Part shown: positions 1 to 64,000 of the stretch, piece after piece
How positions within the stretch are numbered: position 1 is the stretch's first letter
How the letters are laid out: each line of letters starts with the position of its first letter
Assembly: GCA_964634935.1 (NCBI GenBank)
Contig: CAZWJT010000002.1
Span: 138,643-202,642 of the forward strand
Length of the DNA stretch: 64,000 bases
Direction: 5' to 3'
Source of the DNA: an uncultured Planctomycetia bacterium
GTDB lineage: Bacteria; Omnitrophota; Gorgyraeia; Duberdicusellales; Duberdicusellaceae
The notes under the pieces: model-generated
What the model saw: only the letters and a program-made list of their open reading frames with translations
Database searches by the model: none
Told to the model about the DNA's origin: nothing
Program-made: the position numbers and the translations under genes

Positions 1-552
1 AACTTTATCTTCCCCGATGACGATCTTGAGTCTCTTGATATCTTCACGCAGAGTATTTCGTTGCTCTGGGAAGAACGATTAGTCAAAGAACGCATTCGTG
101 AGCTTGACATCCGTGATCCTCTCACTGGACTTTATAGTGAACAGCATATTCATTCAGCATTCATCGCGGCAATGAATCTGGCTTTAGAACGTCATACTCC
201 CTGCGGCTTTATTCTTTTGAGGGTTTACGATTTTCAGTCAACCGATTTGGCAATACCTTCGAGAAAGGTAGAATATTCGTTAAAAAAAGTAAGTGATTTG
301 ATACTTGCTCACCTTGATATTTTTGATAAAGCTGGTCGCATTGGCGACGAACAATTTGCAATTATTGTTCCCAAAAAAAGCAAATCAGCCGTGGAGAAGA
401 AATCGTCCGATATCATCACTGACATCAATGAATTTATTTCTTCAAATACCATAGGTATCCGTTTCTCAGTGGCATCGGCGGTAGTCGAGAGTCCCATTGA
501 TGGCGTAAGTGCAGAGGAGCTTTTGCGTAAAGCGCAGCAAAATCTCCGGTAG
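1..552 (+). CDS. GGDEF-domain protein, C-terminal part (5' end lies upstream of the window); active-site motif degenerate (RIGDEQF instead of RYGGEEF)
   Basis: Frame 1 is open from base 1. The translation contains DPLTGLYSE (GGDEF domain start) and AGRIGDEQFAIIVP at the GG[DE]EF position. No RxxD I-site lies directly upstream. Stop at 550-552. Confidence 0.55.
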   Translation, partial: NFIFPDDDLESLDIFTQSISLLWEERLVKERIRELDIRDPLTGLYSEQHIHSAFIAAMNLALERHTPCGFILLRVYDFQSTDLAIPSRKVEYSLKKVSDLILAHLDIFDKAGRIGDEQFAIIVPKKSKSAVEKKSSDIITDINEFISSNTIGIRFSVASAVVESPIDGVSAEELLRKAQQNLR

Positions 553-558
553 TGTGCC

Positions 559-1005
559 ATGTATCTGAAAAGAAAAATAAATAAACCATTAGGGCAGCTT
601 TTGATTGAGCGGGGTCTTTTAACTACAGTTCAGCTAGAAAAGGCCCTGGGATTACAGCGTGAAAAAGGGGGATTGATCGGTGAGGTTATTATCTCGTTGG
701 GTTTTGTTACTGAAATAGAAATAGCCCACGCCTTGTCGCTGCAATATGGATTTCCTTATTTGCCCCTAGAGAATTACGGTATTTCACCCGAAGCTTTGGC
801 AACAATCCCGCGCCAAGTAGCAGAGCAATACTGCCTGGTTCCTCTTGATAAGGTTGGCAATACACTAATGGTCGCCACCGCTGATCCTTTAAATAGTCAT
901 GCGATCGAAGATATTGAATATTTAAGCGGATGTGCGGTGCAAATTTTTGTCAGCACGGTTTCGGATATTCGGAATGCGATCTCTAAGTACTATGCTCAAT
1001 CATAA
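559..1005 (+). CDS. Standalone MshEN / T2SSE_N domain protein (c-di-GMP-binding N-domain of GspE/MshE type, no ATPase domain)
   Basis: 148 aa. The N-terminus carries two tandem 24-aa motifs matching the MshEN c-di-GMP consensus RLGxxLLxxGLLxxxxLxxxLxxQ: PLGQLLIERGLLTTVQLEKALGLQ, a 5-aa spacer REKGG, then LIGEVIISLGFVTEIEIAHALSLQ. The rest resembles a GspE N-terminal domain (…LVPLDKVGNTLMVATADPLN…). Confidence 0.7.
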   Translation: MYLKRKINKPLGQLLIERGLLTTVQLEKALGLQREKGGLIGEVIISLGFVTEIEIAHALSLQYGFPYLPLENYGISPEALATIPRQVAEQYCLVPLDKVGNTLMVATADPLNSHAIEDIEYLSGCAVQIFVSTVSDIRNAISKYYAQS

Positions 1006-1086
1006 CGGGTGTGAAAGTTTTTTTGTATTCCGGTATTTTCCTTCCATGCCGCCGGTAACGCTTGTTCTAACGGGTGAAGATAGCAG

Positions 1087-2784
1087 ATGGATTTTAAGGA
1101 AAAAATAATTACCGCACTTGAAGAAAGTAAGATTCTCGATAAAGAAAAAATAGAAGAAATTCTTCTTCGCCACAAACAGGAAGGCGGCAGCCTCGTCGAA
1201 ACATTTATTCGCTCAGGGTACATCAACGAGACTGAATTTTTGAGTATTTTATCCGCAAGTCTTTCGATTCCATCCATCGAACTTTCAAAGATTGAAATCG
1301 CGCCTGAGATCATAGCGAGTATTCCAGCACCGTATATCTGGAAGTACAGGGTTATTCCTTTTGGAAAGATAGAAAAAACGCTTACTGTTGCAGTAATTGA
1401 TCCTTTTGAATTATTTGCTTTCGATGATTTAGAACGATTGACAGGCTTTACCTTAAATCCCGTGCTTGCTTCACGTAAAGAAATTGAGGCAGCGTTGAAT
1501 AAATATTATCGTGAGCCCGTCGCTGATGAGATGGAAACATTATTGAATACTATTCCTGAGGGCGGTTCCATTGAAGTAGTAGGGGGGGCACCGGAGGAGA
1601 AGGAAGCGGAGGTCACCGTCCAGGCAATCCAAGAGGGGCCAGTGATCAAATTAACTAATTTTTTACTTGCTCAAGCCGTACAAATGCGCGCTTCAGATGT
1701 TCTTATTGAGCCTCTTGAGAAAAAAATGAGAGTCCGCTATCGAATTGATGGTGTTCTTGAAGAAATAGAGTCTCCGCCGTTCGCTATGTTCCCGTTTATT
1801 GTTTCTCGGATTAAAGTTATGTCAAATCTTGATATTGCGGAGCATCGGCTGCCCCAAGATGGTAGATTTCGTATTAAGCAGCGCGAGAATGACATTGATT
1901 TTCGTGTTTCTATCGTTCCTTCTATTCTTGGTGAAAAAGTTGCCTTGCGCATACTTGATAAAAGTGCTGCCGCGCTCGATATCGAAAAACTCGGATTTCT
2001 TGATGAATCAATAGCGGTTATTAAGAAGATTTCTTCTCGTCCGCACGGTATGATTATTTCCTGTGGACCAACTGGATCCGGGAAGACGACAACCCTTTAT
2101 TCCATACTCAAGCATATTTATTCTCCGACAAAAAATATTATTACAGTCGAGGATCCTGTTGAGTATGAAATGAAAGGGATTAATCAGGTTAACGTGGACA
2201 CTGAAGTCGGGTTAACCTTTGCTTCTTCTCTGCGGGCTATCCTTCGGCAAGATCCCGACATCATCATGGTAGGTGAGATCAGGGATTTTGAGACCGTTGA
2301 CATCGCGATTAAAGCTGCCCTTACGGGCCATCTTGTTCTTTCAACGCTTCATACCACAACCGCTGTTGGATCGTTAATACGTCTCATCAACATGGGAATA
2401 GAACCGTTTTTGATTACTTCATCGTTAATTGGGATTATTGCTCAGCGGCTCTTGCGCAAGCTTTGTGAAAAGTGTAAAGAGCAGTATGTGGTATCAACAG
2501 TTATTCTTGATACTTTGAAGATTCGCGAGAAAAACGTACAATTTTATCGAGCGAAAGGATGCCGAGAATGCAATATGACAGGTTATCGGGGAAGGATTGG
2601 GGTTTGTGAAACATTAGCCGTGAGCGAGCAGTTGCGTGAAAAAATTCTTGCGAATGCCTCCGAGGGTGAAATTTTTGCATTAGCATGTTCACTGGGCATG
2701 AAATCATTCAAGGAAGATGCGCGCCAAAAAGTGATAAGCGGATCAACATCACTGGAAGAAGCCTTGCGGACAGTGGGGGTGTGA
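1087..2784 (+). CDS. pilB: GspE/PilB-family type IV filament assembly ATPase, paralog 1
   Basis: 565 aa. Has an N-terminal T2SSE_N domain, Walker A GPTGSGKTTT, Asp box, His box (TLHTTTAVGS) and a C-terminal tetra-Cys zinc site (CEKCKEQY…CRECNMTGYRGR). Confidence 0.85.
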   Translation: MDFKEKIITALEESKILDKEKIEEILLRHKQEGGSLVETFIRSGYINETEFLSILSASLSIPSIELSKIEIAPEIIASIPAPYIWKYRVIPFGKIEKTLTVAVIDPFELFAFDDLERLTGFTLNPVLASRKEIEAALNKYYREPVADEMETLLNTIPEGGSIEVVGGAPEEKEAEVTVQAIQEGPVIKLTNFLLAQAVQMRASDVLIEPLEKKMRVRYRIDGVLEEIESPPFAMFPFIVSRIKVMSNLDIAEHRLPQDGRFRIKQRENDIDFRVSIVPSILGEKVALRILDKSAAALDIEKLGFLDESIAVIKKISSRPHGMIISCGPTGSGKTTTLYSILKHIYSPTKNIITVEDPVEYEMKGINQVNVDTEVGLTFASSLRAILRQDPDIIMVGEIRDFETVDIAIKAALTGHLVLSTLHTTTAVGSLIRLINMGIEPFLITSSLIGIIAQRLLRKLCEKCKEQYVVSTVILDTLKIREKNVQFYRAKGCRECNMTGYRGRIGVCETLAVSEQLREKILANASEGEIFALACSLGMKSFKEDARQKVISGSTSLEEALRTVGV

Positions 2785-4472
2785 TGAAGAGTTTTAAAGA
2801 GAAGATTCGAGATTTATTGGTGGCAAAAGGAATTCAATTCCATGATGGTCTTTTAAATGACGCAAAGAATTCTAATGATCTGAAAAAGCTTCTGCTTGCG
2901 CAAAACTGGCTTACTGAAACCGAATTTCTCGGTTTTCTCTCGCAGGAGCTGGAGATTCCGTATATCGATATAAAAAAATATACCGTTTCTCCGGAAAATA
3001 CGAGTTATATTCCTGAGGACATAGCGTTTCAATATCGGGTTTTTCCGCTATCTCGGCTTAAAAATTCACTTACGATAGCAACCGCTAATCCGTTAGATGT
3101 CTTGACGCTTGATGACATAAAATTAAAGTTACAGGTTGATTTACAGCTTGTTCTTGCCAATGAGACCGATATTCTCGCTTTGCTCAATAAACTATACAAA
3201 AAAGAAGAGACATTTTCTTCGTTGCTTGCCCAGGCATCGACTGACTCGGATTTTAATGTAGCCCAAGATAAGTCTTCAGAGATTCTCGCGTCTGAAGGAT
3301 TTGACTTGCTGGCTGAAAGTAAAACGGCCCCAATCGTTAAAATCGTTGACCTCTTTGTTTATGAAGCTCTCTCCAAACGGGCGTCAGATATTCACATTGA
3401 ACCTACGGAGTTTGTTCTTAAGGTACGATATCGCATTGACGGTCTTTTGCAAGATGCTTTTGATATCCCACGGAAGAATCAGAATGCCATATTTGCCCGC
3501 TTGAAGATTATGTCGGGATTGAATATTACCGAAACGAAAATTCCACAGGACGGTCGATTTAAGGTGAAAATGCAGAGCCGGGAGGTTGATTTTAGGGTTT
3601 CGTCGTTGCCTACCCGTTACGGAGAAAAATTTGTTCTTCGGGCTCTCGATAAAAGTAACCTTTCTATAGGGCTTGACAAGCTTGGTTTTTCTGATGTCCC
3701 TCGGCAGCTCTTTGAGGCGGCGGTTAAGAAACCCTTTGGGATTATTCTCGTTACCGGACCAACTGGTAGCGGAAAGTCCACGACACTTTACTCCATTGTG
3801 AACTATTTAAATGGTGCCGATCGCCATATTGTGACCATAGAAGATCCGGTTGAATATCAAATACAGGGGTTGACCCAGATTCCTGTCAACGCTGAATTGG
3901 GATTGACTTTCGCGGCAGCTCTTCGCGCGGTACTGCGTCAATCTCCGGATATTATCATGGTTGGTGAAATCCGGGATTCCGAAACCGCCGATATTGCGAT
4001 AAAAGCTTCACTGACCGGAGAGCTTATTTTTTCGACGCTTCACACCAATGATTCCGTTGGAGCTATTATTCGGCTTGCCGATATGGGGATTGAGCCTTTT
4101 CTTTTGGCATCTTCCCTTTTGCTCACCTCTGCGCAGCGACTCTGCCGGAGGATTTGCCCTCACTGTAAGAATCCCAGTAAGCCTCCGGAGTATCTGCTCA
4201 AGAAATTGCAGATTGTTCAGCACGATGCTGTATTTTTTGAAGGGAAAGGATGTGTAGAATGCAATAATACGGGATATCACGGACGCGAAGCGCTCTTGGA
4301 AGTTTTGGCAATCGATGATACAATAAAAGAAATGATTGTGAGGCGAAAATCAGAGCAAGACATACTTGAATATGCTCGGGCAAATCTTCATTTTCGTAGT
4401 TTGCGGGAAGACGGCATTGAAAAATGCCTTCGAGGCGTAACAACCCTTGAAGAAATACTTCGGGTGACTTAG
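2784..4472 (+). CDS. pilB: GspE/PilB-family type IV filament assembly ATPase, paralog 2
   Basis: 562 aa from the ATG at 2784, which overlaps the paralog-1 stop (TGATG). Has T2SSE_N domain, Walker A GPTGSGKSTT, TLHTNDSVGA and a tetra-Cys site CPHCKNP…CVECNNTGYHGR. The ORF-track start at 2685 is an upstream in-frame extension inside paralog 1. Confidence 0.85.
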   Translation: MKSFKEKIRDLLVAKGIQFHDGLLNDAKNSNDLKKLLLAQNWLTETEFLGFLSQELEIPYIDIKKYTVSPENTSYIPEDIAFQYRVFPLSRLKNSLTIATANPLDVLTLDDIKLKLQVDLQLVLANETDILALLNKLYKKEETFSSLLAQASTDSDFNVAQDKSSEILASEGFDLLAESKTAPIVKIVDLFVYEALSKRASDIHIEPTEFVLKVRYRIDGLLQDAFDIPRKNQNAIFARLKIMSGLNITETKIPQDGRFKVKMQSREVDFRVSSLPTRYGEKFVLRALDKSNLSIGLDKLGFSDVPRQLFEAAVKKPFGIILVTGPTGSGKSTTLYSIVNYLNGADRHIVTIEDPVEYQIQGLTQIPVNAELGLTFAAALRAVLRQSPDIIMVGEIRDSETADIAIKASLTGELIFSTLHTNDSVGAIIRLADMGIEPFLLASSLLLTSAQRLCRRICPHCKNPSKPPEYLLKKLQIVQHDAVFFEGKGCVECNNTGYHGREALLEVLAIDDTIKEMIVRRKSEQDILEYARANLHFRSLREDGIEKCLRGVTTLEEILRVT

Positions 4473-4473
4473 T

Positions 4474-5679
4474 ATGGCTCTTTTTGAATATATTGCGAAA
4501 AATCAGGAAGGAAAAGTTTTTAAGGGGCGGGTGGATGAACTTTCCAAAAGCAAGGTCATTGATATACTCCACTCAAAGAACCTCGTTATTATTTCGATTA
4601 GCGATGTTAAGAAAAAACTTTTTGATTTTAAGTTTGCCCAGTCGGTAACCCCTGAAGAAATCGTCATTTTTTGCCGGCAGTTGACGACGCTCATTGATAG
4701 TGGAGTTTCATTAGTCCAGTCGGTTGAGATATTAAATGAACAAACAAAAAACCAAAAACTTCGAGAAATATTATCCCGTGTTTTAACCGATGTCCGTGAG
4801 GGAAATGCATTTCACGCATCACTTGCAAAATTTCCCGCAGTATTTTCTTCTTTCGTCCTCAGTATGATAAAAGCTGGAGAGGCATCGGGGAATCTGCCAG
4901 AAATTTTGGACAGGGTAAGCACATATCTTGAAGAATCACTTTCTTTGCAGCGCAAAGTAAAATCCAGTCTTACGTATCCCGCGGTTGTCATTTGTATGGC
5001 GATTGCTATAACTACTTTTTTGATCGTAAAAGTAATCCCGACCTTTAAAGGAATTTTTGATTCTTTGGGCGGAACCTTGCCGCTTCCTACGCAAATGCTG
5101 TTGAGTCTGAGCGATTTTTTAAGCAGATTTATTTTTCTTTTTCTTGGTATTCTGGTCGCAGCCGGAATCGCGTTCAAGCGTTATCTTCGTACGGATCGGG
5201 GAAAAAAACAATTTGATTTTTTAATTTTGAAGTTGCCTATTATCGGCGATTTATTGAGAAAAGTTGCTATTGCTCAGTTCTGCCGGACATTTTCGACTCT
5301 TGTTCGCAGCGGAGTACCCATTTTGAATACACTGGATATTGTGGGAGCAACTTCCGGCAATAAAATTATTGAAGCGGCGGTTCTTACGGCAAAAAAATCA
5401 GTTCAAGAGGGGGAGCCGCTTTCCGAGCCTCTTGCGAGGACAAACATTTTTCCGATCATGGTCACTCGTATGATTGCAATCGGAGAGAAAACAGGAAAGC
5501 TCCAGGAGATGCTTTCGCGAATCGCCGATTTTTACACTGATGAAGTCAATACTGCGGTAGAGGGTTTAACAAGTATTATTGAACCTCTGATTATCGGCAT
5601 CTTGGGTGTTGTTATCGGAGGTATTGTTATTGCACTCTTTTTGCCGATTCTGAAAATTACCGAATTGGTTGGAGCATAA
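4474..5679 (+). CDS. pilC: PilC/GspF-family inner-membrane platform protein (two T2SSF domains)
   Basis: 401 aa. Duplicated T2SSF domain pattern (…GEASGNLPEILDRV… and …IGEKTGKLQEMLSRIADFY…) with three TM segments. Starts 2 nt after the upstream ATPase stop. Confidence 0.85.
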   Translation: MALFEYIAKNQEGKVFKGRVDELSKSKVIDILHSKNLVIISISDVKKKLFDFKFAQSVTPEEIVIFCRQLTTLIDSGVSLVQSVEILNEQTKNQKLREILSRVLTDVREGNAFHASLAKFPAVFSSFVLSMIKAGEASGNLPEILDRVSTYLEESLSLQRKVKSSLTYPAVVICMAIAITTFLIVKVIPTFKGIFDSLGGTLPLPTQMLLSLSDFLSRFIFLFLGILVAAGIAFKRYLRTDRGKKQFDFLILKLPIIGDLLRKVAIAQFCRTFSTLVRSGVPILNTLDIVGATSGNKIIEAAVLTAKKSVQEGEPLSEPLARTNIFPIMVTRMIAIGEKTGKLQEMLSRIADFYTDEVNTAVEGLTSIIEPLIIGILGVVIGGIVIALFLPILKITELVGA

Positions 5680-5717
5680 AACAGTTCACGAGATATGAGT
5701 TTAGCAGAGGAGGAAGA

Positions 5718-8700
5718 ATGAAAAGAGTTATATTGTTTTGTTTTTTCTTATTCATTACGGCTGGTATTTCCTTTGCTGCTACCGATCGTATTATACGCTA
5801 CGGTGAGCGTGTTGAGCAGTATTATCACGCGGGTGACTATGATGCAGTAATCCAGGTATGCCAAAAGATTCTCAATATCTCAGCACAGAACAATTTTGCT
5901 CGTGACTATATCAATAAAGCCGAAACTAATAAAACTATCCAAGCGGATATCGAGCGTCTCGTGGAGAGTGATAATGTTTTACTGGCTGAAGAAAAAATCA
6001 ATTATCTTTTGCGGGAATCACCAGGTTCTCGCAAATTGCAAAAATTGGAAAAGCAAGTTGCATATGCCAAGAGTAGGCTTCAGAAAAAGCTTTCTCAGGA
6101 AATGTATGGGTTTTCAGTTGAGCGAATCCGTGCATGCATTATGGAAAAGAAATTTGCTCAAGCCCAATCATTGCTCGATGGATTGAAGAAGCGCCATCCG
6201 GAAAATGCCGAAATGCGAACACTCTCAAAAACACTTGCACAGCGCGTTGAACAAGACAAGCAGGAAAAATTCATTGCTCAGCGTTCATCAGATATCGCCA
6301 GTATCACCGAGCGTATTGATGCGGCTTTGCGCAACAATGAATTTTCCAGTGCGCGAGGTGCTCTTACCCAGCTTACCCAGGCATATCCTTCGGATTCTCT
6401 CGTGAATGCTCGCGCTGTTTCTCTTGAGCAAAAGATTAAGTTATCAGAGGCAAGCTTTCTGAAAGAAAAAGAAAGAAACGAAAAGGCTGAGTTGCTCAAA
6501 GAGCAAAAATTCACCCAAGAAATGGCGGATATCGAAACAATGATGCAAAAGGAAAACTATACCGACGCGGAACAGCGTTTGCTTATGCTCAAGAAAAATT
6601 ATCCACAGAAGGGCGCCGAAGTGGACAACCAGTTTACACAGTTGGAGCAGATTCAGAAATTATCTCGGGAGGTTAATTCCTTGCTTCTTTCAGAGTTATT
6701 TGATCAAGCTCTCGAGCGCACGCGAGTTTCACGAGAATTCTATGGTGGTAACGCGCATATTCTTGAACTTCTGAATAATTGGGACAGGAAAATAATCACT
6801 TCAAAGGTACGCGCATTAGAATCGTTAGAGAAAAGGAAAGTAGAAGAGGGGAAAAAGCAATTTTTCACCGATATCGGAACGCTGCGTATTTTGATTGATG
6901 AAAAGAAATTTGCTCAAGCCCAATCATTGCTCGATGGATTGAAGAAGCGCCATCCGGAAAATGCCGAAATGCGAACACTCTCAAAAACACTTGCACAGCG
7001 CGTTGAACAAGACAAGCAGGAAAAATTCATTGCTCAGCGTTCATCAGATATCGCCAGTATCACCGAGCGTATTGATGCGGCGATAGAAAAATCAGATTTT
7101 ACACGAGCATTCGAAGCAACGGAGGAGTTGCGCAAGAGCTATCCTGGCGATTCTTTGGTATCCAAAACGGCAATTTCTCTTGATAAAAAAATCTCTTCCC
7201 AGAGAACACGCTATCTCAGTGAGGTACAGAAGAAAGAAAGAAGCGAGCAGGAAAAGACGCTTGCGGCACAGAAAGAAGACCTACGGAATTCTACCGCGGG
7301 TATGGAGGATGCAATTCGAAAGGCTGATTTCGATGAAGCAAAAAAGATTCTATCGGGCTTAAAAGAAAGACATCCCTCAGCAAAGGAAATTCAGGAAACT
7401 GCAGTTTCTTTCGGAAATAAGATAAAGACCGCCGAAGAAGCCTTCCTGCGCAAAAACCAGCAGAAAGAAAAACAACTTTTTACTGCGACTAAAGAAAGCG
7501 ATGCATTAACGATAAGCCAAACGGTTCTCAATCATATAGAAGCAGCTGACTTTTCAGCCGCCCGCGCTGCTCTTCACAGTTATAAAGCAAAATACTTGAA
7601 AGAGCAGGATGCCCAAAAGAAAGTTTTGCTTCTTGAGGAAAAAATCAAGACAGCTGAGCATCTCCATCAGAACCAACAAGAAGAAATTCGGAAAAAATTC
7701 ACCCAAGAAATGGCGGATATCGAAACAATGATGCAAAAGGAAAACTATACCGACGCGGAACAGCGTTTGCTTATGCTCAAGAAAAATTATCCACAGAAGG
7801 GCGCCGAAGTGGAAAAGGTCCTACAAAGAGTAGAATCGGCGCTCGAAAAAGTTAAGATAGAACAGGAAAAGAAAAGTGCCGCAGAAAAACGCCGCCAGCA
7901 GGAACGAGATCTCATTTTCGCTCAGAGATTAGAAGGAATCACCACGCTTATTACACAACAGAAGTTTGCTGAGGCTAAGAATAGTTTGCTTTCGCTGCAG
8001 AAAGAGTTTCCGGAGTACCAGCAAATCAAAGAATTTTTAAAAGATATTGATTCCAGAATTCAACAGCATAATGTCGAACAAAAAAAGATTGCCGCACGCA
8101 AGGAAAACACCGAAGACAATGTCATGCAGGAGCTTGCTGTGCGCTTTAACGCTGCTTATTCAAAGAAGCAATACGTTGAAGCTCAGAATATACTCACACA
8201 CTATAAAAGTACTTTTCCCGCATACAAAAAAATTCATTCATTTACCGAAGAAAAATTTGCTTTGCTCCGAAAAGTTCGCGCTGAAGAAAATTTAAAACAG
8301 AACCTAAAAACTCAAAAATCTTTTGGTCATGCAACGTTAGCAAAGGATGAGTTGGTTGCTCAAGTCGAGGTGCTTATTCATGATGAATATTTAGCACGGA
8401 ATGATTTCGAAGGCGCGCGGATGGTCCTGGGTGAATTCGACAGTAATTTTTCCATCGATCCATATCTCGAGCAAAAAATAAAATCGATTGGACGTACGAT
8501 TAACCAAGCAGAAGAGCGCCATAAATCATTAGCAGGTATTTCGACTACGGGTTATGGCGATGAAGTTCTTGATGGGAAAATCGCGAAACTTGAAATGTTC
8601 ATTCAATTAGGCGATTTTATCAACGCCCGCAATCTTTCTGATGAACTTTTACGAACTTATCCGGAGAATATTCAAGTGAGAACCCTTGCGGAAACGTTAA

Positions 8701-8813
8701 ATCGGAAGCTCAAAAAGACACGAAAACAAGATCCAGCGCGAACGCCGATTCCTGAAAATGCGGTAAGCAAAGAAAAAAAGAATCCCCCGGCGTATCTCGA
8801 GAAACGCAGTTAA
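5718..8813 (+). CDS. Secreted 1031-aa helical repeat protein (TPR-like ~70-aa modules with recurring x-F-x-x-A-x-x-x-L-x-x-L-x-x-x-[YFH]P motif); function unknown
   Basis: Signal peptide MKRVILFCFFLFITAGISFA. K/E-rich. Recurrent module, e.g. KKFAQAQSLLDGLKKRHPENAEM, ADFDEAKKILSGLKERHPSAKEI, QKFAEAKNSLLSLQKEFPEYQQI, KQYVEAQNILTHYKSTFPAYKKI. Contains perfect internal nucleotide duplications. Confidence 0.6.
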   Translation: MKRVILFCFFLFITAGISFAATDRIIRYGERVEQYYHAGDYDAVIQVCQKILNISAQNNFARDYINKAETNKTIQADIERLVESDNVLLAEEKINYLLRESPGSRKLQKLEKQVAYAKSRLQKKLSQEMYGFSVERIRACIMEKKFAQAQSLLDGLKKRHPENAEMRTLSKTLAQRVEQDKQEKFIAQRSSDIASITERIDAALRNNEFSSARGALTQLTQAYPSDSLVNARAVSLEQKIKLSEASFLKEKERNEKAELLKEQKFTQEMADIETMMQKENYTDAEQRLLMLKKNYPQKGAEVDNQFTQLEQIQKLSREVNSLLLSELFDQALERTRVSREFYGGNAHILELLNNWDRKIITSKVRALESLEKRKVEEGKKQFFTDIGTLRILIDEKKFAQAQSLLDGLKKRHPENAEMRTLSKTLAQRVEQDKQEKFIAQRSSDIASITERIDAAIEKSDFTRAFEATEELRKSYPGDSLVSKTAISLDKKISSQRTRYLSEVQKKERSEQEKTLAAQKEDLRNSTAGMEDAIRKADFDEAKKILSGLKERHPSAKEIQETAVSFGNKIKTAEEAFLRKNQQKEKQLFTATKESDALTISQTVLNHIEAADFSAARAALHSYKAKYLKEQDAQKKVLLLEEKIKTAEHLHQNQQEEIRKKFTQEMADIETMMQKENYTDAEQRLLMLKKNYPQKGAEVEKVLQRVESALEKVKIEQEKKSAAEKRRQQERDLIFAQRLEGITTLITQQKFAEAKNSLLSLQKEFPEYQQIKEFLKDIDSRIQQHNVEQKKIAARKENTEDNVMQELAVRFNAAYSKKQYVEAQNILTHYKSTFPAYKKIHSFTEEKFALLRKVRAEENLKQNLKTQKSFGHATLAKDELVAQVEVLIHDEYLARNDFEGARMVLGEFDSNFSIDPYLEQKIKSIGRTINQAEERHKSLAGISTTGYGDEVLDGKIAKLEMFIQLGDFINARNLSDELLRTYPENIQVRTLAETLNRKLKKTRKQDPARTPIPENAVSKEKKNPPAYLEKRS
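6144..6325 (+). repeat. 182-bp perfect direct repeat, copy 1 (copy 2 at 6900-7081), in frame within the repeat-protein gene
   Basis: I read the two stretches as base-for-base identical (gaaaagaaatttgctcaagcccaatcattgctcgatgg … gagcgtattgatgcggc). They encode the identical peptide EKKFAQAQSLLDGLKKRHPENAEMRTLSKTLAQRVEQDKQEKFIAQRSSDIASITERIDAA. Confidence 0.85.
6505..6625 (+). repeat. 121-bp perfect direct repeat, copy 1 (copy 2 at 7693-7813), in frame within the repeat-protein gene
   Basis: Identical run aaaaattcacccaagaaatggcggatatcgaaacaatgatgcaaaagg … gggcgccgaagtgga. Encodes KFTQEMADIETMMQKENYTDAEQRLLMLKKNYPQKGAEV twice. Confidence 0.85.
6900..7081 (+). repeat. 182-bp perfect direct repeat, copy 2
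   Basis: Identical to 6144-6325 by my reading. Confidence 0.85.
7693..7813 (+). repeat. 121-bp perfect direct repeat, copy 2
   Basis: Identical to 6505-6625 by my reading. Confidence 0.85.
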
Positions 8814-8826
8814 ATAGTGTGAACAG

Positions 8827-10059
8827 ATGATTCGGAATATTAAAATACTTGCGATGATTATGGCTGGCGGCAGAGGAGAGCGTCTTTATCCTTTGACTTT
8901 AGACCGAACGAAGCCTTCTGTCCCTTTTGCCGGTAAGTACCGGATTATTGATTTTGTGCTCAGTAATTTTATTAATTCGGGAATATATTCAATTTATGTT
9001 TTAGTCCAGTATAAATCGCAATCACTTATTGAACATATTCGCAGTGGATGGAAGCGGCAGGGGATGCTTTCGAGTCATTTCATTACGGTCGTTCCTCCTC
9101 AGATGCGGCGGGGACAGAAGGAGTGGTATCGGGGAACAGCCGACTCAATTTATCAGAATATCAACCTTATTCTTGATTTTAAACCTGATTTAGTCGCTGT
9201 TTTCGGAGGCGATCATATCTATCGAATGAACATTAATGATATGATACACGCGCATATAACAAAAAAAGCTGACGTTACGGTAGCCTGTATGCCATGTTGT
9301 AAAGAGCAAGCTGGGGCTTTTGGGATTGTCGATATTGATGCGAATGCGATGGTCAAGAGATTTCGCGAAAAACCGAAAAATCTCAGTCTGATCCGAGGAC
9401 AAGAAGTTTTCATCTCGATGGGAAATTATATTTTTTCAACGAATGCGTTGATTGAATCGTTACGTGCGGATGATGCATACAAAAATTCTTCCCATGATTT
9501 TGGGAAAGATGTGATTCCTTCCCTTGTTGCACAAAAAAAACGTGTATTTTCATACGATTTTTCGAAAAATAAAGTCCCGGGCTTAAAGCCCTATGAAAAG
9601 AAGGAATATTGGCAAGACGTTGGGACGATTAAAAGTTTCTGGCAATCGAATATGGAAATACTTGGAGAAAACCCGGTGTTCGATCTCGACAATCGGCAAT
9701 GGCCAATCTATGCATCATCGCTTGATTGTCCGCCAGCAAAAATAGTGAAAAGTGAAATTGTAAATTCTTGTCTTGCAGAAGGATGCATTTTATCCAATGC
9801 ATTCGTCAAAAATTCTATCTTGGGAAGATCGGTCATTCTTGAGGCCGATGTTGAAATTGAAAACTCGATCATTATGGATTTTTGTCTTATCAAGAAAGGA
9901 GCAAAAATCCGCAACGCAATTATTGACCGTTTCAACGTGATTCCCGCTCATACTCGGATCGGTTATAACCGACTTCAGGATGCCCGCGCGTATCATTACG
10001 ATGTTGAATCGGGCATTGTTGTTGTAAAGCGCGGAGCCCGCCAGGTATTGTATTGGTAA
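8827..10059 (+). CDS. glgC: Glucose-1-phosphate adenylyltransferase
   Basis: N-terminal AMIMAGGRGERLYPLTLDRTKPSVPFAGKYRIIDFVLSNFINSGI (nucleotidyltransferase G-loop and GlgC signature). C-terminal left-handed beta-helix region. 410 aa. Confidence 0.85.
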   Translation: MIRNIKILAMIMAGGRGERLYPLTLDRTKPSVPFAGKYRIIDFVLSNFINSGIYSIYVLVQYKSQSLIEHIRSGWKRQGMLSSHFITVVPPQMRRGQKEWYRGTADSIYQNINLILDFKPDLVAVFGGDHIYRMNINDMIHAHITKKADVTVACMPCCKEQAGAFGIVDIDANAMVKRFREKPKNLSLIRGQEVFISMGNYIFSTNALIESLRADDAYKNSSHDFGKDVIPSLVAQKKRVFSYDFSKNKVPGLKPYEKKEYWQDVGTIKSFWQSNMEILGENPVFDLDNRQWPIYASSLDCPPAKIVKSEIVNSCLAEGCILSNAFVKNSILGRSVILEADVEIENSIIMDFCLIKKGAKIRNAIIDRFNVIPAHTRIGYNRLQDARAYHYDVESGIVVVKRGARQVLYW

Positions 10060-10077
10060 TTTGTTTTTGTATCTTCA

Positions 10078-11955
10078 ATGCGGAAACGAACAAGTGAGTT
10101 TGATGTCATTGTTGTAGGAGCAGGCCATGCGGGCATTGAAGCAGCTTCTGCTGTTTCGCGCCTGAAGTGTTCCGTGCTTCTTATCACAATGAGCATTGAT
10201 AACATCGGAAAAATATCCTGTAATCCTGCGGTTGGCGGGGTTGCAAAATCGCACTTGGTCCGGGAGGTAGATATTTTCGGCGGAGCCATCGCTCGGCTTG
10301 CTGATTTGTCCGCAACCCAATATCGAGTGTTGAATCAGAGTAAAGGTAAAGCGGTCTGGGCTCTGCGCGTTCAAATCGACCGCCACCTGTATAATCGCCA
10401 GGCAAAAGATCTCATCCTGTCCTTGCCCAATCTCCGCGTATTTGAAACTGAGGTAGAAGAAATTTTGACGCTGAGAAACAGAGTATACGGGGTGTTAACT
10501 CAAGCAGGGGAATTTTTTTCATCTCGGGTTATTCTCTGTCCCGGAACATTTCTTGATGGACTCGTACATATCGGTTTTCGGCATTTTCCTCAAGGACGAT
10601 TAGGAGAGCCAGCTTCACAGGGTCTTTTTCGCTCTCTAAAAAAACACGGATTTTTACTGAAACATTTTAAAACCGGCACATGTCCACGGATAGATTTCCG
10701 CACGCTTGATTTTTCCCGGATGAACGAACAAAAGCCAGATTATCAAGCGGGTCCGTTTTCGATATATACCGATGGCATTCCAAATAATCAGTTGAGTTGT
10801 TTTATTACCGCTACGAATCAAAAAACACACGCGCTTGTAAAACGTAATTTGCGGTATTCTCCTCTTTACCAAGGCATTATTAAGGGTACAAGCGTGCGTT
10901 ACTGTCCTTCATTGGAGGATAAGGTAGTGAAGTTTGACGCACGAAAAAGCCATCATGTTTTCATTGAGCCAGAAGGTTTTTCTACATTTGAAGCCTACCC
11001 GAACGGCATTTCGAATTCTCTTCCATTTGATGTGCAATGTGAGCTTGTTCACTCCATTCCAGGCATGGAGAAGGCAACTATCCTAAAACCCGGATACGGG
11101 ATAGAACATGCGGTCATTGATGCCCGCGTGCTCTATCCAACTCTTGAAGCAAAAAAAATCCGAGGCCTCTTTTTTGCCGGGCAGATCAACGGAACAACTG
11201 GATATGAAGAGGCAGCAGCTCAGGGGTTAGTTGCAGGGGTAAACGCTGCTTTGCAGATTCATAAAAAACCGCCTTTTATTTTGGGTCGCCGTGAAAGCTT
11301 TATTGGTCTTTTGATTGATGAACTTATTGAAAAAGGCACCAATGAACCATACCGAATGTTTACCTCGCGCTCCGAACTACGGATGACACTAAGAGAAAGT
11401 AATGCTGACAGGCGACTGTATCGCATGTCTTTTCAATACGGACTTATTGACGAAAAAATATTTCATCGAATTGCTGAGAAGGAAAAAAGAATTCAGGAGT
11501 CAATACGGCAGTTAAAAACCATCAAGATTCATCCAACGCCAGACGTAAACCAAAAACTTCTCCAACTCAACACAAGTTCAATTCATCAAACTATTTGTCT
11601 TGGTGATCTATTGAAGCGGCCGCAAATCGTTTTTTCCCACCTTTCCCATTTTTCCTATATTTCTAAGCTTACTCCCCGGGAAGAAGATGAGGTTGAGATT
11701 GAGATTAAATACGAAGGGTTTTTAAAGCGGGAATTACATCAACTCGCAGAACTGAAAGATTTGGATCGGGTAAAATTGCCGTATATTCCTCAAGTTTCCG
11801 GGCTTTCTCGTGAAATTATTGAAAAGCTTAAAACTTTTCAGCCTAGAACAATCGGACAGGCTCTGCAAATTCCCGGATTCACCGTTGCCGCAGCGCTCAT
11901 TCTTCTTAATTATTTTCGCTCAAAAAAACATTCCAAACAATCCCTGGAAAAATAA
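10078..11955 (+). CDS. mnmG: tRNA uridine 5-carboxymethylaminomethyl modification enzyme MnmG (GidA)
   Basis: FDVIVVGAGHAGIEAA FAD-binding motif, 625 aa, MnmG-typical length and conserved blocks (…GPRYCPSIEDK-like SVRYCPSLEDKVVKF…). Confidence 0.9.
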   Translation: MRKRTSEFDVIVVGAGHAGIEAASAVSRLKCSVLLITMSIDNIGKISCNPAVGGVAKSHLVREVDIFGGAIARLADLSATQYRVLNQSKGKAVWALRVQIDRHLYNRQAKDLILSLPNLRVFETEVEEILTLRNRVYGVLTQAGEFFSSRVILCPGTFLDGLVHIGFRHFPQGRLGEPASQGLFRSLKKHGFLLKHFKTGTCPRIDFRTLDFSRMNEQKPDYQAGPFSIYTDGIPNNQLSCFITATNQKTHALVKRNLRYSPLYQGIIKGTSVRYCPSLEDKVVKFDARKSHHVFIEPEGFSTFEAYPNGISNSLPFDVQCELVHSIPGMEKATILKPGYGIEHAVIDARVLYPTLEAKKIRGLFFAGQINGTTGYEEAAAQGLVAGVNAALQIHKKPPFILGRRESFIGLLIDELIEKGTNEPYRMFTSRSELRMTLRESNADRRLYRMSFQYGLIDEKIFHRIAEKEKRIQESIRQLKTIKIHPTPDVNQKLLQLNTSSIHQTICLGDLLKRPQIVFSHLSHFSYISKLTPREEDEVEIEIKYEGFLKRELHQLAELKDLDRVKLPYIPQVSGLSREIIEKLKTFQPRTIGQALQIPGFTVAAALILLNYFRSKKHSKQSLEK

Positions 11956-11968
11956 AAACATTTTACTC

Positions 11969-13090
11969 TTACGCTTGAGCTAAAGTGATAATTTCTTGGG
12001 CAGTGCGCATGCAGGCGTTTTCTGGAAGGAGTTCTTTTCGGAGATCGTGAAGCGCACCACGCAGAGCGGCGGTTTGCTGATGATCACTCAACAAACTGCA
12101 TGCTTTCTGGGCGATACGCTCAGGAGTCGCATCATTTTGAATGAACTCCGGAAATATATTTTTTTGTGCGATGATATTTGGCATGGCAATAAAGGGCACA
12201 CGAACGAGAAATTTCAAAATGTGCCAGCTCAGCGCATTGAGTTTGTAGAATACAATGGAGGGAACACCTAAGATTGCCAATTCCATAGTGACGGTGCCAG
12301 ATGCAGTAAGCGCAAGATCGCATGCCTTCATGTGTTCGTAATGACGGGTCGGGATGCAAACAGTATCGTTTGCTTTTAATATTGAGAATAATTCATCAGG
12401 AAGTTGTGGATGCTGGAAGACTATAAACCGGGCGCGAATTTTTTTTGCGATAATTTCTTTGGCAGCATGCAGCATCGGAAGATGATGTATCACCTCTTTT
12501 TTCCGAGATCCGGGTAGAAGTCCGATAACTTTTTCATCCGAAGCTAGCGACAGGGTTTTCTTTATTTCCGATACGTCAGCTGATGTCGGGAGTATTTCAA
12601 GTAAGGGATGGCCGACATAGACAACGGATATTTTGGCCTCCCGGTAGAGTTTTTCTTCAAACGGGAAAATAACCGCGATTTTGTCCACATATCTTTTAAT
12701 CTGGATGATCCTTTTTTTACGCCAAGCCCAAACCTGTGGGCTGATAAAATAGAATACCTTATATCCTTTTTTCTTGAGAATTTTACTTAGGCGTAAGTTA
12801 AAATCAGGGTAATCAACCAAAACAACAACGCTTGGTTTTATTTCATCGATCGACTTTGTGATCGAATGAAATGCTGCAAGAACTTTATGAATATAGCGTC
12901 CGACTTCCCAGATCCCTGTTACCGCAAGGGCAGTGAGTGGAAAGACACAATGCGTTGCTTGCTCAAGATGGTTCCCTCCGGCGGAGAAGATTCCGATGTC
13001 TGGTTTGATGGTTTTTAAGTGCGTTGCCACTCGGGCAGCATAGAGGTCGCCCGATGGATCACCCGCGACAAAAAAGACAGAATCAGACAT
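11969..13090 (-). CDS. lpxB: Lipid-A-disaccharide synthase
   Basis: 373 aa. N-terminus MSDSVFFVAGDPSGDLYAARVATHLK matches the LpxB start (…AGEPSGD…). GT-B fold pattern throughout. Confidence 0.85.
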   Translation of the reverse strand: MSDSVFFVAGDPSGDLYAARVATHLKTIKPDIGIFSAGGNHLEQATHCVFPLTALAVTGIWEVGRYIHKVLAAFHSITKSIDEIKPSVVVLVDYPDFNLRLSKILKKKGYKVFYFISPQVWAWRKKRIIQIKRYVDKIAVIFPFEEKLYREAKISVVYVGHPLLEILPTSADVSEIKKTLSLASDEKVIGLLPGSRKKEVIHHLPMLHAAKEIIAKKIRARFIVFQHPQLPDELFSILKANDTVCIPTRHYEHMKACDLALTASGTVTMELAILGVPSIVFYKLNALSWHILKFLVRVPFIAMPNIIAQKNIFPEFIQNDATPERIAQKACSLLSDHQQTAALRGALHDLRKELLPENACMRTAQEIITLAQA

Positions 13091-14006
13091 GCGTTTTTGC
13101 GATGTTACGGTCTATTTCCAGGGCAATACGCAAAGCATCAAGTATCGCTTCGGTTTGTGAAAAATCAGGATCCTTTTTTTCAGATTCGGAAAGAAATGCA
13201 GCAATTTCTTCCTTTAAGGGTTCGTCTTTCGGGATGTCAAGCCGCTGCTGTACGATGCCGGCATCGGTTTTCGTGAAGATTTCGGCTTCTTGCTTCGCGT
13301 AATTGACTGAGATATAAGTTTTAGGAAGAAAAATGCGAATCTTGCGCAGTGAATCCCGGGATATTCGGGAAGCGGAAATGTCAGCAATGCAGCCGTTTTG
13401 GAATGAAATCCGCGCATTCGCAATGTCGGTTGTATTCGAAAGCACCTGGACTCCTACCGCATCGATCCGTTTTACTTTTGATTGGACAAGCGACAAAATA
13501 ATATCCAGATCGTGGATCATAAGATCCAATACGACACTGATATCAAGTGAGCGATTTGGAAAGGGACTCAGTCGGTCGCATTCGATAAACTTTGGTTTTT
13601 TAGCGATCTCGCGGATGCGTTTGAATGCCGGATTGAATCGTTCAACGTGCCCAACCATTAACACAACTCGATTTTTTTTTGCCAGATTGAGCAAAATACG
13701 TGCGTTGCTAAGGTTGTTGCTTAGGGGTTTTTCTACTAAGCAATTCACGCGGTGACTGAGAAAAAAACGAGCTATCGGAAAATGGAGCAAGGTGGGAGTA
13801 GCAATACTGATTGCATCGGGTTTCAGCTTCATTAGCTCTTGATAATTTGTTGTGGCGAGAGCGATGTTTGGGAAGAGACACTTTAGTTCACTGAGTCGAT
13901 TTATGTCTGTGTCACAAATACCGACGATTTCTGCATTCGGCAACGCAGCGTAAATTTTGGTATGAAGAGAACCAAGTTTTCCGAGACCAACTATCGCGAC
14001 TCTCAT
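13083..14006 (-). CDS. Gfo/Idh/MocA-family NAD-dependent oxidoreductase, possibly GnnA-like (UDP-GlcNAc 3-dehydrogenase of the GlcN3N lipid A pathway)
   Basis: MRVAIVGLGKLGSLHTKIYAALPNAEIVGICD Rossmann N-terminus and a Gfo/Idh/MocA C-domain. Overlaps the lpxB start by 8 nt (same operon). The GnnA call is a context inference only. Confidence 0.5.
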   Translation of the reverse strand: MRVAIVGLGKLGSLHTKIYAALPNAEIVGICDTDINRLSELKCLFPNIALATTNYQELMKLKPDAISIATPTLLHFPIARFFLSHRVNCLVEKPLSNNLSNARILLNLAKKNRVVLMVGHVERFNPAFKRIREIAKKPKFIECDRLSPFPNRSLDISVVLDLMIHDLDIILSLVQSKVKRIDAVGVQVLSNTTDIANARISFQNGCIADISASRISRDSLRKIRIFLPKTYISVNYAKQEAEIFTKTDAGIVQQRLDIPKDEPLKEEIAAFLSESEKKDPDFSQTEAILDALRIALEIDRNIAKTHV

Positions 14007-14041
14007 TTTTTTTAAAATATCGCTATTATCTTATCAAAACC

Positions 14042-14070
14042 TTGTGCAATGTCAAACCATCTGGTATAAT
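14042..14070 (+). promoter_or_regulatory. Candidate sigma70-type promoter for msbA: -35 TTGTGC (14042-14047), 14-bp spacer, extended -10 TGgTATAAT (14062-14070)
   Basis: Lies in the divergent intergenic region between the Gfo/Idh/MocA gene (-) and msbA (+). -10 hexamer TATAAT at 14065-14070 preceded by TG at 14062-14063; the 14-bp spacer (14048-14061) is well short of the 17-bp sigma70 optimum, which weakens the call. Confidence 0.3.
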
Positions 14071-14129
14071 TGCGCATACAAAATAAAATCTTAAAAGCCG
14101 CAATTTCCTAAAATATCGTTGAGCATTAT

Positions 14130-15941
14130 ATGAATAACTATTTAAAGCTTTTGCGATTTATCCACAGCTATAAATCCCTTTTTATTTTTGCGTTTCTGTG
14201 CATGGGGGTTTCGACTCTTTTTGATGGCGTAAGCATGGGAATGATCATTCCGGTTGCTGATAAAATATTAACCAACAAGCATATTATTCTTCCGCGCGGT
14301 CTTCCTTCGGTGATCCAGGATTTTGTTGCATACCTCAACAGTTTCGATCCCCTCACTCTTCTGTACGGGAGTGTTGTTTTTTTGCTTATTCTTTTCATTC
14401 TGAAAGGAATTATTCTTTTTATTCAAGGGTACCTTATGAATTTTATTGCACAATCGGTTGTCCGGGACGTGCGAGAAAAGATTTTTTCAAAACTTCAGGA
14501 ATTATCGTTGGATTTTTATTCAACCGCCCGGACGGGCGAACTTATTTCCAGGGTTACGAATGATGCCGGAATTCTCAGCAACGCACTTTCCTACGGAATC
14601 ACAGATCTTATTTATCAGTCAATGCAGGTTGTTCTTTTTACGACGGTCGCTGTTATTATTAATTGGAAACTTGCGTTCTTAACCTTGGTTGTTTTTCCGG
14701 CGATTATTTATCCGATTGTCCGCGTGGGGCGAAAATTAAAAAAACTTTCGCGTACCACCCAAGAACGGATGGCAGATTTGAATATTATTCTTTCGGAAAC
14801 GATTTCGGGAGTGCGCATTGTCAAGGGATTTTCTCAGGAATCTGCCGAAGTGGGGCGTTTTAAACGGAGCAATAACGAGTATTTCCGATTTACCATGAAA
14901 TCGATAAAGCGTACCTTGCTGTTATCTCCGGTTACAGAATTCATCGGTGTTATCGCCGCGGTTATTATATTTTTAATCGGCGGCAGAGATGTCATTGAAG
15001 GTCGGCTTTCTTTCGGTGTTTTTGGCTTCTTCTTCGGGGCGCTTATGTCTATGGTCCGTCCGTTCAAGAAGCTCTCGCAAGTGCATGCGATTAATCAGCA
15101 GGCAATTGCCGCTTCCGAGCGTATCTACACAATCCTGGAGCAAAAGCCGACGGTTGTCGACCATCACGGGTCACTCGCAATACGCGCGCCCACAAATACA
15201 ATTCGCTTCGAGGATATCTGGTTTCGCTATAACCAGAAAGAGGATTTAATTCTTCGTGGCGTTTCGTTTGAAGCTCGCATCGGCCAAACGATTGCGTTGG
15301 TTGGCTCAAGCGGAAGCGGTAAGTCTACTCTCGTAAATCTTATTCCCAGATTTTATGATCCTGACAAAGGGCGTGTTCTTTTTGATGATTTTGATATACG
15401 CCATGCTACGACAAAATCCCTACGCGCGTTTATGGGGATCGTGACTCAAGAAACAGTTCTATTTAACGAAACTGTTGCGTCAAATATCGCTTACGGCAAA
15501 CCTACCGCCTTGCCAGAAGAGATTTATGCTGCGGCTCGAAAAGCTCTTGCGCATGATTTTATTGAGCGTCTTCCCAAGAAGTACGATACGGTCATTGGGG
15601 ATCGTGGTTTTCGGCTCTCTGGCGGAGAAAAACAGCGTATTTGCATCGCACGTGCTATTATTCGCAATCCCGCAATTTTAATCCTTGATGAGGCTACTTC
15701 GCAGCTCGATACAGAATCTGAGCGTATTGTTCAATCGGCTTTGGAGAATGCCATGAAGGACCGGACTGTTTTTGTTATTGCCCATCGCCTGTCAACCGTG
15801 GTAAATGCTTCAAAGATTTTATTAATTCAGAATGGGGCTATTGCTGCAAGCGGAACACATAACGAGTTGCTAAGAAACAACGGTTTTTATCGGAATTTAT
15901 ATGACCGGCAATTTGAGGCAAAGGAGCAAAAAAATATTTGA
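14130..15941 (+). CDS. msbA: ABC transporter permease/ATPase, MsbA-like lipid A/lipid exporter
   Basis: 603 aa. Six-TM N-domain plus NBD with Walker A GSSGSGKST, ABC signature LSGGEKQRICIARAI and Walker B ILILDEATS. Divergently placed next to lpxB. Confidence 0.75.
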   Translation: MNNYLKLLRFIHSYKSLFIFAFLCMGVSTLFDGVSMGMIIPVADKILTNKHIILPRGLPSVIQDFVAYLNSFDPLTLLYGSVVFLLILFILKGIILFIQGYLMNFIAQSVVRDVREKIFSKLQELSLDFYSTARTGELISRVTNDAGILSNALSYGITDLIYQSMQVVLFTTVAVIINWKLAFLTLVVFPAIIYPIVRVGRKLKKLSRTTQERMADLNIILSETISGVRIVKGFSQESAEVGRFKRSNNEYFRFTMKSIKRTLLLSPVTEFIGVIAAVIIFLIGGRDVIEGRLSFGVFGFFFGALMSMVRPFKKLSQVHAINQQAIAASERIYTILEQKPTVVDHHGSLAIRAPTNTIRFEDIWFRYNQKEDLILRGVSFEARIGQTIALVGSSGSGKSTLVNLIPRFYDPDKGRVLFDDFDIRHATTKSLRAFMGIVTQETVLFNETVASNIAYGKPTALPEEIYAAARKALAHDFIERLPKKYDTVIGDRGFRLSGGEKQRICIARAIIRNPAILILDEATSQLDTESERIVQSALENAMKDRTVFVIAHRLSTVVNASKILLIQNGAIAASGTHNELLRNNGFYRNLYDRQFEAKEQKNI

Positions 15942-16034
15942 AATAAAATAGAACTGTGTTATACTTAATATCTTTAAAAAGTCTGCATTACGCAGAAAAT
16001 AACAGGCGATAACGATTATAAACAGGAGGTTACG

Positions 16035-16874
16035 TTGGCATTACCAGAAGAATTAACCAAATTATTAGAGGCAGGGGTTCATTTTGGCCATCAGGCCAAA
16101 CGCTGGAATCCAAAAATGCGGCGGTTTATCTTTGCCAAGCGCAGTGGTATCTATATAATCGATCTCGAGAAAACACTTGAAAAGCTCAATGAAGCTTTAA
16201 AGTTTATCGAAGGGATTGTTGTCAAGAACGGAACTATTCTTTTTGTTGGCACCAAAAAACAAGCAAAAAACATAACCAAGGAGTTAGCCGAGACTTCCGG
16301 GATGCCCTATGTTATTGAACGCTGGGTGGGAGGTCTTTTAACTAATTTTTCAACAATAAAGTCGCGAATTGATCGCTACAATGCAATGCTAAAGCAGCGC
16401 GAAGAAGGCCGGTTTGAAAATTTTGTCAAAAAAGAAGTAGTCATGTTTAACCGTGCGCTTGCGCAGATGGATAAGACCTTTGCTGGATTGCGTACTGTTC
16501 AAGGCTTGCCGGATGCGTTATTTGTTTTTGATCCCAAAAAAGAAATTCTGGCAGTTCGTGAAGCAATGAAGCTTGGTATTCCGATCATCGCTCTTGTCGA
16601 TACTGACGGGGATCCAGACATTCTTGACTACCCCATACCAGGCAACGATGACGCTATTAAATCCATACGCATCATCGCTTCTTTTGTCGCCGATGTTATT
16701 CAAAAAGGGCGAGCGCAGGTTCGTGAAGAGACGCAACGGAAAAATGAAGCGATGGCAGCGCAAGAGGAAACAGTGAAGCTGGACGAAAAACAGGCTGATG
16801 TTTTTGAAGAGATTGAGGAGAAAATTATCGAAGAAGTGAGCGGGAAAGAATTTCGCAAGCCAAAGAAAAGCTAA
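16035..16874 (+). CDS. rpsB: 30S ribosomal protein S2
   Basis: ALPEELTKLLEAGVHFGHQAKRWNPKMRRFIF… TTG start codon at 16035, with an AGGAGG RBS (16025-16030) 4 nt upstream. Confidence 0.95.
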   Translation: MALPEELTKLLEAGVHFGHQAKRWNPKMRRFIFAKRSGIYIIDLEKTLEKLNEALKFIEGIVVKNGTILFVGTKKQAKNITKELAETSGMPYVIERWVGGLLTNFSTIKSRIDRYNAMLKQREEGRFENFVKKEVVMFNRALAQMDKTFAGLRTVQGLPDALFVFDPKKEILAVREAMKLGIPIIALVDTDGDPDILDYPIPGNDDAIKSIRIIASFVADVIQKGRAQVREETQRKNEAMAAQEETVKLDEKQADVFEEIEEKIIEEVSGKEFRKPKKS

Positions 16875-16880
16875 GGAGGC

Positions 16881-17414
16881 ATGCGCATGCTTGATCAAAT
16901 TAAAAAACTGAGAGATCTTACCGGGTTAGGCGTAAATGATTGTAAAAGCGCCCTGGACGAAGCAAAGGGTAATATTGAGCAGGCGCTCGCTGTTTTACGC
17001 AAAAAAGGGGTCGAAATTGCCGCAAAAAAATCGACCAAAGCAACGTTGCAGGGGGTGATAGAAGGCTATATTCATTTTTCATCGAGTATCGGCGCGCTTG
17101 TTGAAATAAACTGTCAGACTGACTTTGTTGCAAAAACAGATGATTTTAAGAAATTTGCGCGTGATATCGCCATGCATGTTGCTGCATGTAATCCTGCATA
17201 TCTTACTGCTGATGAGATACCCCTTGAGCTCATTGAGCAGTTAAAAAATCAAAAAGAAGCATTTATTGAGTCAAATTGCCTTCTCGATCAGCCTTTTGTG
17301 AAAGACCAGTCAATGAAGATTCGGGACTATTTGAATGCAGTAATAGCGAAAACCGGAGAAAAAATCTGTATTCGTAGATTTTCGAGGTTTGCAATAGGCG
17401 AAAATGTCGAATAA
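16881..17414 (+). CDS. tsf: Elongation factor Ts (short form, 177 aa)
   Basis: [34 protein letters not shown] (UBA-like N-domain) then a single core domain. Immediately downstream of rpsB. Confidence 0.85.
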
Positions 17415-18114
17415 GCCAAAAAGAGTTTTATTCAAACTGAGCGGTGAAGTATTCCAAGATAAGAACGCGAGTATATCGCCCGTAGTTTGTGTTTGGTTGG
17501 CAAAAGAAATAAAAGCCGCCGTTCAATCAGGGGTACAGATTGCTTTAGTTGTGGGGGGCGGTAATATATTTCGCGGATTTCCTCGTTCCAAGGAGTTTGG
17601 GATGGATAGGGCGGTCGCTGATTATATGGGGATGCTTGCGACTATTTTAAATGGCTTGGCGCTTCAGGATACGCTTGAAAAACAAGGAATACCCACCAGA
17701 GTTCTTACTGCTATTCAAATGCATCAGATTGCTGAACCGTATATTCGGCGCAGAGCAATACGCCATCTTGAAAAAGGACGAGTTGTTATTTTTGTTGCCG
17801 GAACAGGGAACCCCTACTTTACGACTGATACCGCCGCTGTTTTGAGGGCAGTAGAGATTCGAGCCGACATCATTTTAAAGGGAACCAAAGTTGACGGTGT
17901 CTATACCGATGACCCATTGAAAAACAAAAAAGCCCGTAAGTATTCACATGTTTCGTATATTGAGGTTCTTGAGAAAGGCTTGCGCATTATGGATTCAACG
18001 GCGATCAGTCTTTGTATGGATAATAAAATGCCAATCATGGTCTTTGATGTAACCAAGGCGGGAAATTTGAAAAAAGCTGTTTTGGGGCATCCGATTGGAA
18101 CATTAATTCAATAA
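17404..18114 (+). CDS. pyrH: UMP kinase
   Basis: [12 protein letters not shown]…[10 protein letters not shown]…[20 protein letters not shown], conserved PyrH motifs. Overlaps tsf by 11 nt. Confidence 0.9.
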
Positions 18115-18124
18115 GAGGAGCAGT

Positions 18125-18682
18125 ATGGATAAAGCACTTATTCGACAAGCTGAAGATTCAATGAAGAAGGCAATTGATGCAACAAAGCGCGAATTTTCTG
18201 AATTGCGTACTGGTCGTGCCAATCCTAAGATGGTTGAGGGAATGAAAGTTGAATGCTACGGGTCATTTATGCTTCTGAAAGAAGTCGCGAGTATCAGCGT
18301 TCCCGAAGCTCGCCTGATTACGATTCACCCATGGGATCCAACTATAATCCCAGCGATTGAGAAATCAATTCTTCAATCGAACCTCGGCTTAACCCCATTT
18401 AACGATGGAAAGATCGTTCGCTTAAGCGTTCCACCTCTCTCTGAAGAACGTCGCGAGGAAATGGTTAAAATTGTCAAAAAGATAGCTGAAGAGGGGAGAG
18501 TTTCCTTAAGAACCATTCGGAAGGAACATAACGAAAAAATTCGTACGCTGGAAAAGGATAAAAAAATAAGCGAAGACGATCGTTTCCGCACAGAGGCAGA
18601 AATTCAGAAACTCACTGATAAATACATCCGCGAAGTTGATCAGCTGCTCCAGGATAAAGAAAAAGAATTGAAAGAATTCTAA
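18125..18682 (+). CDS. frr: Ribosome recycling factor
   Basis: 185 aa with typical RRF blocks (…LRTGRANP…VECYGS…, C-terminal coiled KEKELKEF). Confidence 0.9.
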   Translation: MDKALIRQAEDSMKKAIDATKREFSELRTGRANPKMVEGMKVECYGSFMLLKEVASISVPEARLITIHPWDPTIIPAIEKSILQSNLGLTPFNDGKIVRLSVPPLSEERREEMVKIVKKIAEEGRVSLRTIRKEHNEKIRTLEKDKKISEDDRFRTEAEIQKLTDKYIREVDQLLQDKEKELKEF

Positions 18683-18697
18683 TGCTACCATTTTTCC

Positions 18698-18777
18698 GCC
18701 GCGGTGGCGGAATTGGCAGACGCGCATGGCTTAGAACCATGTCCGTGAGGGTGGGAGTTCAAATCTCCCCCGCGGCA
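18698..18777 (+). tRNA. tRNA-Leu (anticodon TAG), long variable arm
   Basis: Acceptor stem GCCGCGG/CCGCGGC. Anticodon stem CATGG / loop CTTAGAA / CCATG. Long variable arm. T-arm GGGAGTTCAAATCTCCC. CCA not encoded. Confidence 0.8.
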
Positions 18778-18780
18778 CAT

Positions 18781-18807
18781 AAAGATACCACTTTACCTGG
18801 TATCTTT
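18781..18807 (+). other. Perfect 10-bp-stem hairpin (AAAGATACCA-ctttacc-TGGTATCTTT) between tRNA-Leu and tRNA-Cys
   Basis: Inverted repeat read directly from the sequence. Possible processing or termination signal in the tRNA spacer. Confidence 0.4.
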
Positions 18808-18841
18808 TATCGCGTTCATGTTCTTTGTGTGACATATCCAT

Positions 18842-18913
18842 GGCGGTGTAGCCAAGTGGAAAGGCAGTGGTCTGCAAAACCACTATACAGCGGTTCAAAT
18901 CCGCTCGCCGCCT
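18842..18913 (+). tRNA. tRNA-Cys (anticodon GCA)
   Basis: Acceptor GGCGGTG/CGCCGCC (one G-U pair). Anticodon stem GTGGT / loop CTGCAAA / ACCAC. T-arm AGCGGTTCAAATCCGCT. Confidence 0.75.
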
Positions 18914-18956
18914 GATTTACGAAGTTTTTTGACTGAAAAGCATTTCAAAACGCTCT

Positions 18957-19029
18957 GAGCCGCTAGCTCATCTGGTAGAGCATCGGCCTTTTAAGCCGGG
19001 GGTGCCGGGTTCGAGCCCCGGGCGGCTCA
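18957..19029 (+). tRNA. tRNA-Lys (anticodon TTT)
   Basis: Acceptor GAGCCGC/GCGGCTC. D-arm AGCTCATCTGGTAGAGC. Anticodon loop CTTTTAA. T-loop GGTTCGAGCCC. Confidence 0.8.
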
Positions 19030-19069
19030 TATGATATACGAAAGCGCCATAGGGAGGTTTGTGATTGAT

Positions 19070-19142
19070 GCGAGGGTAGCTCAATTGGTAGAGCACCACG
19101 TTGCCAACGTGGTGGTCGCGGGTTCAAGCCCCGTCCCTCGCT
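19070..19142 (+). tRNA. tRNA-Gly (anticodon GCC)
   Basis: Acceptor GCGAGGG/CCCTCGC. D-arm AGCTCAATTGGTAGAGC. Anticodon stem CACGT / loop TTGCCAA / ACGTG. T-loop GGTTCAAGCCC. Confidence 0.8.
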
Positions 19143-19154
19143 GAATAAAATAAC

Positions 19155-19622
19155 ATGAAGGTTTCAGATTACATACATCAAGATCTTATCTTCTTTAATC
19201 TTCCCGCAAAGAAGAAGAAAGAAATACTCGAGGAAATTGTATCGCGAATTTCTCACCTGAAAAAATTTTCTGCCCCAAAAAAGAAAAAAATACTATCGAA
19301 ATTATTTGAACGGGAGCGCTTAGGCTCTACAGCTATTGGGCAAGGGATAGCTTTGCCACATGCCCGGGTAGATTTTATTAAAAAAGTTATCTTGACCGTA
19401 TCCTTTTCCAAGGAAGGTCTCGACTTTGAATCACTTGATGGCGAAAAAGTACATATGATTTTTTTGCTTATCTCTCCGGAAAGCATGGAAGGCGTACACT
19501 TGAAGATGCTTGCGAATATTAGCAGGCTTCTCCGCGACCGCTATTTTCTTGAACGGTTGCGTTCTTGTCGTCAAGCGAAGGAAGTTAAGAGTTTAATCGA
19601 GACACAGGAAATTCGATTGTAG
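19155..19622 (+). CDS. ptsN: PTS EIIA-Ntr (nitrogen regulatory IIA, fructose/mannitol-type EIIA domain)
   Basis: 155 aa, phospho-His motif LGSTAIGQGIALPHARVD. Sits in a ptsN-yvcK-ptsH-ptsI arrangement. Confidence 0.75.
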   Translation: MKVSDYIHQDLIFFNLPAKKKKEILEEIVSRISHLKKFSAPKKKKILSKLFERERLGSTAIGQGIALPHARVDFIKKVILTVSFSKEGLDFESLDGEKVHMIFLLISPESMEGVHLKMLANISRLLRDRYFLERLRSCRQAKEVKSLIETQEIRL

Positions 19623-19629
19623 TCGTAAT

Positions 19630-20889
19630 ATGAAAATTCGTTTACGCTGGCTTTTCCCTGGATTAAAACTCAAACGCTGGGTTTTACTTTGTCTGGTCGG
19701 TGGTTGTGTTGCGGTTTATTCACTCTCACAGTTTTTTTTGCGCAATACACTTTGGCCGCTCTGGGTTTTTTTCTTCTCTATGGGGATTGTTTCCCTGATT
19801 ATCGGTATCGTATTATTTATCCGGAGCCTTCTTGATGCGGTTGTCCCTTCGCGCAGGAATGAAATTCTCGATGTTCTCTATAAGACAAGATACTTAGAAA
19901 AAGGTCCACGGGTTGTTGTTTTTGGTGGAGGAACCGGTCTTTCCAATCTGTTGTCTGGTCTCAAAGAATTTACGTATAATATTACCGCTGTGGTTACTGT
20001 AGCGGATGAGGGCGGGAGTTCCGGAAGATTAAGAAAAGAATTTGATATCCTTCCTCCGGGCGATATTCGGAACTGTTTGGTCGCGCTCGCGAGCGCTTCA
20101 GAACTCATGCGTAGGCTTTTTCAATATCGATTTGTCAAAGGGGAAGGTTTCGAAGGACATAGTTTCGGCAATCTTTTTATTACCGCAATGACCGAAGTAA
20201 CAGGTAGTTTCGATATTGCGATAAAGGAATCAAGCAAGATTCTTTCGATTCGAGGGCAGGTATTGCCTGTTACGCTGGAAAAAATCAGAATTAAGGCAGA
20301 ATATATTGATGGCAGTACGCAAGAAGGGGAAGATATCATTCCTCAAAAAGGCATCCCCATCAAGCGTATTCTTCTTTCACCCGAAAACATAAAAGCCAAT
20401 ACTGAGGTTCTTGAGGCGTTACAAATGGCAGATTTAGTGCTTTTTGGGCCAGGCAGTCTCTATACGAGTATTCTTCCGAGCCTGCTTGTTCCAGAAATAC
20501 CAACGGTTTTAAAACGCTTGTCAGTGCCCCGTCTCTATGTTTGCAATGTAATGACACAGTACGGCGAAACAGATGGATTTACTGCTTCAATGCATCTAAA
20601 GGTACTTTTGGATCATGTCGGTTCGCATATCGTAGATGCATGCTTGCTGAATGCCGCTGCTTCTGACGCTCATCGTTTGCTCCGCTATGCGGAAGAAAAA
20701 TCCTTCCCGGTTTTGCCAGATGCTGATATTGTTGAGTCTTTGGGTTGTATTCCTTTCGAGGCCAATCTTATAAGCTCGGAGAATTTTATACGCCATGATC
20801 CGATAAAGCTTGCACGGAAAATAATTGAAATTTATACGACCTGGAACAAACATGCAAAGACAAGAGCGCGAAGTTACGATAAAAAATAA
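19630..20889 (+). CDS. YvcK/CofD-family (UPF0052) gluconeogenesis-factor-like protein with an N-terminal two-TM extension
   Basis: VVVFGGGTGLSNLLSGLK P-loop-like motif typical of YvcK/CofD. About 90 extra N-terminal residues form two hydrophobic helices (LLCLVGGCVAVYSL…, LWVFFFSMGIVSLIIGIVLFI). Confidence 0.7.
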   Translation: MKIRLRWLFPGLKLKRWVLLCLVGGCVAVYSLSQFFLRNTLWPLWVFFFSMGIVSLIIGIVLFIRSLLDAVVPSRRNEILDVLYKTRYLEKGPRVVVFGGGTGLSNLLSGLKEFTYNITAVVTVADEGGSSGRLRKEFDILPPGDIRNCLVALASASELMRRLFQYRFVKGEGFEGHSFGNLFITAMTEVTGSFDIAIKESSKILSIRGQVLPVTLEKIRIKAEYIDGSTQEGEDIIPQKGIPIKRILLSPENIKANTEVLEALQMADLVLFGPGSLYTSILPSLLVPEIPTVLKRLSVPRLYVCNVMTQYGETDGFTASMHLKVLLDHVGSHIVDACLLNAAASDAHRLLRYAEEKSFPVLPDADIVESLGCIPFEANLISSENFIRHDPIKLARKIIEIYTTWNKHAKTRARSYDKK

Positions 20890-21115
20890 ACTTGGATTTC
20901 ATGCTCGTCCAGCAGCGCTTTTTGTCCAGACCGCATCGAAGTTTGATTCCGTGGTGTATATACGCAAGAATCAGGAAACAATCGATGCGAAGTCAATTAT
21001 GAATCTTTTGAGTTTAGGTTTAGAAACGGGTTCACAGCTTACCTTAATTATTGAAGGTGAAGACGCAGACCGAGCAATGGAGGATTTGGTAAAAATTCTT
21101 GAAAGCGATGGATAA
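20852..21115 (+). CDS. ptsH: Phosphocarrier protein HPr
   Basis: MQRQEREVTIKNKLGFHARPAALFV (active His in GFHARPAA) and regulatory Ser in AKSIMNLLSLG. 87 aa from the ATG at 20852; the track ORF start at 20825 is an upstream extension overlapping yvcK. Confidence 0.85.
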   Translation: MQRQEREVTIKNKLGFHARPAALFVQTASKFDSVVYIRKNQETIDAKSIMNLLSLGLETGSQLTLIIEGEDADRAMEDLVKILESDG

Positions 21116-22865
21116 GCGATTAAAAGGAGTTTCTGCCTCTTCTGGAATTGCAATCGGAAAGGCACATTTCGTTGGAGCAGAAGAATTTGCTATCAGTAAG
21201 CGGAAGATTACCCTTGAGGATGTTCCGAAGGAGATTTTACGCTTCGAAGACGCGCTCATTAGCACTCGTCGCGAAATCCTCGATTTACGCAAGGAAATAG
21301 AAACAAAGCTTGACGATAAACACGCGCAAATATTTGATGCTCATCTGCTGGTTCTTGAAGATCGCGTTTTAGTCGAAGCGGTCATCAATCAGATCAAAAA
21401 TGAACGTATTAATGTCGAGTACGCATTTGGGAAAACAGTTCAAAAATACGTCGATACATTTTCTCGGCTGGAAGACCAATACTTGCGCGAACGAGTCGCT
21501 GATATCAATGATGTTTCCCGTAGAGTTCTTCAAAAACTGCTCAAGAAAGAAAAAACATCTCCTGCTGCGATTAAAGAAAAAGTAATTATTGTGGCGCACG
21601 ATTTATCGCCTGCCGACACCGCTGCATTACCGAAGAAAAATATTCTCGGGTTTATCACGGATATTGGAGGGCCAACTTCGCATACCGCAATTATTGCGCG
21701 TTCTTTGGGTATTCCGGCTGTTGTTGGTCTTGAAAATGCGACAAAATTTATTAATTCGGGAGATTCTATCATTATCGATGGAAGTGCCGGTGTCGTGGTG
21801 GTGAATCCTTCCCTGAATTCACAGCATGTATACGCATTAAAGCAGAAAGACGAAAAGCGCTCGCAAAAGACATCCTATCTGCTTAAGAAATCACCCTCAG
21901 AAACAAAAGATAAACATCGCGTGGTCATCGCTGCGAATATAGAACTTCCCGAAGAGATTGATCCATTGCTTGTTTGGGGTGCAGAAGGAATTGGTTTGTA
22001 TCGAACGGAATATATGTTTTTAGGTCGTCGGGATCTTCCTAGTGAAGATGAGCAATTTTTGGCATATTCAACAGCCGCAAAGAGAGTCGCGCCGCATCCA
22101 GTGATCATCCGGACGCTTGATTTAGGCGGAGACAAATTTCTCTCGCATCCTGATATTCCCCGGGATATGCATCCTTTTTTAGGCTGGCGGGCAATTCGAT
22201 TTTGTTTGGCTCGTCCAGATATCTTCAAAGCACAATTGCGCGCAATTTTGAGAGCGTCAAAAGTAGGAAATATTAAAATAATGTTTCCGATGATTTCGGG
22301 TATCGAAGAGTTGCGGAAGGCGAAAGAATTCCTAGAGCAGGCACGGCGTGAAGTCCTCCAGAGTGGCTATGCAATTTCACGGTCGTTAGAAGTGGGGGTT
22401 ATGATTGAGGTTCCTTCCGCGGCTCTTACCAGTGATATTATCGCTCGAGAGGTTGATTTTTTTAGTATTGGTACCAATGATCTTATTCAGTATGCTTTAG
22501 CGGTTGATCGCGCCAATGAAAAGGTTGCCTATCTTTATGATCCGATTCATCCTGGAGTTTTACGATTAATCAAAATGATCATTGAGAACGCTCATAGTCA
22601 TGATATTTGGGTGGGAATGTGCGGCGAAATGGCTTCTTCGCTGCTTTGCGCAGTTTTACTTTTAGGTTTAGAGCTGGATGAGTTTAGTGTTCCGCCCCCG
22701 GTTGTTCCGAAATTAAAGCGTTTAATCCGGGCAATGTCTTTTGCGTGGGCTCGCGAAACAGCCCGCCGCGCTTTGGAGTTTTCTTCATCTCGCGAAACAG
22801 AAAAATTTCTTACGGAAACTCTGCGGAAAGAGTTAAAGGGAAATTACGAAGATTTTCTTCGTTAG
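21099..22865 (+). CDS. ptsI: Phosphoenolpyruvate-protein phosphotransferase (PTS enzyme I)
   Basis: 588 aa. SSGIAIGKA N-terminus, phospho-His region GGPTSHTAIIARSLGIPAVVG, PEP-utilising C-domain (…LYRTEYMFLGR…, …SIGTNDLIQY…). Confidence 0.9.
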   Translation: MKAMDKRLKGVSASSGIAIGKAHFVGAEEFAISKRKITLEDVPKEILRFEDALISTRREILDLRKEIETKLDDKHAQIFDAHLLVLEDRVLVEAVINQIKNERINVEYAFGKTVQKYVDTFSRLEDQYLRERVADINDVSRRVLQKLLKKEKTSPAAIKEKVIIVAHDLSPADTAALPKKNILGFITDIGGPTSHTAIIARSLGIPAVVGLENATKFINSGDSIIIDGSAGVVVVNPSLNSQHVYALKQKDEKRSQKTSYLLKKSPSETKDKHRVVIAANIELPEEIDPLLVWGAEGIGLYRTEYMFLGRRDLPSEDEQFLAYSTAAKRVAPHPVIIRTLDLGGDKFLSHPDIPRDMHPFLGWRAIRFCLARPDIFKAQLRAILRASKVGNIKIMFPMISGIEELRKAKEFLEQARREVLQSGYAISRSLEVGVMIEVPSAALTSDIIAREVDFFSIGTNDLIQYALAVDRANEKVAYLYDPIHPGVLRLIKMIIENAHSHDIWVGMCGEMASSLLCAVLLLGLELDEFSVPPPVVPKLKRLIRAMSFAWARETARRALEFSSSRETEKFLTETLRKELKGNYEDFLR

Positions 22866-22900
22866 AGGGATTATCAACAGATTAAACCATGGAGGAAGCG

Positions 22901-24055
22901 ATGAAATATTTTTTTACTTCAGAATCGGTCACTGAGGGTCATCCAGATAAGGTGGCCGATCAGATTTCAGATGCGGTATTAGATGAGGTAATGCGGTTAG
23001 ATCCTTCAGGGCGCGTTGCCTGCGAAACATTTGTAACGATGGGCCTTGTTATCGTTGGCGGTGAAATTACCACAACCGGGTATGTTGATATCCATAAAAT
23101 AGCGCGAAAAGTGATTCAAGACATAGGCTATACAGATCCCAAATACGGCTTTGATTACCATACATGCGCTATATTAAATTCAATCCACGCTCAATCTCCT
23201 GATATTGCTCAAGGCGTTGACATTGGCGGGGCAGGCGATCAGGGAATGATGTTTGGATATGCTACTGATGAAACCAAAGAATTTATGCCGCTCCCGATAG
23301 TGCTTGCCCACAAGCTTGTTGCGCGAATGAGTGAGGTTCGCAAAAACAAGACCCTTCAGTATCTCGGCCCAGACGGAAAATCCCAAGTTACTATTGAATA
23401 TCACGATGGAAAACCTGCGCGCATTGATTCAGTGGTACTTGCTTGTCAGCACACAGATGAGATTCTCGACAAAACGAAACAGCATATTACAGAAAAAGCA
23501 CGCAATGAAATCATCGATTCGATTGCTCAGCCAGTCTTAAAAAGGCTTTTAGATTCAAAGACACGATATTATATTAATGAGACTGGAAAGTTTGTCGTTG
23601 GGGGACCGCAGTCTGATACGGGCATGACTGGCCGAAAGATTATGGTAGATACATACGGAGGATCTGTGGCTCACGGTGGGGGGGCTTTTTCCGGGAAAGA
23701 TCCTACGAAAGTCGATCGCTCGGCAGCGTATATGGCTCGCTATATCGCAAAAAATATTGTAGCAGCTGAACTCGCGCATGAATGTACGATTCAGCTATCG
23801 TATGTTATTGGGAAAGCTGAACCTCTTTCTGTTTACGTGAAACTAGATCAGGATGCAGCAGTTGATGCTGCTGTTCTTTCAAGCGTTATCCGGAAAGTGT
23901 TTGACTTGACGCCAAAGGGAATCATCAAAGCACTTAATTTAAGACGGCCAATTTATCAACGAACAGCATGTTACGGACATTTTGGGAGGAGCGAAGATTC
24001 CTTTACTTGGGAGAAGCTCGATAAAGTTGACCAGCTAAAGAGAGCATGCCAATGA
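22901..24055 (+). CDS. metK: S-adenosylmethionine synthetase
   Basis: [28 protein letters not shown]…[28 protein letters not shown] 6 nt upstream of the ATG at 22901. Confidence 0.95.
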
Positions 24056-25320
24056 AGTACGATATATACAACAAAGATTTACATCGCCAGGGTCAGCAGC
24101 GCATCGAATGGGCTTTAGAGCGAATGCCGGTTCTTGAATTGATTCGAAAACGCTTTGTTCAAGAAAAGCCTCTCCGGGGTGTTACGATCGGAGCTTGTCT
24201 CCATGTTACGACAGAAACCGCTGCCTTGATGATTACCCTAAAAGAAGCAGGGGCTCGGGTTATTTTATGTGCTTCAAATCCATTGTCCACGCAAGACGAC
24301 ACGGCAGCCTCGCTTGTCCATGATTATGATATTGCGGTTTTTGCACGGAAAGGAGAAGACAATAAACGCTATTACGCTCATATCGAAGCTGTATTGAAAG
24401 AACGACCATTGATTACACTCGATGACGGTGCTGATTTAATTAGCACTGTTCATAAAAAATTCTACGCGCATATTCTTTCGCGTGAAGAATTGCCTAAGGC
24501 GAGTACAGAAGAAACTACTACCGGGGTCATTCGCTTGAGAGCCTTGGAACAGCAAAAAAAACTTTTATACCCTATTATCGCTGTAAATGATGCTTATACC
24601 AAGCATCTTTTCGACAATCGCTATGGTACTGGCCAATCAACCATGGATGGCATTTTGCGTGCCACCAATAAGCTCATTGCCGGAATGAATTTTGTTATTG
24701 GTGGATATGGGTGGTGTTCTAAAGGTATTGCTCAAAAGGCGCGCGGGCTGGGGGCTCAGGTTATTGTGACTGAGGTTGACCCGTTGCGTGCGCTTGAAGC
24801 GGTTATGGATGGTTTCCGAGTCCTGCCAATGCGCCATGCGGCGAGAATCGCGGATATCATTGTTACTGCAACCGGAAATATTGATATTGTTGGAAAAGCG
24901 ATTTTTCCTCTTATGAAAGATAAAGTCCTTCTTGCTAATTCCGGCCATTTTAACGTAGAACTTGACCTAGTGAGTTTAAAGAAAATGGCAAAAAAAATTC
25001 GCACCGTGAAGCCTGCTCTTGACGAGTACGTATTGCGCGGAGGAAAGCGAATATATGTTTTAGCAGAGGGGCGTTTGGTTAATTTAGCATGCGCCGAAGG
25101 ACATCCTGCTGAAGTAATGGATATGTCGTTTGCCAACCAAGCATTAAGCTGTGAATATATCATGAAAAATTCTCACCAGCTTTCCATAGCAGTACGCAGT
25201 GTTCCAGCTAAAATCGATGCTCATGTCGCAAAGTTAAAATTAGACGCAATGGGCATACCGATTGACGCTCTTACCGGGAAACAGCAACGCTATCTGGTAA
25301 GCTGGAGTGAAGGAACCTAA
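24046..25320 (+). CDS. ahcY: Adenosylhomocysteinase
   Basis: 424 aa. NAD-binding [34 protein letters not shown] blocks throughout. Overlaps the metK stop. Confidence 0.9.
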
Positions 25321-25357
25321 CGCGAAATTTTTCTTTTGAAAAACATGTGCCAATCTC

Positions 25358-26779
25358 GTGTGTATGGGTAAAACTGGTATTTCCTCATATCAGGAATTAA
25401 AACATCGTCTCGAAGGGCTGCGGTTTTCCGCGAGCGGAGTACGTCTGGTTCGTGTAGAAGACTTTATACCCTGGGTTGACGTGCTCGTTGAGGCTATCGT
25501 GCTTTCTCCTGATGTGAAGCTAAAATCATTTTGTTCCTGGGTTATTTGGGAGGTTGCGCTCGAACTCGGCATTATTCCTGCATCGCTGTTTGACCTCTAC
25601 CACCATAGTGTTCAAAAAAGAACAGCCGGATTTACCATTCCGGCGATGAATCTGCGAACCTTTACTTATGAACATGCGCAGGCAATGTTTCGGGCAGCAA
25701 AAAAATATAATGCCGGAGCCTTTGTTTTTGAATTAGCTCCGTCGGAAGTTTATTATACAAATCAAACCTTTCTTGAGTTTTCGATCATTATTTTAGCAAG
25801 CGCAATCCGGGAGCATTATTCTGGTCCAGTATTTCTCCAGGGAGATCATCTCCAATTTAATCCCAGGGTTTTCCGAAAAAATCCGCTTCAAGAAATAAAA
25901 AAAGTGAAGAAAATAATCCAGTGTGCCCTGAACGCTGGTTTCTACAACTTTGATATCGATACATCTACGTTGGTAAATTTCCGGAAAAAGGATTTTTCTG
26001 AGCAGCAGAGCATGAGTGCTTCGGTATGCGCGCAACTTACCCAATTTATCCGGAATAATCAACCATCGTTTGTGAATGTTGCACTGGGAGGGGAAATCGG
26101 TGAGCTTTCCAAGAAAAACTCAACCCCGGAAGAATTACACGCTTTCATGGAGGAATTTAAGAGAACATATCATGTTCATCAACCAGGTTTATCAAAAATC
26201 AGTATCCAAACAGGAGCATTTCCTGGGGGAGTTGTTTTACCTGACGGTACGATTGCCCAAGTTCACATTGATTTTGAAACTATTCAATCGCTTTCACGAA
26301 TTGCGCAGGAACAGTACGGGTTAGCGGGGGTAGTCCAGCACGGAGCTTCAACGCTTCCTTCAGACGCTTTCCATAAATTTGTCGATGCGCATACCCGGGA
26401 AATTCATCTGGCAACTCAATTCCAAAACATCGTCTATAATGGACTTCCGATATCACTGAAAGAACGGATGTATTCTTGGATTGAAAAGACATTTCGCGCT
26501 GAACGCGGCTTAACCGATACGAAAGAGCAGTTTCTCTATAAAGTACGGAAACGCGCCCTGGGGCCATTTAAACAAGAGTTATTCCAACTGCCAAAAGACA
26601 TAAAAAATAAGATTGCCTACGATCTTACCAAGGAAATTGAATTTCTTTTTTCCGAACTCAAAATAGAGAATACATTTCCGCTTGTGTCCAAAATTACTAA
26701 TCTTGCTAAAACAAAGAGAAACCTTGATCATTTTGTCTCTCGGTATAAAAATGATCGAGCTTGTATTTTTAAAACATAA
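25358..26779 (+). CDS. Class II aldolase-fold TIM-barrel protein of the GatZ/KbaZ (tagatose-bisphosphate aldolase non-catalytic subunit) type, with ~80-aa N-terminal extension
   Basis: GFTIPAMNLRTF…AGAFVFELAPSEV…FLQGDHLQFNP parallels GatZ blocks (…CSVCS…, …PVLIEATSNQV…, …GGDHLGPN…). 473 aa. Confidence 0.45.
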   Translation: MCMGKTGISSYQELKHRLEGLRFSASGVRLVRVEDFIPWVDVLVEAIVLSPDVKLKSFCSWVIWEVALELGIIPASLFDLYHHSVQKRTAGFTIPAMNLRTFTYEHAQAMFRAAKKYNAGAFVFELAPSEVYYTNQTFLEFSIIILASAIREHYSGPVFLQGDHLQFNPRVFRKNPLQEIKKVKKIIQCALNAGFYNFDIDTSTLVNFRKKDFSEQQSMSASVCAQLTQFIRNNQPSFVNVALGGEIGELSKKNSTPEELHAFMEEFKRTYHVHQPGLSKISIQTGAFPGGVVLPDGTIAQVHIDFETIQSLSRIAQEQYGLAGVVQHGASTLPSDAFHKFVDAHTREIHLATQFQNIVYNGLPISLKERMYSWIEKTFRAERGLTDTKEQFLYKVRKRALGPFKQELFQLPKDIKNKIAYDLTKEIEFLFSELKIENTFPLVSKITNLAKTKRNLDHFVSRYKNDRACIFKT

Positions 26780-26788
26780 GGAGATACC

Positions 26789-28447
26789 ATGAGGTCAAGT
26801 ACGATTACTCAAGGCATTGAAAGAACCCCAAATCGGGCGCTTCTTTACGGAACGGGAATTTCTCCAGAGCACTTAAAAAAACCATTGATCGGGATAGCCT
26901 CTTCATTCAGTGATTTAATTCCGGGGCATATCGGAATGCGCGATTTGGAGCGTTTTCTTGAACGAGGCGTAGAGGCAGGGGGAGGAACCCCTTTTATTTT
27001 TGGAGTTCCTGGCATCTGTGATGGAATTGCCATGGGGCATAGCGGTATGAAATATTCGCTATCATCCCGCGAGCTCATTGCGGATATTGTGGAATCGATG
27101 GTAAATGCTTATCAATTGGATGGTTTAGTATTGCTTACAAACTGCGATAAAATTACTCCCGGGATGATCATGGGGGCATTGCGCGTGAACATTCCTTCGA
27201 TAGTTCTTACTGCCGGACCGATGCTTTCGGGGCGATATGGGAAACAAAGGCTCAATCTCATCAGCGCGACTTTTGAGGCAGTTGGTAAGTATCGCAACAA
27301 GGAAATTTCAAGCGACGAACTTGCTTGCCTGGAACAAGAGGCGTGTCCTACCTGCGGGTCATGCCAAGGAATGTATACCGCAAATACCATGGCATGCATT
27401 ACAGAAGCTTTGGGTCTTTCTCTTCCGGGTTGCGCAACGAGTCTGGCTATTTCAAATAAAAAGAGGCGTCTTGCGTATGCGAGCGGGAAAAACGTCGTGG
27501 AGCTTGTTCGGAAAAATATCACACCCCGGATGCTGGTGACGCAAAAAAGCCTAGAGAATGCGATTCGAGTCGATATGGCTTTGGGCGGGTCAACAAATAC
27601 GGTTTTGCACCTTATGGCGATTGCGCATGAGGCTGGAGTGCCGCTTACGCTTCATACCTTTGATCAGCTTAGCCGCGCCACACCCCATATCTGCCACCTA
27701 AATCCCTCTGGGCCGTTTCTGATGGAGGATTTAGATGCAGCTGGAGGAATACCGGCGGTTCTGAAGCGTTTAAGTTCGTTTTTATATGAAGCTCCTACGG
27801 TTGCTGGAATCAGCAATCGGGATGTTATTCAGAACGCGGTTATTTTTGATTCGGAGGTAATTCGATCTTTAGAAAATTCCTATCACAAAGAAGGTGGCAT
27901 TGCAGTGCTCTATGGTAATTTAGCTCCCCAGGGGGCGGTGGTGAAACAAACCGCTGTTGATCCCGAGATGTGTGTTTTTCACGGGAAAGCGAAAGTGTAT
28001 GATACCGAAGAAGCCGCAATGAAGGAAATCCTCGCTGGTAAAATCAACAAAGGCGATGTTGTGGTAATTCGGTATGAAGGTCCTAAGGGGGGTCCCGGTA
28101 TGAGAGAGATGCTTTCGCCAACCGCGGCTATTGCCGGAATGGGACTGCATAAATCAGTTGCCCTTATTACCGATGGGAGATTTTCTGGGGGTACCCGTGG
28201 TCCCTGTGTCGGCCATATCTCTCCGGAAGCAGCCGAAGGGGGATTGCTGAAATTTCTTAAGAACGGAGACAAAATAACGATTGATATTCCGAAAAGAATT
28301 TTGACGGCTGACTTAAGTAACGCTGAGATCCAGAGGCGCAAAAAAACCAAAAAGGTGTTTGCACCGAAAGTTCAGAAAGGATATCTTTGGCGTTATTCGC
28401 AATGGGTTACTTCCGCAGCCACCGGAGCGGTATACCGCGATCGTTAG
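26789..28447 (+). CDS. ilvD: Dihydroxy-acid dehydratase
   Basis: 552 aa. [12 protein letters not shown]…, Fe-S ligand region [18 protein letters not shown]…GRFSGG IlvD/Edd family blocks. Confidence 0.9.
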
Positions 28448-28468
28448 CATATCAAACTCTTCTCTATT

Positions 28469-30745
28469 TTGAGTCGACAGACTTCCTTCGAATCGAGCGG
28501 CTTACATATAGTTTGTCATATGTTTCAGCGTTTTTGGATTCCACAAGACTATCGGTTCGCCCCTAAATTTTTTATGCTTTCTCTTTTTGTGCTCGGGGGA
28601 ACACTCACCGCTTATCAAACTCTTATTTTTAGAAAATTTTTGAGTTTGTTTGGGGGAAGTGAGTTCAACCTTGGTATTCTGTTTGCGGGTTGGCTTTTGA
28701 GCGGAGCATTTGGAGTGTATCTCGGGTACCGATTGAGGCGTTTTTTTTGTCAGAGCGAATTTTTTATTCTGCAGTTTATATTTGGTTTGTGTATTTTTCT
28801 TTGCGGAATCTTATCTTTTTTTATTCCGTATATTAGTGGGAACACTATCGGTGAGAGCGGGAATCTTTTTCAGCTGATTCTTGCTGCTGGATTCATTGTT
28901 TTTCCAGTCACTATTTTTGCGGGATTCTTATTCTCTCTTAGCCTTTCGGTATCTCTTTTTGCTGATGGACACTCGCGTATCACCTTACTTTATGCAAGCG
29001 AAGCGCTTGGTTCAGCTTTGCTTGGTTTTCTGCTTGTTTTCCTCATAATTGACAAGACATCATTTCTCGAGCTTATTTTTCTACTTACGCTGCTGCACAG
29101 CGGACTTTTTTCCGTTGTTTTCCTTAAAAAAAGGGTAAAAACTGTATGTCTTGCTGTTTTTTTTCTTCTTGGAACGATTGGTTTCTTTCACATAAAAAGC
29201 CTCGAATGGTTTTTGATGAAGCTATCGTATAAAGGATATGAGATCGATTTCTTCAAAGAATCACGATACGGTCAAATTTTGCATCTAAGGCGTCATAATC
29301 AAGAAATTTTTCTGGCGAACAATGTTATTGTCAGCATCAAACCCAATAACTTTTTAGCCGCGGAGATTGTGCATCCGGCATTCTTGGCACATTCCGATCC
29401 AAAACGAGTTCTTTTTGTGGGCATTCCTGATCCTGCCGTCATTCGGGAAATGTTAAAATATCCAATAACTACTCTTGATGTTGTTGCGATTGATGCTGTT
29501 CTTGTCAGAAAGCTAACGGAAAACGTAGTTTATCCCGCCTATGTGAATATGCATATTCAAGACCCCCGTGTTTTTCTTGCGCGCTCAGGAGCGCCCTATG
29601 ATCTCATCCTTCTTTCAGTGCCAACTCCGGATAACTTGCAAGCGAATAGGTTTTTTAGCATTGAGTTTTATCGTTTAATCGCCACACGGCTTTGTGCTGA
29701 TGGCATATTTTCGTATAGCGTCTCGGGAGGGGAAAATTTTATTTCATTTCAAAAACAAGTTTTATTGCAAACGATGTATAACTCACTTAAAAAAATATTC
29801 CCTACTGTCACATATATGCCTGGAGAAATCATCCATTTCTTTTCTGGTAAAAATCAAGAGCTTTCCTTGCTTCATTATGACTTATTTGTGCGGCGTTTGC
29901 ATGAGCGTAAAATTCAAGCTTCGGATTTCAATGAATATTTCCTATTTGATCGTTTTTCAAGATTTCGTCAGGATTTTCTTACGGAAAAACTGGAGCAAAA
30001 AATTACCAGCCAACCTCTGATAAATTCGGATTTTTCACCAAATATCTATCTATTTGGATCTGTTCTCAATCTGCTTGAAAAAAGCGGCATCCGGTATCCA
30101 TTGCAATTCATTCTGGAGTACAATGTTATCCGTTCTTTCTTGCTTTTTTCCGTATTTGTTGTTCTGTGCGTTGCCGTTTTTTTGCGCATTGGGCATCGCA
30201 TTCAGTCCATGCGATTCTTTGCGATTTTTCTTATGGGATTTGTGATGATGGGTGTGCAGGTTTTTCTTTTATTTTGTTTTCAGGTCAGCTTTGGTTCTTT
30301 ATTCCATTACCTGGGTTTTTTACTTGTTTCGTTCCTGAGTGGTCTTGCCGGCGGAGGGATTCTCGCCCGAACCCTTACTGTTTATTCTTTGATTTGTCGA
30401 AAAACAATTGCCTTATTCCTTGTGATGTTGCTTTTTTCATTTTTTTTACTTTGCGGGCATTCCGTATTCTTCTTTAATTTTTCTCAATTACCAGTCTGGT
30501 TATTTTTGATTTTTTCTTTCAGCTCAGGTATAATAGGGGGAAGTTTTTTTATCGTTTCCGTGCCAGTAATTGCGACTCAAGATATCATTCAACCGGCCAA
30601 TTCTTCACTTCTCTACGCGGCGGATTTGTTTGGCGCATCTTTTGGGGCACTTTTCTTTGCGACGGTTGTTGTTCCGTTTTTTGGTCTTCAGGGCGCAATG
30701 GGTATTCTTTTGGTTCTCTCGGTAGGTATCCTTTTAACTTCATAG
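28469..30745 (+). CDS. Polytopic membrane protein containing a spermidine synthase-like (PABS) domain between N- and C-terminal multi-TM regions
   Basis: 758 aa. At least 7 N-terminal and 6 C-terminal hydrophobic helices. Central region ESRYGQILHL…VLFVGIPDPAVIREMLKYP…DVVAIDAVLV…DPRVFLARSGAPYDLILLSVPTPDNLQANRFFSIEFYRLIATRLCADGIF follows the SpeE pattern (ESxYQ, GGGDG-position, DxxxxD, DVIIxDxxDP…FYxxxxxxLxxxG). Confidence 0.55.
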   Translation: MSRQTSFESSGLHIVCHMFQRFWIPQDYRFAPKFFMLSLFVLGGTLTAYQTLIFRKFLSLFGGSEFNLGILFAGWLLSGAFGVYLGYRLRRFFCQSEFFILQFIFGLCIFLCGILSFFIPYISGNTIGESGNLFQLILAAGFIVFPVTIFAGFLFSLSLSVSLFADGHSRITLLYASEALGSALLGFLLVFLIIDKTSFLELIFLLTLLHSGLFSVVFLKKRVKTVCLAVFFLLGTIGFFHIKSLEWFLMKLSYKGYEIDFFKESRYGQILHLRRHNQEIFLANNVIVSIKPNNFLAAEIVHPAFLAHSDPKRVLFVGIPDPAVIREMLKYPITTLDVVAIDAVLVRKLTENVVYPAYVNMHIQDPRVFLARSGAPYDLILLSVPTPDNLQANRFFSIEFYRLIATRLCADGIFSYSVSGGENFISFQKQVLLQTMYNSLKKIFPTVTYMPGEIIHFFSGKNQELSLLHYDLFVRRLHERKIQASDFNEYFLFDRFSRFRQDFLTEKLEQKITSQPLINSDFSPNIYLFGSVLNLLEKSGIRYPLQFILEYNVIRSFLLFSVFVVLCVAVFLRIGHRIQSMRFFAIFLMGFVMMGVQVFLLFCFQVSFGSLFHYLGFLLVSFLSGLAGGGILARTLTVYSLICRKTIALFLVMLLFSFFLLCGHSVFFFNFSQLPVWLFLIFSFSSGIIGGSFFIVSVPVIATQDIIQPANSSLLYAADLFGASFGALFFATVVVPFFGLQGAMGILLVLSVGILLTS

Positions 30746-30746
30746 T

Positions 30747-33539
30747 ATGATGAATACAGATTCTATCGTTTTGCGTGGTGCTCGCGAGCACAATTTAAAA
30801 AACATCAACCTGCGATTTCCACGAAATAAACTGATCGTTGTGACCGGGATGTCTGGATCGGGAAAATCTTCGCTTGTTTTTGACACTTTGTATGCCGAGG
30901 GTCAGCGGCGCTATATCGAAAGTCTCTCTGCGTACGCGCGGCAATTCCTTGAACAATATAAAAAACCTGATTTTGACCACATAGAAGGGTTATCTCCTGC
31001 GATTGCAATCGACCAGAGAACCGCTGGAGGTTCACCTCGGTCCGTAGTCGGTACACAAACGGAGATTTACGATTATCTTCGTCTGCTTTTCGCACGCGCA
31101 GGAGAAGTTCATTGTGCCCGTTGTGGTGAGCGGATTACTCAATATTCTCTCGATGAACTCCTCGCCTATGTTTTTGAGAACTTTTCCGGAAAAAAATTGC
31201 GTATTTTATCCCCGGTCATTTGCGGTAAGAAAGGAACTCATTTGCAGATTTTTGAAATGCTCCGCCGAGAAGGATTTTTGCGGGTGTTGGTTAACGGACA
31301 AGAATACGCTCTTGATTCTCTCCCGAAACTTGAACGGTACAAAAACCATACCATTGAGATCATTGTTGATAGAATTCAAGTTGAATCTAAAGATCGTTCA
31401 CGAATTGCTTCTTCGTTGGAACTCGCTGCGCATTACTCGAAGGGGGTGATTGTTTTTGCGGTAGAAGGCACTGCAAAAAAAACCGTATTAAATACAAAGT
31501 TTTTCTGCGTTCACTGCGGCATGGGCATACCGGAATTGGAGCCGAGAATGTTTTCTTTTAATTCACCCTATGGGGCTTGTCCGCTTTGCAAGGGGCTTGG
31601 GATAAAGCTTGAATTTGATCCTGAACGAGTTGTTCCGAATCCCTCCTTGAGTCTTCGAGAGGGAGCTTTAGCTCCATGGAGGAAGGGTTCACGTGGGTAT
31701 ATTATGTATTACCGGAGCATACTTGCTTCTGTGGCCAATAGACTGGGCATTGACCGAGATATTCCTTTTTTTAGACTTTCCCAAAAGATTCGACATACTC
31801 TTTTATACGGAAGCGAATCGCTTGAGGTCTGGGGGAGAAAGTTTGAAGGAGTTATTCCGCATCTAGAGCGTCTCCTGCGTACGACAACCAGCGAATACGT
31901 AAAGGGTGAAATTTCTCATTTTATGTCAACAAAGCCGTGTTCCCTTTGTGAAGGCAAGAGGTTGCGGAAGGAGTCATTGGCAGTTTTTGTCGGAGGAAAA
32001 TCAATCTGGGATATTATGGAGTTGTCCATCGCCGATGCCTCGCGTTTTTTTGAACAACTCCATTTTTTTCCCTATCAAGAAAAAATCGCTGCTCCTATCA
32101 TCAAGGAAATTCAGGCAAAACTGACCTTTTGTTTGTCGCTCGGTTTAGAATATCTCGCGTTGAACCGGCTCAGTTCTACTCTTTCGGGAGGCGAAGCTCA
32201 GCGGATCAAGCTTGCAACGCAGCTTGGTTCGTATTTGTGTGGGGTATTGTATATTCTTGATGAACCTACTGTTGGTCTTCATGCCCGGGATACGAAAAAA
32301 CTCATTGATATTTTATTGATGCTTCGGGATCTCGGGAATACCGTGCTTGTCGTTGAACATGACGCGCAGGTGATTCGTTCGGCCGATTGGATCGTTGATT
32401 TGGGGCCCGGAGCCGGCGAAATGGGAGGAGAGATTATTTTTAGCGATCAGGCCGATCGTTTTACCCAATCCCATTCATTAACTGCGCAGTATATGGTAGG
32501 CACCAAAAGAATCGAGAAACCAGCGAGACGGCGGAGCTATAAAGAAAGAAAACAATTGGTCATTGAGCGGGCTGACGCGAATAACCTTAAAAATATTGAC
32601 GTTAAAATTCCGCTTGGAGTTTTTTGCTGTGTAACTGGAGTTTCCGGTTCTGGAAAGTCAACTTTGGTAGACGATGTTTTGTGTAAAAATATCCGGGCAG
32701 CCCGGACGCATAAGCGCTTTCATGGTTGTTTGCGGTTATTAAATAGCGAATTCATCGACGATCTCGTTATGGTCGATCAGTCGCCGATAGGCAGGACTCC
32801 GCGTTCCAATCCAGCAACGTATACTGGTTTATTTTCATTGATCCGTTCACTCTTTTCTGAGTTGCCGCTTGCCAAATCAAAAGGATTTCAGCCCTCTCGA
32901 TTTAGCTTCAACGTTCGTGGCGGTAGATGTGAGGCATGTTCCGGTGAAGGGATTCGGCAGATTGCGATGCATTTTTTGCCCGATGTTCATGTCCAATGCG
33001 AAGTATGTTCCGGAAAACGTTTTAATTCAGAGACACTCGAAGTGAAATTTAAGGGGTATTCTATCAGTGACATTCTGGATCTTTCAGTTGGAAAAGCCTG
33101 CAAATTATTCGAAAATATTCCACGTATCATGAAAATTCTCCAAACACTTTCTGACGTTGGTCTTGGGTATATTGCTTTGGGTCAAGCCGCCACCACGCTT
33201 TCGGGAGGAGAGGCTCAACGGGTAAAGCTTTCAAAATATCTTCGCGAACGAGCAAGTACTCAAACGTTATATGTCCTTGATGAACCGACCACGGGATTAC
33301 ACTTTGAAGACGTCAGCAAACTTCTGAATATTCTCAATCGCCTCGTTGAGAAAGGCAACACCGTCTTGGTCATTGAACATAATCTTGACGTTATTGCATA
33401 TGCAGACTATATTATAGATCTTGGTCCAGAAGGAGGAGACCGGGGAGGATTTCTCGTTGGCACTGGTTCTCCGGAAGAACTCATGGAGGTGAATGCTTCA
33501 TATACTGGAAAGTTTTTACGTACAAAAGGTGGATTGTAA
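30747..33539 (+). CDS. uvrA: Excinuclease ABC subunit A
   Basis: 930 aa. Two ABC modules ([23 protein letters not shown]…, [13 protein letters not shown]…), ABC signatures [12 protein letters not shown] / [12 protein letters not shown], zinc-finger Cys clusters. Confidence 0.95.
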
Positions 33540-33541
33540 CG

Positions 33542-35938
33542 ATGAAAAAATTTCTCATTTTGTTCTTGCTCCTGATTTCCGCTTTTGCTTTTGCGTCTGA
33601 AGATGAAGATTATTTTGTGGCATGCAAAGCCTATTCGGACACTTTCTATGACGCTTCGTTGAAGCTTTTTACTGATTTTGTGGAGAAGTACCCACAAAGC
33701 CAGAAAAAAGCGCAAGCAAAGCTTTTTATCGCAAAATCCCTGTTTCAAAAGAATGATTTTCAGCATGCCCTGGAATTGCTTACGGAAATGTCAGCTCAGC
33801 CAGAGTTTGAGTCTTTCCAAGACGAAATTTTATATTTTTTGGCTCAGATAGACATTAAAGCGAAAAAATTCACTGCGGCTCAAGAAAAATTGGAAAATTT
33901 CATTCGGGATTACCCGCAATCAAAATTATACTGGTGGGGAATCTATGCGCTTGGTTTTTGCCACTTTGAAAATGGACAATTCAGTAATGCCGAGAACTAT
34001 TTTTTTGATGTTGCCCGGCGATCGCCGGATACCTCTCTTCAGGAAGATGCATTTTTTAATCTTTCCGCAATCTACTACAAAAATTCCGCATACGATAAGC
34101 TCACCGATGTTATTAGTCTTTGGTTTACAAAAATTCCTGATACAAAACGCCAGGATTACGTTTACTTTTATCTCGGCGAGATCAAATATTCGCAAAAGAA
34201 ATTCCTTGAAGCAGTATCGTACTATGAACGCGCTTTGGCAAACACACAAGAAGAATCTTTGAAGGATCTTGTGACACAGAGCATGGGTTGGTGCTACTTG
34301 AAACAGAACGATTTTGTTCAAGCTGAGGCTTTGTTTCGCAAATTACGCAAGGAAGAGTTTCAGCTCTATTCTTTCGGTAATCTTGCCCTTTCGACCTCAA
34401 ATTTTTCCAATGCAATCGACTATTTCGACAATTTTTTAAAAAAATTTCCCCAAAGCCAATTTCTCTATAGTGTTTATCTTGCAAAAGCCGATGCGCTTTA
34501 TAAAAGCGGCAGAATCAATGATGCACTTTCTCTCTATACATTTATTTTGAAGAATTCATCGCAAATACGCGACCCGCAAATTATAAACGATGCGTATGTT
34601 GGGCAAGGCTGGTGTTATTTAAAGCAGTCGAAGTTCGAAGAGGCAGTTGAGCGGTTTCAGAATCTTGCTGCATCTTCCGATGATAAGGTTGTTCAGATGA
34701 GCGCACAGGTTCAAGCGGCTCAAGTATATCAAGACCAAGGGAAACTCAAAGAGGCAATCGAACTTTACTCGGAAATTCTCCGGAAATGGCCTCAAAACAT
34801 TTATAGCGATTACATCTCCTTCCAAATCGCTCTCTGTTTATTGAAAAATAACGATATTGAAGCTGCCCTGATTGCCTTTCGTGCCCTTGAACAAAATTTT
34901 CCCAGTTCGTCGCTCATTGACGATGCCCAATATTATATTGCGCTCTGCTATTACACAGCGGAAGCATGGGATGATCTGCGCATCTCCTGTGAGAGCTTTC
35001 TTAGGAAATTTCCGGAAAATCCTTTAAGCCGTGAAGTGTACTTGCTTTATCTGGATGCATTTGCTGGATTGGGGAATAAAAAAGATTTCATGAGAACCGC
35101 TGGGCAGATTGAAGGTTTATTCCGGAGCGATATCAATTTTTTGAAGAGATTCCAGGTGCGCAAGGCATTATCGTTTGTCTCACTCGGTGATGATCTGGGT
35201 GCGATAGACATACTCAGAAAACTCGTCGATAGCCCCTCAAAGGAAGGAGAAACACCAGAAGTTTTTTATTATCTGGCGGGAATTTTTTATAAAAACAAGG
35301 ATTTTGCGAACGCAAAAAAGTATTACAATGCTTTAATTGAAAAATTCCCGGACGATATCTACGCTGGTGATGCTGCGTATAATCTTGCTCAGATTGCAGT
35401 GGAGGAGCGTGATTTGGCACTCGCCGAACGCATACTTCAAAAACTTGTACATTCAAAGAATGAAAAGCATTCCTATCAATCAAAAATTGCGCTTATGGAC
35501 CTTATGCTCCAAAAAAAAGATTTTGCGAATGCAATTTCTCTCGGAATGCTCATGCTTAAGAAAAATATACAGCCCAGAAATTTTATTCTCTATAAGCTAG
35601 GCGTGATTTATGACGCAATGAATGAATATGAACAGGCGATTGATTATTTTCGTCGTGCGTCAGCTGAAGGATTTAACGAACCAGAGTTAAAATATTTTTT
35701 GGCTCGCGATTTTGAGCAAACCGGGAGAATTGATGATGCAATAAAGTTATACTTTGATATAATATACCAGGAAAATAATGACTATACAATCCGTTCATTG
35801 ATTCAATTAGGGAAAATTTATGAAGGAAAAAAGTTCTATGCCGATGCTTTGGTGGTATATCGAAAACTTCAAGATTTGCAATGTGAAGAGTCAAAATATG
35901 CAGAACAAAAAATCAAAGAACTGGAGCAAAAAAAGTAG
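33542..35938 (+). CDS. Secreted multi-TPR repeat protein
   Basis: 798 aa. Signal peptide MKKFLILFLLLISAFAFA. More than 15 TPR-like 34-aa units (recurring W-x-x-LG-x-x-Y / A-x-x-x-F-x-x-x-x-x-x-P patterns). Immediately upstream of exbB. Confidence 0.75.
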   Translation: MKKFLILFLLLISAFAFASEDEDYFVACKAYSDTFYDASLKLFTDFVEKYPQSQKKAQAKLFIAKSLFQKNDFQHALELLTEMSAQPEFESFQDEILYFLAQIDIKAKKFTAAQEKLENFIRDYPQSKLYWWGIYALGFCHFENGQFSNAENYFFDVARRSPDTSLQEDAFFNLSAIYYKNSAYDKLTDVISLWFTKIPDTKRQDYVYFYLGEIKYSQKKFLEAVSYYERALANTQEESLKDLVTQSMGWCYLKQNDFVQAEALFRKLRKEEFQLYSFGNLALSTSNFSNAIDYFDNFLKKFPQSQFLYSVYLAKADALYKSGRINDALSLYTFILKNSSQIRDPQIINDAYVGQGWCYLKQSKFEEAVERFQNLAASSDDKVVQMSAQVQAAQVYQDQGKLKEAIELYSEILRKWPQNIYSDYISFQIALCLLKNNDIEAALIAFRALEQNFPSSSLIDDAQYYIALCYYTAEAWDDLRISCESFLRKFPENPLSREVYLLYLDAFAGLGNKKDFMRTAGQIEGLFRSDINFLKRFQVRKALSFVSLGDDLGAIDILRKLVDSPSKEGETPEVFYYLAGIFYKNKDFANAKKYYNALIEKFPDDIYAGDAAYNLAQIAVEERDLALAERILQKLVHSKNEKHSYQSKIALMDLMLQKKDFANAISLGMLMLKKNIQPRNFILYKLGVIYDAMNEYEQAIDYFRRASAEGFNEPELKYFLARDFEQTGRIDDAIKLYFDIIYQENNDYTIRSLIQLGKIYEGKKFYADALVVYRKLQDLQCEESKYAEQKIKELEQKK

Positions 35939-35959
35939 GATTAATGAAAAGGAGGAGAT

Positions 35960-36598
35960 ATGATTTCGATTTTGGCAAAAGGGGGCTGGGTAATGTACCC
36001 GATCATTCTTTGTTCGATTTTTGCCCTTGCGATAATTCTTGAGCGTCTTTACTTTTATCATTCTGTAATCCGCCTTAATACGAAAGATTTTTTTACTCGG
36101 ATAGCCGAATATGTCCGCAAATTGAGAATTAAAGAGTCTGTTGATCTTTGTGAAGCGCATCCGACGCCCTTGACAAATGTGCTCAAAGTTGTATTGCTTC
36201 ACTACGATCAACCGAAAGAACTCATTAAAGAAGAAACCGAAGAGGCTTCCTTATACGAAATACCAAAACTCGAGAAAAATTTGCGTGGCCTGGCTACCAT
36301 TGCGCATGTTTCGCCACTCTTGGGGCTTTTAGGGACAGTTACCGGAATGGTAAAGTGTTTTAAAGCTATTGAAAAATCAGCCCAAGAGCTGGGAAGCGTT
36401 AATCCCGCGGTTCTTGCCGGTGGTATCTGGGAAGCGTTAATTACAACGGTTGCGGGCTTAATCGTAGCTATACCCGCATTTATTGCCTACAACTATTTTA
36501 TTAGCAGAGTAAATACATCAATTATACAGATGGAACGTCTCTCGGGAGAACTTTTAGGGCTTGTTTCAGATGCACGGAGTCGGTCAGGTGAGGTTTAA
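35960..36598 (+). CDS. exbB: MotA/TolQ/ExbB-family proton-channel protein
   Basis: 212 aa, three TM helices, conserved …LATIAHVSPLLGLLGTVTGM…AIPA… pattern of the MotA_ExbB family. Confidence 0.8.
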   Translation: MISILAKGGWVMYPIILCSIFALAIILERLYFYHSVIRLNTKDFFTRIAEYVRKLRIKESVDLCEAHPTPLTNVLKVVLLHYDQPKELIKEETEEASLYEIPKLEKNLRGLATIAHVSPLLGLLGTVTGMVKCFKAIEKSAQELGSVNPAVLAGGIWEALITTVAGLIVAIPAFIAYNYFISRVNTSIIQMERLSGELLGLVSDARSRSGEV

Positions 36599-36995
36599 GC
36601 GACACTTAAGTGAAGAATTTGGTTTGCAACAGATCGATATCGCTCCTTTGATCGATATCGTATTTCAGCTTCTTATTTTTTTCATGCTTACCTCTGGTTT
36701 TATTGTTCAACCGGGTATCCGTATTGATTTACCGGCAGCCGTTTCGAGTGAAAACCTGGGTCGTGAACGTTTTACCTTGGTTGTATCATCGGAAGATTTG
36801 TTGTATCTTAATGGAAAGTTTATCACTGATACCGATTTAAAAAAACTTCTTTCTTCGAACAAAACGAGAATTAAATCCGTTTTCATCAAAGGCGACAAAA
36901 AGGCAAGCCTCGGGCGAGTGGTACGGATCTGGGATATTTGTAAATCAGCCGGGATTGAGGCGGTCAATGTTGCGACTGCGAGTGAACAAAATTAG
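36570..36995 (+). CDS. exbD: ExbD/TolR-family biopolymer transport protein
   Basis: IDIAPLIDIVFQLLIFFML single TM followed by a periplasmic domain. Alternative starts are TTG 36561 and GTG 36588. Overlaps the exbB stop. Confidence 0.8.
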   Translation: MHGVGQVRFKRHLSEEFGLQQIDIAPLIDIVFQLLIFFMLTSGFIVQPGIRIDLPAAVSSENLGRERFTLVVSSEDLLYLNGKFITDTDLKKLLSSNKTRIKSVFIKGDKKASLGRVVRIWDICKSAGIEAVNVATASEQN

Positions 36996-37548
36996 TTTTT
37001 TCTGGTTTTTTTTGTTTTCTTTTTTTCTCCACTATCTTTGTGTAAAGAACATTCATCTGAGAGTTTCCTCCTCGCGTAGATTAGCTCGCATTTTTTCTCA
37101 CGGTGCCATTCTTCAGCCGCAAGAACTAAATAAAAAAATGATAAAAAAAAGGGATTTGGGAAGATTAATCCAGCCTTTAACCGGTGAATTTGTTGGGATG
37201 CGTGAGAATTTTTTTCGAGCAAGTCGTTCACTATGGTTTGCCTCAGTAAGCCTAAAAAATAACTGGCATCCCGATCTCGAATTTCTCGAATCTCCATATT
37301 CGGCTAATCCATGTACGCTTTTTATGGGGGATTCCGAAACTCTAAAGATTCCAAAAATAGGGGACGGGTTTACGAAAACTTATGTTATCGAACTGTTTAT
37401 TTCTCCAGCAGGCAATGTCATTTTTTTTAAAAGCAAGAATCATATTCTCGATGTTGAATCGTTCAAACAAATGACAAGTTTTATCCAGAATATATTTTTC
37501 AAACCAACAGGAAAATATTTCTGGACACAGTTACGCGTGATGCTATAA
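36955..37548 (+). CDS. Membrane-anchored hypothetical protein, possibly a divergent TonB-like C-terminal domain protein lacking a Pro-rich spacer
   Basis: N-terminal TM ISFFWFFLFSFFLHYL. C-terminal PKIGDGFTKTYVIELFISPAGNVIFFKS…LDVESFKQMTSFIQNIFFKP loosely follows the TonB_C pattern (…G.V.v.f.v..dG.v…LD.aa..av..w.f.P). Position after exbBD supports the call. Confidence 0.3.
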   Translation: MRRSMLRLRVNKISFFWFFLFSFFLHYLCVKNIHLRVSSSRRLARIFSHGAILQPQELNKKMIKKRDLGRLIQPLTGEFVGMRENFFRASRSLWFASVSLKNNWHPDLEFLESPYSANPCTLFMGDSETLKIPKIGDGFTKTYVIELFISPAGNVIFFKSKNHILDVESFKQMTSFIQNIFFKPTGKYFWTQLRVML

Positions 37549-37775
37549 TGATTGTAATTGATTTTGAGCTTTTGCTTGCAATATACCTTGGGATTTGGAT
37601 CGTAGTAATGTTTTTGTTCTTTTGTAACGAACGTTATCCAGCTGAGCATGAATCTTTTTCCGCTCGGAAAAAGATTATTTGGCATTGTGCAACATGCATG
37701 TACACATATATTTTGAGTCGAGAGAGTTCGTTAAGTCGGTGTCCAATTTGTGGTAGTTTAAACAAAAAAGCATAG
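37548..37775 (+). CDS. Small membrane protein with C-terminal CxxC…CxxC zinc-ribbon
   Basis: 75 aa. TM LLLAIYLGIWIVVMFLFF followed by WHCATC…RCPICG. Start is the ATG at 37548, which overlaps the upstream stop TAA (37546-37548) in a TAATG arrangement. Confidence 0.4.
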   Translation: MIVIDFELLLAIYLGIWIVVMFLFFCNERYPAEHESFSARKKIIWHCATCMYTYILSRESSLSRCPICGSLNKKA

Positions 37776-37777
37776 GC

Positions 37778-38002
37778 ATGGTTACTCAGATTGGAATAGT
37801 AGCTGGAGAAATATGGCATTATCTTGATCAGCAAGGCTTATCTTCCGTCGACAATTTATTGCGCGACCTTCAACATCCAAAAGAAGTTATTTATATGAGC
37901 CTCGGATGGCTAGCGCGAGAAGGGCATATTATTTTACGTCGCTCAGAGAACTCATTTGTAACTTGCTTACGGGAAAAATACCATGGTGAACCAGACGCGT
38001 AA
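37778..38002 (+). CDS. Small winged-helix protein, DUF2582-like (…GEIWHYL…LGWLAREGHI…)
   Basis: 74 aa. Motif resemblance to the wHTH DUF2582 family (GxIWxxL…GWLAREGKI). Confidence 0.4.
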   Translation: MVTQIGIVAGEIWHYLDQQGLSSVDNLLRDLQHPKEVIYMSLGWLAREGHIILRRSENSFVTCLREKYHGEPDA

Positions 38003-38372
38003 GGGTATTATTCTTATTACGGTGAGCGTTATTGTAATGATGCTTGCAATTTTAGCGGTAACTGTGTTACATATTGTTGGCAGTCAAGGTCGGCAGGCCG
38101 AGCATAAAATCAAGCGAATGCGTGCGCTTTATGCTGCGCGTGCCGGGATGGTCGATGCACTTGAATACTTAAGAACACTTTCAAATATTGATGATTTAAC
38201 AAGTGGTACGCCAAATACCAAGTGTCCAGCAGCGCCCGTACCCTGTCCTGCTGCGGGGGTATGTTGTACGTATGTTATCCCAAATGTCAATCGTTATGAT
38301 GTCCGCGTTGAAATCTCCCTCGATAATCTAACAAGCAAATATAAAGTTTCAAGTAAAGTAATCTATCCTTAA
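37983..38372 (+). CDS. PilX_N-like minor-pilin-associated protein (N-terminal TM plus RALYAARAGMVDALEYL), Cys-rich C-terminus
   Basis: 129 aa. Hydrophobic segment IILITVSVIVMMLAILAVTVL followed by QAEHKIKRMRALYAARAGMVDAL, matching the PilX N-terminal motif (…A.yaAEAG…). C-terminal CPAAPVPCPAAGVCC. Confidence 0.45.
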   Translation: MVNQTRKGIILITVSVIVMMLAILAVTVLHIVGSQGRQAEHKIKRMRALYAARAGMVDALEYLRTLSNIDDLTSGTPNTKCPAAPVPCPAAGVCCTYVIPNVNRYDVRVEISLDNLTSKYKVSSKVIYP

Positions 38373-38420
38373 TGCGTCGGCCTCTGTCGTTGTCAACCAT
38401 TCCCAATAATCAATAATCTC

Positions 38421-39386
38421 ATGATAGTGCTTACCGGTGCCGCTGGCTTTATCGGAAGTTGTATTTTAGCTCATCTGAATTTACATGGAGTAGACGACAC
38501 GATTATCGTCGATCACCTCGATACAACCTCATCGTGGAAAAATCTTATCGGAAAATCTTTTTCTCGTTATCTTGATAAAAATGACCTATTTTCGTTTTTG
38601 GAAAAATCGAACTTCGCCAAAAAGATCGATCTGGTTATTCATATGGGGGCATGTTCTTCTACCACTGAAACCGATGCCGATTATTTGCTCAAAAACAATT
38701 TCCTCTATTCCCAGAACTTAGCTACATGGTGTTTTACCCGGAAAATTCGTTTCATCTATGCGTCAAGTGCTGCGGTGTATGGGGATGGCAGCCAAGGTTA
38801 TTCTGATGATCACGCGAAAACTTTCCAGCTCCGGCCGTTGAATATGTACGGATTCAGTAAGCTTTTATTTGACCAGTGGATTATCCGTAATCATTTTGAC
38901 ACACAAAGCTTAGGGATGCGATTTTTCAATGTCTATGGCCCGAATGAATATCATAAGCAAGAGATGCGCAGTGTTGCTTTAAAGGGCTATTTGCAAATCA
39001 AAAAAGACGGCCACTTGAAGCTCTTTCGGTCATACCACCCAGCTTATTTAGACGGCGAGCAAAAGCGGGATTTTATCTATGTCAAAGATATCTTGTCTAT
39101 TGTTGATTTTTTTCTCAATCATCCATCACTCGGTGGTATTTTTAATATTGGAACTGGTAACGCGTCTACCTGGAATCAGCTCGGAAAGGCTATTTTTTCG
39201 GCACTTGCACTGGAAGAAAAAATTCAGTATATTGATATGCCGGAAGATTTACGTTCGGCTTATCAGTATTATACATGCGCGGACATGGAGAAATTGAGGA
39301 ACGCAGGTTTCAGTACGAAATTATCGACTATTTTCGAAGGAATCCAGGACTACGCGAGTTATTTTAAGGAAGAACGCTACTTATAG
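38421..39386 (+). CDS. hldD: ADP-L-glycero-D-manno-heptose-6-epimerase
   Basis: MIVLTGAAGFIGS Rossmann start, catalytic S…YxxxK region (…YGFSKLLFDQW…), 321 aa; typical HldD/RfaD length and motifs. Confidence 0.8.
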   Translation: MIVLTGAAGFIGSCILAHLNLHGVDDTIIVDHLDTTSSWKNLIGKSFSRYLDKNDLFSFLEKSNFAKKIDLVIHMGACSSTTETDADYLLKNNFLYSQNLATWCFTRKIRFIYASSAAVYGDGSQGYSDDHAKTFQLRPLNMYGFSKLLFDQWIIRNHFDTQSLGMRFFNVYGPNEYHKQEMRSVALKGYLQIKKDGHLKLFRSYHPAYLDGEQKRDFIYVKDILSIVDFFLNHPSLGGIFNIGTGNASTWNQLGKAIFSALALEEKIQYIDMPEDLRSAYQYYTCADMEKLRNAGFSTKLSTIFEGIQDYASYFKEERYL

Positions 39387-39406
39387 ACATCTCAAAAGAA
39401 GGAGGG

Positions 39407-39595
39407 ATGATGATTATCGGCATGCTTTTTATTATTGCGGGGGTGCTCATGGCTTTGTATCCGCCGCTTCTTTCGATTATCATCGCTGCTCTTTGTCTCA
39501 TTATCGGCGCGCACCTCATTCTAATAAGTCTCTACTACAAACGTATTGAAAAGCGATTCAATAACCCATTCATGAATTTTTTTATTCGGTTTTAA
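39407..39595 (+). CDS. Small two-TM membrane protein (62 aa), hypothetical
   Basis: ORF with GGAGGG RBS upstream (aaggagggatgATG). Two hydrophobic helices. Confidence 0.35.
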   Translation: MMIIGMLFIIAGVLMALYPPLLSIIIAALCLIIGAHLILISLYYKRIEKRFNNPFMNFFIRF

Positions 39596-39611
39596 AAGAG
39601 AGGAGTAATCT

Positions 39612-39845
39612 ATGCCATACGATAAAAACCTCGATCAACAGTTGTACAGCGTTGATAAGATTCTGAATGTAACGAAGTTTATTGTGAGCATCTTTTCTTA
39701 CAATGAAGGGCAGAAGAAAATTCAGATTTCCCGCGAGACACAAGATTCCGACGGAAACTGGAGATTTGCCAAGCTTGGGCGTCTCACCAAAGAAGAGGCA
39801 GAAATTGTCACGGAATTAATCCAAAAAGCATTGCAAAATTTTTAA
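39612..39845 (+). CDS. Hypothetical 77-aa protein (possible PC4/YdbC-like ssDNA-binding fold)
   Basis: GAGAGG RBS-like sequence upstream. …DSDGNWRFAKLGRLTKEEAEIV… weakly resembles the bacterial PC4-like family. Confidence 0.3.
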   Translation: MPYDKNLDQQLYSVDKILNVTKFIVSIFSYNEGQKKIQISRETQDSDGNWRFAKLGRLTKEEAEIVTELIQKALQNF

Positions 39846-39885
39846 TAGCGCACACTCGGGTTTTTCATACCTCCGGCAGTTTGCA

Positions 39886-40887
39886 ATGCATACGAAGAAA
39901 AAACAACATCGAGCCCTTGGCCTTTTCTCGGGGGGTCTCGACAGTATACTTGCCTCAAAACTTATCCAGTCACAAAACATTGTCATCGAAGGAATATGTT
40001 TTACCTCTCCGTTTTTCAGTGCGGATCAGGCAAAAAGATCAGCAGACCAGCTGCATATACCACTTCGAATAGTTGATTTTACTTCTGCCCAATTTGCGTT
40101 GGTTCGAAATCCCCCGCACGGATACGGACGAAATCTCAATCCGTGTATCGATTGTCATGCGCTTATGCTCCGCAAGGCAGGAATGATCATGAAGAAAGAA
40201 AATTTCGATTTCATTTTTTCAGGAGAAGTTCTTGGAGAGCGATCGATGTCGCAAAACGCACGAACAATCCATCTTGTCGCTCAAGAGAGCGGATTTGAGC
40301 GCTTTATTCTTCGTCCATTAAGCGCACAACTTTTACCGATTACGATTCCGGAAGAACTTGGTATTGTCGACCGTACACGCCTTCTTGGAATCAGTGGGCA
40401 GTCGAGGAAGATCCAGTTTCAGTTAGCGCGCACTTACAATATTTCTTCACCGCCAACTCCTTCGGGAGGATGCCTGCTTACCGAGAAAGAATTCTGCAAA
40501 AAGTTAAAACATTTAATGGAAACTACCGATGCACCGAAAAAAAATGATTTACGCCTGTTGCGATATGGACGGCATTTCCATATTCAGAATGGCGTAAAGC
40601 TTATTCTTGGAAAAAACCAGCGGGAAAATGAATTCTTACGCTCAGTCCCGTTACGAAATAAAATCACCATTTCTGCCGAACATATACCGGGGCCAAGGGC
40701 GATTTTTACCGATAATGTTTCCCGCTCAATCCAAGAAAAAGCGGCAGAATTGGTTGTTGCTTATAGTGATGCGGGAGAAAACAAAAAAGTATCAGTTTTT
40801 ATCTCGGAGCGAGGTAAAACCAGCATAGTTTCGCTCAGAGTATCTGAAAAAACAAGAAAAAAAATTTTGTTTGAACGAATTGGATGA
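39886..40887 (+). CDS. PP-loop ATP pyrophosphatase of ThiI/MnmA type without THUMP domain (putative tRNA sulfurtransferase)
   Basis: ALGLFSGGLDSILAS PP-loop right at the N-terminus. NPCIDCH (cf. MnmA TPNPDILCN). FSGEVLGERSMSQNARTIH…ILRPL parallels ThiI TGEALGQVSSQT…ILRPL. 333 aa. Confidence 0.5.
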   Translation: MHTKKKQHRALGLFSGGLDSILASKLIQSQNIVIEGICFTSPFFSADQAKRSADQLHIPLRIVDFTSAQFALVRNPPHGYGRNLNPCIDCHALMLRKAGMIMKKENFDFIFSGEVLGERSMSQNARTIHLVAQESGFERFILRPLSAQLLPITIPEELGIVDRTRLLGISGQSRKIQFQLARTYNISSPPTPSGGCLLTEKEFCKKLKHLMETTDAPKKNDLRLLRYGRHFHIQNGVKLILGKNQRENEFLRSVPLRNKITISAEHIPGPRAIFTDNVSRSIQEKAAELVVAYSDAGENKKVSVFISERGKTSIVSLRVSEKTRKKILFERIG

Positions 40888-40960
40888 ATGTGATCAATAA
40901 AATATCCGTAATCCTTCTTGAAAAAAATAGTCCTCAGTGTAGAATCGTTAGTGTTTTACT

Positions 40961-41479
40961 ATGAATACACGATTGGAAAAAAACATTTTTTTAGTTGGTT
41001 TTATGGGCACAGGGAAAACAACGGTAGGTAAAATTCTCGCACAGCGCTTGGAATATCAGTTTTTCGATATCGATGCTTCCATTGAAGACCAAGAAAGAAG
41101 AACGATCGCTGCAATTTTTCAACAGCAAGGCGAAGTCTATTTTAGATTGCTGGAAAAAAAACTGTTATTCTCGATGGATGGGAAAACGCGAGTTGTTGTT
41201 TCCTGCGGTGGAGGAATTATCCTGGACCGCGAAAACAGAAATTTCATAAATACACGCGGGATAAGTGTTTGTCTTTCCGCGACCGTGGAAACAATCTGCA
41301 ACCGGCTTAAAAACTCCGTGGATCGACCACTCCTTGCCGTAGAAAATCCTCAGGAAAAAATTCATCAACTTCTTGCTGAGAGACATGAATTTTACAGCCA
41401 GGTGCCGATTCAAATCGATACAACCTATCTATCGGCAGAACAGGTTGCCGAAACAATCATCGAGGCAGCTTTGCTATGA
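40961..41479 (+). CDS. aroK: Shikimate kinase
   Basis: IFLVGFMGTGKTTVGKILAQRL Walker A, 172 aa, SK family pattern (…FFDIDA…, …VVSCGGG…). Confidence 0.85.
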   Translation: MNTRLEKNIFLVGFMGTGKTTVGKILAQRLEYQFFDIDASIEDQERRTIAAIFQQQGEVYFRLLEKKLLFSMDGKTRVVVSCGGGIILDRENRNFINTRGISVCLSATVETICNRLKNSVDRPLLAVENPQEKIHQLLAERHEFYSQVPIQIDTTYLSAEQVAETIIEAALL

Positions 41480-42540
41480 GAACGAAAGCTTGTCTACTTC
41501 TCAATATGGTGCCTGGGTTACGGGTAAATATCGCGGCCGATTTCTTGCGTAGCGTAAGTACGGACGATCAAATATTTTCGTTTGGCGTGTCAGACTTTAT
41601 CGAACACGGGATTAATCCCTTATCTGCTGAAAAAATACTCCAAATACGAAAGAGCGGTTGCCTGGAGTCAGAATATGCTGCTTTGCAATCCCAAGAAATA
41701 ACAGTGATCACCATTTTTGATGAAGAGTATCCTCAACTACTCCGTGAGATTTCGGATCCGCCGCTTGTCCTGTATCTTAAAGGAAACCCTCAGGTACTCA
41801 AAAAGAAATGTTTTGCTGTTGTTGGATGTCGGCTTGCATCGGCATACGGCCTAAGTTGCGCAGAAAAATTTTCCTATGAATTGGGCGCCTATGGCTTTGT
41901 TATCGTTTCTGGTTTAGCCAGAGGTATTGACACAGCGGCTCATTTAGGATCTCTTAGAACTTCGCAAACTATTGCAGTTTTGGGCTGTGGTTTACATCAA
42001 ATATATCCGAGTGAGAATGCGTCACTTGCCGAGCGAATCATTCAGAATGGATGTTTGATTTCAGAATTTCCGCTGAATACCAAACCCCTGCGTGAGCATT
42101 TTCCAAGACGCAATCGCATTATCAGCGGTTTGTCGCATGGCATATTGGTGGTTGAAGCTGCTCAACGAAGCGGCTCGTTAATCACCGCTCACTATGCAGC
42201 TGAGCAAGGCCGGGAAGTTTTTGCCGTTCCTGGCCCGATTACTTCACCACAAAGTCAAGGAGTTCATCAGCTCTTAAAGGAAGGTGCGAAACTTGTAGAA
42301 AATATTGAGGACATACTTGCTGAATTTGGCATCTTTGACGCGAAAGTTCATGGCGAAAGCGCTGTTCTTTCAGTACAAGAAGAATCAGTTCTTTCAATTC
42401 TCAAAGAACGCGAAAAAACCATTGACGATATTATGCTGGAAAGCAGTTTGAGTGTTTCCGATGCCCTTGAATGCCTATTCCATTTACAAGAAAAACACCT
42501 TGTCAAAGAATTGCCGGGAAAATGGTACACAAAAATCTAG
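41476..42540 (+). CDS. dprA: DNA processing protein DprA (Smf)
   Basis: Rossmann-like DprA core VVGCRLASAYGL…SGLARGIDTAAHLGSL…VVEAAQRSGSLITAHYAAEQGREVFAVPG plus a C-terminal wH domain. Overlaps the aroK stop by 4 nt. Confidence 0.85.
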   Translation: MRTKACLLLNMVPGLRVNIAADFLRSVSTDDQIFSFGVSDFIEHGINPLSAEKILQIRKSGCLESEYAALQSQEITVITIFDEEYPQLLREISDPPLVLYLKGNPQVLKKKCFAVVGCRLASAYGLSCAEKFSYELGAYGFVIVSGLARGIDTAAHLGSLRTSQTIAVLGCGLHQIYPSENASLAERIIQNGCLISEFPLNTKPLREHFPRRNRIISGLSHGILVVEAAQRSGSLITAHYAAEQGREVFAVPGPITSPQSQGVHQLLKEGAKLVENIEDILAEFGIFDAKVHGESAVLSVQEESVLSILKEREKTIDDIMLESSLSVSDALECLFHLQEKHLVKELPGKWYTKI

Positions 42541-42549
42541 GAGTGCAAC

Positions 42550-44574
42550 ATGTCAGTTAAGCGGGCTTTAGTGATTGTGGAATCTCCGACGAAAGCGCGC
42601 ACGATCGGCGGCTTTTTAGGGGAAAGTTTTAAAGTTATTTCGTCGATGGGGCATTGTGTTGATTTACCCAGTAGTAAACTCGGAATAGATGTCGAGAATG
42701 ATTTTTTCCCTCATTATAAAGTCATTAAAGGTAAAGAAAAAATCATTCGGACGATCAAAAAAGAAGTAAAAAATTCTGATCCTATTTATCTCGCTACGGA
42801 TCCCGATCGTGAAGGCGAGGCAATCAGTTGGCACATACGAAATATTCTTTCTGTAAAAAACGAAACGAAGAAATTTTTTCGCGTTGTTTTTCACGAAATT
42901 ACCAAAGAAGCAATTTTAAGCTCATTCCAAAACCCGTCGGATATTGACCAGAATATGGTCAACGCCCAACAAACCAGGAGAATTCTTGATCGTATTGTTG
43001 GATATTTTCTCTCTCCATTCTTATGGAAGAAAATAGTTCGCGGTCTTTCGGCAGGGCGAGTTCAATCTGTAGCCCTCAAGTTTATTGTCGACAGAGAAAA
43101 AAAGGTTTCAGAATTCATTCCAAAAACTTTTTATCATATCGATGCTTTTTTTGAAAAGGATGGAGTACGATTTAAAGCACGCCTTACCAAGAATTCCGGA
43201 AAACCAATAATCATTGACAGCTTGGATGAAGCGGAGCGTATTCGGAAAATTCTTCAAACCACTTGTTTCAAGGTCGACGGAATAAAGGAGAACACTTCTC
43301 ATCGTAAGCCACAGCCTCCTTTTATCACGTCTTCTTTGCAACAAGAAGCATTCCGTCGGTTTCATTTTTCTTCGGCGAAAACAATGCTTCTAGCCCAGCG
43401 TCTCTACGAAGGAATCGAGCTGGGTGAGGGTCTCGTAGGCCTTATTACCTATATGCGTACCGATTCATTCTCGATTTCGCCCAAAGCTGAGCAAGAGGTT
43501 CAACAATATATTGAAGAATTATATGGAACGAAATACCTCCCGGAAAAACCACATTTTTTTAAAGGGAAGACGTACGCTCAGCATGCTCATGAAGCCATTC
43601 GGCCAACCGGACTTTCTCGAACTCCTTCTTCCATTGCGAACTTTCTTGATGCTGACGCCAGCCGTCTTTATGAAATAATTTGGAATAGGTTTTTAGCTTC
43701 TCGGATGAAGGAGGCGGAAGTGCTGACGACGCAAGTTCGCTGGTCTGCTGCCGAATATGAATTCTTGACTGTTGGGATGAAGCTTATTTTCGATGGTTTC
43801 TTAAAAACCTACGGAGAGCCAGTCACGGAAGAATTGCTTCCTGCTCTTCAGGTGGGCTTAGAACTTACCCCTGTAGAAATTACGATTGACGAAGGCAAGA
43901 CAAAGCCACCAGCCCGTTTTAATGACGCATCGCTAGTTCGCCTCCTCGAAGAAAAAGGCATCGGACGACCTTCAACATATGCCCCTACGATTTCTACTCT
44001 CCTGGCCCGTAACTATATGCGAAGAATTAATAATGCGTTTGTTCCTACGGAATTAGGTATTTTGGTTATCAAGCTGCTCGATGAATATTTTAAAAAGATA
44101 ATCGACGAGAATTTTACCGCGGAAATGGAGAAGAATCTCGATCTGGTAGAAGATGCCAAGGTTTCTGGCAACGAGATTTTACATCGATTTTACCCTGAAT
44201 TTTTGAAGGAAATTGAGCATGCAACGGCAACCGCTCAAAAAGTTGTCGAATACGCGGACAGCACTTGTGAGCTATGCGGTAAGCCGATGGTTATCAAATG
44301 GTCTAGGCGCGGTAAATTTTTGAGTTGTTCGGGGTACCCTCAGTGTAAACATGCCAAACCTCTTACTACGCGGGTTAAATGTCCACAGTGTGACGGGGAA
44401 TTGATTGAACGTCGCAATAAGCGAGGGCAGCGGTTTTTTGGTTGTTCGAAGTTTCCGCAATGTCGTTTTACGAGCAGTCATCTTCCCGAGCAAGAAACAG
44501 TTCCTACAGACCAAGGAGCAACCCATACGCCATCCGGGAACACACCCGAAGAAAACAGACAAGGTATCACATGA
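42550..44574 (+). CDS. topA: DNA topoisomerase I with C-terminal zinc-ribbon repeats
   Basis: Toprim ALVIVESPTKARTI. Catalytic Tyr region GLITYMRTDS. Three C4 ribbons (CELCGKP…CSGYPQC, CPQCDG…CSKFPQC). 674 aa. Confidence 0.9.
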   Translation: MSVKRALVIVESPTKARTIGGFLGESFKVISSMGHCVDLPSSKLGIDVENDFFPHYKVIKGKEKIIRTIKKEVKNSDPIYLATDPDREGEAISWHIRNILSVKNETKKFFRVVFHEITKEAILSSFQNPSDIDQNMVNAQQTRRILDRIVGYFLSPFLWKKIVRGLSAGRVQSVALKFIVDREKKVSEFIPKTFYHIDAFFEKDGVRFKARLTKNSGKPIIIDSLDEAERIRKILQTTCFKVDGIKENTSHRKPQPPFITSSLQQEAFRRFHFSSAKTMLLAQRLYEGIELGEGLVGLITYMRTDSFSISPKAEQEVQQYIEELYGTKYLPEKPHFFKGKTYAQHAHEAIRPTGLSRTPSSIANFLDADASRLYEIIWNRFLASRMKEAEVLTTQVRWSAAEYEFLTVGMKLIFDGFLKTYGEPVTEELLPALQVGLELTPVEITIDEGKTKPPARFNDASLVRLLEEKGIGRPSTYAPTISTLLARNYMRRINNAFVPTELGILVIKLLDEYFKKIIDENFTAEMEKNLDLVEDAKVSGNEILHRFYPEFLKEIEHATATAQKVVEYADSTCELCGKPMVIKWSRRGKFLSCSGYPQCKHAKPLTTRVKCPQCDGELIERRNKRGQRFFGCSKFPQCRFTSSHLPEQETVPTDQGATHTPSGNTPEENRQGIT

Positions 44575-45443
44575 GTGAGTTTGCGAGATATATTGAAAAA
44601 TTTCTAACATATCTTGAAATTGAAAAGAACTACTCGCTGCATACCCGCTTGAATTATGAGAAAGATCTGCGAGATTTTACCCCCTTTACTACTGAGCCCG
44701 TTGAAAAAATATCCTATGTTTCGATTCGGAGGTTTCTCGCCGCCGAGAACGCTCGAAATTTAAGCAAACGGACAATCTCGCGAAAGATATCAACCTTAAA
44801 AAGTTTTTTTAAGTTTCTTCTTCGGGAGGGGTATCTCAAGGCAAACCCGGCTGCGGCTGTTGTTTATCCACGGCTAGAAAAAACATTGCCAAAGTTTCTC
44901 ACGGAAGTTGAGATGAAAAGATTTATTGACTCCATTCCTGTTGATACAGTTCGTCATATTCGGGATCGTGCCATTTTTGAGCTGCTCTATACTTCCGGCG
45001 TACGTATTTCGGAAATGCTCAATCTTACTCTTGATGATATTGATTTGGTAAGCGGAGTCATTGTCGTAAAAGGGAAAGGGAAGAAGGAGCGCCTTCTCCC
45101 CTTGGGAGAGCCTGCTCAACGCATAGTGCAGTTGTATCTTGAGAAACGCTCGGGGAAAGACAATTTTTTAATACAGAATAGGTTTGGGAAAAAAATTTCA
45201 GCGGTTGGCATCCGAAAAATTATGGATGCATGGATTGCAAAGCTTTCATTTTCTCGACATATATCTCCCCATATGTTCCGCCATTCTTTTGCAACACATC
45301 TTTTGAATCGTGGCGCAGACTTGCGGAGCGTTCAGGAGCTTTTAGGGCATTCAAATATCTCGACCACCCAGATTTATACGCATCTTACCACTGAACGATT
45401 AAAGTCGGTATATGATGCTGCGCATCCGCGGGCGCGCAGGTAA
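44571..45443 (+). CDS. Tyrosine site-specific recombinase, XerC/XerD family
   Basis: R…K…RHSFATHLLNRGADLRSVQELLGHSNISTTQIYTHL catalytic block (R-H-R-Y). The ATG at 44571 overlaps the topA stop (ATGA). The track ORF start at 44442 is an extension inside topA. Confidence 0.85.
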   Translation: MSEFARYIEKFLTYLEIEKNYSLHTRLNYEKDLRDFTPFTTEPVEKISYVSIRRFLAAENARNLSKRTISRKISTLKSFFKFLLREGYLKANPAAAVVYPRLEKTLPKFLTEVEMKRFIDSIPVDTVRHIRDRAIFELLYTSGVRISEMLNLTLDDIDLVSGVIVVKGKGKKERLLPLGEPAQRIVQLYLEKRSGKDNFLIQNRFGKKISAVGIRKIMDAWIAKLSFSRHISPHMFRHSFATHLLNRGADLRSVQELLGHSNISTTQIYTHLTTERLKSVYDAAHPRARR

Positions 45444-45449
45444 ACAATA

Positions 45450-46733
45450 ATGAGTAGCATCTATAGATTATTATACGATGTTTTGTTTTTGTGCGGAGGA
45501 TTATTGTATTTTTTCAAATATTTGCTCCGCGGAAGGATTCGGCGTGAATTCTTTAAGCGATGCGGATTTTTTGTGAAAGATGATTTTCTTAAGCTTTCCC
45601 ATGCGGAAAATTCTATTTGGATTCATGCAGTAAGCGTTGGGGAAGTTGCCCTTGTTCGCGGATTTCTCCCAATTATACACCAAAAATTCCCCAATGTTCC
45701 TGTTGTTCTTTCGGTGATTACGCCTTCGGGATATGAAGCGGCCCAGGTATTTTTGCGCAATCATGTTGCGCACGTTTTTTTTGCCCCGATAGACCTTAGT
45801 TTTGTAACAAAAAAAATGGTTCACGCGGTAAAACCAAAAATTTTCATCGCAATTGAAACTGAATTATGGCCTATGCTTTATTATCAGCTCTGGAAAATGA
45901 AGGTTCCCATTATTATTTTGAATGGACGCATTTCTGACAAAAGCTTCCGGCGTTACCAAAAACTGCGGTTTGTCTTACATTTTCTTTTTCGCTGGATCAC
46001 TCTGATCGCTGCTCAAGATTCACTTGCCCATGAAAGATTTCTTGCCTTGGGTGCATCTGACCGTAAAACAAAAACTGTCGGAAATTTAAAGTACCTTGCG
46101 GTAACTTGTTCGGAGGAGCGCATAGCGGAAGTAACGAAACATTGGCGATTCATAAGCGGGATTGAGTCATATCAGGTTATTCTGGCTGCAAGCACCCATT
46201 TTCCCGAAGAAAAATTTGTTTTTGAGGCATTTCAAAAAGTACGCGAGCGCTTTCCAAAGGTAGTTTTGCTTCTCTGTCCGCGACATCGCGAACGAGCTCA
46301 GGAGGTATTCAAAGAATCTCTTGCATGCGGATTTTCGTGCGAACGCTTTAGCACCTTAACCACACAAAGGAAAGAGGTGTATATTCTTGATACAATCGGA
46401 GATCTTTTTTATTCTTACTCCTTCTCCGATGTTGTTTTTTTGGGTGGAAGCCTGGTTCCCGCAGGCGGGCACAATATCATCGAACCAGCATATTTTGCTA
46501 AACCCGTAATTGTTGGGCCGCACACGTATAATTTCTCAGAAATAGTTAATACTTTTATTTCGGAAAAAGCTCTTCTTAAAATTGATGGTCCGGAGCAACT
46601 CCCCGAAGCCTTTTTACTGATGCTTGAAAACAGCCAGCTGGCTCATGAACTTGGTACCCGTGCCCATGAGGTTGTGCGCAAGAAACAGGATTCTTTACGG
46701 AGAAACATTGAAACTGTATTTGATGAAAAATAA
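45450..46733 (+). CDS. waaA: 3-deoxy-D-manno-octulosonic acid (Kdo) transferase
   Basis: IWIHAVSVGEVALVRGFLPIIHQKFPNVPVVLSVITPSG matches the WaaA N-domain signature (…HAVSVGE…). 427 aa GT-B fold. Confidence 0.85.
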   Translation: MSSIYRLLYDVLFLCGGLLYFFKYLLRGRIRREFFKRCGFFVKDDFLKLSHAENSIWIHAVSVGEVALVRGFLPIIHQKFPNVPVVLSVITPSGYEAAQVFLRNHVAHVFFAPIDLSFVTKKMVHAVKPKIFIAIETELWPMLYYQLWKMKVPIIILNGRISDKSFRRYQKLRFVLHFLFRWITLIAAQDSLAHERFLALGASDRKTKTVGNLKYLAVTCSEERIAEVTKHWRFISGIESYQVILAASTHFPEEKFVFEAFQKVRERFPKVVLLLCPRHRERAQEVFKESLACGFSCERFSTLTTQRKEVYILDTIGDLFYSYSFSDVVFLGGSLVPAGGHNIIEPAYFAKPVIVGPHTYNFSEIVNTFISEKALLKIDGPEQLPEAFLLMLENSQLAHELGTRAHEVVRKKQDSLRRNIETVFDEK

Positions 46734-47736
46734 AATCATTTTCTTTTATTTGCGGCTTATCCATTCTTCCCCAAGAAACGTTCTTTCGGCTCTTTTGTGT
46801 TTTTTTCTACGAGCCCTGTCATTTCTCTACGGAATTGTTGTTTTCTTAGTTGATAGACTTTATGCTTACCCTATATTTCAGCATGAAACATCGCTTAAAA
46901 TTGTCAGTATTGGAAATATTACATGGGGAGGCACTGGAAAAACTTCTCTGATACTGCTTTTAGCCAAGATATTGGCGCAAACACAAAGAGTGTGCGTTTT
47001 GACTCAGGGGTATGGGAAAGATGAAGATTTTTTGTTGCGGAAACACCTGAATCCTTTGGGAATCGACGTTTTTTCTCAAAAAGACCGTTTGCGTAAAATC
47101 AAAACCTTGGAAGGAAAATACGATATTGTTTTTCTTGATGACGGGTTCCAGTATAGAAAAGTGAAGCATACCGTCGATATTGTTGTATTGAATGCCGTTG
47201 AGCCGCTCGGAAATGGTTTTTTGATACCGAGGGGACAGTTACGAGAACCGATTACTGCCCTGAAACGCGCTCATATTTTTTTCATCAACCATTCGTTGTC
47301 AAAAAATGATTTATCCGAGCAATTAAAGCCCTATGTGTCTATCAAGCCAATGTTTCAAGGTTACTATGAGGCAGATTTTTTGTACGACCAAAATAACCAG
47401 CGTTATTCTCTTGGTTTTTTATCAGATAAGCCGTTTTTGGCTTTTTGCGCCATTGGTTATCCCGATGGGTTTCAACAAATCCTTGCACGCAATAATCTTC
47501 ATCCAAAGCATTTTCGCGCATTTCCAGACCATGCTCATTTAACTCATGCTGAATTTTTAAAGCTCGAACGTTACTGTTATCAGGAAAAAATACGCTATAT
47601 CGTGATTACTGAAAAGGACGCGTATCGTTTCCGAAACTATAGCACCCGACTTTGTATCTTGGTTTTATCAGTAAGTCTCTTTGTCGATAGAAAAAAGGAG
47701 TTCATCGATGAGTTGGCTCGCTTATTATCTTTGTAA
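46723..47736 (+). CDS. lpxK: Tetraacyldisaccharide 4'-kinase
   Basis: …PIFQHETSLKIVSIGNITWGGTGKTSL… (LpxK P-loop VGNLTVGGTGKTP pattern). The ATG at 46723 overlaps the waaA stop. Confidence 0.8.
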   Translation: MKNKIIFFYLRLIHSSPRNVLSALLCFFLRALSFLYGIVVFLVDRLYAYPIFQHETSLKIVSIGNITWGGTGKTSLILLLAKILAQTQRVCVLTQGYGKDEDFLLRKHLNPLGIDVFSQKDRLRKIKTLEGKYDIVFLDDGFQYRKVKHTVDIVVLNAVEPLGNGFLIPRGQLREPITALKRAHIFFINHSLSKNDLSEQLKPYVSIKPMFQGYYEADFLYDQNNQRYSLGFLSDKPFLAFCAIGYPDGFQQILARNNLHPKHFRAFPDHAHLTHAEFLKLERYCYQEKIRYIVITEKDAYRFRNYSTRLCILVLSVSLFVDRKKEFIDELARLLSL

Positions 47737-49591
47737 GCTATTCAGCATATTTTTTTGTCTTATGCCGCTCAATTCGGCTTTGGCTTTCGGCCGCATAGCC
47801 GGAAACTTCGCTTATGCATTTAGCTCCCATAGGCGTGTTATCGCCCTCAAAAACTTAAAACTTGCGTTTCCCGAGCGATCCGAAAAAGTCTTAGTGCGTC
47901 TTATCCGCAAAATGTTCGAAAATTTCGGTATGGCAACTGTTGAAATTTTACGTATTCCAAAGATCGCCCGCGGCTCTCAAAAGACTCATTTTTCAATTGA
48001 AGGAGAAGAATTTTTCCGTGAGCTTTGTCGCGAGCGAGGAATTGCCCTTGGTATTCATATGGGAAGCTGGGAGCTTCTCAACGGCTTGTTAGTTGAGTAT
48101 TTTCCTTACGCGGTATTAGCCAGAAAACAAAAGATTACGGGACTTGACCGCTTTTTGAATGAGCTACGATTATACCATGGAACTTCGGTTATTTTTGAGA
48201 ACGAACTTCTAAAAATGGCAAAATATCTGCGGGAAGGTTACGTTTTAGGTTTAGTTTTTGATCATGGTGGAAGTGATTCTGATTTGAATGTACCGTTTTT
48301 CGGAAAACGTGTTCCAGTGCCTGCGGGAGCCTTGAGGCTTGCTTATCGGTTTCATAAGAAAATATTTCCATGCGCACTACATCGTAAGAGTCATGGACAT
48401 CATGTATTGCAGGTTGGAGCACCTCTCACGATCGATAGTGAAAATATGTTTTTCGAGTATGCCTTAACGCTTCACCGTATTTTTGAAGGATATATCCGGA
48501 TGCATCCAGAAGAGTATCTCTGGTTCTTCAAGCGCTTTAAAAGAAGCGTTGATACGAAACTTCTTGTTCTTTCTGATGGAAAGGCTGGACATCTAAAGCA
48601 ATCACAGGCAATAGCTGAAATAGTCAAGACAAACTTTGAACGAGTGAGCGTTGAAGAAATCGAAGTTTCTTTGACATACCTGCAAAGATTTTTTCTGAAT
48701 TCTCTGCTCGGTATTCTATATATTCGGCGCAAACGCCAGAGCCGTTTCTTTAAAATAATTCTCGGTAGGCAGTTTGATAGGATTTTTCGGTACGCGGATT
48801 TGGTTGTTTCTACGGGAGGGGCTTTGTCGTCATTAAACAGAATCTTTAGTTGGATGATGGACGCAAAATCAATTAACATTTTTCGTCCAGCAATCGCATC
48901 TCAGACTTTTGACCTTCTTTTTATTCCGCGTCATGATCACCCAGCGAATCTCAAAAATCTAGTCCAGTTTGAGGGAGCTATCGTTTCTCAGGATATCGAC
49001 AATATTGAACGGGGTAAAAAACATCTACTCGAGAGTATACCAAGCTATTCATCCGATCTTCCCGTTCTCGGTATTTTTTTGGGCGGTCCGGTAAAGGGCA
49101 GAGGGTTTTCTCTGGAAATCGAAAAATTGTTCTCGGTTTTTCGGCGTATTCATTTGATGCGTCCAATACAACTTTTTATCAGTACGTCACGCAGAACACC
49201 TTCGTTGTTTGAAGAAAAAATCGAGCAGATGTCCCAAGGTAACCCACTAGTTAAAATTTTCATTTCGTCAGAGAAAAACAATTTTCCATTTGCGAGTGAG
49301 AGCATCATGGCTTTGTCGAGCTTAGTAATTGTTACAGCAGATTCTATTTCCATGCTTACTGAAAGTTGTACGCTTGCTCCAGCAACGATAGCACTCAACG
49401 CTTTCGACAGATTTATGCTTCCTCGAAAACATGGTAGATTTCTGATGGAACTCGAAAAACGGAACCATATCGCATCCGTAACCGTTGATGGATTGTTCGA
49501 TGAATGTGTTTCGGTTCTCTTAAAAAATAAAACGTTTGCGAAACTCGACAACACACAGAATATTATCGAATCATTGAAAACAATCATATGA
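47681..49591 (+). CDS. Fusion protein: LpxL/HtrB-type lipid A late acyltransferase (N-terminal ~290 aa) fused to an ELM1/DUF1022-family domain (C-terminal ~340 aa)
   Basis: N-terminal …LAFGRIAGNFAYAFSSHRRVIALKNLKLAFPE… and the HxxxxD-position region (…HMGSWELLNG…) are typical of the LPLAT/LpxL family. C-terminal LLVLSDGKAGHLKQSQAIAE…VTADSISMLTES matches ELM1/DUF1022 hallmarks (lsdgk.Gh.nQ…, tADSvSMlsEa). A single uninterrupted ORF of 636 aa. Confidence 0.65.
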   Translation: MSIEKRSSSMSWLAYYLCKLFSIFFCLMPLNSALAFGRIAGNFAYAFSSHRRVIALKNLKLAFPERSEKVLVRLIRKMFENFGMATVEILRIPKIARGSQKTHFSIEGEEFFRELCRERGIALGIHMGSWELLNGLLVEYFPYAVLARKQKITGLDRFLNELRLYHGTSVIFENELLKMAKYLREGYVLGLVFDHGGSDSDLNVPFFGKRVPVPAGALRLAYRFHKKIFPCALHRKSHGHHVLQVGAPLTIDSENMFFEYALTLHRIFEGYIRMHPEEYLWFFKRFKRSVDTKLLVLSDGKAGHLKQSQAIAEIVKTNFERVSVEEIEVSLTYLQRFFLNSLLGILYIRRKRQSRFFKIILGRQFDRIFRYADLVVSTGGALSSLNRIFSWMMDAKSINIFRPAIASQTFDLLFIPRHDHPANLKNLVQFEGAIVSQDIDNIERGKKHLLESIPSYSSDLPVLGIFLGGPVKGRGFSLEIEKLFSVFRRIHLMRPIQLFISTSRRTPSLFEEKIEQMSQGNPLVKIFISSEKNNFPFASESIMALSSLVIVTADSISMLTESCTLAPATIALNAFDRFMLPRKHGRFLMELEKRNHIASVTVDGLFDECVSVLLKNKTFAKLDNTQNIIESLKTII

Positions 49592-51656
49592 AAGTCATCC
49601 AGTTGGTGCCTCGGCTTGATCTGGGCGGTGTTGAGCGCGGAACAGTCGATTTTGCCAAATATCTCGTAGAGAACAATCATGAAGCAATAGTTGTTTCTGC
49701 CGGTGGAGCCTATGTTGATCGTTTACGAAAGCTTGGAGTAAAGCATTACACCTTAGAGATTGATCGTAAATCACTTTGGACCATCCTATCCTCGATAAAA
49801 ACTCTCCGAAAAATTATTCTCAATGAACAGGCTGATATTGTGCATGCGCGATCACGCGTTCCAGCCATTATTGGTTATGTTTCTTCCCGGAAAACACAAG
49901 CTCAATTCATAACTACATGTCACGGATATTATTCTCAGAATTTCTTTGGTAAAGTCATGGGTTTCTCTCATCAGGTCATTTGTCCAAGCCAAGTCATAGC
50001 CCGTCATATGATTGATGATTTTGGGATTCCTGCGCGAAATATCGTTCTTATACCTCGCGGCCTCAATCTTGAGGAGTTTCCTTTCATATCGCCAGACAAA
50101 AAAGACCATTCAATGCTAAAAATCTGTTTTTTGGGAAGGATATCACCCATAAAAGGTATTGAATACTTTATTGAGGCGGCACAGAAGTATCTCGCTGAAC
50201 ATCAAAACGCTGAGTTTTATATCTGCGGAACTGCCGGTGCAAAACATGAAGGATATGAAAAATTCTTAAAAAAAATGGTTGTAAAGGCCGGCCTTGAGAA
50301 TAAAGTGATTTTTAAAGGCAAGGTGAATTCGGCGCTCATGTTGAGTGAATGCCATGTTCTTGTATTTCCTTCAGTCGTTCATGAGTCGTTCGGACGAGTT
50401 CTCATCGAAGCACAGGCAAGCGGGGTTGTTTGTATTGCTACTGCCCTTGGCGCTCCGGCAGAGATTATTGACGAAACAACAGGAATTTTAGTTACACCAA
50501 AAGATAGTGAAGCGATAAAGAATGCTCTCGAAAAAATTTCATTTGATGACGCATTCTATAAAAATTTAATCCTGTCAGCCAGAAAGAAAGTTGAAGAACA
50601 CTATTCGCTTTCGACCATGGGAGAAAAAACACTTTTAACCTATCGGCATGCGTTAGATCAAAAACATATATTGATCATAAAGATTTCGTCCCTTGGGGAT
50701 ATTGTACTGGCTGCTCCTTCAGTGAGTGGCCTTCGAGAAAAATTTCCTTCTGCAAAAATTTATTTTTTATGCGAGCATCGTTTTCGTGCTATTGCCGAAA
50801 CCATTCCAGGAATCGACAAAATTGTTGTTTTTCATGGTTCAAAAAACAAGTTTTCAGAATTATTTCGACTCAGCTCATTTTTCCGTAAATGCGATATCGA
50901 TATTGTTATCGATCTACAAAATACTTGGTTTTCTCATTTCTTGGCTTTCCTGGTTTTTGCAAAACATACGGTCGGGTATAATCGTAATTTTGGTTTTCTT
51001 CTCGATCAAAAAATCCCTTATGCGATGGCGCCTGGCGGACCAGTTGAGTCTCAAAAAAAGATTCTTGAATGTGTTGATGCTCAGCCCCAAATGAAAACGC
51101 CGTGGTTGCAAACTGAAAAATCAATCAACGATCGCTGCTCCAATTTGTTATCTCTTTACGGTATTTCTCCGGCTGACCGTCTTGTAGGAATCAATCTTCG
51201 GGCATCAACTCAGTGGAAGACAAAGGGTTTTTCCTTATCGTCTATCCTTGAGATTACATCTTACCTGTTACGTCGGAATCAGGAGAAAATAATCTTTATC
51301 GGCGAACAGAATGTACGAGGATTTTCGGAAGAAATCGAAAAACATCTTGTGTCGTGGAGAATCATTAACCTCTGCGGGAAAACTGATATGGCTGAACTTG
51401 TTTCACTGATTAATCGGCTTACGCTTCTGATTACCCCGGATAGTGCGCCCCTCCATATCGCGCAAGCGTTTGGCGTAAAAACTATCGCATTTTTTGGACC
51501 GACTCTTGCTGAACGCCATTTAGTAAAAACGGGTGATGTTGAAATTATTACTTGCTCCGGACTTTCCTGCAAGGGTTGTTACAAAAAAGAGTGTTCTACC
51601 TATGCCTGTTTTTCTGAAATAAAACGCATTCCCGAAGCTATCGATCGACTGCTGCA

Positions 51657-51660
<4 letters not shown>
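49588..51660 (+). CDS. Bifunctional glycosyltransferase: GT1/GT4-family domain (N) fused to GT9 heptosyltransferase-like domain (C)
   Basis: N half: MKVIQLVPRLDLGGVERGTVD… E…E-containing GT-B GT4 pattern (…FPSVVHESFGRVLIEAQASGVVCIAT…). C half: ILIIKISSLGDIVLAAPSVSGLREKFPSAKIYFL…IDIVIDLQ…, the WaaC/WaaF GT9 signature. 690 aa, ATGA overlap with the upstream gene. Confidence 0.7.
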
Positions 51661-54866
<3,206 letters not shown>

Positions 54867-54886
<20 letters not shown>

Positions 54887-55535
54887 TGCTCGTCCGAGAA
54901 TCACAACTATTGCTTTTGACTTAGGGGGAGTGTTGTTTGATTTTGATTATACAAAAGCCTTGGAGCGTTTCATGCCACACATGGGCGGTAATTCAGCAGA
55001 AGTTCTTTCTGCGATTTTTACTAAAGAATTCTGTTCGCCGTTTGAACGGGGCCAGGAAACTCCCGAAGATTTTTTCAGGAAATTTTCTCAACTTGCGCAG
55101 CTTTCGATTCCATATGCAGATTTTGTTCCTGCCTGGAATAACATTTTTTCTTTAAATCACGGGACGTTGCAACTTATCCGAAATCTAAAAAAGAGCTATC
55201 CCGTTTTTCTTATTTCCAATATTAATATTTTGCACTATGAGTTTTTAACATCGTGCTATCCGGATGTTTTTCACTTATTTAACGCCCAAATTCTTTCTTA
55301 TCGCCATGGTACTATTAAGCCAGAGTCAAAAATTTACCACATCCTCCTTACGGAAGCGCGGGTACTTCCAAATCAAATTGTCTACATAGATGACCGTGGC
55401 GATTTGATTGATGCCGCGCGTAAGTTAGGAATTTCTTCTATTCGCTTCAACGATGTCCATTCCTGTCTTACGGAATTACGACGCCTTGGTGTTTCTGTGA
55501 CGAAAAACAGGCGTTTTTCAGTCCTGGTTGATTGA
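54867..55535 (+). CDS. HAD-superfamily hydrolase
   Basis: ITTIAFDLGGVLFDFDY (motif I with DxG variant), …LISNINI… and …YIDDRGDLIDAA… (motif IV). The ATG at 54867 overlaps the trmD fusion end. The track ORF start at 54747 is an upstream extension. Confidence 0.65.
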
Positions 55536-55574
55536 CTTTTAAAGAAGTCTATGTTATAGTTTAACCAGGATGAT

Positions 55575-56579
55575 ATGAAGGTAAAAATACTTGTATTTAT
55601 TGCTTCTTTCTGGGTATTCCACTTTGGTTTTGCCCTTGATACCATTGATGTTCAGTGGATTGCACCGACCACAATTAGCAATATCAAGATAGTTGAAATT
55701 AAATTTCCGGCATCAACCGTAGAAGATAGGGTAGTCAATTTCTCAATAACGGTACAAAGTACTTCTGCGCAAGAGATCTTCGCAAAGCTAGAGATTGAGT
55801 TTAACAGTGAGGATATTTCTCGCCGAGAAATTATCCTAACAGGTACGAAGAAAATTTCACCCGCAGAAACCGCAATTTTTGTTCTTCCCTGGACAGCAAA
55901 AGAAGGAATGCACCTTTTTTCAACCAGACTCCTCGATTTCGAAGATACGATTCTTGACGAACAGGAAAATCTTAAAATTTCAGTTGCGCAAGGCTCTGCC
56001 ACTACCGACTCCCCGGATAATTCGATAGTCAATGTCCCGTCTCCAGAGTCTGAATCGTTTATTCAGGTTACTGCCGATGAATCACCGGAAAATTATTTTA
56101 CCTCTTCGGATTTTCTCCCAGAGCTTGTGACAAACGAAATGAATAGTCCATACACCGAAGATGCCAATACCTGGATTACGTATCTTGAGTCCGATGGACA
56201 ACGCATCATTTCAAATGATACTCTTCTGTTCGGTCTTTCTGAATATACGGGCAGTCAGCCTACCGGTTTAGGAGAAGATATTCTTGCCTCCTATCTTGGG
56301 AGTGACGGTTTCCCTGCTGGCGGAGGTAATTACGCACGAGCTTTCGACTCGGGTTCATCGCCAATCTCACCCATGTTTTCCAATGACAATGATGGTGATT
56401 TTGATGGCCCTCCGGCCCCTCTCGACGGTGGATTCGGAGACCAAGAACCAGTTGGCGGAGTTCCTGAACCTTCGACATTTTTTGGGATTGCTACCACCTT
56501 GTTTTTTACCTATTTTGCCTACCGGAAAAAGAAAAAAAGTTTTACGACTGCGGTTGACTATGGAAAAAAAACTTCATAG
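55575..56579 (+). CDS. Secreted PEP-CTERM sorting-domain protein (putative exosortase substrate)
   Basis: Signal peptide MKVKILVFIASFWVFHFGFA. C-terminus GGVPEPSTFFGIATTLFFTYFAYRKKKKS (VPEP motif, hydrophobic helix, basic tail). Central acidic S/T/D-rich region. Confidence 0.75.
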   Translation: MKVKILVFIASFWVFHFGFALDTIDVQWIAPTTISNIKIVEIKFPASTVEDRVVNFSITVQSTSAQEIFAKLEIEFNSEDISRREIILTGTKKISPAETAIFVLPWTAKEGMHLFSTRLLDFEDTILDEQENLKISVAQGSATTDSPDNSIVNVPSPESESFIQVTADESPENYFTSSDFLPELVTNEMNSPYTEDANTWITYLESDGQRIISNDTLLFGLSEYTGSQPTGLGEDILASYLGSDGFPAGGGNYARAFDSGSSPISPMFSNDNDGDFDGPPAPLDGGFGDQEPVGGVPEPSTFFGIATTLFFTYFAYRKKKKSFTTAVDYGKKTS

Positions 56580-57219
56580 AGAAAAAAAGATTTATTTTTT
56601 CCTTTTTTCATTTATCTTTGGAATTATCCTTGTTTTTCCTGGAATGCTTCGTGCGCAGTCGAATCCTGAACCTTTTGTGTTAAAAAAGAAAGATTCTCCG
56701 CAATCATCACCCTGGTTTCTTCGCTGGATTCCTGAAAAGAAAAAGAAAACAGGAACTTCCGGCAAAAAAAACATACAACAAACCCAACCAGATCGGCCAT
56801 GCGCTGTGCTGGAACAAGATTTCAGCAGGTGCAAGCAAAATAATTCTCTGCTCAATGACCAACTAGCTACGACTATAAGCGAATTAGAAAATGCAAAGCT
56901 TGAACTTGAACGGCTTCGAAAGAATTTAAAAGCATTACAGAATTTTGTCGTAGCGGCAAATCTACTCACGAAAGAACAAATTGAAGAATTGCAGGATGGG
57001 AACTGGGAACTGACTCTGGAAAAACTCTTACAGACTCAAGGTAAGCCAGAACGCAGTGATTTTCATGAAGTAACCAAAGGGGAATCCCTCTGGAGTATTG
57101 CCCAGAAAGAATACAACAACCCTTATAAGTGGCTCCTTTTGTATCATGCGAACAAAGACCAGATTTATGATGCAGACCTCATCTACCCCGGAATGGTTCT
57201 TATTATCCCTCGATATTAG
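56560..57219 (+). CDS. LysM-domain coiled-coil protein with N-terminal signal/anchor
   Basis: MEKKLHREKKIYFFLFSFIFGIILVFPGMLRA. Coiled-coil segment …LATTISELENAKLELERLRKNLKAL… C-terminal LysM HEVTKGESLWSIAQKEYNNPYKWLLLYHANKDQIYDADLIYPGMVLIIP. The track ORF start at 56284 is an extension overlapping the PEP-CTERM gene. Confidence 0.7.
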   Translation: MEKKLHREKKIYFFLFSFIFGIILVFPGMLRAQSNPEPFVLKKKDSPQSSPWFLRWIPEKKKKTGTSGKKNIQQTQPDRPCAVLEQDFSRCKQNNSLLNDQLATTISELENAKLELERLRKNLKALQNFVVAANLLTKEQIEELQDGNWELTLEKLLQTQGKPERSDFHEVTKGESLWSIAQKEYNNPYKWLLLYHANKDQIYDADLIYPGMVLIIPRY

Positions 57220-57220
57220 C

Positions 57221-58906
57221 ATGTTTAAAAAACATTCCTTCCTCCTTGTTTTCTTGGTTACGAGCATAGTTTCGGTATATGCCGCAATGAGTCGTACTGT
57301 GGACGAGGCTCTTCTCGAAGTTGAAATGGGCAAAAGAGTAGAAGGAATCCTCGACAAACTCATCGGCAGCCAGCGAAGTATCGTTGACGTCAAAGTAACC
57401 TTGAAAGATATGACCGAAAGCGACATTGGAAAGCTGCGTATGCTTCGTCATACGCTCCCTGGCATGGCTACATCACAGATGCAAGACGAAAACGAACAGA
57501 ATGCAACTGATCCAAAAAACCGGTTTAAAGTTCTAGCTCCCCTTATTTCAACAATGAGCGTTACCATTTTAGTAGACGAGAAACTTCCGAAGGAAAAAAT
57601 TACTATAATTGAAAAAGAAATACCGCCGCTTATTGGTTTAAATCTTGCCAAAGGCGACCTATTAACAGTGAAGCCAATCCCTTGGAAAGATGTTCTCACT
57701 GAAGAAATGGCGATTAAACAGGTGGGATTATCCAAAAGTTCTTATTTTGTTCTTGTTTTAATAGCTGTTTTTACTGGTGGAGTTGTTATTTTTTTCTTCA
57801 GCCAATTTTTAGGAAAAAAGCTGAAAAAAATATCAGCGGATCAACTTGATACATTCAGCAGTTATGCGAATAAGATGGATGTCGCTCGAGGTGACCTTAC
57901 AGATTCGCTTCATAAAATGGGTGAAGCATTACAGCAAATGATGCAGTCAGAAAGTGGGGGACATGGCGGAGGCGCACGAGAAATGTCTGATGTTCTTCAA
58001 AAACTTATTGAAACGCAAAAAGAAGTAAGCGATTCAAGTACGGACAGAATCACCGAAGCTCTTATGGAGCTCAAGGACTCACTTGGGGAAGTTGGAGGCG
58101 GCGGTCCAGGCGGAGGCGGAGCAGGAGGGGCAGGAGGTGGAGGATTTGGAGGAGGCGGAGCAGGGGGGACAGGAGGTGGAGGCGGAGAAGGAATTTCAAA
58201 GCTGGCCGCAGAATCACAAGATCCAATGACCAAGGCTTTGGCTATTATGAATTCCTTAAAACCCGAAGAAATTATGCAAATCCTCCAAGATGAAGATGCG
58301 CATATGAAAGCGATTGTTGTGGCTCATTTAAGTCCTGAAAAATCTGCGGAATTTCTCCTTGCGCTTGATGATGAAAATCGGAACACGCTTACGACCGCAA
58401 TAGCTCAAATTCCAGAAGGTGACATTGAAAGTCTTTTAGCATTGAAGGATTTTCTTGATAAAAAAGCAACCGTCATTATGCATCGCAATCTCCTGCCTGG
58501 AAAGGCGGCTCGAGCAATGGCAAAAATGTTGAGCCGTTCATTACCAGAAGTACGCAAGTCTGTTCTTGATAATATTCGGAAACGAACCCCAGAAGTGGCT
58601 GAAGAAATTGAAGATAGTTTGTTTTTATTCGACGATATCAGCAAACTTGATGATCGAACAATAAAAAGCGTTATCGCCAATATTGACCGCAATGTTTTAA
58701 TCAGGGCATTGAAAAAAGCAAGCAGTACCACCAAGGAGAAAATACTGGCGACCTTTACCCCCCGATCTCGGTCTATTCTTGAAGAAGATATCGATGTTCT
58801 TGGCGAAATCCCTTTTCAGGTTTGTCTGCAGGCCCAGAACATTATTCTTGATCGTATTGATATTTTAATTGAAGAGGGAAATTTTGGAACAGCGAGTACA
58901 GGATAA
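57221..58906 (+). CDS. Bitopic membrane protein combining a YscJ/FliF-like periplasmic ring-building motif, a TM helix, a poly-Gly linker and FliG-like middle plus C-terminal (torque-helix) domains
   Basis: 561 aa from the ATG at 57221. Signal/TM1 FLLVFLVTSIVSVYA. Periplasmic EVEMGKRVEGILDKLIGSQRSIVDVKVTLKD (cf. FliF/YscJ LEGELARTIESLxGVxSARVHL). TM2 YFVLVLIAVFTGGVVIFFF. G-rich tract GGGGPGGGGAGGAGGGGFGGGGAGGTGGGGG. FliG-like EIMQILQDEDAHMKAIVVAHLSPEKSAEFL… and LFLFDDISKLDDRTIKSVIANIDRNVLIRALKKASSTTKEKILATFTPRSRSILEEDIDVLGEIP…IILDRIDILIEEG (cf. FliG MFVFEDL…LALKGA…MSQRAADILRDDL…IVRRLAETGE). Confidence 0.6.
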   Translation: MFKKHSFLLVFLVTSIVSVYAAMSRTVDEALLEVEMGKRVEGILDKLIGSQRSIVDVKVTLKDMTESDIGKLRMLRHTLPGMATSQMQDENEQNATDPKNRFKVLAPLISTMSVTILVDEKLPKEKITIIEKEIPPLIGLNLAKGDLLTVKPIPWKDVLTEEMAIKQVGLSKSSYFVLVLIAVFTGGVVIFFFSQFLGKKLKKISADQLDTFSSYANKMDVARGDLTDSLHKMGEALQQMMQSESGGHGGGAREMSDVLQKLIETQKEVSDSSTDRITEALMELKDSLGEVGGGGPGGGGAGGAGGGGFGGGGAGGTGGGGGEGISKLAAESQDPMTKALAIMNSLKPEEIMQILQDEDAHMKAIVVAHLSPEKSAEFLLALDDENRNTLTTAIAQIPEGDIESLLALKDFLDKKATVIMHRNLLPGKAARAMAKMLSRSLPEVRKSVLDNIRKRTPEVAEEIEDSLFLFDDISKLDDRTIKSVIANIDRNVLIRALKKASSTTKEKILATFTPRSRSILEEDIDVLGEIPFQVCLQAQNIILDRIDILIEEGNFGTASTG

Positions 58907-58927
58907 GCTACATCAGGTTTATGTATC

Positions 58928-59458
58928 TTAGCGATATAAATCTTTTCGAAAGAGGCCTTTTTCTTTCAGTCGAGCTTCTTCTTCAAGAGAAAGAAAAAAA
59001 TCCATGTATTTCGTATTCGGAGCGACAATTGCTGTTTTTGCATACCCATGTTTTACAAGATATGCATTAAGAAAAATCTCGTATTGGTTTGCACCCACTT
59101 GTCGGATTACATCGGTATCACGACTTAAATTTTCGGTAAGTTCCGGAACAATAAGAAATAAGTAAATCAAAGCATGTTTGGAGCGGCTTTCTTGGCGTTC
59201 GTCATATTCAACGCGGAATCCATTTGCCCGTGAAACCATTGATTTTACAAAACTCAGGCATTCGTCAAAATCGGTTGATGAATTTTTTGAAAGCGGAGCG
59301 ATTCCTTCAAGCTGATAAACGGTTTGGGAAGAGCTGATAAAAGTAATGGGGTCGATAAATTTGATGATTGAAAAGGAATCATCGTTTTCAGCTGTTGCGT
59401 GGTATAATACCGGTATGCTAAAAACGACAAAAAAAAGAATATTTTTAGAGATGCGCAT
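58928..59458 (-). CDS. Secreted thermonuclease (SNase)-fold protein, degenerate (no DGDT Ca-site motif)
   Basis: From the ATG at 59458 (complement): MRISKNILFFVVFSIPVLYHA signal peptide. C-terminal …GANQYEIFLNAYLVKHGYAKTAIVAPNTKYMDFFLSLEEEARLKEKGLF resembles the SNase C-terminal block (…N..Lv..G.A.v…..y…f…E..Ar..k.GlW). Confidence 0.4.
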   Translation of the reverse strand: MRISKNILFFVVFSIPVLYHATAENDDSFSIIKFIDPITFISSSQTVYQLEGIAPLSKNSSTDFDECLSFVKSMVSRANGFRVEYDERQESRSKHALIYLFLIVPELTENLSRDTDVIRQVGANQYEIFLNAYLVKHGYAKTAIVAPNTKYMDFFLSLEEEARLKEKGLFRKDLYR

Positions 59459-59559
59459 ATAAGGTACTATAGCATTTGCTTTTATCTCAGTCAATATATG
59501 GCAATCCTTAATTATTCTTTGCGTGCTGGCAAGCACCAGAAAAAATTCTTTTACCGAAT

Positions 59560-61758
59560 ATGGGTATAAAAACCACTTTTGCTCCAAAAATTCTATCACC
59601 TTTGATCATCGGAATCCTAGTCGCCACTTTTTATTGGTTTCTCGAATCACTGATTCATGTATTTGTTTTAACCTCTCAATCGTTCTTTTATGAATTTTTC
59701 TTTCCAGAGCCGCATGAAGCCTGGATGCGCTCAACGGTTGCAATTCTGTTAATCCTTCTTAGTGTTTATCTCCAATCGGCCTTCGAAAAGATGAAATCTT
59801 TGCACAAGTTGCAACTTGAGAAAGAAAAAGCCGAAAATGCTGAAAAAATAAAGAGTGAATTTCTGGCTCATGTCTCACATGAGATCCGCACTCCGATGAA
59901 TTCAGTAATCGGTTTTACTGAGCTATTGCTTGACACGCCGCTCAATGATACTCAAAATGATTATGTACTGACTATCCGTGAAAGCGGAAATCTTTTATTA
60001 ACTCTCGTAAATGATATTCTTGATCTCTCGAAGCTGGAAGCTGGAAAAATCATCCTTGAAAAGATTGATTTCGATCTTGCCTATTTGACTGAAAGCGTCA
60101 TAAAAATGGTAATGCCGCGTTTGCTTGGTAAACCCGTTACGTTGCGTTACGAATTCGATGAAAATATTTCGATGAATTTTAAAGGTGATCCGACCCGCAT
60201 ACGTCAAATACTTCTCAATTTAATTAACAACGCCATAAAATTCACCGAAAAAGGGGAAATAGTAATTTCGATTTTTCCCGACCCAGGGTTTTCGACGAAT
60301 AAAGAACAGACCGTTGCGCACCTGCTGTTGAAAATCAAAGATACTGGAATTGGTATTCCGCATCATGCGCAAATGCATATTTTTGATGCGTTTACCCAGG
60401 CTGAAAGTTCAACGCCTCGTAAGTACGGTGGTTCAGGTCTTGGGTTGTGTATAGCAAAATCCCTCATTGAGCTGATGGGGGGGGCGATTACCTTTTCTTC
60501 AGAAGAAAACAAGGGCACGGAGTTTATTATTTCGCTCCCCCTGGAGCAAAGCGCAAAGCAGACGGACGGATCGATTCTGCTGGTTTCCGATCGACATCTC
60601 CGTGAGAAAAAAATTGGCATTATCGACCCTGATGGATTCTCTCGAAAACTTCTTGAGCAGATGTCCTCGAATGCTGGGCTTGAAGTTATCTTTTCTGTTG
60701 ACTCTTTGAACGCAGCACAGATGAGTTTTCTCAGTAGCCCCTTGCCGGATTTTGTTCTTTGCTCTATACCGGGTGAATCCGATGAACCGCTCGATCATCT
60801 CAAATCTTTCTTTCTTCAGGATCGTTATATCACAATAAAGCGTATTGCAGTGGCTATCCATCCGACCCCAGGCACAGCCCGGAATGCCAAGCAAGCGGGT
60901 TTTCATGGGTTTCTTCCCAAGCCAATACATGAGAACGATTTTATAAAAGTACTCCGCGCTGTTTCCGGTGACCAGCGTATGGATGGACAAATCGTTACCC
61001 GTCATATCGCAGAAGAAATTTCCCTGAACGGCATACCTGTCTTAGTTGCAGACGATAGCGAACTCAATCGAAAACTGATGGAGAAAATCCTCCAGAAATT
61101 CGGTTGTTTGGTTGAAACGGCACAAAATGGAACAGAAGTCATTTCCAAAGTCAAAGAAAAGCATTTTCAAATTATTTTTATGGACATTCAAATGCCTGAA
61201 ATGGATGGATTGGCGGTAACCCGTTTCCTGCGGCATAAATTGTACTATCCGTTTCCAATCATCGGACTGACTGCTTTTGCTTCCGCTGAAGATCAAAAAA
61301 AATGTTTAGAGAGCGGAATGAATGCGTATCTCACAAAACCCATAAACTCTTCAATTCTCCGGGAAAAGATGCTATTTGTGTTATCAGAAAAACAACCTTC
61401 TCAAATCGCAGGGAATCAGAAAGATATCGAAGCATTGCGTGAGCTTGGAGTAACCGATTCTGAATATGAGCAGATGTGCAGGGATGCCGCGCTCGAATTA
61501 TCTGGAAAAATCAATACCCTAAAAAATGCGATCGAGAAGAATGACTCTATGCAAATTCGCAGCACGCTGCATTTTATGGAAGGGATTGCCTTGAATTTCC
61601 GTATGCGCGAAATCACATCCCAGTTGACGGATATTCAAAAATGTATTAAACTGCTACCTGTGGATAATGTTCAGGTGCTCCAAAAGGTCGAAGATTTAAG
61701 GAAATTTTTGGTAACGATTGGCAGTATGGATGAAAAGGAAAAAGGGAGAAGTTCATGA
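59560..61758 (+). CDS. Hybrid sensor histidine kinase (2 TM, HisKA, HATPase_c, receiver, C-terminal Hpt-like domain)
   Basis: His[27 protein letters not shown] boxes …[14 protein letters not shown]…, …DTGIGIP…, …[19 protein letters not shown]… Receiver [18 protein letters not shown]…[14 protein letters not shown]…K. C-terminal …[15 protein letters not shown]… Hpt-like. Confidence 0.8.
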
Positions 61759-63071
61759 GAAAAAAGAGTTTTTTTCTTTTGGTTCTTTCCATGCTCATAA
61801 TTTCGCCAAATCTCCGCGCAGAAATTAAAACAACCTTCGGTTCAGCCATTCGCCTTCGACACGAGTATTTGCGTAACAATACAGATATGAGCCACCAGCG
61901 TTTCGACAATCTAAACTATTTTCGTATAAAAACATCTTTCTGGAGCCAGCTGGAAGTTGACCAAGCATTGAATTTCTTTCTTAAGTTCACAAATGAAAAC
62001 CGACCATACACCTACCGTGGGTCTACCACCGGCAACAAAGACTGGCATTACGACATTCATGAGTTAGCTGTCGATAACTTTTACGGCGAACTACGCAATC
62101 TTTTTGATTCAACAGTCGATATCCGCTTAGGACGACAAGATTTATTGTACGGCGAAGGATTTCTTATTGCCGACGGAACCCCTTCCGATGGATCACGAAC
62201 ATACTATTTCAATGCCCTTACGACGAAATGGCGCTTCAATGAAACGAACACACTGGATCTTTTGTATATTTACAATCCTCGTGACGATCAATTCTTTCCT
62301 GTGCTCAATGAAGATAAATCTCCCCAGGCGCTGAATGTCACCAAAGAAGAGGCCTACGCATTTTATTTAAAAAGCATGTCCTTTAAACCCTTTGATCTCG
62401 AAACGTACTACATTTACAAAAAGGAAGGCGTCGATGGAGGAAAAGGATACCAAGCTGAAAAAGGAATAATCAATACCCTGGGGTCTTTTCTGAAATATAC
62501 CCGTGATTCATGGGTTCTCCGCGGACAGATTGCATCGCAATGGGGAAAGTATGGTCTCAATGACCGCCTGGCCCAGGGAGGATATGTTTTTATCGACAAG
62601 AATTTTCCTCAAAAAACATGGACACCAACGCTCACTGCTGGATACGCTTATCTTTCTGGGGACGATAAAGATACTTCAAAAAATGAGGGATGGGATCCGG
62701 TTTTTTCACGATTTCCGTGGCTCTCTGAACTCTATGGTGCACTCTATACCGCTGAAGCAGGAATTCATAGCTACTGGACAAATCTTCATCTTGCGCGTGC
62801 AAGTCTCACTCTGAAACCAACAGAAAAGATGAAACTATTTCTTGCGTATAATTATCTCTGGGCCGACGAATATCCGTCTCCTAATATGGCACTTTCAATA
62901 ACCGGTACCGGAAAAAACCGCGGGCATCTTCCACAGGTACAGTTAAGCTATTCTTTCACCAAAAACATCTCTGCCTATATTCTCTGCGAATATCTTGCGC
63001 CAGGAAATTTTTATAAAAATAGTGCAGATTCGGCAACATTCCTGCGAACGCAGTTTGAGTTTAAATTTTAA
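61755..63071 (+). CDS. Outer-membrane beta-barrel protein (porin-like), family unassigned
   Basis: Signal peptide [22 protein letters not shown]. Alternating amphipathic beta-strand pattern with many Y/W/F girdle residues. C-terminal FEFKF (terminal Phe OMP signature). 438 aa. Confidence 0.6.
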
Positions 63072-63120
63072 CCGGATCTTTTGCTATATAGTTTTAAAAT
63101 GGCACAACGAATGGAAACGA

Positions 63121-63648
63121 ATGTCGATACTTAAAATTCTTATCGCCGATGATTCGGCCGTGACGCGGAAATTAATCGGGAAAATGATTTCTGAAACCCG
63201 CTTTAAAAAAACTCAAATTTTTGAAGCGGCAAATGGAACGGACGCAATAAAAATTCTTGCCGAACAAAATATTGATCTGCTTCTGACCGACTGGATGATG
63301 CCGGGAGTAGACGGCATAGAAATGATTCAGAAAATCAAGGCATCTCCAAAACACAAAAATCTGGAAATCATAATGATTACGAAAGAAAAAACTGTCGAGA
63401 AAATGGAGAGCGCTTTGGCCTTGGGTATCACAAATTTTATCGGAAAGCCATTCACGGTTGCTGAACTCGACCGAAAAATATTTTATACTTCCGCGGGCCG
63501 TAAATATTACAGCTGGGGGTATTCTTTTGAACGTCTTCGTCGCAGGATATTTTGCCGAAATGAAATAAACCTTGTCCAGCAATTCAAAGAACCTGATACC
63601 GAGGAATTTGAGCAATCAGCAAAGAAGGAAAAAGAACAGTCACGCTAA
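63121..63648 (+). CDS. CheY-like single-domain response regulator with ~50-aa C-terminal tail
   Basis: MSILKILIADDSAVTRKLI…LLLTDWMMPGVDGIEM…ITKE…K receiver motifs (DD, D-phospho-acceptor, T, K). The ATG at 63121 is the likely start; the track ORF from 62995 is an upstream extension. Confidence 0.75.
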   Translation: MSILKILIADDSAVTRKLIGKMISETRFKKTQIFEAANGTDAIKILAEQNIDLLLTDWMMPGVDGIEMIQKIKASPKHKNLEIIMITKEKTVEKMESALALGITNFIGKPFTVAELDRKIFYTSAGRKYYSWGYSFERLRRRIFCRNEINLVQQFKEPDTEEFEQSAKKEKEQSR

Positions 63649-63700
63649 ATCGCCGCCAACCATTTTTTATCTCTCAAAAAAGACTCTTTGATGACAATCC

Positions 63701-63728
63701 TTGACAGTAGTTTTTTTTATTGTAGAGT
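63701..63728 (+). promoter_or_regulatory. Candidate promoter upstream of valS: -35 TTGACA (63701-63706), 16-bp spacer, -10 TAGAGT (63723-63728); would give a very short or absent leader
   Basis: Consensus -35 hexamer read directly. -10 match is partial. ATG of valS at 63739 with no obvious RBS. Confidence 0.3.
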
Positions 63729-63738
63729 ATAGAACAGT

Positions 63739-64000
63739 ATGCAGACACACTATAACCACAGTGAAATCGAGCAAAAATGGCTGAGTTTCTGGCTCAAACA
63801 CTCGGTCTTTCATGCCCAGAAAAACGAGCAAAAAAAACCCTTCACGATCGTCATCCCTCCCCCGAATATCACTGGCATCCTGCACATGGGCCATGCTCTC
63901 AATAACACCATTCAAGACGTACTTATTCGCTATTATCGCCTTCAAGGACGCGAAGCTCTCTGGATGCCAGGAACCGACCACGCTGGCATTGCGACTCAGA
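63739..64000 (+). CDS. valS: Valyl-tRNA synthetase, N-terminal fragment (continues past window end)
   Basis: [18 protein letters not shown]…[54 protein letters not shown] (class I HIGH region and ValS-type PPPNxTG motif). No stop before base 64000. Confidence 0.85.

Follow-up and report, generated by a model that had tools for sequence, protein, structure and literature searches.

What does a bacterium do with two pilus extension motors and an inner-membrane platform protein when no pilin is encoded nearby? This question is raised by the first 8813 positions of the 64,000-nucleotide stretch of Omnitrophota DNA analyzed here (hereafter the window), where six consecutive genes on one strand encode a GGDEF protein, a free-standing MshEN domain, two tandem ATPases, a platform protein and a long helical repeat protein. 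An earlier note on this sequence had offered two answers: the remaining components lie elsewhere in the genome, or the set is a pared-down motor serving an undescribed function with the repeat protein. The evidence favors the former. Positions 1–5679 are probably the cytoplasmic motor/platform operon of an ordinary Omnitrophota type IVa pilus, whose pilins, PilD, PilT and PilMNOPQ-secretin would be encoded elsewhere in this genome.

Gene content of the locus

ORF calls and Pfam searches recover all six same-strand ORFs with the domains first ascribed to them. The plus-strand operon begins with the C-terminal 183 codons of a GAF-GGDEF pseudo-cyclase (1–552; Pfam GGDEF, E = 5.9e-14), followed by a 148-aa protein (559–1005) that matches Pfam MshEN (GSPII; PF05157) only, with 70 bits. 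Next come two PilB-family ATPases, each with a T2SSE domain and an N-terminal Pfam MshEN domain—PilB1 (1087–2784, 565 aa; T2SSE 449 bits) and PilB2 (2784–4472, 562 aa; T2SSE 437 bits)—and the inner-membrane platform protein PilC (4474–5679, 401 aa; Pfam T2SSF 224 bits, two repeats). The sixth gene (5718–8813, same strand) encodes a 1031-aa protein with Pfam TPR matches and a signal-peptide-like N-terminus. PilB1 and PilB2 are tandem, translationally coupled paralogues of 41% identity: the true ATG of PilB2 overlaps the PilB1 stop as TGATG, and the resulting length of 562 aa is also called in relatives. The mechanical ORF call places the start too far upstream, at 2685, and the overlap start at 2784 is preferred.

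Conservation across Omnitrophota

The operon was followed through GTDB species genomes, where 538 candidate loci were found and 80 fetched; synteny was compared in 78 species-level relatives, a locus being counted only where its contig has room. The conserved order reads membrane GAF-GGDEF, optional PilT, a 145–151-aa MshEN-only protein, PilB1, PilB2, optional REC-HD-GYP and PilC. The GGDEF gene precedes the MshEN gene in 70 of 72 species loci, PilB1 comes next after MshEN in all 67, PilB2 next after PilB1 in 51 of 53, and PilC is present in 38 of the 40 loci with room. The optional members are a REC-HD-GYP protein between PilB2 and PilC (21/40), whose HD, HHE and GYP motifs are intact, and a PilT between GGDEF and MshEN (12/72), which scores 474–483 bits against the TIGR01420 cut-off of 319. 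Of the six genes whose synteny the earlier note proposed to check, five are thus strongly syntenic, whereas the TPR gene is absent from every related locus.

Pilus genes proper appear in these relatives as well. Directly after PilC, a canonical major pilin is encoded in 13 of 28 loci with room. Both of the closest relatives whose sequence extends past PilC are among them, and in one of these two (L009) the order continues from pilin to PilM, PilO and a T2SSB-domain (PilP-like) protein. Two further Omnitrophota loci (L087 and L088) carry separate pilM-N-O-P-secretin operons. The pilin after PilC in the closest relatives and these separate pilMNOPQ-secretin operons hence point to a type IVa pilus motor operon separated from its partner genes rather than to a pared-down machine of new function.

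Around the present locus, the absence of such genes, as claimed before, extends over all sequence that could be read. Among ORFs of at least 120 aa in the 64-kb window, Pfam finds no N_methyl, Peptidase_A24, PilM/N/O, Secretin or PilZ domain and no PilT-size ATPase, and a six-frame scan of the window yields no prepilin motif. A canonical cluster immediately upstream, which would have made this an ordinary pil operon segment, is not there either: on a Logan contig with the same gene, the 10 kb preceding the free MshEN gene, which reach back ~9.4 kb from the first position of the window, hold housekeeping genes. From there to ~55 kb downstream—~74 kb in all—no pilin, PilD, PilMNOPQ or PilT was seen, and the source contig (266,689 bp) contributed none of the proteins recovered in a PilM search.

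The two ATPases and PilC

For both ATPases, the highest-scoring models and PDB matches are PilB (also PilF). TIGR02538 is the best model for each, with 606.9 bits for PilB1 and 583.1 bits for PilB2; these scores fall below the equivalog cut-off of 675.65 bits, and the two are therefore filed as PilB-family proteins and not as equivalogs. PilB1 aligns with Geobacter PilB at 494 bits. The genomic surroundings are those of a PilB, with PilC adjoining in the window and PilT, pilin and PilM/O in or beside the orthologous operon in relatives. The GspE model (TIGR02533) gives 582.8 and 569.3 bits against a cut-off of 630.25. An assignment as TfpB orthologues was rejected, as both proteins reach about half of the 850-bit cut-off of NF053534 (431.8 and 426.7 bits). 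For PilC, the NCBIfam PilC models score 392 and 377 bits versus 365 for GspF, all under their cut-offs.

All 69 PilB1 orthologues retain Walker A, Asp box, Walker B, His box and Zn tetracysteine unchanged. So do the 56 PilB2 orthologues, apart from the first His of the His box: this column is H in 69/69 PilB1 proteins, whereas 46 PilB2 proteins have Q and the other 10 have E, the window PilB2 being one with E.

The free MshEN protein as a predicted c-di-GMP receptor

The 148-aa protein carries two 24-residue motifs (residues 10–33 and 39–62) separated by a 5-residue linker, and agrees with the consensus at 21 of 22 constrained positions. On NCBIfam NF053729, which describes the 53-residue c-di-GMP motif with a cut-off of 38 bits, it scores 56.6–58.4 bits. 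Its AF2 model (pLDDT 90) predicts four helices followed by an alpha/beta part, and the top Foldseek match of this model is the MshEN-c-di-GMP structure 5HTL (E = 1e-11, TM 0.82–0.87, rmsd 2.1 Å). AF2, Foldseek and Pfam PF05157 hence agree on a predicted MshEN/GSPII fold with its four-helix N-subdomain and alpha/beta C-subdomain.

The family is large and strongly conserved: more than 900 homologues of ~149 aa exist, those with a source name being nearly all Omnitrophota MAGs, and the mean column identity is 77%. No other gene of the operon is as conserved as the free domain, whose intra-family identity is 69% compared with 52% and 44% for the N-domains of PilB1 and PilB2. With the first position left free, 96 of 120 homologues retain both motifs along with the other ligand-contacting positions, namely both Gly, the Leu triads and the terminal Gln. 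At the first position itself, the guanine-stacking Arg is replaced by P in motif 1 (Q in most homologues) and by L in motif 2. The relaxed motif of Wang 2016 permits [RKPN] here, which covers the P of the window protein, whereas Q and L fall outside it. Lysines stand just upstream of both motifs, an invariant K9 before motif 1 and a conserved K36 before motif 2. In Thermus PilF, GSPII-C binds c-di-GMP, and GSPII-A fails to bind it despite a near-consensus motif (PMC12002112); in our alignment, the first motif of GSPII-C shares "KPLG" with the free MshEN protein. Taken at the level of sequence and model, the 148-aa protein is a predicted c-di-GMP receptor.

The N-domains of PilB1 and PilB2 have the same fold as the free protein, but have lost exactly the Gly positions. 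NF053729 gives 26.9 bits for the window PilB1, below the cut-off, and no match for PilB2. The statement that these ATPases lack the c-di-GMP motif found intact in the free protein thus holds for the window, but not for all relatives: the N-termini of PilB1 and PilB2 in locus L004 (61.9 and 45.4 bits) and of PilB1 in L019 (46.3 bits) pass the cut-off, so that a receptor acting only in trans may not be phylum-wide.

A degenerate GGDEF protein in the membrane

The window begins inside the GGDEF gene. In the Logan contig with the same gene (L001), this gene is full-length at 8663–9994 and encodes 443 aa, with two hydrophobic, transmembrane helices at the N-terminus followed by GAF and GGDEF domains. 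The degenerate active site noticed earlier is borne out: the signature reads GDEQF in place of the GG(D/E)EF of cyclases, and is non-canonical in 75 of 76 orthologues (e.g., GDDEF, GDNEF, SDDEF), with a canonical GGDEF in only one. The RxxD I-site five residues before the signature is absent too, the window having DIFD against a consensus of [ST]E[IV]D, and only 8 of 76 orthologues have the first-position R. A degenerate-GGDEF receptor of the I-site type, such as PelD, was rejected on account of this missing RxxD. Most likely, the membrane-anchored GAF-GGDEF protein is a sensor or scaffold and not a source of c-di-GMP. In a distant relative (L091), an intact RYGGDEF cyclase occupies the same position, followed by MshEN, PilB, PilC and PilS/R-like genes and a pilin. 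This intact cyclase beside MshEN-PilB-PilC points to an ancestral local cyclase–receptor–motor module.

Alternative explanations

A self-contained, pilin-less two-ATPase motor and platform could have an undescribed function together with the secreted 1031-aa repeat protein, for example the export or assembly of that protein. The TPR gene starts only 38 bp past PilC on the same strand, and neither the 64-kb window, the readable upstream flank nor the PilM search of the source contig has supplied the missing parts. This pared-down set is nevertheless very improbable. The TPR protein matches only itself among 5.8 billion proteins and has no blastp match in any of 86 related loci, whereas the remaining five genes recur almost without exception; it occupies the slot that the major pilin (pilA) takes in the closest relatives. 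Its gene contains perfect internal direct repeats of 182 nt and 124 nt, which are typical of a fast-evolving lineage-specific gene. Hence, it is a lineage-specific orphan with no conserved link to the motor module and is not part of it. The relatives moreover hold pilA, PilM/O and PilT in or beside the same operon, and nearly all Omnitrophota have type IVa pili according to published TXSScan surveys (PMC10066038). An equally slim chance is left to a type II secretion system built on GspE and GspF: their models lie just 14–27 bits under those of PilB and PilC, no model reaches its equivalog cut-off, and in L009 the pilin next to PilC matches GspG, too, albeit weakly. Against it stand the best model and PDB matches, which are PilB, PilF and PilC, the bona fide PilT in the operon of 12/72 relatives, and PilM_2, PilO and a secretin with PilQ-like context in relatives; no GspC, GspL or GspM was seen in these searches.

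Within the pilus reading, the free MshEN protein might instead be a structural adaptor, a detached N1/GSPII domain that bridges the PilBs to PilM/PilC or competes for their docking, with no sensing of c-di-GMP and with the motif kept for the fold. We regard this as unlikely, though less so than the two preceding proposals. GSPII domains are known to bind PilM (PMC12002112), the first-position Arg is missing in both motifs, and the co-encoded GGDEF is, judged by its signature, catalytically dead in 75/76 orthologues. Yet the PilB N-domains, of the same fold, have lost exactly the Gly residues that the free protein retains along with its remaining ligand-contacting positions, and the free protein exceeds a curated c-di-GMP-motif cut-off. 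In addition, roughly every second relative encodes an intact HD-GYP phosphodiesterase in the operon, and distant L091 an intact GGDEF cyclase.

Comparison with known systems

The type IVa pilB-pilT-pilC(-pilA) clusters of Myxococcus xanthus, Geobacter and Thermus (PilF) are the closest counterparts, sharing a PilB with GSPII/MshEN domain, Zn tetracysteine and ATPase boxes, as well as PilC; PilT, PilA and PilMNOPQ are found in or beside the operon of Omnitrophota relatives. Unlike in these clusters, the MshEN domain predicted to be c-di-GMP-competent is a separate polypeptide, two PilBs stand in tandem, and pilin, PilT and PilMNOPQ are detached in this window. The view that the locus differs from described Tfp loci therefore applies to the regulatory extras, whereas the machine itself—PilB and PilC—is ordinary.

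The N-domain of Vibrio cholerae MshE (5HTL) resembles the free protein in its predicted fold, its two 24-residue motifs with 5-residue linker and its NF053729 match, but is fused to its ATPase; in the Omnitrophota domain, the first Arg is replaced (P/Q, L) and binding is a prediction. Several GSPII domains per motor are likewise found in Thermus thermophilus, whose PilF has three in tandem; some of them bind c-di-GMP, others do not, and the N-terminal region of PilF docks to PilM (PMC12002112). The PilF domains are fused in one chain, however, whereas the binder-like domain of Omnitrophota is separate and each ATPase keeps one eroded copy.

A functional analogy is offered by FimX-PilZ-PilB of Xanthomonas and Pseudomonas, where c-di-GMP input reaches PilB in trans via a small adaptor on a degenerate PilB N-domain (PMC8389850; PMC11656802) and a degenerate-GGDEF protein takes part. 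The adaptors are not homologous: no protein of the operon or window has a Pfam match to PilZ or EAL, the predicted binder is MshEN, and the GGDEF protein sits in the membrane and carries a GAF sensor domain. Two extension motors on one type IVa pilus are known from Acinetobacter baylyi, with PilB and TfpB (PMC11656802). The Omnitrophota genes differ in being adjacent and translationally coupled, one with a His-box substitution, and neither is a TfpB orthologue.

Implications for pilus regulation in Omnitrophota

For the type IVa pilus motor favored here, a regulatory route in trans can be envisaged. c-di-GMP would come from elsewhere, and in many relatives the operon-encoded REC-HD-GYP protein would break it down locally. 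The free MshEN protein with its retained 53-residue pocket would read this signal and, like a detached N1/GSPII domain, act in trans on the PilB N-domains and/or on PilM-PilC. This action might license engagement of the PilB1/PilB2 motors and, thus, pilus extension, and PilB1 and PilB2 may divide the labor between them. What sets the operon apart is a peculiarity conserved across the phylum: a free-standing, predicted c-di-GMP sensor domain together with a degenerate, presumably dead cyclase and two tandem extension motors.

Gene content of the operon and its surroundings

The ORF listing and Pfam give six consecutive genes, all on the plus strand. The first is cut by the window start, and positions 1-552 (+) hold the C-terminal GGDEF domain of a degenerate-signature GGDEF protein, here termed GGDEF*. 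In L001, a Logan contig with an identical 148-aa gene, this protein is complete (443 aa) and bears two N-terminal hydrophobic helices followed by GAF and GGDEF. Downstream lie a free MshEN protein of 148 aa with an MshEN domain only (559-1005, +), two MshEN+T2SSE ATPases sharing 41% identity—PilB1 (565 aa; 1087-2784, +) and PilB2 (562 aa; 2784-4472, +)—the T2SSF platform protein PilC (4474-5679, +), for which an exact look-up matched no record, and a protein of 1031 aa (5718-8813, +) that matches TPR and whose N-terminus resembles a signal peptide. For PilB2, the start at 2685 from the mechanical ORF call is too long: the true ATG overlaps the PilB1 stop as TGATG, a gene overlap of one base, and the PilB2 calls in relatives, about 562 aa long, agree with the later start. 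Within 1-10500, scans for promoters and terminators gave no more than shuffled controls.

Among all window ORFs of 120 aa or more, Pfam detected no N_methyl, Peptidase_A24, PilM/N/O, Secretin or PilZ domain and no PilT-size ATPase, and a six-frame scan of the window for the prepilin motif returned 0 sites. By the same Pfam analysis, the remaining 55 kb encode housekeeping and envelope genes; housekeeping genes also fill the 10-kb upstream flank of free MshEN, which extends about 9.4 kb beyond the start of the window. About 74 kb of the source genome around the operon were read. Hence, the earlier note was correct in its observation of six such genes with the pilus parts missing nearby—as ORF listing, Pfam, prepilin scan and upstream flank confirm. 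A PilM search, which requires shared 5-residue words, gave 21 matches, none of them from the 266,689-bp source contig.

Elsewhere in the window, two LPS-biosynthesis fusions are found, one of a lipid A acyltransferase and an ELM1-like domain (47681-49591), the other of a GT4 glycosyltransferase and a GT9 heptosyltransferase (49588-51660). A 602-aa protein (57098-58906, +) carries FliG_M and FliG_C confined to its C-terminal third, next to a LysM protein, a hybrid histidine kinase-REC, an Alginate_exp porin and a REC protein; other flagellar genes were not found in the 64 kb.

The TPR protein has no blastp match in any related locus, and a search of a 5.8-billion-protein database matched only itself. 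Its gene bears perfect 182-nt direct repeats (6144-6325 and 6900-7081) and near-perfect 124-nt direct repeats (6505-6628 and 7693-7816), which indicates recent intragenic duplication. A strong A-over-T skew marks the gene region. The protein is a lineage-specific orphan and stands outside the module.

Conservation across Omnitrophota

Homologues of the free MshEN protein, about 149 aa long, number more than 900, and nearly all source-named ones come from Omnitrophota MAGs, several MAG records bearing loose taxonomy labels. Thirty aligned homologues show 77% mean column identity; among ten short MshEN cluster representatives, the one with taxonomy is from Omnitrophota. From 538 candidate loci in GTDB species genomes, the 80 best-scoring were fetched with 10-kb flanks—a sample hence biased to closer relatives. 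ORFs were taken by a greedy longest-ORF rule and labeled by their best blastp match to the window proteins, and synteny was counted only for loci with enough contig. L014, on the complete chromosome CP070797.1, was left out, as N-masked stretches interrupt its operon.

The gene order is strongly conserved: a GGDEF protein lies upstream of free MshEN at 70/72 loci, PilB1 directly downstream of it at 67/67, PilB2 next after PilB1 at 51/53, and PilC is present at 38/40. Two additions recur. A REC-HD-GYP protein, with HD, HHE and GYP all intact, sits between PilB2 and PilC at 21 of 40 loci, and a 355-aa ATPase between GGDEF and MshEN at 12 of 72, the latter being a true PilT (TIGR01420, 474-483 bits vs a cut-off of 319).

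More distant loci vary the regulator and the number of ATPases. L090 encodes a REC protein, then an MshEN-only protein, two PilB in a row and PilC; a pilin gene lies close by. L091 (GCA_029263055.1, 7090-16447) has an intact RYGGDEF cyclase in the position of GGDEF*, followed by an MshEN-only protein, a single PilB, PilC, a PAS histidine kinase with a sigma-54 response regulator (PilS/R-like) and pilins. From these two gene orders, the conserved core is a regulator, free MshEN, one or more PilB and PilC. It is plausible that a local cyclase-receptor-motor circuit was ancestral, and L091 possibly represents an ancestral state predating PilB duplication and GGDEF decay.

In GGDEF*, the signature reads GDEQF and the I-site position DIFD instead of RxxD; across orthologues, the signature is degenerate in 75/76 and the I-site mostly missing. 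GGDEF* probably lacks cyclase activity and does not serve as an I-site receptor.

The free MshEN domain and the two extension ATPases

The free MshEN protein bears both 24-residue MshEN motifs (residues 10-33 and 39-62, with a 5-residue linker) and matches 21/22 constrained motif positions. It scores 58.4 bits on the 53-residue c-di-GMP motif model NF053729 (cut-off 38), and its AF2 model (pLDDT 90) superposes best on c-di-GMP-bound MshEN (PDB 5HTL, TM 0.82-0.87). The first-position Arg is replaced by P or Q in motif 1 and by L in motif 2, and an invariant Lys lies just before motif 1. The ‘KPLG’ motif start is shared with PilF GSPII-C, which binds c-di-GMP (PMC12002112).

For the ATPases, the motif is eroded. 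On NF053729, the N-domain of PilB1 in the window scores 26.9 bits and that of PilB2 gives no match. A relaxed Wang et al. pattern with the first position free matches twice in 96/120 free MshEN homologues, whereas it gives zero matches in 68/69 PilB1 and 52/56 PilB2. Phylum-wide, the PilB N-domains keep the helical pattern and lose the motif glycines (G3 to T/S, G10 to K). Some relatives have PilB N-termini above the NF053729 cut-off, among them both in L004, a locus of an HD-GYP-type lineage (61.9 and 45.4 bits), and PilB1 in the related locus L019 (46.3 bits).

The free domain and the N-domains of PilB1 and PilB2 form three distinct groups with about 32-36% identity between them; to the Geobacter PilB N-domain, the free domain is about 40% identical. 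Scored with an HMM built from the free domain, the PilB1 and PilB2 N-domains of relatives (means 108 and 100 bits) are roughly on a par with Geobacter PilB (133 bits), and no single PilB paralogue stands out as its source. Larger architectures occur among its relatives: P0004, P0006 and P0007 have duplicated N-subdomains (214-219 aa, 3-4 motif copies), and P0143-P0150 of the representative library are 1000-1345-aa proteins with up to seven MshEN stretches.

PilB1 and PilB2 each make up a consistent group of orthologues. Neither group varies in its ATPase boxes or Zn tetracysteine—except for the first His-box His of PilB2, which is Q in 46/56 and E in 10/56, never H, vs H in 69/69 PilB1. At the related locus L025, an apparent PilB1-PilB2 fusion (1173 aa) is artefactual and arises from a masked N-run translated as an X stretch.

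A detached type IVa pilus motor operon

For PilB1 and PilB2, the top-scoring model is type IVa PilB (607/583 bits), closely followed by GspE (583/569 bits), with TfpB far lower (432/427 bits); no equivalog cut-off of the three is reached. Their best PDB relatives are Geobacter PilB, Myxococcus PilB and Thermus PilF, and the top models for the window PilC are PilC. A canonical major pilin of the MKKGFTLVEIMIVVAIIALLAAIAIPNL type directly follows PilC in 13/28 relatives with room, among them L009 and L065, the two closest with sequence past PilC. In L009, PilM (PF11104), an unassigned 185-aa gene, PilO and a T2SSB-domain protein come next in the operon. Inserted between major pilin and pilM is a gene (16149-16997) for a PaaX-like regulator with a Cas2-like fold. 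L087 and L088 of Omnitrophota bear stand-alone pilM-N-O-P-secretin operons, and according to a published survey, nearly all Omnitrophota have type IVa pili (PMC10066038). Taken together, these findings place a detached type IVa pilus motor operon in the window, and we infer that the missing pilus parts are encoded elsewhere in the source genome. A new kind of machine is not revealed.

The flanks of this operon vary. In HD-GYP lineages, as read at L004, it is preceded by mreBCD-pbp2-rodA and a radical-SAM gene and directly followed by a 16S-tRNA-tRNA-23S rRNA operon (16563-20450), with no pilins at this locus. A similar ORF-poor stretch follows PilC in L018, L030, L043, L063, L066 and L072; the rRNA assignment refers to L004. 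In L087, an A/V-type-like ATPase subunit cluster (1-4400) lies about 5 kb from pilMNOPQ (10001-13951), which agrees with the co-location of non-respiratory ATPases and type IVa pilus genes reported in Omnitrophota (PMC10066038). Large membrane proteins with PMT/PMT_2 (GT-C) and TPR directly follow the major pilin in L024 (15866-17935) and L077 (16266-19974), and lie likewise downstream of the pilin in L035, L054 and L078; this suggests pilin glycosylation in these lineages. They are unrelated to the TPR orphan of the window.

A possible c-di-GMP circuit and its alternatives

Beyond the gene identities, synteny, motif states and predicted fold described here, the most likely mechanism is that the free MshEN, with its predicted binding, would read c-di-GMP. 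In the manner of a detached GSPII/N1 domain, it would act in trans on the N-domains of the PilBs and/or on PilM-PilC, thereby licensing extension by PilB1 and PilB2 as a pair. Binding to PilM is known for the GSPII domains of PilF (PMC12002112). The membrane GAF-GGDEF* would serve as sensor or scaffold, and REC-HD-GYP, where encoded, would reset the signal locally. Such a circuit resembles the FimX-PilZ-PilB logic (PMC11656802) built from other parts. Two extension motors on one pilus, PilB and TfpB, are found in A. baylyi (PMC11656802); unlike there, neither PilB1 nor PilB2 is a TfpB orthologue. As a tentative model, which we hold possible and still doubtful as a whole, extension in Omnitrophota might depend on an obligate pair of a canonical PilB1 and the His-box-variant PilB2—hetero-oligomer or sequential motors. 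A dedicated c-di-GMP receptor, the free MshEN, would gate the platform engagement of this pair in trans; the membrane GAF-pseudo-GGDEF sensor would position the receptor, and the REC-HD-GYP of the operon would reset it.

The free MshEN might instead be an adaptor without ligand binding. The replaced first-position Arg fits this, as does PilF GSPII-A, which shows motif similarity to be no guarantee of binding (PMC12002112); with the motif score, the motif positions retained in most homologues and the intact HD-GYP of relatives on the other side, we regard it as rather unlikely. A T2SS could draw on the close GspE scores and is very improbable beside the PilT, PilM and PilO of relatives. Equally improbable is a pilin-less motor working with the TPR orphan: pilus genes are indeed missing around the operon, and the orphan is without match in related loci or, beyond itself, in the database. 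The interpretation in the earlier note is partly supported: the intact c-di-GMP motif on free MshEN and its erosion in the window PilBs bear it out, and its most novel idea, a motor without pilins at the service of the repeat protein, finds no support.

Omnitrophota are ultra-small, possibly predatory or parasitic bacteria. Four elements have been described singly before: type IVa pili in this phylum, MshEN receptors, c-di-GMP control that acts on PilB in trans, and dual extension motors. As a phylum-wide set, pseudo-GGDEF and free MshEN together with tandem PilB1/PilB2 and its His-box variant are not described in the literature searched (Omnitrophota with PilB, pili or c-di-GMP; stand-alone MshEN). 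How c-di-GMP and PilB N1/GSPII control extension-motor engagement is still unsettled according to a review (PMC11656802), and a split N1 domain—natural, phylum-wide and beside two extension motors—is a clean system in which to study ligand sensing apart from ATPase function. If the proposed model holds, a self-contained local c-di-GMP circuit would be wired to a two-motor pilus. The operon adds regulatory detail to the type IVa pili of Omnitrophota, which are thought to underlie host attachment (PMC10066038).

Follow-up and report, generated by a model that had tools for sequence, protein, structure and literature searches.

Among motors whose type IV pilus assembly ATPase is tied to cyclic di-GMP (c-di-GMP) through an MshEN domain, the closest described relative of the protein considered here is the N-domain of Vibrio cholerae MshE (5HTL; Wang et al., 2016, PMC5013675). 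Two 24-residue motifs separated by a five-residue spacer bind the ligand, hydrophobic triads (L10/L54/L58 and L25/L29/L39) sandwich the guanines, and the domain is built into the ATPase polypeptide and acts on it in cis. The substitution G11L leaves no detectable binding, and the failure of XpsE to bind has been blamed on changes that include G11V and G40L (PMC5013675). In Thermus thermophilus PilF (8PDK; PMC11731258) three MshEN-type domains lie in one chain and some of them do not bind: GSPII-A, with one degenerate motif, is a non-binder, and GSPII-B, with an arginine-free site that has Lys and Leu at position 1 of its motifs, binds with a KD of 6 nM. [quoted passage not shown]

MshEN domains also occur on other proteins, and PilB is also reached by c-di-GMP through other receptors. 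Pseudomonas aeruginosa PA3740 carries an MshEN domain without an ATPase and appears in the list of c-di-GMP binders tested by experiment (Supplementary Table 4, PMC5013675), a precedent for an MshEN domain that works without a fused ATPase; its C subdomain (T2SSE_N1) is described as highly divergent and it is not reported in a pilB-pilC operon. In the FimX-PilZ-PilB system of Xanthomonas citri and P. aeruginosa (7LKO; PMC8389850; reviewed in PMC11656802), the MshEN-fold N-domain of PilB is a non-binding docking site, and c-di-GMP is sensed in trans by a separate protein whose receptor is an EAL domain, of a fold unrelated to MshEN, acting via the PilZ adaptor; the system also includes a degenerate GGDEF domain. 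In Escherichia coli, the MshEN receptor NfrB is fused to a glycosyltransferase and wired to one specific GGDEF partner, the active cyclase DgcJ, in a local c-di-GMP module (PMC8669469). How c-di-GMP on an MshEN domain alters the activity of PilB is a question for the whole field: titration with c-di-GMP left the ATP hydrolysis rate of Clostridium perfringens PilB2 unchanged, and model species differ (2024 review, PMC11656802).

Here we describe a 148-aa protein from the uncultivated Omnitrophota, encoded within the 64-kb stretch of DNA that was analysed (the window, throughout the text), that we take, with a probability of about 0.6, to be a dedicated and probably high-affinity c-di-GMP receptor subunit of an Omnitrophota type IVa pilus motor module. 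There is precedent both for MshEN proteins that lack an ATPase (PA3740) and for c-di-GMP cofactors that act on PilB in trans (FimX/PilZ), which makes such a module a modest variation on a theme. Our literature search looked for descriptions of a standalone MshEN protein and of a c-di-GMP-controlled pilus motor in Omnitrophota, and found none. The genes, and the parts of the standalone protein, lie in the window as follows.

1..552, + strand: 3' end of the gene for a 443-aa GAF-GGDEF protein, GGDEF* (Pfam GGDEF, 52.6 bits)
559..1005, + strand: standalone MshEN protein, 148 aa, a predicted c-di-GMP receptor without an ATPase domain (ORF, Pfam, NCBIfam, phmmer, AF2, Foldseek)
586..657, + strand: c-di-GMP motif I, residues 10-33, PLGQLLIERGLLTTVQLEKALGLQ (inside the NF053729 alignment)
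658..672, + strand: spacer REKGG, 5 residues, 34-38 (read from the sequence)
673..744, + strand: c-di-GMP motif II, residues 39-62, LIGEVIISLGFVTEIEIAHALSLQ (NF053729 and homologue comparison)
745..1002, + strand: C-terminal alpha/beta subdomain of T2SSE_N1 type, residues 63-148 (Pfam PF05157 over 63-147, AF2 secondary structure)
1087..2784, + strand: PilB-1, type IV pilus assembly ATPase, 565 aa (T2SSE 449 bits, MshEN 70.6 bits, TIGR02538 606.9 bits)
2784..4472, + strand: PilB-2, second assembly-type ATPase, 562 aa from the ATG at 2784 (Pfam, NCBIfam)
4474..5679, + strand: PilC platform protein, 401 aa (T2SSF 224 bits; NF052607 PilC 391.6 bits)

A complete MshEN domain without an ATPase

The open reading frame at 559..1005 runs from an ATG to a TAA stop and encodes exactly the sequence that the first-pass annotation had quoted as a 148-aa standalone MshEN domain with both motifs; its reading of two 24-residue motifs around a five-residue REKGG spacer also holds. 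The NCBIfam model NF053729 ('c-di-GMP_motif', cutoff 38 bits) matches residues 10-62 with 56.6 bits (E 1.7e-15), Pfam MshEN (PF05157) matches residues 63-147 with 70.2 bits (E 1.5e-19), and a phmmer search of the PDB returns V. cholerae MshEN (5htl) at 2.4e-16 and N-domains of PilF/PilB at values as low as 1e-42. Given these scores the motif match is not due to chance, and the motif residues align as the annotation had expected of an HMM comparison. Its other computational check, structure prediction, agrees: the AF2 model (pLDDT 90.9) has helices at 11-17, 23-36, 40-46 and 52-63 followed by an alpha/beta part, that is, a four-helix bundle and a T2SSE_N1-type subdomain, and its best Foldseek match is 5htl_B, from the V. 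cholerae MshEN/c-di-GMP crystal structure (TM 0.81/0.86, rmsd 2.1 Å). Pfam finds no T2SSE ATPase domain (PF00437) in the protein, the chain of which ends at residue 148. Both the sequence matches and the model indicate that the protein is one complete MshEN domain. Its C-terminal subdomain, which contains an invariant linker YGFPYLPL, is canonical (Pfam 70 bits), unlike that described for PA3740.

The standalone protein has the same ligand-binding Gly, Leu and Gln residues as V. cholerae MshE. Gly stands at positions 3 and 10 of both motifs (G12, G19, G41 and G48, equivalent to G11, G18, G40 and G47 of MshE) and Gln at position 24 of both (Q33 and Q62, equivalent to Q32 and Q61), and the hydrophobic triads are L11/I55/L59 and L26/L30/I40, with Ile for Leu at two places. 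At position 1 the two proteins differ, MshE having R9 and R38 and the standalone protein P10 and L39, so that the nearly complete consensus match claimed earlier stands for the Gly, Leu/Ile and Gln residues but not for the original-consensus Arg, which is present in neither motif. Position 1 is a trait of the family: motif I has Gln or Pro there (Gln in most relatives) and motif II has Leu in 119 of 120 homologues. An Arg at this position is not required, since PilF GSPII-B binds with Lys and Leu there, and the Leu of motif II is of the high-affinity GSPII-B type. Neither the Pro nor the Gln of motif I is among the validated residues R/K/L; the binding-competent PilF GSPII-C has a Pro there (PMC11731258).

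Conservation and operon context

Orthologues of the standalone protein are present in at least 584 species-representative genomes, essentially all of them Omnitrophota, and keep a length of 145-153 aa across hundreds of species. Related loci were gathered with a conserved stretch from close homologues, and among the 85 loci surveyed there is no case of fusion to an ATPase. In these loci the position-3 Gly and the position-24 Gln are present in both motifs without exception (85/85 each), the position-10 Gly in 76 (motif I) and 80 (motif II), and motif II begins with Leu in 84. Within the family, G12, L15, L26, L30 and Q33 of motif I are invariant or nearly so and the triad residues are nearly invariant; G37 and G38 of the spacer are invariant among close homologues. 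Median pairwise identity is 65% for the standalone protein, 58% for PilC, 57% for PilB-1, 55.5% for PilB-2 and 41% for GGDEF*, which makes the standalone MshEN the most conserved of the operon's proteins and GGDEF* the least. Judged by these comparisons the ORF is a real gene under strong constraint. A pseudogene or gene fragment was rejected on the same conservation.

The operon comprises, in order, the degenerate GAF-GGDEF gene, the standalone MshEN gene, PilB-1, PilB-2, a REC-HD-GYP phosphodiesterase gene and PilC. In most relatives PilB-2 and PilC are separated by the phosphodiesterase gene, which has been lost in the window. This order is found in nearly all of the 85 loci, with or without the HD-GYP gene and with intergenic gaps mostly of -4 to +20 nt, and in almost every one of them pilB directly follows the standalone gene, which bears out the placement of the latter immediately before two PilB-type ATPases in the first-pass annotation. 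In the window, the stop codon of GGDEF* is 6 nt ahead of the standalone MshEN start, and the PilB-1 stop and the ATG of PilB-2 share 1 nt (TGATG). The gene order is also kept at two loci of 38-40% identity, L088 and L089: the former has an active RYGGDEF enzyme at the GGDEF* position, and the latter reads MshEN-PilB-PilB-HD-GYP-PilC, with no GGDEF gene. In about 14 loci the same operon also contains PilT, with GGDEF* before it and the MshEN gene after it. No terminator signal was seen between the operon genes here, a promoter and terminator scan giving nothing above chance, and the standalone gene is very probably co-transcribed with the two PilBs and PilC. No PilM/N/O genes were found in the operon or the window.

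PilB-1 and PilB-2 are 41% identical, and both keep the Walker A motif, the Asp-box Glu, GEIRD, the His box and the Cys4 site. The full-length GGDEF* gene, seen in locus L001, encodes a GAF and a GGDEF domain; in the window its motif reads as a degenerate GDEQF and the RxxD I-site is missing. Among 77 orthologues the motif is canonical in one and degenerate in 76, and the I-site is mostly absent. A role for GGDEF* as the local cyclase was rejected for the clade on these grounds, and no active cyclase was seen within the 64-kb window. The first-pass annotation did not include this part of the module: GGDEF* upstream and, in relatives, the gene for the REC-HD-GYP phosphodiesterase.

The N-domains of the two ATPases

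Both ATPases retain a full-length MshEN fold at their N-termini (Pfam MshEN, 70.6 bits for PilB-1 and 68.5 bits for PilB-2). In the window the NF053729 motif model gives only 22.6 bits for the PilB-1 N-domain, below the cutoff, and no match for that of PilB-2, so the earlier statement that the ATPase N-domains fail the consensus is right for this DNA; it does not extend to the relatives, whose N-domains score 47-60 bits (PilB-1) and 37-49 bits (PilB-2) against the same cutoff. By these scores, complete loss of the motifs at the HMM level is specific to the lineage of the window. The HMM score alone was discarded as a misleading test of ATPase degeneracy because the relatives exceed the cutoff, and a residue-level census over the 85 loci was therefore used.

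In this census the position-3 Gly of motif I is found in 0 of 80 PilB-1 and 0 of 63 PilB-2 N-domains and that of motif II in 7 of 80 and 7 of 63, and the Gln at position 24 of motif II is absent from all 80 PilB-1 sequences. The hydrophobic Leu positions are kept in both ATPases, as is the position-1 Arg/Lys in PilB-1. With the Gly systematically lost, the ATPases' own c-di-GMP sites are predicted to be broken at the residue level. The claim that sensing has been outsourced to the separate polypeptide is largely upheld by this loss, set beside the Gly that the standalone protein keeps in 85 of 85 loci, subject to a correction on the origin of that polypeptide (below); the N-domains of the relatives do still pass the motif model. 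As in PilF, a motor has several MshEN-type domains of which some are apparently non-binding; unlike in PilF, where all three are in one chain, one intact copy here is free-standing and the degenerate copies sit on two ATPases.

That the domain was 'split off' by fission does not hold. In typical relatives the standalone protein and the N-domains of PilB-1 and PilB-2 are about equidistant from one another, at near 40% identity, and all three are 41-46% identical to the N-domain of Geobacter PilB. Because the ATPases retain full MshEN-fold N-domains and the three domains are about equally distant, the standalone protein is an old additional paralogue, and gene fission was rejected. A fusion with PilB-1 by readthrough or frameshift was also rejected: although the two genes share a reading frame here, the 81-nt spacer holds three stops, and the overlap of 1-4 nt between these genes in relatives is that of coupled separate genes.

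Proposed function and alternatives

The standalone protein looks like a sensor for the pilus machine in the form of a detachable subunit. We propose that c-di-GMP would bind its helical bundle in the manner known from V. cholerae MshE and T. thermophilus PilF GSPII-B, and that the liganded protein may then act in trans on PilB-1, PilB-2 or both, or on their PilC/PilM docking site. This action would gate pilus extension, so that the usual cis role of MshEN would fall to a separate subunit. The control could be activation or inhibition, the sign being something that sequence does not tell. The degenerate GAF-GGDEF protein, together with the intact HD-GYP phosphodiesterase of most relatives, might complete a local c-di-GMP signalling module, comparable to NfrB-DgcJ in the pairing of an MshEN receptor with a specific GGDEF partner and unlike it in that the partner is degenerate in 76 of 77 cases. 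The arrangement resembles FimX-PilZ-PilB, with the difference that the receptor proposed to act in trans is itself paralogous to the N-domain of the ATPase. A more specific role, which we regard as unlikely, is that of a c-di-GMP-dependent motor-selection factor that binds a PilB N-domain or the platform and picks the ATPase that engages, perhaps also arbitrating between the PilBs and PilT. Were this so, one second messenger would switch the pilus, throughout a phylum of ultra-small bacteria, between two modes such as DNA uptake on the one hand and attachment or predation on the other, and the protein would be the first MshEN domain known as an exchangeable subunit.

Among the alternatives, the protein could be a decoy or competitive inhibitor that mimics the PilB N-domain and competes for its docking partner on the platform (PilM/GspL-like, or PilC), with c-di-GMP toggling the competition. 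The complete N1-type C subdomain (Pfam residues 63-147), the similar size of the three paralogous domains and Foldseek matches of the C subdomain to the EpsE-N1:EpsL and GspE:GspL complexes (2bh1, 4pht) are consistent with this, although those matches are weak (E 0.06-0.5), the operon and window lack PilM/N/O genes, and nothing separates such a decoy from a positive regulator; we consider it doubtful. It amounts to a sub-variant, of opposite sign, of the trans-regulator model. It is rather improbable that the protein adds to sensing by the ATPases instead of replacing it, with PilB-1 and PilB-2 still binding c-di-GMP, perhaps weakly, through their own N-domains. The NF053729 scores of the relatives, the retained hydrophobic Leu residues and the position-1 Arg/Lys of PilB-1 speak for such residual binding; the near-total loss of the position-3 Gly from both motifs of both ATPases and of the motif II Gln from every PilB-1 speaks against it, as do the effect of G11L in MshE (PMC5013675), the non-binding of PilF GSPII-A with its single bad motif (PMC11731258) and the outright failure of the window's own ATPase N-domains with the motif model.

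The immediate neighbourhood of GGDEF* raises another reading, in which this protein is the main partner and the MshEN domain a c-di-GMP-binding adaptor within a FimX/PilZ-like sensor complex that is linked to PilB indirectly. The two genes are tightly spaced, by 6 nt here and typically by -4 to +20 nt in relatives, and the almost universally degenerate motif is what would be expected of a non-catalytic scaffold or sensor. Yet L089 has no GGDEF gene, L088 has an active enzyme in its place, PilT can intervene between the two genes, and GGDEF* is the least conserved protein of an operon in which the invariant neighbour of the MshEN gene is pilB, so that we hold this reading to be quite improbable. 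The probability is very small that the protein is a non-functional remnant, such as a truncated 5' fragment of pilB, or that it buffers c-di-GMP generally and has nothing to do with pili. The annotation of some members as 'PilB' and the transcribed 60-aa pilB fragment known in Paenibacillus thiaminolyticus (PMC9765702) would fit a remnant; the length held across hundreds of species, the highest conservation in the operon, the invariant ligand residues and the strict synteny with pilB and pilC effectively refute it, and the gene was not found scattered away from pilus genes, as a buffer might be.

Implications

If the standalone protein is the trans-acting receptor that we favour, the effect of c-di-GMP on PilB could be approached with a separate-sensor system: a small, well-folding sensor and ATPases with ligand-blind copies of the same domain would allow the coupling of sensor and motor to be dissected in trans, by following which partners bind, in what stoichiometry and with what effect on the activity of the hexamer. 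It would also give the uncultivated Omnitrophota a concrete, phylum-wide predicted c-di-GMP output. In the JGI annotation some members of the family are named 'PilB', a misnomer given that the protein has no T2SSE match and stops at residue 148; the labels 'hypothetical protein' and 'PilB' on these genes of 145-153 aa should become 'MshEN-domain c-di-GMP receptor'.

A complete MshEN domain encoded on its own

The MshEN domain is a widespread and well-known receptor domain, and in the window it is encoded as a separate protein among the genes of a pilus motor:

1..552: 3' end of the gene for a degenerate GAF-GGDEF protein (GGDEF*), directly upstream of the standalone MshEN gene (full gene in the related locus L001, 8663..9994)
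559..1005, + strand: standalone MshEN protein (ATG start, TAA stop, 148 aa)
1087..2784: ATPase PilB-1
2784..4472: ATPase PilB-2
4474..5679: platform protein PilC

The standalone protein carries motif I at residues 10-33, the spacer REKGG at residues 34-38 and motif II at residues 39-62. The NCBIfam model NF053729 ("cyclic di-GMP-binding domain, MshE-related"; curated cutoff 38 bits) matches residues 10-62 at 56.6 bits and Pfam PF05157 (MshEN) matches residues 63-147 at 70.2 bits, far above chance level, so that the protein is one whole MshEN domain without further parts, as the first-pass annotation had read from its reading frame, two 24-residue motifs and spacer. An N-terminal helical subdomain with both motifs is followed by a C-terminal alpha/beta subdomain. 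A sequence search of the PDB returned the N-domains of PilF, PilB and MshE (E 1e-42 to 2e-16). The AlphaFold2 model (63 homologues as input, mean pLDDT 90.9) has helices at residues 11-17, 23-36, 40-46 and 52-63 and then the alpha/beta unit; Foldseek places 5htl_B, the V. cholerae MshEN/c-di-GMP complex, first among PDB structures (TM 0.81/0.86, rmsd 2.1 Å, 139 columns), followed by c-di-GMP-bound PilF GSPII-B structures.

The earlier statement that the motifs match the consensus at almost every position was too strong: neither begins with Arg (P10, L39). This is a family trait, position 1 among 120 close homologues being Gln (91) or Pro (18) in motif I and Leu (119) in motif II. It is no argument against the predicted c-di-GMP binding: PilF GSPII-B, with Lys and Leu at position 1, binds with a KD of 6 nM, and GSPII-C, with Pro, at about 460 nM (PMC11731258). 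A Leu-to-Arg change in GSPII-B weakened binding 4-fold, and the authors widened the consensus to (R/K/L)LG... (PMC11731258). Polar contacts in MshEN are limited to the third-position Gly, the next residue and two Gln, the remaining contact surface being hydrophobic (Wang et al., PMC5013675).

Distribution and conservation

Among 5.8 billion proteins searched, 901 matched at E < 1e-5; the best 120 are nearly all 145-153 aa long and 55-73% identical and, where named, are hypothetical proteins of Candidatus Omnitrophota/Omnitrophica or JGI "PilB". With one genome taken per GTDB species, relatives were encoded in at least 584 stretches; the best 80 of these come essentially all from Omnitrophota MAGs. 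We called and classified (phmmer) the ORFs of 85 related loci; the standalone protein is a separate ORF in all of them and is fused to an ATPase in none (0/85). The gene is genuine and widespread, and its product is better conserved than any other protein of the cluster across the 51 genomes whose operon is complete.

Median pairwise identity (51 genomes, operon complete)
Standalone MshEN: 65%
PilB-1: 57%
PilB-2: 55.5%
PilC: 58%
Upstream GGDEF protein: 41%
PilB catalytic cores: 63-64%

Short single-MshEN proteins are frequent in metagenomes at large: HMMER, run exhaustively against 1.84 billion cluster representatives, put 39 proteins of 200 aa or shorter among its top 150 matches, most with good motifs, and ATPase-less proteins with multiple MshEN domains were also seen. 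Wang et al. had already listed ATPase-less architectures, namely PA3740 (MshEN plus divergent N1) and cce_1044 ((MshEN_N)2) (PMC5013675).

The N-domains of the ATPases

That the adjacent ATPase N-domains do not match the motif holds for the window, where NF053729 scores PilB-1 at 22.6 bits (cutoff 38) and does not match PilB-2. Elsewhere, in four genomes, scores of 47-60 bits for the N-domain of PilB-1 and 37-49 bits for that of PilB-2 lie mostly above the cutoff, because both ATPases keep the bundle's hydrophobic framework. Unlike these scores, the loss at residue level is clear and general across related loci.

Ligand-contact residues of the two motifs (standalone; PilB-1; PilB-2)
Gly, motif I position 3: 85/85; 0/80 (Thr 52, Ile 9, Ser 5); 0/63 (Ile 35)
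Gly, motif II position 3: 85/85; 7/80 (Ser 57); 7/63 (Arg 38)
Gln, motif I position 24: 85/85; 76/80; 47/63
Gln, motif II position 24: 85/85; 0/80 (Gly 53); 31/63

The backbone amides of the position-3 Gly and of the next residue read guanine O6/N7, MshE G11L has no detectable c-di-GMP binding, and non-binding by XpsE is put down to changes that include G11V and G40L (PMC5013675); PilF GSPII-A does not bind with just one motif degenerate (PMC11731258). Given these precedents and the lost glycines, we infer that the N-domains of PilB-1 and PilB-2 are very probably ligand-blind. Both proteins keep Walker A, the Asp-box Glu, GEIRD, the His box and the Cys4 zinc site, and thus should be active motors.

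The first-pass annotation had the sensing function "split off" from the ATPases, which is not apt, since both retain complete N-terminal MshEN-fold domains (Pfam, 70.6 and 68.5 bits). Among typical relatives, identities between the standalone protein and the two N-domains are all roughly alike (34-45%), and each is about as close to Geobacter PilB-N (35-46%); the three are old paralogues of one another. Divergence of the ATPase N-domains has gone much further in the window's lineage: they are 30-32% identical to their orthologues as against 59% for the standalone protein, hence the stark contrast drawn earlier between sensor and ATPases.

Operon context

The kept gene order is (HAMP-)GAF-GGDEF, standalone MshEN, PilB-1, PilB-2, REC-HD-GYP and PilC, with gaps in the related loci mostly of -4 to +20 nt; a promoter and terminator scan between the operon genes of the window gave no signal above chance. 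One sub-clade, about 14 loci, has the gene of a PilT retraction ATPase (356 aa; TIGR01420, 489 bits) between the GGDEF* and standalone genes (L024 5917..6984; L047 5915..6985; L054 3575..4645; about 11 more), which identifies the motor as that of a type IVa pilus. The active-site motif of GGDEF* is GDEQF in the window and GDDEF, GDNEF, DDDEF or others elsewhere, canonical in 1 of 77 orthologues; an RxxD I-site is lacking in the window's protein and in most orthologues. GGDEF* is thus predicted to be non-catalytic, and its gene is tightly coupled to that of MshEN.

In most relatives an HD-GYP phosphodiesterase gene lies between PilB-2 and PilC (e.g., L002 12125..13195), the protein keeping HHExxDGxGYP in 30/32 and HD in 32/32, with a pseudo-receiver domain that has no phospho-acceptor Asp. 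The window's lineage, in which PilB-2 stops at 4472 and PilC starts at 4474, has lost it. At this site L077 has an additional MshEN-like ORF of 154 aa. In L025 one ORF of 1173 aa spans PilB-1 and PilB-2, perhaps through a fusion or because of an error in sequencing.

The operon context recurs with two distant standalone proteins that are 38-40% identical to ours. L088 (38%; 6090..9147) encodes a membrane-anchored, predicted active cyclase with canonical RYGGDEF, then MshEN, one PilB without the motif glycines, PilC, PilS/PilR-like regulators and pilins, a layout that may be closer to an ancestral local-signalling arrangement; L089 has rodA, MshEN, two PilB, HD-GYP, PilC, a pilin and a TPR protein. 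Standalone MshEN followed by PilB is thus the invariant pair.

A proposed sensor in trans

What the data show is the protein's fold, its ligand residues, the strong constraint on it and its strict linkage. Ligand binding, the partner and the sign of any regulation are inferred, the best interpretation being a c-di-GMP receptor, probably of high affinity and dedicated to the PilB-1/PilB-2/PilC motor, on which it would act in trans. Trans-acting c-di-GMP cofactors of PilB are already established: in Xanthomonas and Pseudomonas a non-binding PilB N-domain of MshEN fold serves as the dock for PilZ/FimX, with c-di-GMP sensed by the EAL domain of FimX (reviewed in PMC11656802); the FimX-PilZ-PilB structure 7lko is among the Foldseek matches to our model. 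Whereas the trans sensor there is an EAL domain, here it would be paralogous to the N-domain of the ATPase itself. Less probably, the protein might be a decoy for the platform docking site or a sensor additional to rather than replacing others, or GGDEF* might be its primary partner; a remnant or buffer is least probable. A literature search, weak evidence as few subscription journals were covered, found no description of the family or operon and no characterised single-MshEN protein serving a pilus motor. The proposed receptor would hardly surprise specialists; its value lies in offering a natural "sensor in trans" system and in putting annotation right.

Further observations

Directly after PilC, 5718..8813 encodes a secreted TPR-repeat protein of 1031 aa; in L089, too, PilC and a pilin are followed by a large TPR gene. 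Within the ORF, 6144-6325 recurs at 6900-7081 (182 nt, 100%) and 6505-6628 at 7693-7816 (124 nt, 99%), which could reflect recent duplication or an assembly artefact. The 602-aa protein of 57098..58906 has FliG middle and C-terminal domains confined to its last ~215 residues, the N-terminal ~390 residues having no family match. Several records with the same operon (L008, L011, L022, L042 and others) are labelled "uncultured Planctomycetales/Planctomycetia", and one Candidatus Margulisiibacteriota; since their gene content and identity match the Omnitrophota loci, these labels look like placeholder or mis-binned taxonomy.

Follow-up and report, generated by a model that had tools for sequence, protein, structure and literature searches.

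Two PilB-type assembly ATPases, one platform protein and a solo MshEN protein in a probable type IVa pilus locus of Omnitrophota: a candidate two-motor module

A division of labour between PilB-type motors has a precedent in Acinetobacter, in which PilB and TfpB take distinct roles on one machine (PMC8213720; reviewed in PMC11656802). In A. baylyi, these two phylogenetically distinct PilB-type ATPases are both required by one pilus machine with one PilC, they are as distant from each other as PilB is from GspE, and non-interchangeable roles have been proposed for them (PMC8213720). On the retraction side, PilT and PilU, hexameric ATPases that belong to this superfamily too, are neighbouring paralogs that arose by a system-specific duplication, and the second depends on the first (PMC6762196; PMC6668835). 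A survey of the TFF superfamily lists only PilB/PilT and PilT/PilU as duplications (PMC6668835). The connection of such motors to c-di-GMP takes several forms. [quoted passage not shown] In Xanthomonas, a degenerate c-di-GMP-domain protein (FimX) and a small adaptor (PilZ) control PilB (PMC8389850).

The locus that we describe here brings related elements together in another phylum. It lies in a 64-kb stretch of DNA (hereafter the window) from a Candidatus Omnitrophota MAG, in which all the features discussed are read on the + strand. The window begins within a sensor gene, whose C-terminal part, with a degenerate GGDEF domain (Pfam GGDEF 4e-14), occupies 1..552 in a frame open from base 1. 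It is followed by a solo MshEN/GSPII-domain protein of 148 aa (559..1005, Pfam MshEN 1.5e-19), by two PilB/GspE-type ATPases, PilB-A (1087..2784, 565 aa) and PilB-B (2784..4472, 562 aa), hereafter A and B, and by a PilC/GspF platform protein of 401 aa (4474..5679), matched by Pfam T2SSF over two stretches (4.9e-67). The latter starts 1 nt past the B stop and has the PilC models NF052607 and NF052606 as top NCBIfam matches. It is the sole T2SSF gene of the locus, as an earlier note on this DNA had read it, and no second platform gene was found in the 64-kb window. Directly 3' of pilC, a gene for a 1031-aa TPR-repeat protein (5718..8813, Pfam TPR families) shows no homology to the TPR protein of the L085 pilus locus, and its membership of the pilus module is uncertain.

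The two ATPase genes are joined by a TGATG (2782..2786), in which the last adenine of the A stop (TGA, 2782-2784) is also the first letter of the B start (ATG, 2784-2786), giving a 1-nt overlap. The junction reads …GGGGGTGTGATGAAG…, and a G-rich GGGGG (2775-2779) stands 5-9 nt 5' of it. The B frame is open from 2685 in an ORF reading, and we placed the start at the ATG at 2784 because the paralog alignment sets B residue 4 (FKEKI) against A residue 3, because the B-ortholog frame of L001 opens only past the A stop, and because in L077, where genes were called independently on this same stretch, A spans 10001-11698 and B 11698-13386. In relatives, the gaps from A to B are +2, +3, +6, +6, +15 and +67 nt as against the 1-nt overlap of the window, so that the junction ranges from -1 to +15 nt in 6 of 7 loci, the largest gap of 67 nt being that of L082. 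The close linkage of A and B is conserved and the 1-nt overlap is not. The translational coupling that the earlier note had derived from the overlap may thus not be obligatory.

Both A and B are full-length PilB/GspE-type ATPases. In each of them an N-terminal N1D MshEN (GSPII) domain, a Pfam family formerly called T2SSE_N, precedes the N2D and CTD core in the domain order of PilB/GspE, with MshEN at residues 60-144 (1.1e-19) and T2SSE at 182-561 (1.3e-134) in A, and at residues 57-142 (4.6e-19) and 179-560 (3.7e-131) in B. Aligned over 563 residues, the two proteins share 41% identity (E 6e-149), and with such Pfam and pairwise E-values chance resemblance is no concern. The Walker A motif (GPTGSGKT, 2065..2088, in A; GPTGSGKS, 3756..3779, in B), the Asp box, the atypical Walker B with its catalytic Glu and two Arg fingers are present in both, and direct reading finds the EDPVEY Asp box identical in the two, as is the DIIMVGEIRD Walker B. 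They also have in common a C-terminal CxxC…CxxC tetra-Cys Zn site (C460, C463, C492 and C495 of A, 2464..2571; C458, C461, C490 and C493 of B, 4155..4262), the four Cys of which are 100% conserved in both clades.

The highest-scoring family is TIGR02538 (PilB), with 606.9 bits for A and 583.1 bits for B under a cutoff of 675.65, and the L080 orthologs reach 651 (A) and 604 (B) bits, so we class A and B as PilB-like and not as equivalogs. Their closest PDB matches are the Geobacter and Myxococcus PilB. Other identities were considered and rejected: GspE (TIGR02533, 582.8 bits for A and 569.3 for B against a cutoff of 630.25), TfpB (NF053534, 431.8 and 426.7 against 850) and PilT/PilU (TIGR01420, 184.3 and 177.5 against 319.1), the last also because PilT and PilU have about 350 aa with neither N1D nor tetra-Cys, whereas A and B have about 565 aa with both. 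A T2SS context was rejected as well, since in place of GspC, L, M and pseudopilins the relatives carry T4aP-type PilM/PilO, secretin, PilT and pilins. Thus, the family scores, the N1D and the tetra-Cys bear out the view of the earlier note that both genes are of the extension type, in the PilB/GspE clade, and that neither is a PilT or a PilU. The further statement that both have the full architecture of the family stands for the domains, Walker A/B and the tetra-Cys, but not for two motifs, as the His box of B is without its first His and the ASDIH motif of A without its His.

These two losses belong to a larger set of clade-specific residues. In A, the N2D motif reads ASDVLIEP (1690..1713), the His of ASDIHIEP being replaced by Leu (codon 1702-1704); this position holds L in 119, F in 3 and M in 1 of 123 A-clade members, and His in none, whereas the His is kept in all 122 B-clade members and in the comparison set of about 135 PilBs of other phyla. 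Just before Walker A, A has a clade-specific Cys326 (2062-2064) in place of the usual Thr (C in 110/123), and its His box TGHLVLSTLHT keeps both His and is followed by a clade-specific TT where others have ND (2323..2361). B has RQSPD (3936..3950) just before the Walker B motif with its catalytic Glu; the Asp of this otherwise near-invariant RQDPD is present in 123/123 A-clade members and 97% of other PilBs, and it is S in 119 and T in 3 of the 122 B-clade members. The His box of B, TGELIFSTLH (4014..4043), has Glu for the first His (codon 4020-4022), a position at which the B clade shows E in 98, Q in 21, T in 2 and H in 1 (n=122), while this His is present in A and in all other PilBs compared; the second His is invariant in the B clade (n=122). 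In sum, the A clade has fixed ASD(I/V)L in place of ASDIH, Cys in place of Thr before Walker A and HTTT in place of HTND, and the B clade E/Q at the first His of the His box, RQSPD in place of RQDPD and G(I/L)TQ in place of GINQ, all at positions that are invariant or nearly so in the comparison set of about 135 PilBs. Both clades conserve, at or near 100%, the catalytic Glu, the Lys of Walker A, the Glu residues of the Asp box, the Arg fingers and the second His-box His. Such reciprocal clade-specific substitutions have the character, judged from sequence, of a signature of subfunctionalisation. To our knowledge, no reciprocal loss of invariant His residues has been described for PilB/TfpB.

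In G. metallireducens PilB, the roles of H413 and H420 have been described, the second His-box His contacting the gamma-phosphate, and across the PilT-like family just one His-box His is conserved (PMC5424180). In PilT, the Asp of the ASDxH motif makes a contact at the closed interface (PMC6858323). This Asp and the His box are both part of the closed interface between subunits, through which ATP turnover in one chain is coupled to that in the next (PMC5424180; PMC6858323).

By its phylogeny the pair is old and maintained, and by its fixed substitutions it appears to be subfunctionalised. Each clade has a bootstrap of 100%, with more than 120 orthologs for A and more than 120 for B (51-68% identity), and Kimura distances average 0.53 among A sequences, 0.55 among B sequences and 1.01 from A to B; in L086, which branches more deeply, the pair and its diagnostic residues are already present. 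With these orthologs and with all catalytic residues kept, neither paralog is a recent or pseudogenising duplicate. The A+B sisterhood has a bootstrap of 81%, dropping to 27% with more taxa, so that one copy could have been acquired from elsewhere rather than duplicated in situ.

The genomic context is conserved too. In relatives, the order is a degenerate-GGDEF sensor, an optional PilT, the solo MshEN, A, B and PilC. The solo MshEN-A-B part is identical in all the relatives' loci read (L001-L003, L078, L080, L082-L085), A and B being adjacent in all eight relatives' loci, and PilC comes after B wherever the contig reaches that far, with one PilC per locus. A PilT gene stands between the sensor and the solo MshEN in L003, L080 and L082-L084 (485 bits on TIGR01420 for the true PilT of L080), and none is found at this place in the window-type loci L001, L002, L077, L078 and L085. 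The L080 and L082-L084 loci include pilins, PilM, PilO, a secretin and PilT; that of L085 includes pilins, PilM and PilO up to the locus end, with no PilT and no secretin within that stretch. In the 64-kb window, genes for pilin, PilM/N/O, secretin and PilT were not found. As the same gene order recurs in eight relatives, mostly with pilins, PilMNO and secretin, we conclude that this is probably the type IVa pilus locus of the Omnitrophota; from the loci of these relatives we infer that the A and B of the window also serve one pilus machine. Furthermore, the presence of two PilBs and one PilC in every Omnitrophota locus examined means that these bacteria probably build type IV pili with two assembly motors, not one.

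Two conserved partners upstream of the ATPases, the solo MshEN and the degenerate GGDEF sensor, had escaped the earlier note. The solo MshEN passes the NCBIfam c-di-GMP motif model NF053729, which requires two 24-residue motifs (RLGxxLLxxGLLxxxxLxxxLxxQ) with a 5-residue spacer and at least 38 bits: it scores 56.6 bits, and its tandem motifs, PLGQLLIERGLLTTVQLEKALGLQ-REKGG-LIGEVIISLGFVTEIEIAHALSLQ, match 20 of 22 positions. On the same model the window A has 24.3 bits, under 38, and the window B no match at E <= 10. Of these 22 positions, the solo orthologs match 18-21, and the means are 16.7 in the A clade and 11.4 in the B clade. The L080 A ortholog passes the model (48.7 bits), and since some A orthologs still do so, delegated sensing is not universal. 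The closest PDB matches of the solo MshEN are PilF GSPII-A, the PilB N1D domain and MshEN 5htl, and its orthologs lie directly 5' of A in L001-L003, L078 and L080-L085. By its motifs, we regard this protein as a candidate c-di-GMP receptor. [quoted passage not shown] Compared with PilF, the three MshEN domains are spread over separate polypeptides, one each in the solo protein, A and B, and the number of ATPase cores is two. The sensor, complete in L077 (443 aa, GAF + GGDEF, gene 8135-9466), has the signature GDEQF and not the GG[DE]EF of an active diguanylate cyclase. All 5 aligned orthologs are degenerate as well (ADSQF, RDDKF, SEDTL, GDNEF, DYDEF), and the gene is 5' of the module in 7 of 8 relatives' loci, being absent from L083. 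The sensor and the solo MshEN may have a functional parallel in FimX-PilZ-PilB, which differs from them in that GAF + degenerate GGDEF goes with MshEN here and GGDEF-EAL with PilZ there, and in that the adaptors are not homologous.

We thus tentatively propose, with a rough probability of 0.45, that the locus encodes a two-motor module, made of two competent PilBs that form separate hexamers, of one PilC and of a delegated c-di-GMP input. A and B would be two old assembly-ATPase paralogs, both predicted to be catalytically competent and under equal constraint, whose two distinct hexameric motors would alternate on, or cooperate at, the single PilC, with roles divided between them, for example initiation or priming for one and processive extension for the other. 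Acinetobacter PilB/TfpB have been proposed to share their work in this manner, and PilT/PilU do so in retraction. The c-di-GMP signal would largely be delegated to the solo MshEN and the membrane GAF/degenerate-GGDEF sensor, the solo MshEN docking onto A and/or B. The sharing of PilC, the division of labour, the binding of c-di-GMP by the solo MshEN and its docking are the inferred parts of this proposal. For the gene arrangement, PilT/PilU are the best analogy, with the difference that they are retraction-type ATPases with neither N1D nor Zn site, and that the Omnitrophota duplication concerns PilB, on the assembly side. As for PilB/TfpB, the Omnitrophota genes differ in being adjacent, in being accompanied by genes for a solo MshEN protein and a degenerate GGDEF sensor, and in their phylum.

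That the two motors would be separate hexamers sharing one platform is our preference over a single obligate mixed hexamer, for example an alternating A3B3 in which A and B each give different halves of the interfaces. This arrangement is unlikely in our estimate, although it would suit the fact that A and B stay neighbours in each of the eight relatives' loci despite deep divergence, a junction that is tight in most loci and overlapping in the window, the equal length and constraint of the two proteins, and the single PilC. The reciprocal losses, in the ASDxH region for A and in the His box for B, also affect motifs of the closed interface at which packing units meet, and BACTH interactions between different T4P ATPases have been reported (PMC11656802). 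However, the 67-nt gap of L082 means that a 1:1 coupling is not enforced, the ASDxH-region contacts seen in PilT (D32-P271, D32-G277) may be intra-chain, and the C2 cycle proposed for PilB is hard to reconcile with an alternating ring, in which opposite subunits would be unlike. PilT and PilU, whose genes are adjacent, were each solved as separate hexamers, and we know of no heteromeric PilB. The matched A/B pairs, about 20, are too few for a coevolution analysis. A bolder version, in which an obligate heteromeric PilB ring and a free-standing third, c-di-GMP-sensing subunit drive the pili of Omnitrophota, is a little more doubtful still. If it were true, the missing His residues, that of ASDIH in A and the first of the His box in B, would be the marks of two interfaces between subunits that are not equivalent, and the asymmetry of the motor would be built in, unlike any known type IV filament motor.

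The preference for two motors on one PilC also has to be weighed against the possibility that A and B serve two filament systems, such as a retractile pilus for one and a pseudopilus of the T2SS-like or competence kind for the other, and just happen to be neighbours. Many bacteria do have PilB homologs on separate machines, without cross-complementation (PMC11656802), the GspE model scores of A and B nearly equal their PilB model scores, and the remaining machine genes of this genome are encoded outside the locus. We nevertheless consider this improbable, since the pair lies within one locus in all eight relatives, with a single PilC wherever it is reached and with a single PilM/O set and one secretin where these are present, since the window has no second platform gene, and since the fixed A-B-PilC order across deep divergence argues for a joint function.

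Slightly less probable again is that B (or A) is a regulatory or scaffolding paralog with a weakened ATPase, which would modulate its partner or act in disassembly where the locus is without PilT. In B, the first His of the His box and the Asp of RQDPD are both missing, and PilT-like ATPases mutated in these motifs are impaired in ATP hydrolysis and in function (PMC5424180); the first His is reported to be important for function in these ATPases, so that B might work slowly or not as a motor at all, and the window-type loci, unlike those of the L003, L080 and L082-L084 types, are those with no PilT between the sensor and the solo MshEN. Against this, more than 120 B orthologs retain without exception the Lys of Walker A, the Glu residues of the Asp box, the catalytic Glu, both Arg fingers and the His that contacts the gamma-phosphate, divergence within the B clade equals that within A, and, as only one His-box His is conserved family-wide (PMC5424180), catalysis may well survive without the other.

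Finally, a recent tandem duplication with a decaying copy is ruled out by the 41% identity, by two clades of more than 120 members each and by intact catalytic motifs with no frameshifts or stops, and an assembly artefact by the independent assembly of the same DNA in a second data set (L077). The sole point for either is the adjacency itself.

The claim of the earlier note that tandem extension ATPases with one platform are uncommon is valid for textbook organisms, but two-PilB loci are the rule in Omnitrophota, and two full-length PilB genes are found in 10 of 80 background metagenomic PilB loci; this organisation is thus under-described and not unique. Indeed, Lentisphaerae-like PilB-PilT-PilB-PilC loci (L004, L005, L100, L104, L115, L118, L150, L153) also associate two full-length PilBs, 40-50% identical, with one PilC. 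No solo MshEN was seen in these loci. Their PilB pair differs from that of the Omnitrophota in having arisen independently, as it forms its own clade in the tree, in usually enclosing PilT between its two members, and in keeping the N2D His and both His-box His in both copies.

Pilus extension is usually ascribed to a single PilB hexamer. The window carries two genes of this type in direct succession on the forward strand, namely pilB-A (1087..2784; 565 aa in an ORF scan) and pilB-B (2784..4472; 562 aa), and the ATG of the second at 2784 has one base in common with the TGA of the first (…GTGTGATGAAG…), which is the stop-start overlap that the earlier note had described. The B frame is open from 2685, and the start at 2784 is backed both by the paralog alignment, which sets MKSFKEKI of PilB-B opposite MDFKEKI of PilB-A, and by the relative's locus L001, in which the frame of the B ortholog opens only past the stop of A. 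In L077, where the same DNA was assembled a second time, the two genes were called independently at 10001-11698 and 11698-13386. Each protein has the Pfam domains MshEN (formerly T2SSE_N; about 1e-19) and T2SSE (1e-131 to 1e-134), and the PilT model TIGR01420 gives 184 bits for PilB-A and 177 for PilB-B, far below its cutoff of 319, so that neither is PilT-like and the claim of two extension-type PilB/GspE ATPases in tandem is borne out. The two are 41% identical across 563 residues and have in common Walker A (GPTGSGK(T/S)), the Asp box EDPVEY, the atypical Walker B with the catalytic Glu (DIIMVGEIRD) and the tetra-Cys site (CxxC…CxxC). The full motif set claimed for both thus stands for these elements and for the His box of PilB-A, which is complete (TGHLVLSTLHT), but not for that of PilB-B (TGELIFSTLHT), which is non-canonical and lacks the first His. 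In one Omnitrophota lineage (L080, L082 and L084), the B orthologs are 542 aa long and the loop between the Cys pairs of the Zn site is about 30 residues shorter, with the four Cys kept. The sole PilC/GspF gene (4474..5679, forward strand) begins 1 nt after the stop of B, and the single platform protein of the earlier note is therefore also found.

The pair belongs to a conserved arrangement. Besides L077, which was counted apart, eight independent relatives' loci were read, with L001-L003 coming from species-representative genomes and L078, L080, L082, L083, L084 and L085 found through A homologs of 52-60% identity. A free-standing MshEN gene (559..1005 in the window, forward strand, 148 aa), A and B follow each other in this order in all of them, PilC comes next wherever the contig reaches that far, and a (HAMP)-GAF-GGDEF sensor gene lies upstream in all loci read but L083; in the window, its C-terminal part is open at base 1 and ends at 552 on the forward strand. 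A and B thus adjoin in all eight relatives' loci, when orthologs that are never adjacent would have spoken against the earlier note. The spacing from A to B is -1 nt in the window and +2, +3, +6, +6, +15 and +67 nt in relatives: the tight linkage is conserved, the 1-nt overlap is not. For 17 A/B ortholog pairs across both match lists, the longest contigs are of equal size, an additional, indirect sign of co-location. In L080 and L082-L085, the module continues with N_methyl pilin-domain genes, PilM, an unnamed ORF and PilO, and then, in L080 and L082-L084, with a small protein and a secretin, while the sequence of L085 ends inside PilO. In the same four loci, the gene for a PilT of 355 aa separates the sensor gene from that of the free-standing MshEN (485 bits with TIGR01420 in L080). 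Since the relatives' loci hold pilins, PilM/PilO, secretin and PilT, these bacteria appear to have here their locus for a type IVa pilus, in which two PilB-type genes go with a single platform, alignment complex and secretin. A paired-PilB motor module with a detached c-di-GMP-type sensor domain is present in every Omnitrophota locus examined. One lineage has an insertion between PilB-B and PilC (L078, 11473..16069; also L079), which encodes a GGDEF-AAA_16-HEAT protein of 1377 aa and, as another free-standing MshEN, a protein of 171 aa with 20 of the 22 c-di-GMP motif positions.

Each paralog bears its own fixed changes. The comparison started from 115 alignment columns with a conservation of 90% or more among other-phyla PilBs; residues were then counted in 123 sequences of type A and 122 of type B, with a recheck in the context loci and in a second background set. 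The catalytic residues are all kept in both. In A, the usual His of the N2D motif ASDIHIEP is L in 119, F in 3, M in 1 and His in none of the 123 sequences, the Thr that usually precedes Walker A is Cys in 110 of 123, and the usual HTND past the His box reads HTTT in 121-123 of 123. In B, the first His of the His box (H413 of Geobacter PilB) is E in 98, Q in 21, T in 2 and H in 1 of 122, the usual Asp of RQDPD is lost (RQ(S/T)PD, 122/122), and so is the usual Asn of GINQ (G(I/L)TQ, 119/122). The N2D His and the first His-box His are both present in every one of about 135 PilBs from other phyla. In Geobacter PilB, H420 touches the gamma-phosphate, T411 is sandwiched by H413 and H420, and its backbone meets the P-loop of the adjacent packing unit at the closed interface, and the authors of the structure ascribe inter-chain cooperativity to the His box (PMC5424180). 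For PilT, a closed-interface contact is likewise described at D32, the Asp of ASDxH (PMC6858323). A and B are thus changed in different parts of the interface through which subunits couple their ATP turnover. For the N2D His, such a role is suggested solely by the neighbouring Asp (PilT D32); a full-text literature search on the ASDIH-type motif returned nothing relevant. The idea that the Thr-to-Cys change of A contacts the following chain at its His box was dropped after alignment to 5tsg, as the contact T327 of Geobacter PilB is the conserved P-loop Thr, residue 329 of A.

Our tentative reading, to which we give a probability of about 0.45, is that of two cooperating hexameric motors with divided functions on one PilC. 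A mixed hexamer, in which A and B chains would meet across the altered interfaces, is unlikely; no support was found for a contact between the changed residues of A and those of B, and covariation at variable sites showed no pattern in about 20 matched pairs, too small a sample (for example, E versus Q in the His box of B against E402 versus D in A). It is quite improbable that A and B serve two separate machines, since the locus has a single platform gene. We give slightly less credit still to one paralog being an attenuated regulatory protein, for which the His box of B could be invoked, against the retention of every catalytic residue. Cooperating motors remain the preferred reading, and the complementary changes in inter-subunit coupling motifs, together with the detached sensor domain, make this a natural system in which to test directly whether motors cooperate or form heteromers.

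A recent or decaying duplicate is excluded, as the two clades are fully supported and the catalytic residues all kept. The A search returned at least 120 proteins with 51-66% identity to A, and the B search at least 120 with 53-68% identity to B, none of them among the A-search matches listed. In a first neighbour-joining tree of 197 sequences and 551 columns (60 A-type, 60 B-type, 69 other-phyla PilBs and 8 PilT outgroups), the A and B clades each have a bootstrap support of 100%, and A+B has 81%. The mean Kimura distance is 0.53 in A, 0.55 in B and 1.01 between A and B, the last being about that of either from other-phyla PilBs. A second tree (n=212), made after the addition of 89 metagenomic PilBs, keeps both clades at 100%, now with a deeper pair from the background locus L086 included, and recovers an exclusive A+B clade in its point estimate with a bootstrap of only 27%. 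Placement relative to the GspE, MshE and TadA clades was by profile scores and gene context, not by tree. On clade support and distances, the A and B lineages are old and separately kept, with a likely origin by duplication inside Omnitrophota; the recent pseudogenising copy that could have undone the earlier note is not what the phylogeny returned.

The free-standing MshEN domain is where the c-di-GMP motif is best preserved. NF053729, the NCBI model of this motif, scores it at 56.6 bits (cutoff 38), against 24.3 for window A and no match for B. Of the 22 positions that define the tandem MshEN motif (PMC5013675), it and its orthologs keep 18-21, along with the 5-residue spacer, although the first residue of each motif is not Arg; the mean is 16.7 positions in the A clade and 11.4 in the B clade. 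The A ortholog of L080 passes the model (48.7 bits), so motif loss in A depends on lineage. The nearest structures by sequence are Thermus PilF GSPII-A, the N1D of Geobacter and Myxococcus PilB, and MshEN. In all six sensors aligned (window 1..552, L001, L002, L003, L078 and L080), the GGDEF signature is degenerate (GDEQF, ADSQF, RDDKF, SEDTL, GDNEF, DYDEF), and the sensor is for this reason unlikely to be an active cyclase and looks like a conserved pseudo-cyclase. We infer that a c-di-GMP signal would reach the motors via the free-standing MshEN, a route with loose analogies in the FimX-PilZ-PilB of Xanthomonas and the multi-GSPII PilF of Thermus.

The earlier note had called tandem extension ATPases uncommon, which agrees with the literature better than with environmental DNA. 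A survey of the type IV filament superfamily in complete genomes counts PilB/PilT and PilT/PilU as the only ATPase duplications specific to a system (PMC6668835), beside which PilB/PilB would be a third at the system level. PilB/TfpB of A. baylyi, so far the main known exception to single-PilB extension, is the only pair of extension ATPases on one machine to have been studied by experiment (PMC8213720), and a 2024 review leaves open what several PilBs in one bacterium are for and whether they form hetero-oligomers (PMC11656802). Our incomplete coverage of the literature contained no paper on the Omnitrophota pair. A metagenome scan with the B-clade alignment fell on the universal patterns VGEIRDxET and TIE[DN]P[VI]EY, and its matches, mostly from other phyla at 39-55% identity, were used as a background sample. 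Two full-length PilB genes occur in 10 of 80 such loci, a sample biased by its choice as best matches to a B profile. Two-PilB loci are thus not rare in environmental DNA. One of the ten is L086, a deep A/B-type relative with a free-standing MshEN, three are other direct tandems, and six read PilB-PilT-PilB-PilC. Most of the other pairs cluster with the Lentisphaerae loci L004/L005 in a separate clade and keep all histidines, and are therefore an independent invention. The PilB-PilT-PilB-PilC pilus locus recurs in Lentisphaerae-like bacteria (L004, L005, L100, L104, L115, L118, L150, L153), phylogenetically independent of the Omnitrophota pair, with tandem variants in L127, L131 and L087; there, RQ(A/S)PN marks the first copy and GI(V/M/I)Q the second. 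In the Omnitrophota pair, nature offers a fitting case in which to test the sharing of one pilus machine by several assembly ATPases.

The pair concerns the surface machinery of Omnitrophota, a phylum without cultures whose very small cells are believed to be host-dependent. The window has 42% G+C, and the best protein matches of A and B, among the matches listed, are from Candidatus Omnitrophota/Omnitrophica. Some module-bearing records, L001 (CAZSAI010000001.1), P0147 and P0054, are labelled Planctomycetia, Aenigmatarchaeota or Atribacteria, probably through binning or labelling errors. Relatives have pilin, pilMNO and secretin genes after pilC, and the window's locus lacks them: neither a prepilin N-terminal motif nor PilM/N/O or secretin (Pfam) was found in the 64 kb. 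In 1-10200, scans for promoters and terminators yielded no more hits than expected from shuffled sequence and carry no information on an operon. Downstream of pilC lies a gene for a TPR protein of 1031 aa (5718..8813, forward strand), in which SLLDGLKKRHPENAE is repeated internally, at residue 151 and again at 403; the protein was rejected as a pilus-locus homolog, having no similarity to the TPR protein of L085. Then come housekeeping genes (glgC-like, mnmG, lpxB, rpsB-tsf-pyrH-frr, PTS, metK, uvrA, exbBD), lipid A and LPS genes and others (Pfam). A DprA gene (41476..42537, forward strand; DNA_processg_A, 4.5e-83) adjoins topA and a xerC/xerD-type recombinase gene of the phage-integrase family; it is compatible with DNA uptake via the pilus, but lies 36 kb away and belongs to a widespread family. 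In the LPS region, two forward-strand genes encode fusion proteins, one with lipid A acyltransferase and Mito_fiss_Elm1 parts (47681..49588, 636 aa) and one with GT4 glycosyltransferase and GT9 heptosyltransferase parts (49588..51657, 690 aa). The only flagellar gene of the window (57098..58903, forward strand) encodes a 602-aa protein, about twice the normal length of FliG, with C-terminal FliG_M (E 3e-10) and FliG_C (2e-23) domains.

Follow-up and report, generated by a model that had tools for sequence, protein, structure and literature searches.

The gene that follows pilC in the window (the whole 64-kb stretch of DNA that was analyzed) encodes an exported protein of 1031 residues, here called X, which with moderate confidence is read as a periplasmic protein that assists a filament machine and corresponds, as a separate polypeptide, to the TPR region of certain secretins, and whose gene underwent recent short-tract conversions. 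Most likely X is a structural helper of the type IV filament machine whose genes lie upstream (GAF-GGDEF, MshEN, PilB1, PilB2, and PilC) and represents the unfused version of the TPR array found covalently attached at the N terminus of some PVC-type secretins. It may sit in the periplasm between the channel in the outer membrane and the platform in the inner membrane, where it would act as a spacer or docking surface. We infer both the periplasmic location and the partnership with a secretin. The features on which this reading is built are listed in Table 1.

Table 1. Positions in the window of X, its modules and repeated tracts, and the genes upstream
Feature	Position (nt)	Strand	Evidence
GGDEF C-terminal part of GAF-GGDEF diguanylate cyclase	61-552	+	Pfam GGDEF, 53 bits
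Stand-alone MshEN-domain protein, predicted c-di-GMP receptor	559-1005	+	Pfam MshEN, 70 bits
PilB/GspE-type assembly ATPase 1, MshEN N-domain	1087-2784	+	T2SSE, 449 bits
PilB/GspE-type assembly ATPase 2	2784-4472	+	T2SSE, 437 bits
PilC/GspF platform protein	4474-5679	+	T2SSF, 224 bits, two domains
X, 1031-aa exported array of spaced single-TPR modules	5718-8813	+	ORF, Pfam, AF2, module HMM
Sec signal peptide of X, MKRVILFCFFLFITAGISFA/A, without lipobox	5718-5777	+	Sequence reading
15 modules of X	5787-8711	+	Register and identity matrix, HMM count, spacer composition, AF2 helices
Module cores 1-5	5787-5933, 5925-6071, 6102-6248, 6291-6437, 6507-6653	+	
Module cores 6-10	6645-6791, 6858-7004, 7047-7193, 7278-7424, 7500-7646	+	
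Module cores 11-15	7695-7841, 7914-8060, 8121-8267, 8355-8501, 8565-8711	+	
Tract A copy 1 (A), module 3 helix B to module 4 helix A, aa 143-203	6144-6325	+	
Tract A copy 2 (A'), module 7 to module 8, aa 395-455	6900-7081	+	
Tract B copy 1 (B), TPR hairpin of module 5, aa 263-303	6505-6625	+	
Tract B copy 2 (B'), TPR hairpin of module 11, aa 659-699	7693-7813	+	
Basic, Pro-containing C-terminal tail of X, aa 999-1031	8712-8810	+	Sequence; predicted disordered

The original prediction described a product of 1031 aa with a signal peptide, made of degenerate modules of ~70 aa, and each part of this description was borne out. The gene starts with ATG, preceded 6-7 nt upstream by an AGGAGG ribosome-binding site. 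The signal peptide at the N terminus is composed of MKR, a hydrophobic core, and SFA/A (its end reads AGISFA/ATD), is the sole hydrophobic segment of X, and ends in an ISFA motif that recurs in the homologue P0002. Mature X comprises 1011 residues (117 kDa, pI 9.1), and residues 1003-1031 of its tail have pLDDT values below 50 in the full-length model. The module HMM detects 15 units spaced 46-81 aa apart, each built from two TPR helices (A, and B of 14 aa), a [YFH]-P turn, and a third helix that caps the hairpin, after which comes a charged helical spacer of 0-29 aa. In 11 of 12 cases these spacers contain 45-71% E/K/R/D/Q, and their hydrophobic content is 10-27%. All 15 hairpins fit the pattern [FY]xxAxxxLxxLxxx[YFH]P. 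The modules have a median pairwise identity of 14% at the amino acid and 35% at the nucleotide level and an ordinary maximum of 33% aa. Summed over the protein, Pfam gives 51.3 bits for TPR_19 (cutoff 25), 47.1 bits for TPR_14 (cutoff 23.5), and 28.9 bits for TPR_6 (cutoff 26.3), and there is no NCBIfam match at E of 0.01 or below. X has the motif of the TPR clan, a 34-residue hairpin with the small and hydrophobic consensus positions and Pro 32; it lacks the at least three adjacent repeats in a continuous superhelix by which TPRs are also recognized, the hairpins being spaced by charged helices.

Structure prediction likewise gives an all-helical protein, with helix throughout the full-length AF2 model. 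For residues 105-335, modeled by AF2 from the single sequence without an alignment, helices of 37-51 aa alternate with 14-aa helices at a pLDDT of 91.9. Despite this value, comparison of the fragment with the PDB (Foldseek) resulted in low TM values of 0.16-0.24 with a best E of 0.04, the local fold matches being BamD, BepA, PilF (2ho1, P. aeruginosa), and BcsC, and a PDB sequence search with X gave no match. The best explanation of the model is that the capping helix of each hairpin runs on, as a solvent-exposed charged spacer, into the following hairpin, so that X would form an elongated zig-zag of long, short, and long helices rather than a compact TPR superhelix. Such a rod is predicted to extend by roughly 4 nm with every module.

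The genes upstream of X encode parts of a type IV filament machine. The diguanylate cyclase gene begins upstream of the window, and the full 443-aa GAF-GGDEF gene is present on Logan contig L053; the stand-alone MshEN protein also matches the NCBIfam c-di-GMP motif NF053729 (56.6 bits, cutoff 38). ATPase 1 scores 607 for PilB (TIGR02538) and 583 for GspE, both under the equivalog cutoffs. The probable start of ATPase 2 is the ATG at 2784, which overlaps the stop of ATPase 1, and its exact 562-aa product is recorded in Logan. For the ATPases and PilC, T4P and T2SS models give about equal scores, and neither the 64-kb window nor the preceding 7.2 kb contains a secretin, pilin, or PilMNOP gene. 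On the other side of X, glgC lies within 13 bp and is followed by mnmG, both unrelated and on the same strand, with no terminator evident. Because such unrelated co-directional genes follow, the adjacency of X to pilC in one genome is weak evidence for a shared function.

The link to the filament machinery that was originally proposed from this adjacency and the signal peptide is strengthened by two further observations, the order of the genes on a second, diverged metagenome contig and the fusion of probably homologous arrays to secretins. The second contig (L006) carries a C-terminal fragment of a PilB1-like protein, PilB2, PilC, and then the N terminus of an X homologue, with identities to the window of 55, 68, 62, and 39%, respectively. 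The synteny rests on this one other contig, which is cut after 85 aa of the X homologue, so that the order pilB1-pilB2-pilC-X is conserved in just two genomes. Scans of GTDB genomes and of metagenomes with X found nothing. With PilC, the best GTDB match was a Planctomycetia MAG at 48% identity, in which pilS/pilR/pilins, and not X, come after pilC, and the PilC profile retrieved 44 metagenomic loci, of which only L006/L008 is close, with an X-like ORF in no other locus.

By sequence, X is nearly an orphan. A word-indexed search of 5.8 billion proteins with full-length X matched X only, the N-terminal profile of X retrieved one fragment, and the array of P0007 retrieved only near-identical copies, the candidate lists of these searches being saturated by low-complexity K/E words. 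Exhaustive phmmer with X gave 7 matches in 1.84 billion proteins, one being the X homologue that begins after PilC on L006, and two of the four long ones are secretin fusions. In these two, P0005 and P0007, X-type modules stand N-terminal to STN, Secretin_N, and Secretin domains. The identity is low (24-27%), with whole-library E values of 3.4e-5 for P0005 and 6.2e-4 for P0007, and the alignment with P0007 is colinear, beginning at the signal peptide and covering about the first 430 aa of P0007 (447 columns, 24% identity, pairwise E 4e-9). At least 6 modules are detected in the ~700-aa arrays of the secretin fusions, compared with 15 in X. Conservation is higher in the N-terminal 120 aa of X.

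These fusions bear on two other roles for X. It could be a general periplasmic envelope protein of TPR type, like BamD, BepA, or YbgF, whose position next to pilC is incidental; the local fold matches to BamD, BepA, PilF, and BcsC and the dense run of co-directional unrelated genes around X would suit such a protein. However, the four-gene order is kept on a diverged contig, the secretin fusions make up half of the long matches, and the fold matches are as weak as the TM and E values above, with no NCBIfam family recognizing X, and we regard this role as rather unlikely. X could also be secreted or surface cargo or an adhesin, for example a T2SS-like substrate that evolves fast under diversifying selection. 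At 39% identity compared with 62-68% for its neighbors X is diverging much faster than they are, recombination within the gene is a common feature of surface proteins, the T4P and T2SS scores of the ATPases and PilC are about equal, and a fully extended X, judging from the model, would surpass the usual width of the periplasm. Against this, no cell-surface anchoring or adhesin domain is found in X with Pfam or NCBIfam, and the probably homologous arrays are fused to the N terminus of secretins, which by established topology is the end that faces the periplasm. A cargo or adhesin role is therefore considered unlikely.

Read as a periplasmic accessory of the filament machine, X finds its closest known parallel in the N-terminal TPR region of PVC-type secretins. 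The best NCBIfam match of P0007 is the Amuc_1098 family, and Akkermansia PilQ (Amuc_1098) combines an N-terminal TPR region with a secretin domain, although only three contiguous TPRs have been described in it (PMC4960237). Like X, the PVC-type secretins (Amuc_1098, NF042912; P0005 and P0007) have TPR-type modules directly after the signal peptide, and the long arrays of P0005 and P0007 also share the module type and a spacing of 60-75 aa. Both X and the TPR secretins are tied to type IV filament genes and have fast-evolving arrays with whole-module insertions and deletions. They differ in that X lacks STN, Secretin_N, and Secretin domains and does not match NF042912 (Pfam, NCBIfam), and in that X is encoded after pilB-pilB-pilC rather than with pilM/N-like genes.

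X was also compared with other TPR proteins of filament and polysaccharide systems. The pilotins PilF/PilW/Tgl/TadD are lipoproteins of ~250 aa with about six contiguous TPRs, and like X they are exported TPR proteins, which serve the secretins of type IV filaments. X, in contrast, has no lipobox, is four times longer, carries single spaced TPRs, and has a TM value of only 0.21 to PilF; with no Cys at +1, 1031 aa, spaced modules, and no NCBIfam match, a lipoprotein pilotin was rejected. FimV/HubP proteins are recognized by LysM in the periplasm, one transmembrane helix, an acidic part in the cytoplasm, and the FimV TPR motif at the C terminus, and this identity was rejected as well, since X has no LysM or FimV match, no hydrophobic segment past the signal peptide, and a pI of 9.1. 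In exopolysaccharide export, AlgK is free-standing and works with AlgE, whereas BcsC, PelB, and PgaA are TPR-porin fusions, so that these systems share with X, by analogy only, the logic of a periplasmic TPR array that is either split or fused. Unlike X, these scaffolds partner a beta-barrel porin rather than a secretin and form contiguous TPR superhelices, and no synthase genes lie next to X.

Within this diverged array lie two perfect duplications, and the coordinates and perfect identity given for them in the original prediction were confirmed on realignment. Tract A spans 182 nt at 100% identity with not one further matching base on either side; tract B spans 121 nt at 100%, or 124 nt at 99% if carried across one mismatch. 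Both are in frame, since the spacings of 756 and 1188 bp correspond to 252 and 396 codons, and the encoded peptides are identical over 61 aa (residues 143-203 and 395-455) and 39 aa (residues 264-302 and 660-698). Ungapped identity of the flanks falls at once, from the first base outside, to 13-33% left of A and on both sides of B, and to 30-63% right of A. The two copies of each tract begin at the same module position, lie 4 modules (A) or 6 modules (B) apart, and are interleaved as A..B..A'..B'. No other direct or inverted repeat of at least 35 nt occurs in the 64-kb window, save a low-complexity run of Gly codons, and exact matches of this length (182 and 121 nt) cannot arise by chance within 64 kb. 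All codons inside the tracts are identical, compared with the same codon at 9 of 20 conserved residues just outside A, in agreement with the very recent events that had been proposed.

Since ordinary modules share only 14% aa and 35% nt identity, the tracts are best taken as very recent, in-register transfers. Unequal crossover and gene conversion had both been put forward as their source. Simple unequal crossover fits poorly, since the distance between copies greatly exceeds the length of the tracts and the two pairs are interleaved, and in-register gene conversion of short tracts suits the data better. We infer gene conversion as the mechanism, by which two very recent non-reciprocal transfers would have been added to an ancient, highly diverged array, with modules 3-4 and 7-8 as partners in the 182-bp transfer and modules 5 and 11 in the 121-bp transfer. 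Counted against conversion is that a RecA-type start is difficult between sequences that are otherwise just 35-50% identical. Simple tandem duplication was rejected as the source of the tracts, as was foreign insertion, because the tracts are coding, module-consistent sequence in register. The alpha C/Rib surface proteins and the tandem modules of P0003 resemble X in having perfect or near-perfect in-frame repeats that allow changes in length, but their repeats are adjacent whole units, whereas the tracts of X are short, far apart, and interleaved in a saturated, diverged array.

Sharp-edged identical segments in a variable gene also recall the donor and acceptor cassettes of programmed diversification, by a diversity-generating retroelement or cassette-based antigenic variation. 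Targets of diversity-generating retroelements have template and variable repeats that differ at adenines, with a reverse transcriptase nearby. In X the copies are 100% identical, without adenine-specific differences, and both lie within one expressed ORF. No reverse transcriptase is encoded by any annotated ORF of the window or by L053, and no dedicated recombinase was found in the window together with the 7.2 kb that precede it; the only integrase-family gene there is Xer-like and 36 kb away. X was accordingly rejected as a retroelement target, and programmed diversification in general is very improbable as the origin of the tracts.

The original prediction also cautioned that short-read assembly could collapse or mis-join the repeats, a valid concern. 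The tracts might be wholly or partly artefactual if near-identical segments were collapsed and written twice or if the segments between them were misordered. The source looks like a metagenome-type assembly whose proteins are singletons and whose contig measures 266,689 bp, the related array L007 was assembled with frameshifts and an N gap, and collapse or polishing could in part yield perfect identity. By reasoning, the arrangement A..B..A'..B' also allows a second Eulerian path in which 6326-6504 and 7082-7692 are exchanged at the same length and in the same frame, and the given and the swapped order are equally compatible with the k-mer graph. Against an artefact, Logan contig L052, which comes from an independent k=31 assembly of SRR12133403, matches window positions 7784-18495 (10.7 kb) at 100% identity. 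The first base of this contig, at 7784, lies k-1 = 30 nt ahead of the end of B'. The opening 30-mer is found at both 6596 and 7784, the opening 31-mer at 7784 only. Because the contig breaks exactly 30 nt inside B', this boundary must be present in the reads, and two continuations of the shared sequence therefore exist in them; this independent support covers the right boundary of B' only. The linker 6626-6899 that joins B to A' is unique, in frame, and module-like, and so a B...A' junction exists in some genome. Assemblers do not invent repeats, and even collapsed copies had to be nearly identical against a background of 35%. We consider an artefact quite unlikely.

Taken as genuine, the perfect direct repeats would now be substrates for RecA-type recombination, with in-frame loss or gain of 252 or 396 residues in whole-module steps. 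Variation in the length of X between strains is thus plausible, given perfect direct repeats of 121-182 bp. For practical purposes, the tracts mark a spot that short-read assemblies can misorder or collapse and that is expected to lose 252 or 396 residues in frame; beyond these points the duplications by themselves are a modest curiosity. A bolder reading, that X belongs to a new class of modular periplasmic spacers for type IV filament machines, chains of single TPR hairpins on rigid charged helices split from the secretin, whose length, and with it the geometry or reach of the complex that spans the envelope, is reset by recombination between homogenised tracts in steps of minus or plus 4 or 6 modules, is a long shot, but if true, such changes would lead to variation in machine architecture at the level of strains or populations. 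The spaced-TPR rod may interest the field of repeat-protein structure, because it is predicted at a pLDDT of 92 and yet has no global match in the PDB. If the reading of X as a periplasmic accessory is right, it would define an unfused form of the TPR extension known, from few studies, in PVC-type pilus secretins. This form would be recognizable in sequences by single TPR hairpins that come after a signal peptide at intervals of 46-81 aa, carried on charged helices, and would be an example of a split-versus-fused architecture parallel to AlgK/AlgE versus BcsC/PgaA.

The exported 1031-aa spaced-TPR protein (hereafter X), whose ORF is preceded closely by the ribosome-binding site AGGAGG, is encoded by a gene containing two pairs of perfect DNA repeats, tracts A/A' and B/B', and the in-frame duplications of 182 and 121 bp claimed in the original prediction stand as written, in both coordinates and 100% identity. 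The identity does not extend by a single base at either edge of A or B, with values in ungapped 30-nt windows of 13–33% to the left of A and on both sides of B, and of 30–63% to the right of A. The copies are spaced by 756 bp (252 codons) for A and 1188 bp (396 codons) for B, so both duplications are in frame, and the identical peptides span residues 143–203 and 395–455 for tract A and 264–302 and 660–698 for tract B. There are no other long repeats in the 64-kb window except a low-complexity run of Gly codons near 58.1 kb. FliG middle and C-terminal domains occur in a 602-aa protein whose Gly-rich N-terminal half stems from GGA/GGC-rich, low-complexity DNA; the window showed no further flagellar genes.

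Coordinates of the repeats, of the genes compared with X, and of other features (window positions unless a contig is named)
Feature	Location	Strand	Description
X gene	5718-8813	+	1031 aa
Tract A/A'	6144-6325 = 6900-7081	+	182 nt, identical
Tract B/B'	6505-6625 = 7693-7813	+	121 nt, identical
c-di-GMP-linked cassette	window 61-5679; L053 6438-12626		GAF-GGDEF, MshEN, two ATPases, PilC
P0007 secretin	L004 2834-6322		1162 aa
P0005 secretin	L005 74-3946		1290 aa
X-like modules	L007 1-1104		short metagenome scaffold
tRNA cluster	18698-19142		four tRNA genes
Contiguous-TPR protein	33542-36598		798 aa
LPS-core-region fusions	47681-51660		two fused genes
FliG-domain protein	57098-58906		602 aa
GGA/GGC-rich DNA	58094-58198		low complexity
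AlgE-like porin	61755-63071		Pfam Alginate_exp

An assembly artefact was considered as the source of the repeat structure, in which a graph collapse homogenized the two copies, or segments 6326–6504 and 7082–7692 were placed in the wrong order; swapping these segments would change neither the length nor the reading frame. However, run SRR12133403 has been assembled independently in Logan (k = 31), and the resulting 10,712-bp contig L052, which is identical to window 7784–18495, starts exactly 30 nt (k − 1) before the end of tract B', and its first 30-mer is found at 6596 and 7784, with the first 31-mer at 7784 only. This start is what a genuine branch of the read graph at the right edge of B should produce, indicating that at least this repeat boundary is present in the raw data. 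L053, another Logan contig, shows no mismatch to window 1–5411 and ends at a GGGGG run within pilC and not at a repeat, probably because of coverage or a sequencing error. The identical 1031-aa protein is present in a public NCBI assembly, where its contig measures 266,689 bp. The X-like modules on L007, a scaffold with an N gap, fall in two reading frames; they probably represent a mis-assembled or frameshifted homologue and illustrate how difficult the assembly of these arrays is.

The N-terminus of X, MKRVILFCFFLFITAGISFA followed by ATD, is a standard Sec signal peptide without a lipobox, a signal peptide having been proposed at the outset. The remainder is helical throughout in the AlphaFold2 models, with a pLDDT of 65 at full length and 91.9 for the fragment of residues 105–335 modeled from a single sequence, and in both models long helices of 37–51 aa strictly alternate with helices of 14 aa. 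Alignment on the short helix gives 15 modules (m1–m15) of the form ...hxxhxxhh-xx[DN]-[FY]xxAxxxLxxLxxx-[YFH]Pxx-xxhxxhxxhxxKI, and a module HMM derived from 13 of these recovered the full set, in agreement with the degenerate array originally described. Each module comprises one canonical TPR hairpin and a capping helix, and the helix-B starts are spaced by 46–81 aa. The inter-hairpin stretches (0–29 aa) contain few hydrophobic residues and, in 11 of 12 cases, 45–71% E/K/R/D/Q, which makes the spacer an exposed single helix and not a coiled coil. X matches only generic TPR families in Pfam, and neither NCBIfam nor a PDB sequence search gave a match. Foldseek with the confident fragment returned BamD, BepA, PilF, and BcsC at TM ≤0.24 and E ≥0.04, so that X is TPR-like locally and unlike compact TPR superhelices globally. 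Each module would lengthen the chain by ~28 helical residues, or roughly 4 nm, and a straight molecule would far exceed the width of the periplasm. In contrast to this spaced build, the 798-aa protein of the window is a classical contiguous-TPR protein; its gene lies directly 5' of a MotA/TolQ/ExbB-type channel gene.

When the modules were compared in a fixed 49-aa register, ordinary pairs had a median identity of 14% at the amino acid and 35% at the nucleotide level (maximum 33% and 46%), which marks the array as ancient and saturated. The exceptions are the tract carriers m3/m7 and m5/m11, together with m4/m8. All codons within the tracts are identical between copies, and both copies of each tract begin at an equal module position, with A running from 3 residues ahead of helix B to the end of the next helix A and B covering one TPR hairpin; against the saturated array, this points to very recent, in-register, and apparently non-reciprocal events. 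Neither plain tandem duplication nor one unequal crossover fits tracts so much shorter than the distance between their copies, or the interleaved order A..B..A'..B'. Of the very recent unequal crossover or gene conversion first proposed, the recency holds, and the pattern is better described by short-tract gene conversion between non-neighboring modules, 4 units away from each other for A and 6 for B, than by unequal crossover. A difficulty for this reading is that conversion would have had to begin between sequences with otherwise 35–50% identity. The m4/m8 pair is 55% identical at the amino acid level in the 49-aa register, partly from 12 shared tract-A residues, and beyond tract A 20 of 59 residues are identical, only 9 of them with the same codon. 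Its raised similarity suggests that these two regions had already exchanged sequence earlier. Programmed diversification was also considered as the origin of the tracts; a DGR-type system is excluded, since there is no reverse transcriptase in the window or the 7.2 kb upstream. The minimal length for efficient RecA-dependent recombination is about 25–30 bp, which the 182- and 121-bp direct repeats exceed; in-frame deletions would give products of 779 or 635 aa and unequal exchange longer ones, so length variation of X is to be expected.

The genes 5' of X encode a GAF-GGDEF cyclase, a predicted stand-alone MshEN c-di-GMP receptor (148 aa, with a strong c-di-GMP-binding motif), tandem PilB/GspE-type ATPases 1 and 2 (pilB1 and pilB2), each with an MshEN domain, and PilC/GspF. 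Neither the ATPases nor PilC reach a T4P or T2SS equivalog cutoff, and no secretin, pilin, or PilMNOP gene was found in the window or the 7.2 kb upstream. The mechanical ORF of ATPase 2 (start 2685) overlaps ATPase 1 by 100 bp; the true start is probably ATG 2784, overlapping the ATPase 1 stop, and the resulting 562-aa product is the version recorded in Logan. X begins 38 bp after pilC and is itself followed, 13 bp on, by glgC and then mnmG, with no evident terminator. The sole Rfam match in the window is the tRNA cluster, 3' of frr. An anaerobic lifestyle is suggested by rubredoxin and a flavodiiron protein encoded upstream, and lpxB, lpxK, and kdtA show that the cell envelope is diderm. The LPS-core region contains two unusual fusions, a lipid A acyltransferase with an Elm1-like domain and a GT4 glycosyltransferase with a GT9 heptosyltransferase. 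The AlgE-like outer-membrane porin gene is flanked by genes for a hybrid histidine kinase and a response regulator, and no polysaccharide synthase is encoded close to it.

X comes close to being an orphan, matching only itself among 5.8 billion clustered proteins and giving 7 matches when 1.84 billion representatives were searched exhaustively with phmmer, where the self-match alone was below 1e-10. One match is the 85-aa fragment P0002, truncated by the end of L006, a 3,370-bp metagenome contig; it is 39% identical to residues 2–79 of X, with the same ISFA signal-peptide end. Directly before it lies a PilC 62% identical to that of the window, together with a PilB 68% identical to ATPase 2 and the C-terminus of a second ATPase (55% to ATPase 1 versus 45% to ATPase 2), so the order pilB1-pilB2-pilC-X is conserved between these two genomes, and X evolves much faster than its neighbors. 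Two further matches, P0005 and P0007, are secretins with a signal peptide, about 700 aa of X-type spaced modules, and then STN, Secretin_N, and Secretin domains. The colinear alignment of X and P0007 starts at the signal peptide and reaches about residue 430 (pairwise E 4e-9, 24% identity). P0005 and P0007 share about 75% identity over the channel half and only about 25–30% over the array, with whole-module indels, and their arrays contain no DNA repeats of at least 25 nt, so that the perfect tracts are peculiar to X. The best NCBIfam match of P0007, below cutoff, is the Amuc_1098 family, and its upstream neighbor has weak PilN and Amuc_1101 PilM-like matches. Akkermansia PilQ (Amuc_1098) is described as combining a TPR region at the N-terminus with a secretin domain at the C-terminus, and Verrucomicrobia and Lentisphaera have homologues of it (PMC4960237; Ottman et al. 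2016). A word-index search with the P0007 array gave near-identical copies only, and the family of P0005 and P0007 appears uncharacterized and rare. Of the remaining long matches, P0003 and P0004, both unrelated multi-module TPR proteins, the former has classical tandem near-identical modules.

The conserved neighborhood and the secretin fusions strengthen the earlier proposal of a periplasmic or surface partner of the filament machinery, and we infer a periplasmic role for X alongside a type IV filament machine. The alternatives considered are an envelope TPR protein unrelated to the machine and a secreted cargo or adhesin. The proposed role draws on low sequence similarity and on synteny in two genomes, with no partner gene in view. 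On the periplasmic reading, X would most plausibly be a free-standing equivalent of the secretin N-terminal TPR array and, placed between the secretin channel and the platform, may serve as a docking scaffold or elongated spacer. X would then be grouped with the TPR proteins that assist, and the TPR segments that extend, the secretins of type IV filament systems, among which its spaced-TPR build is unusual and its relatives are very few.
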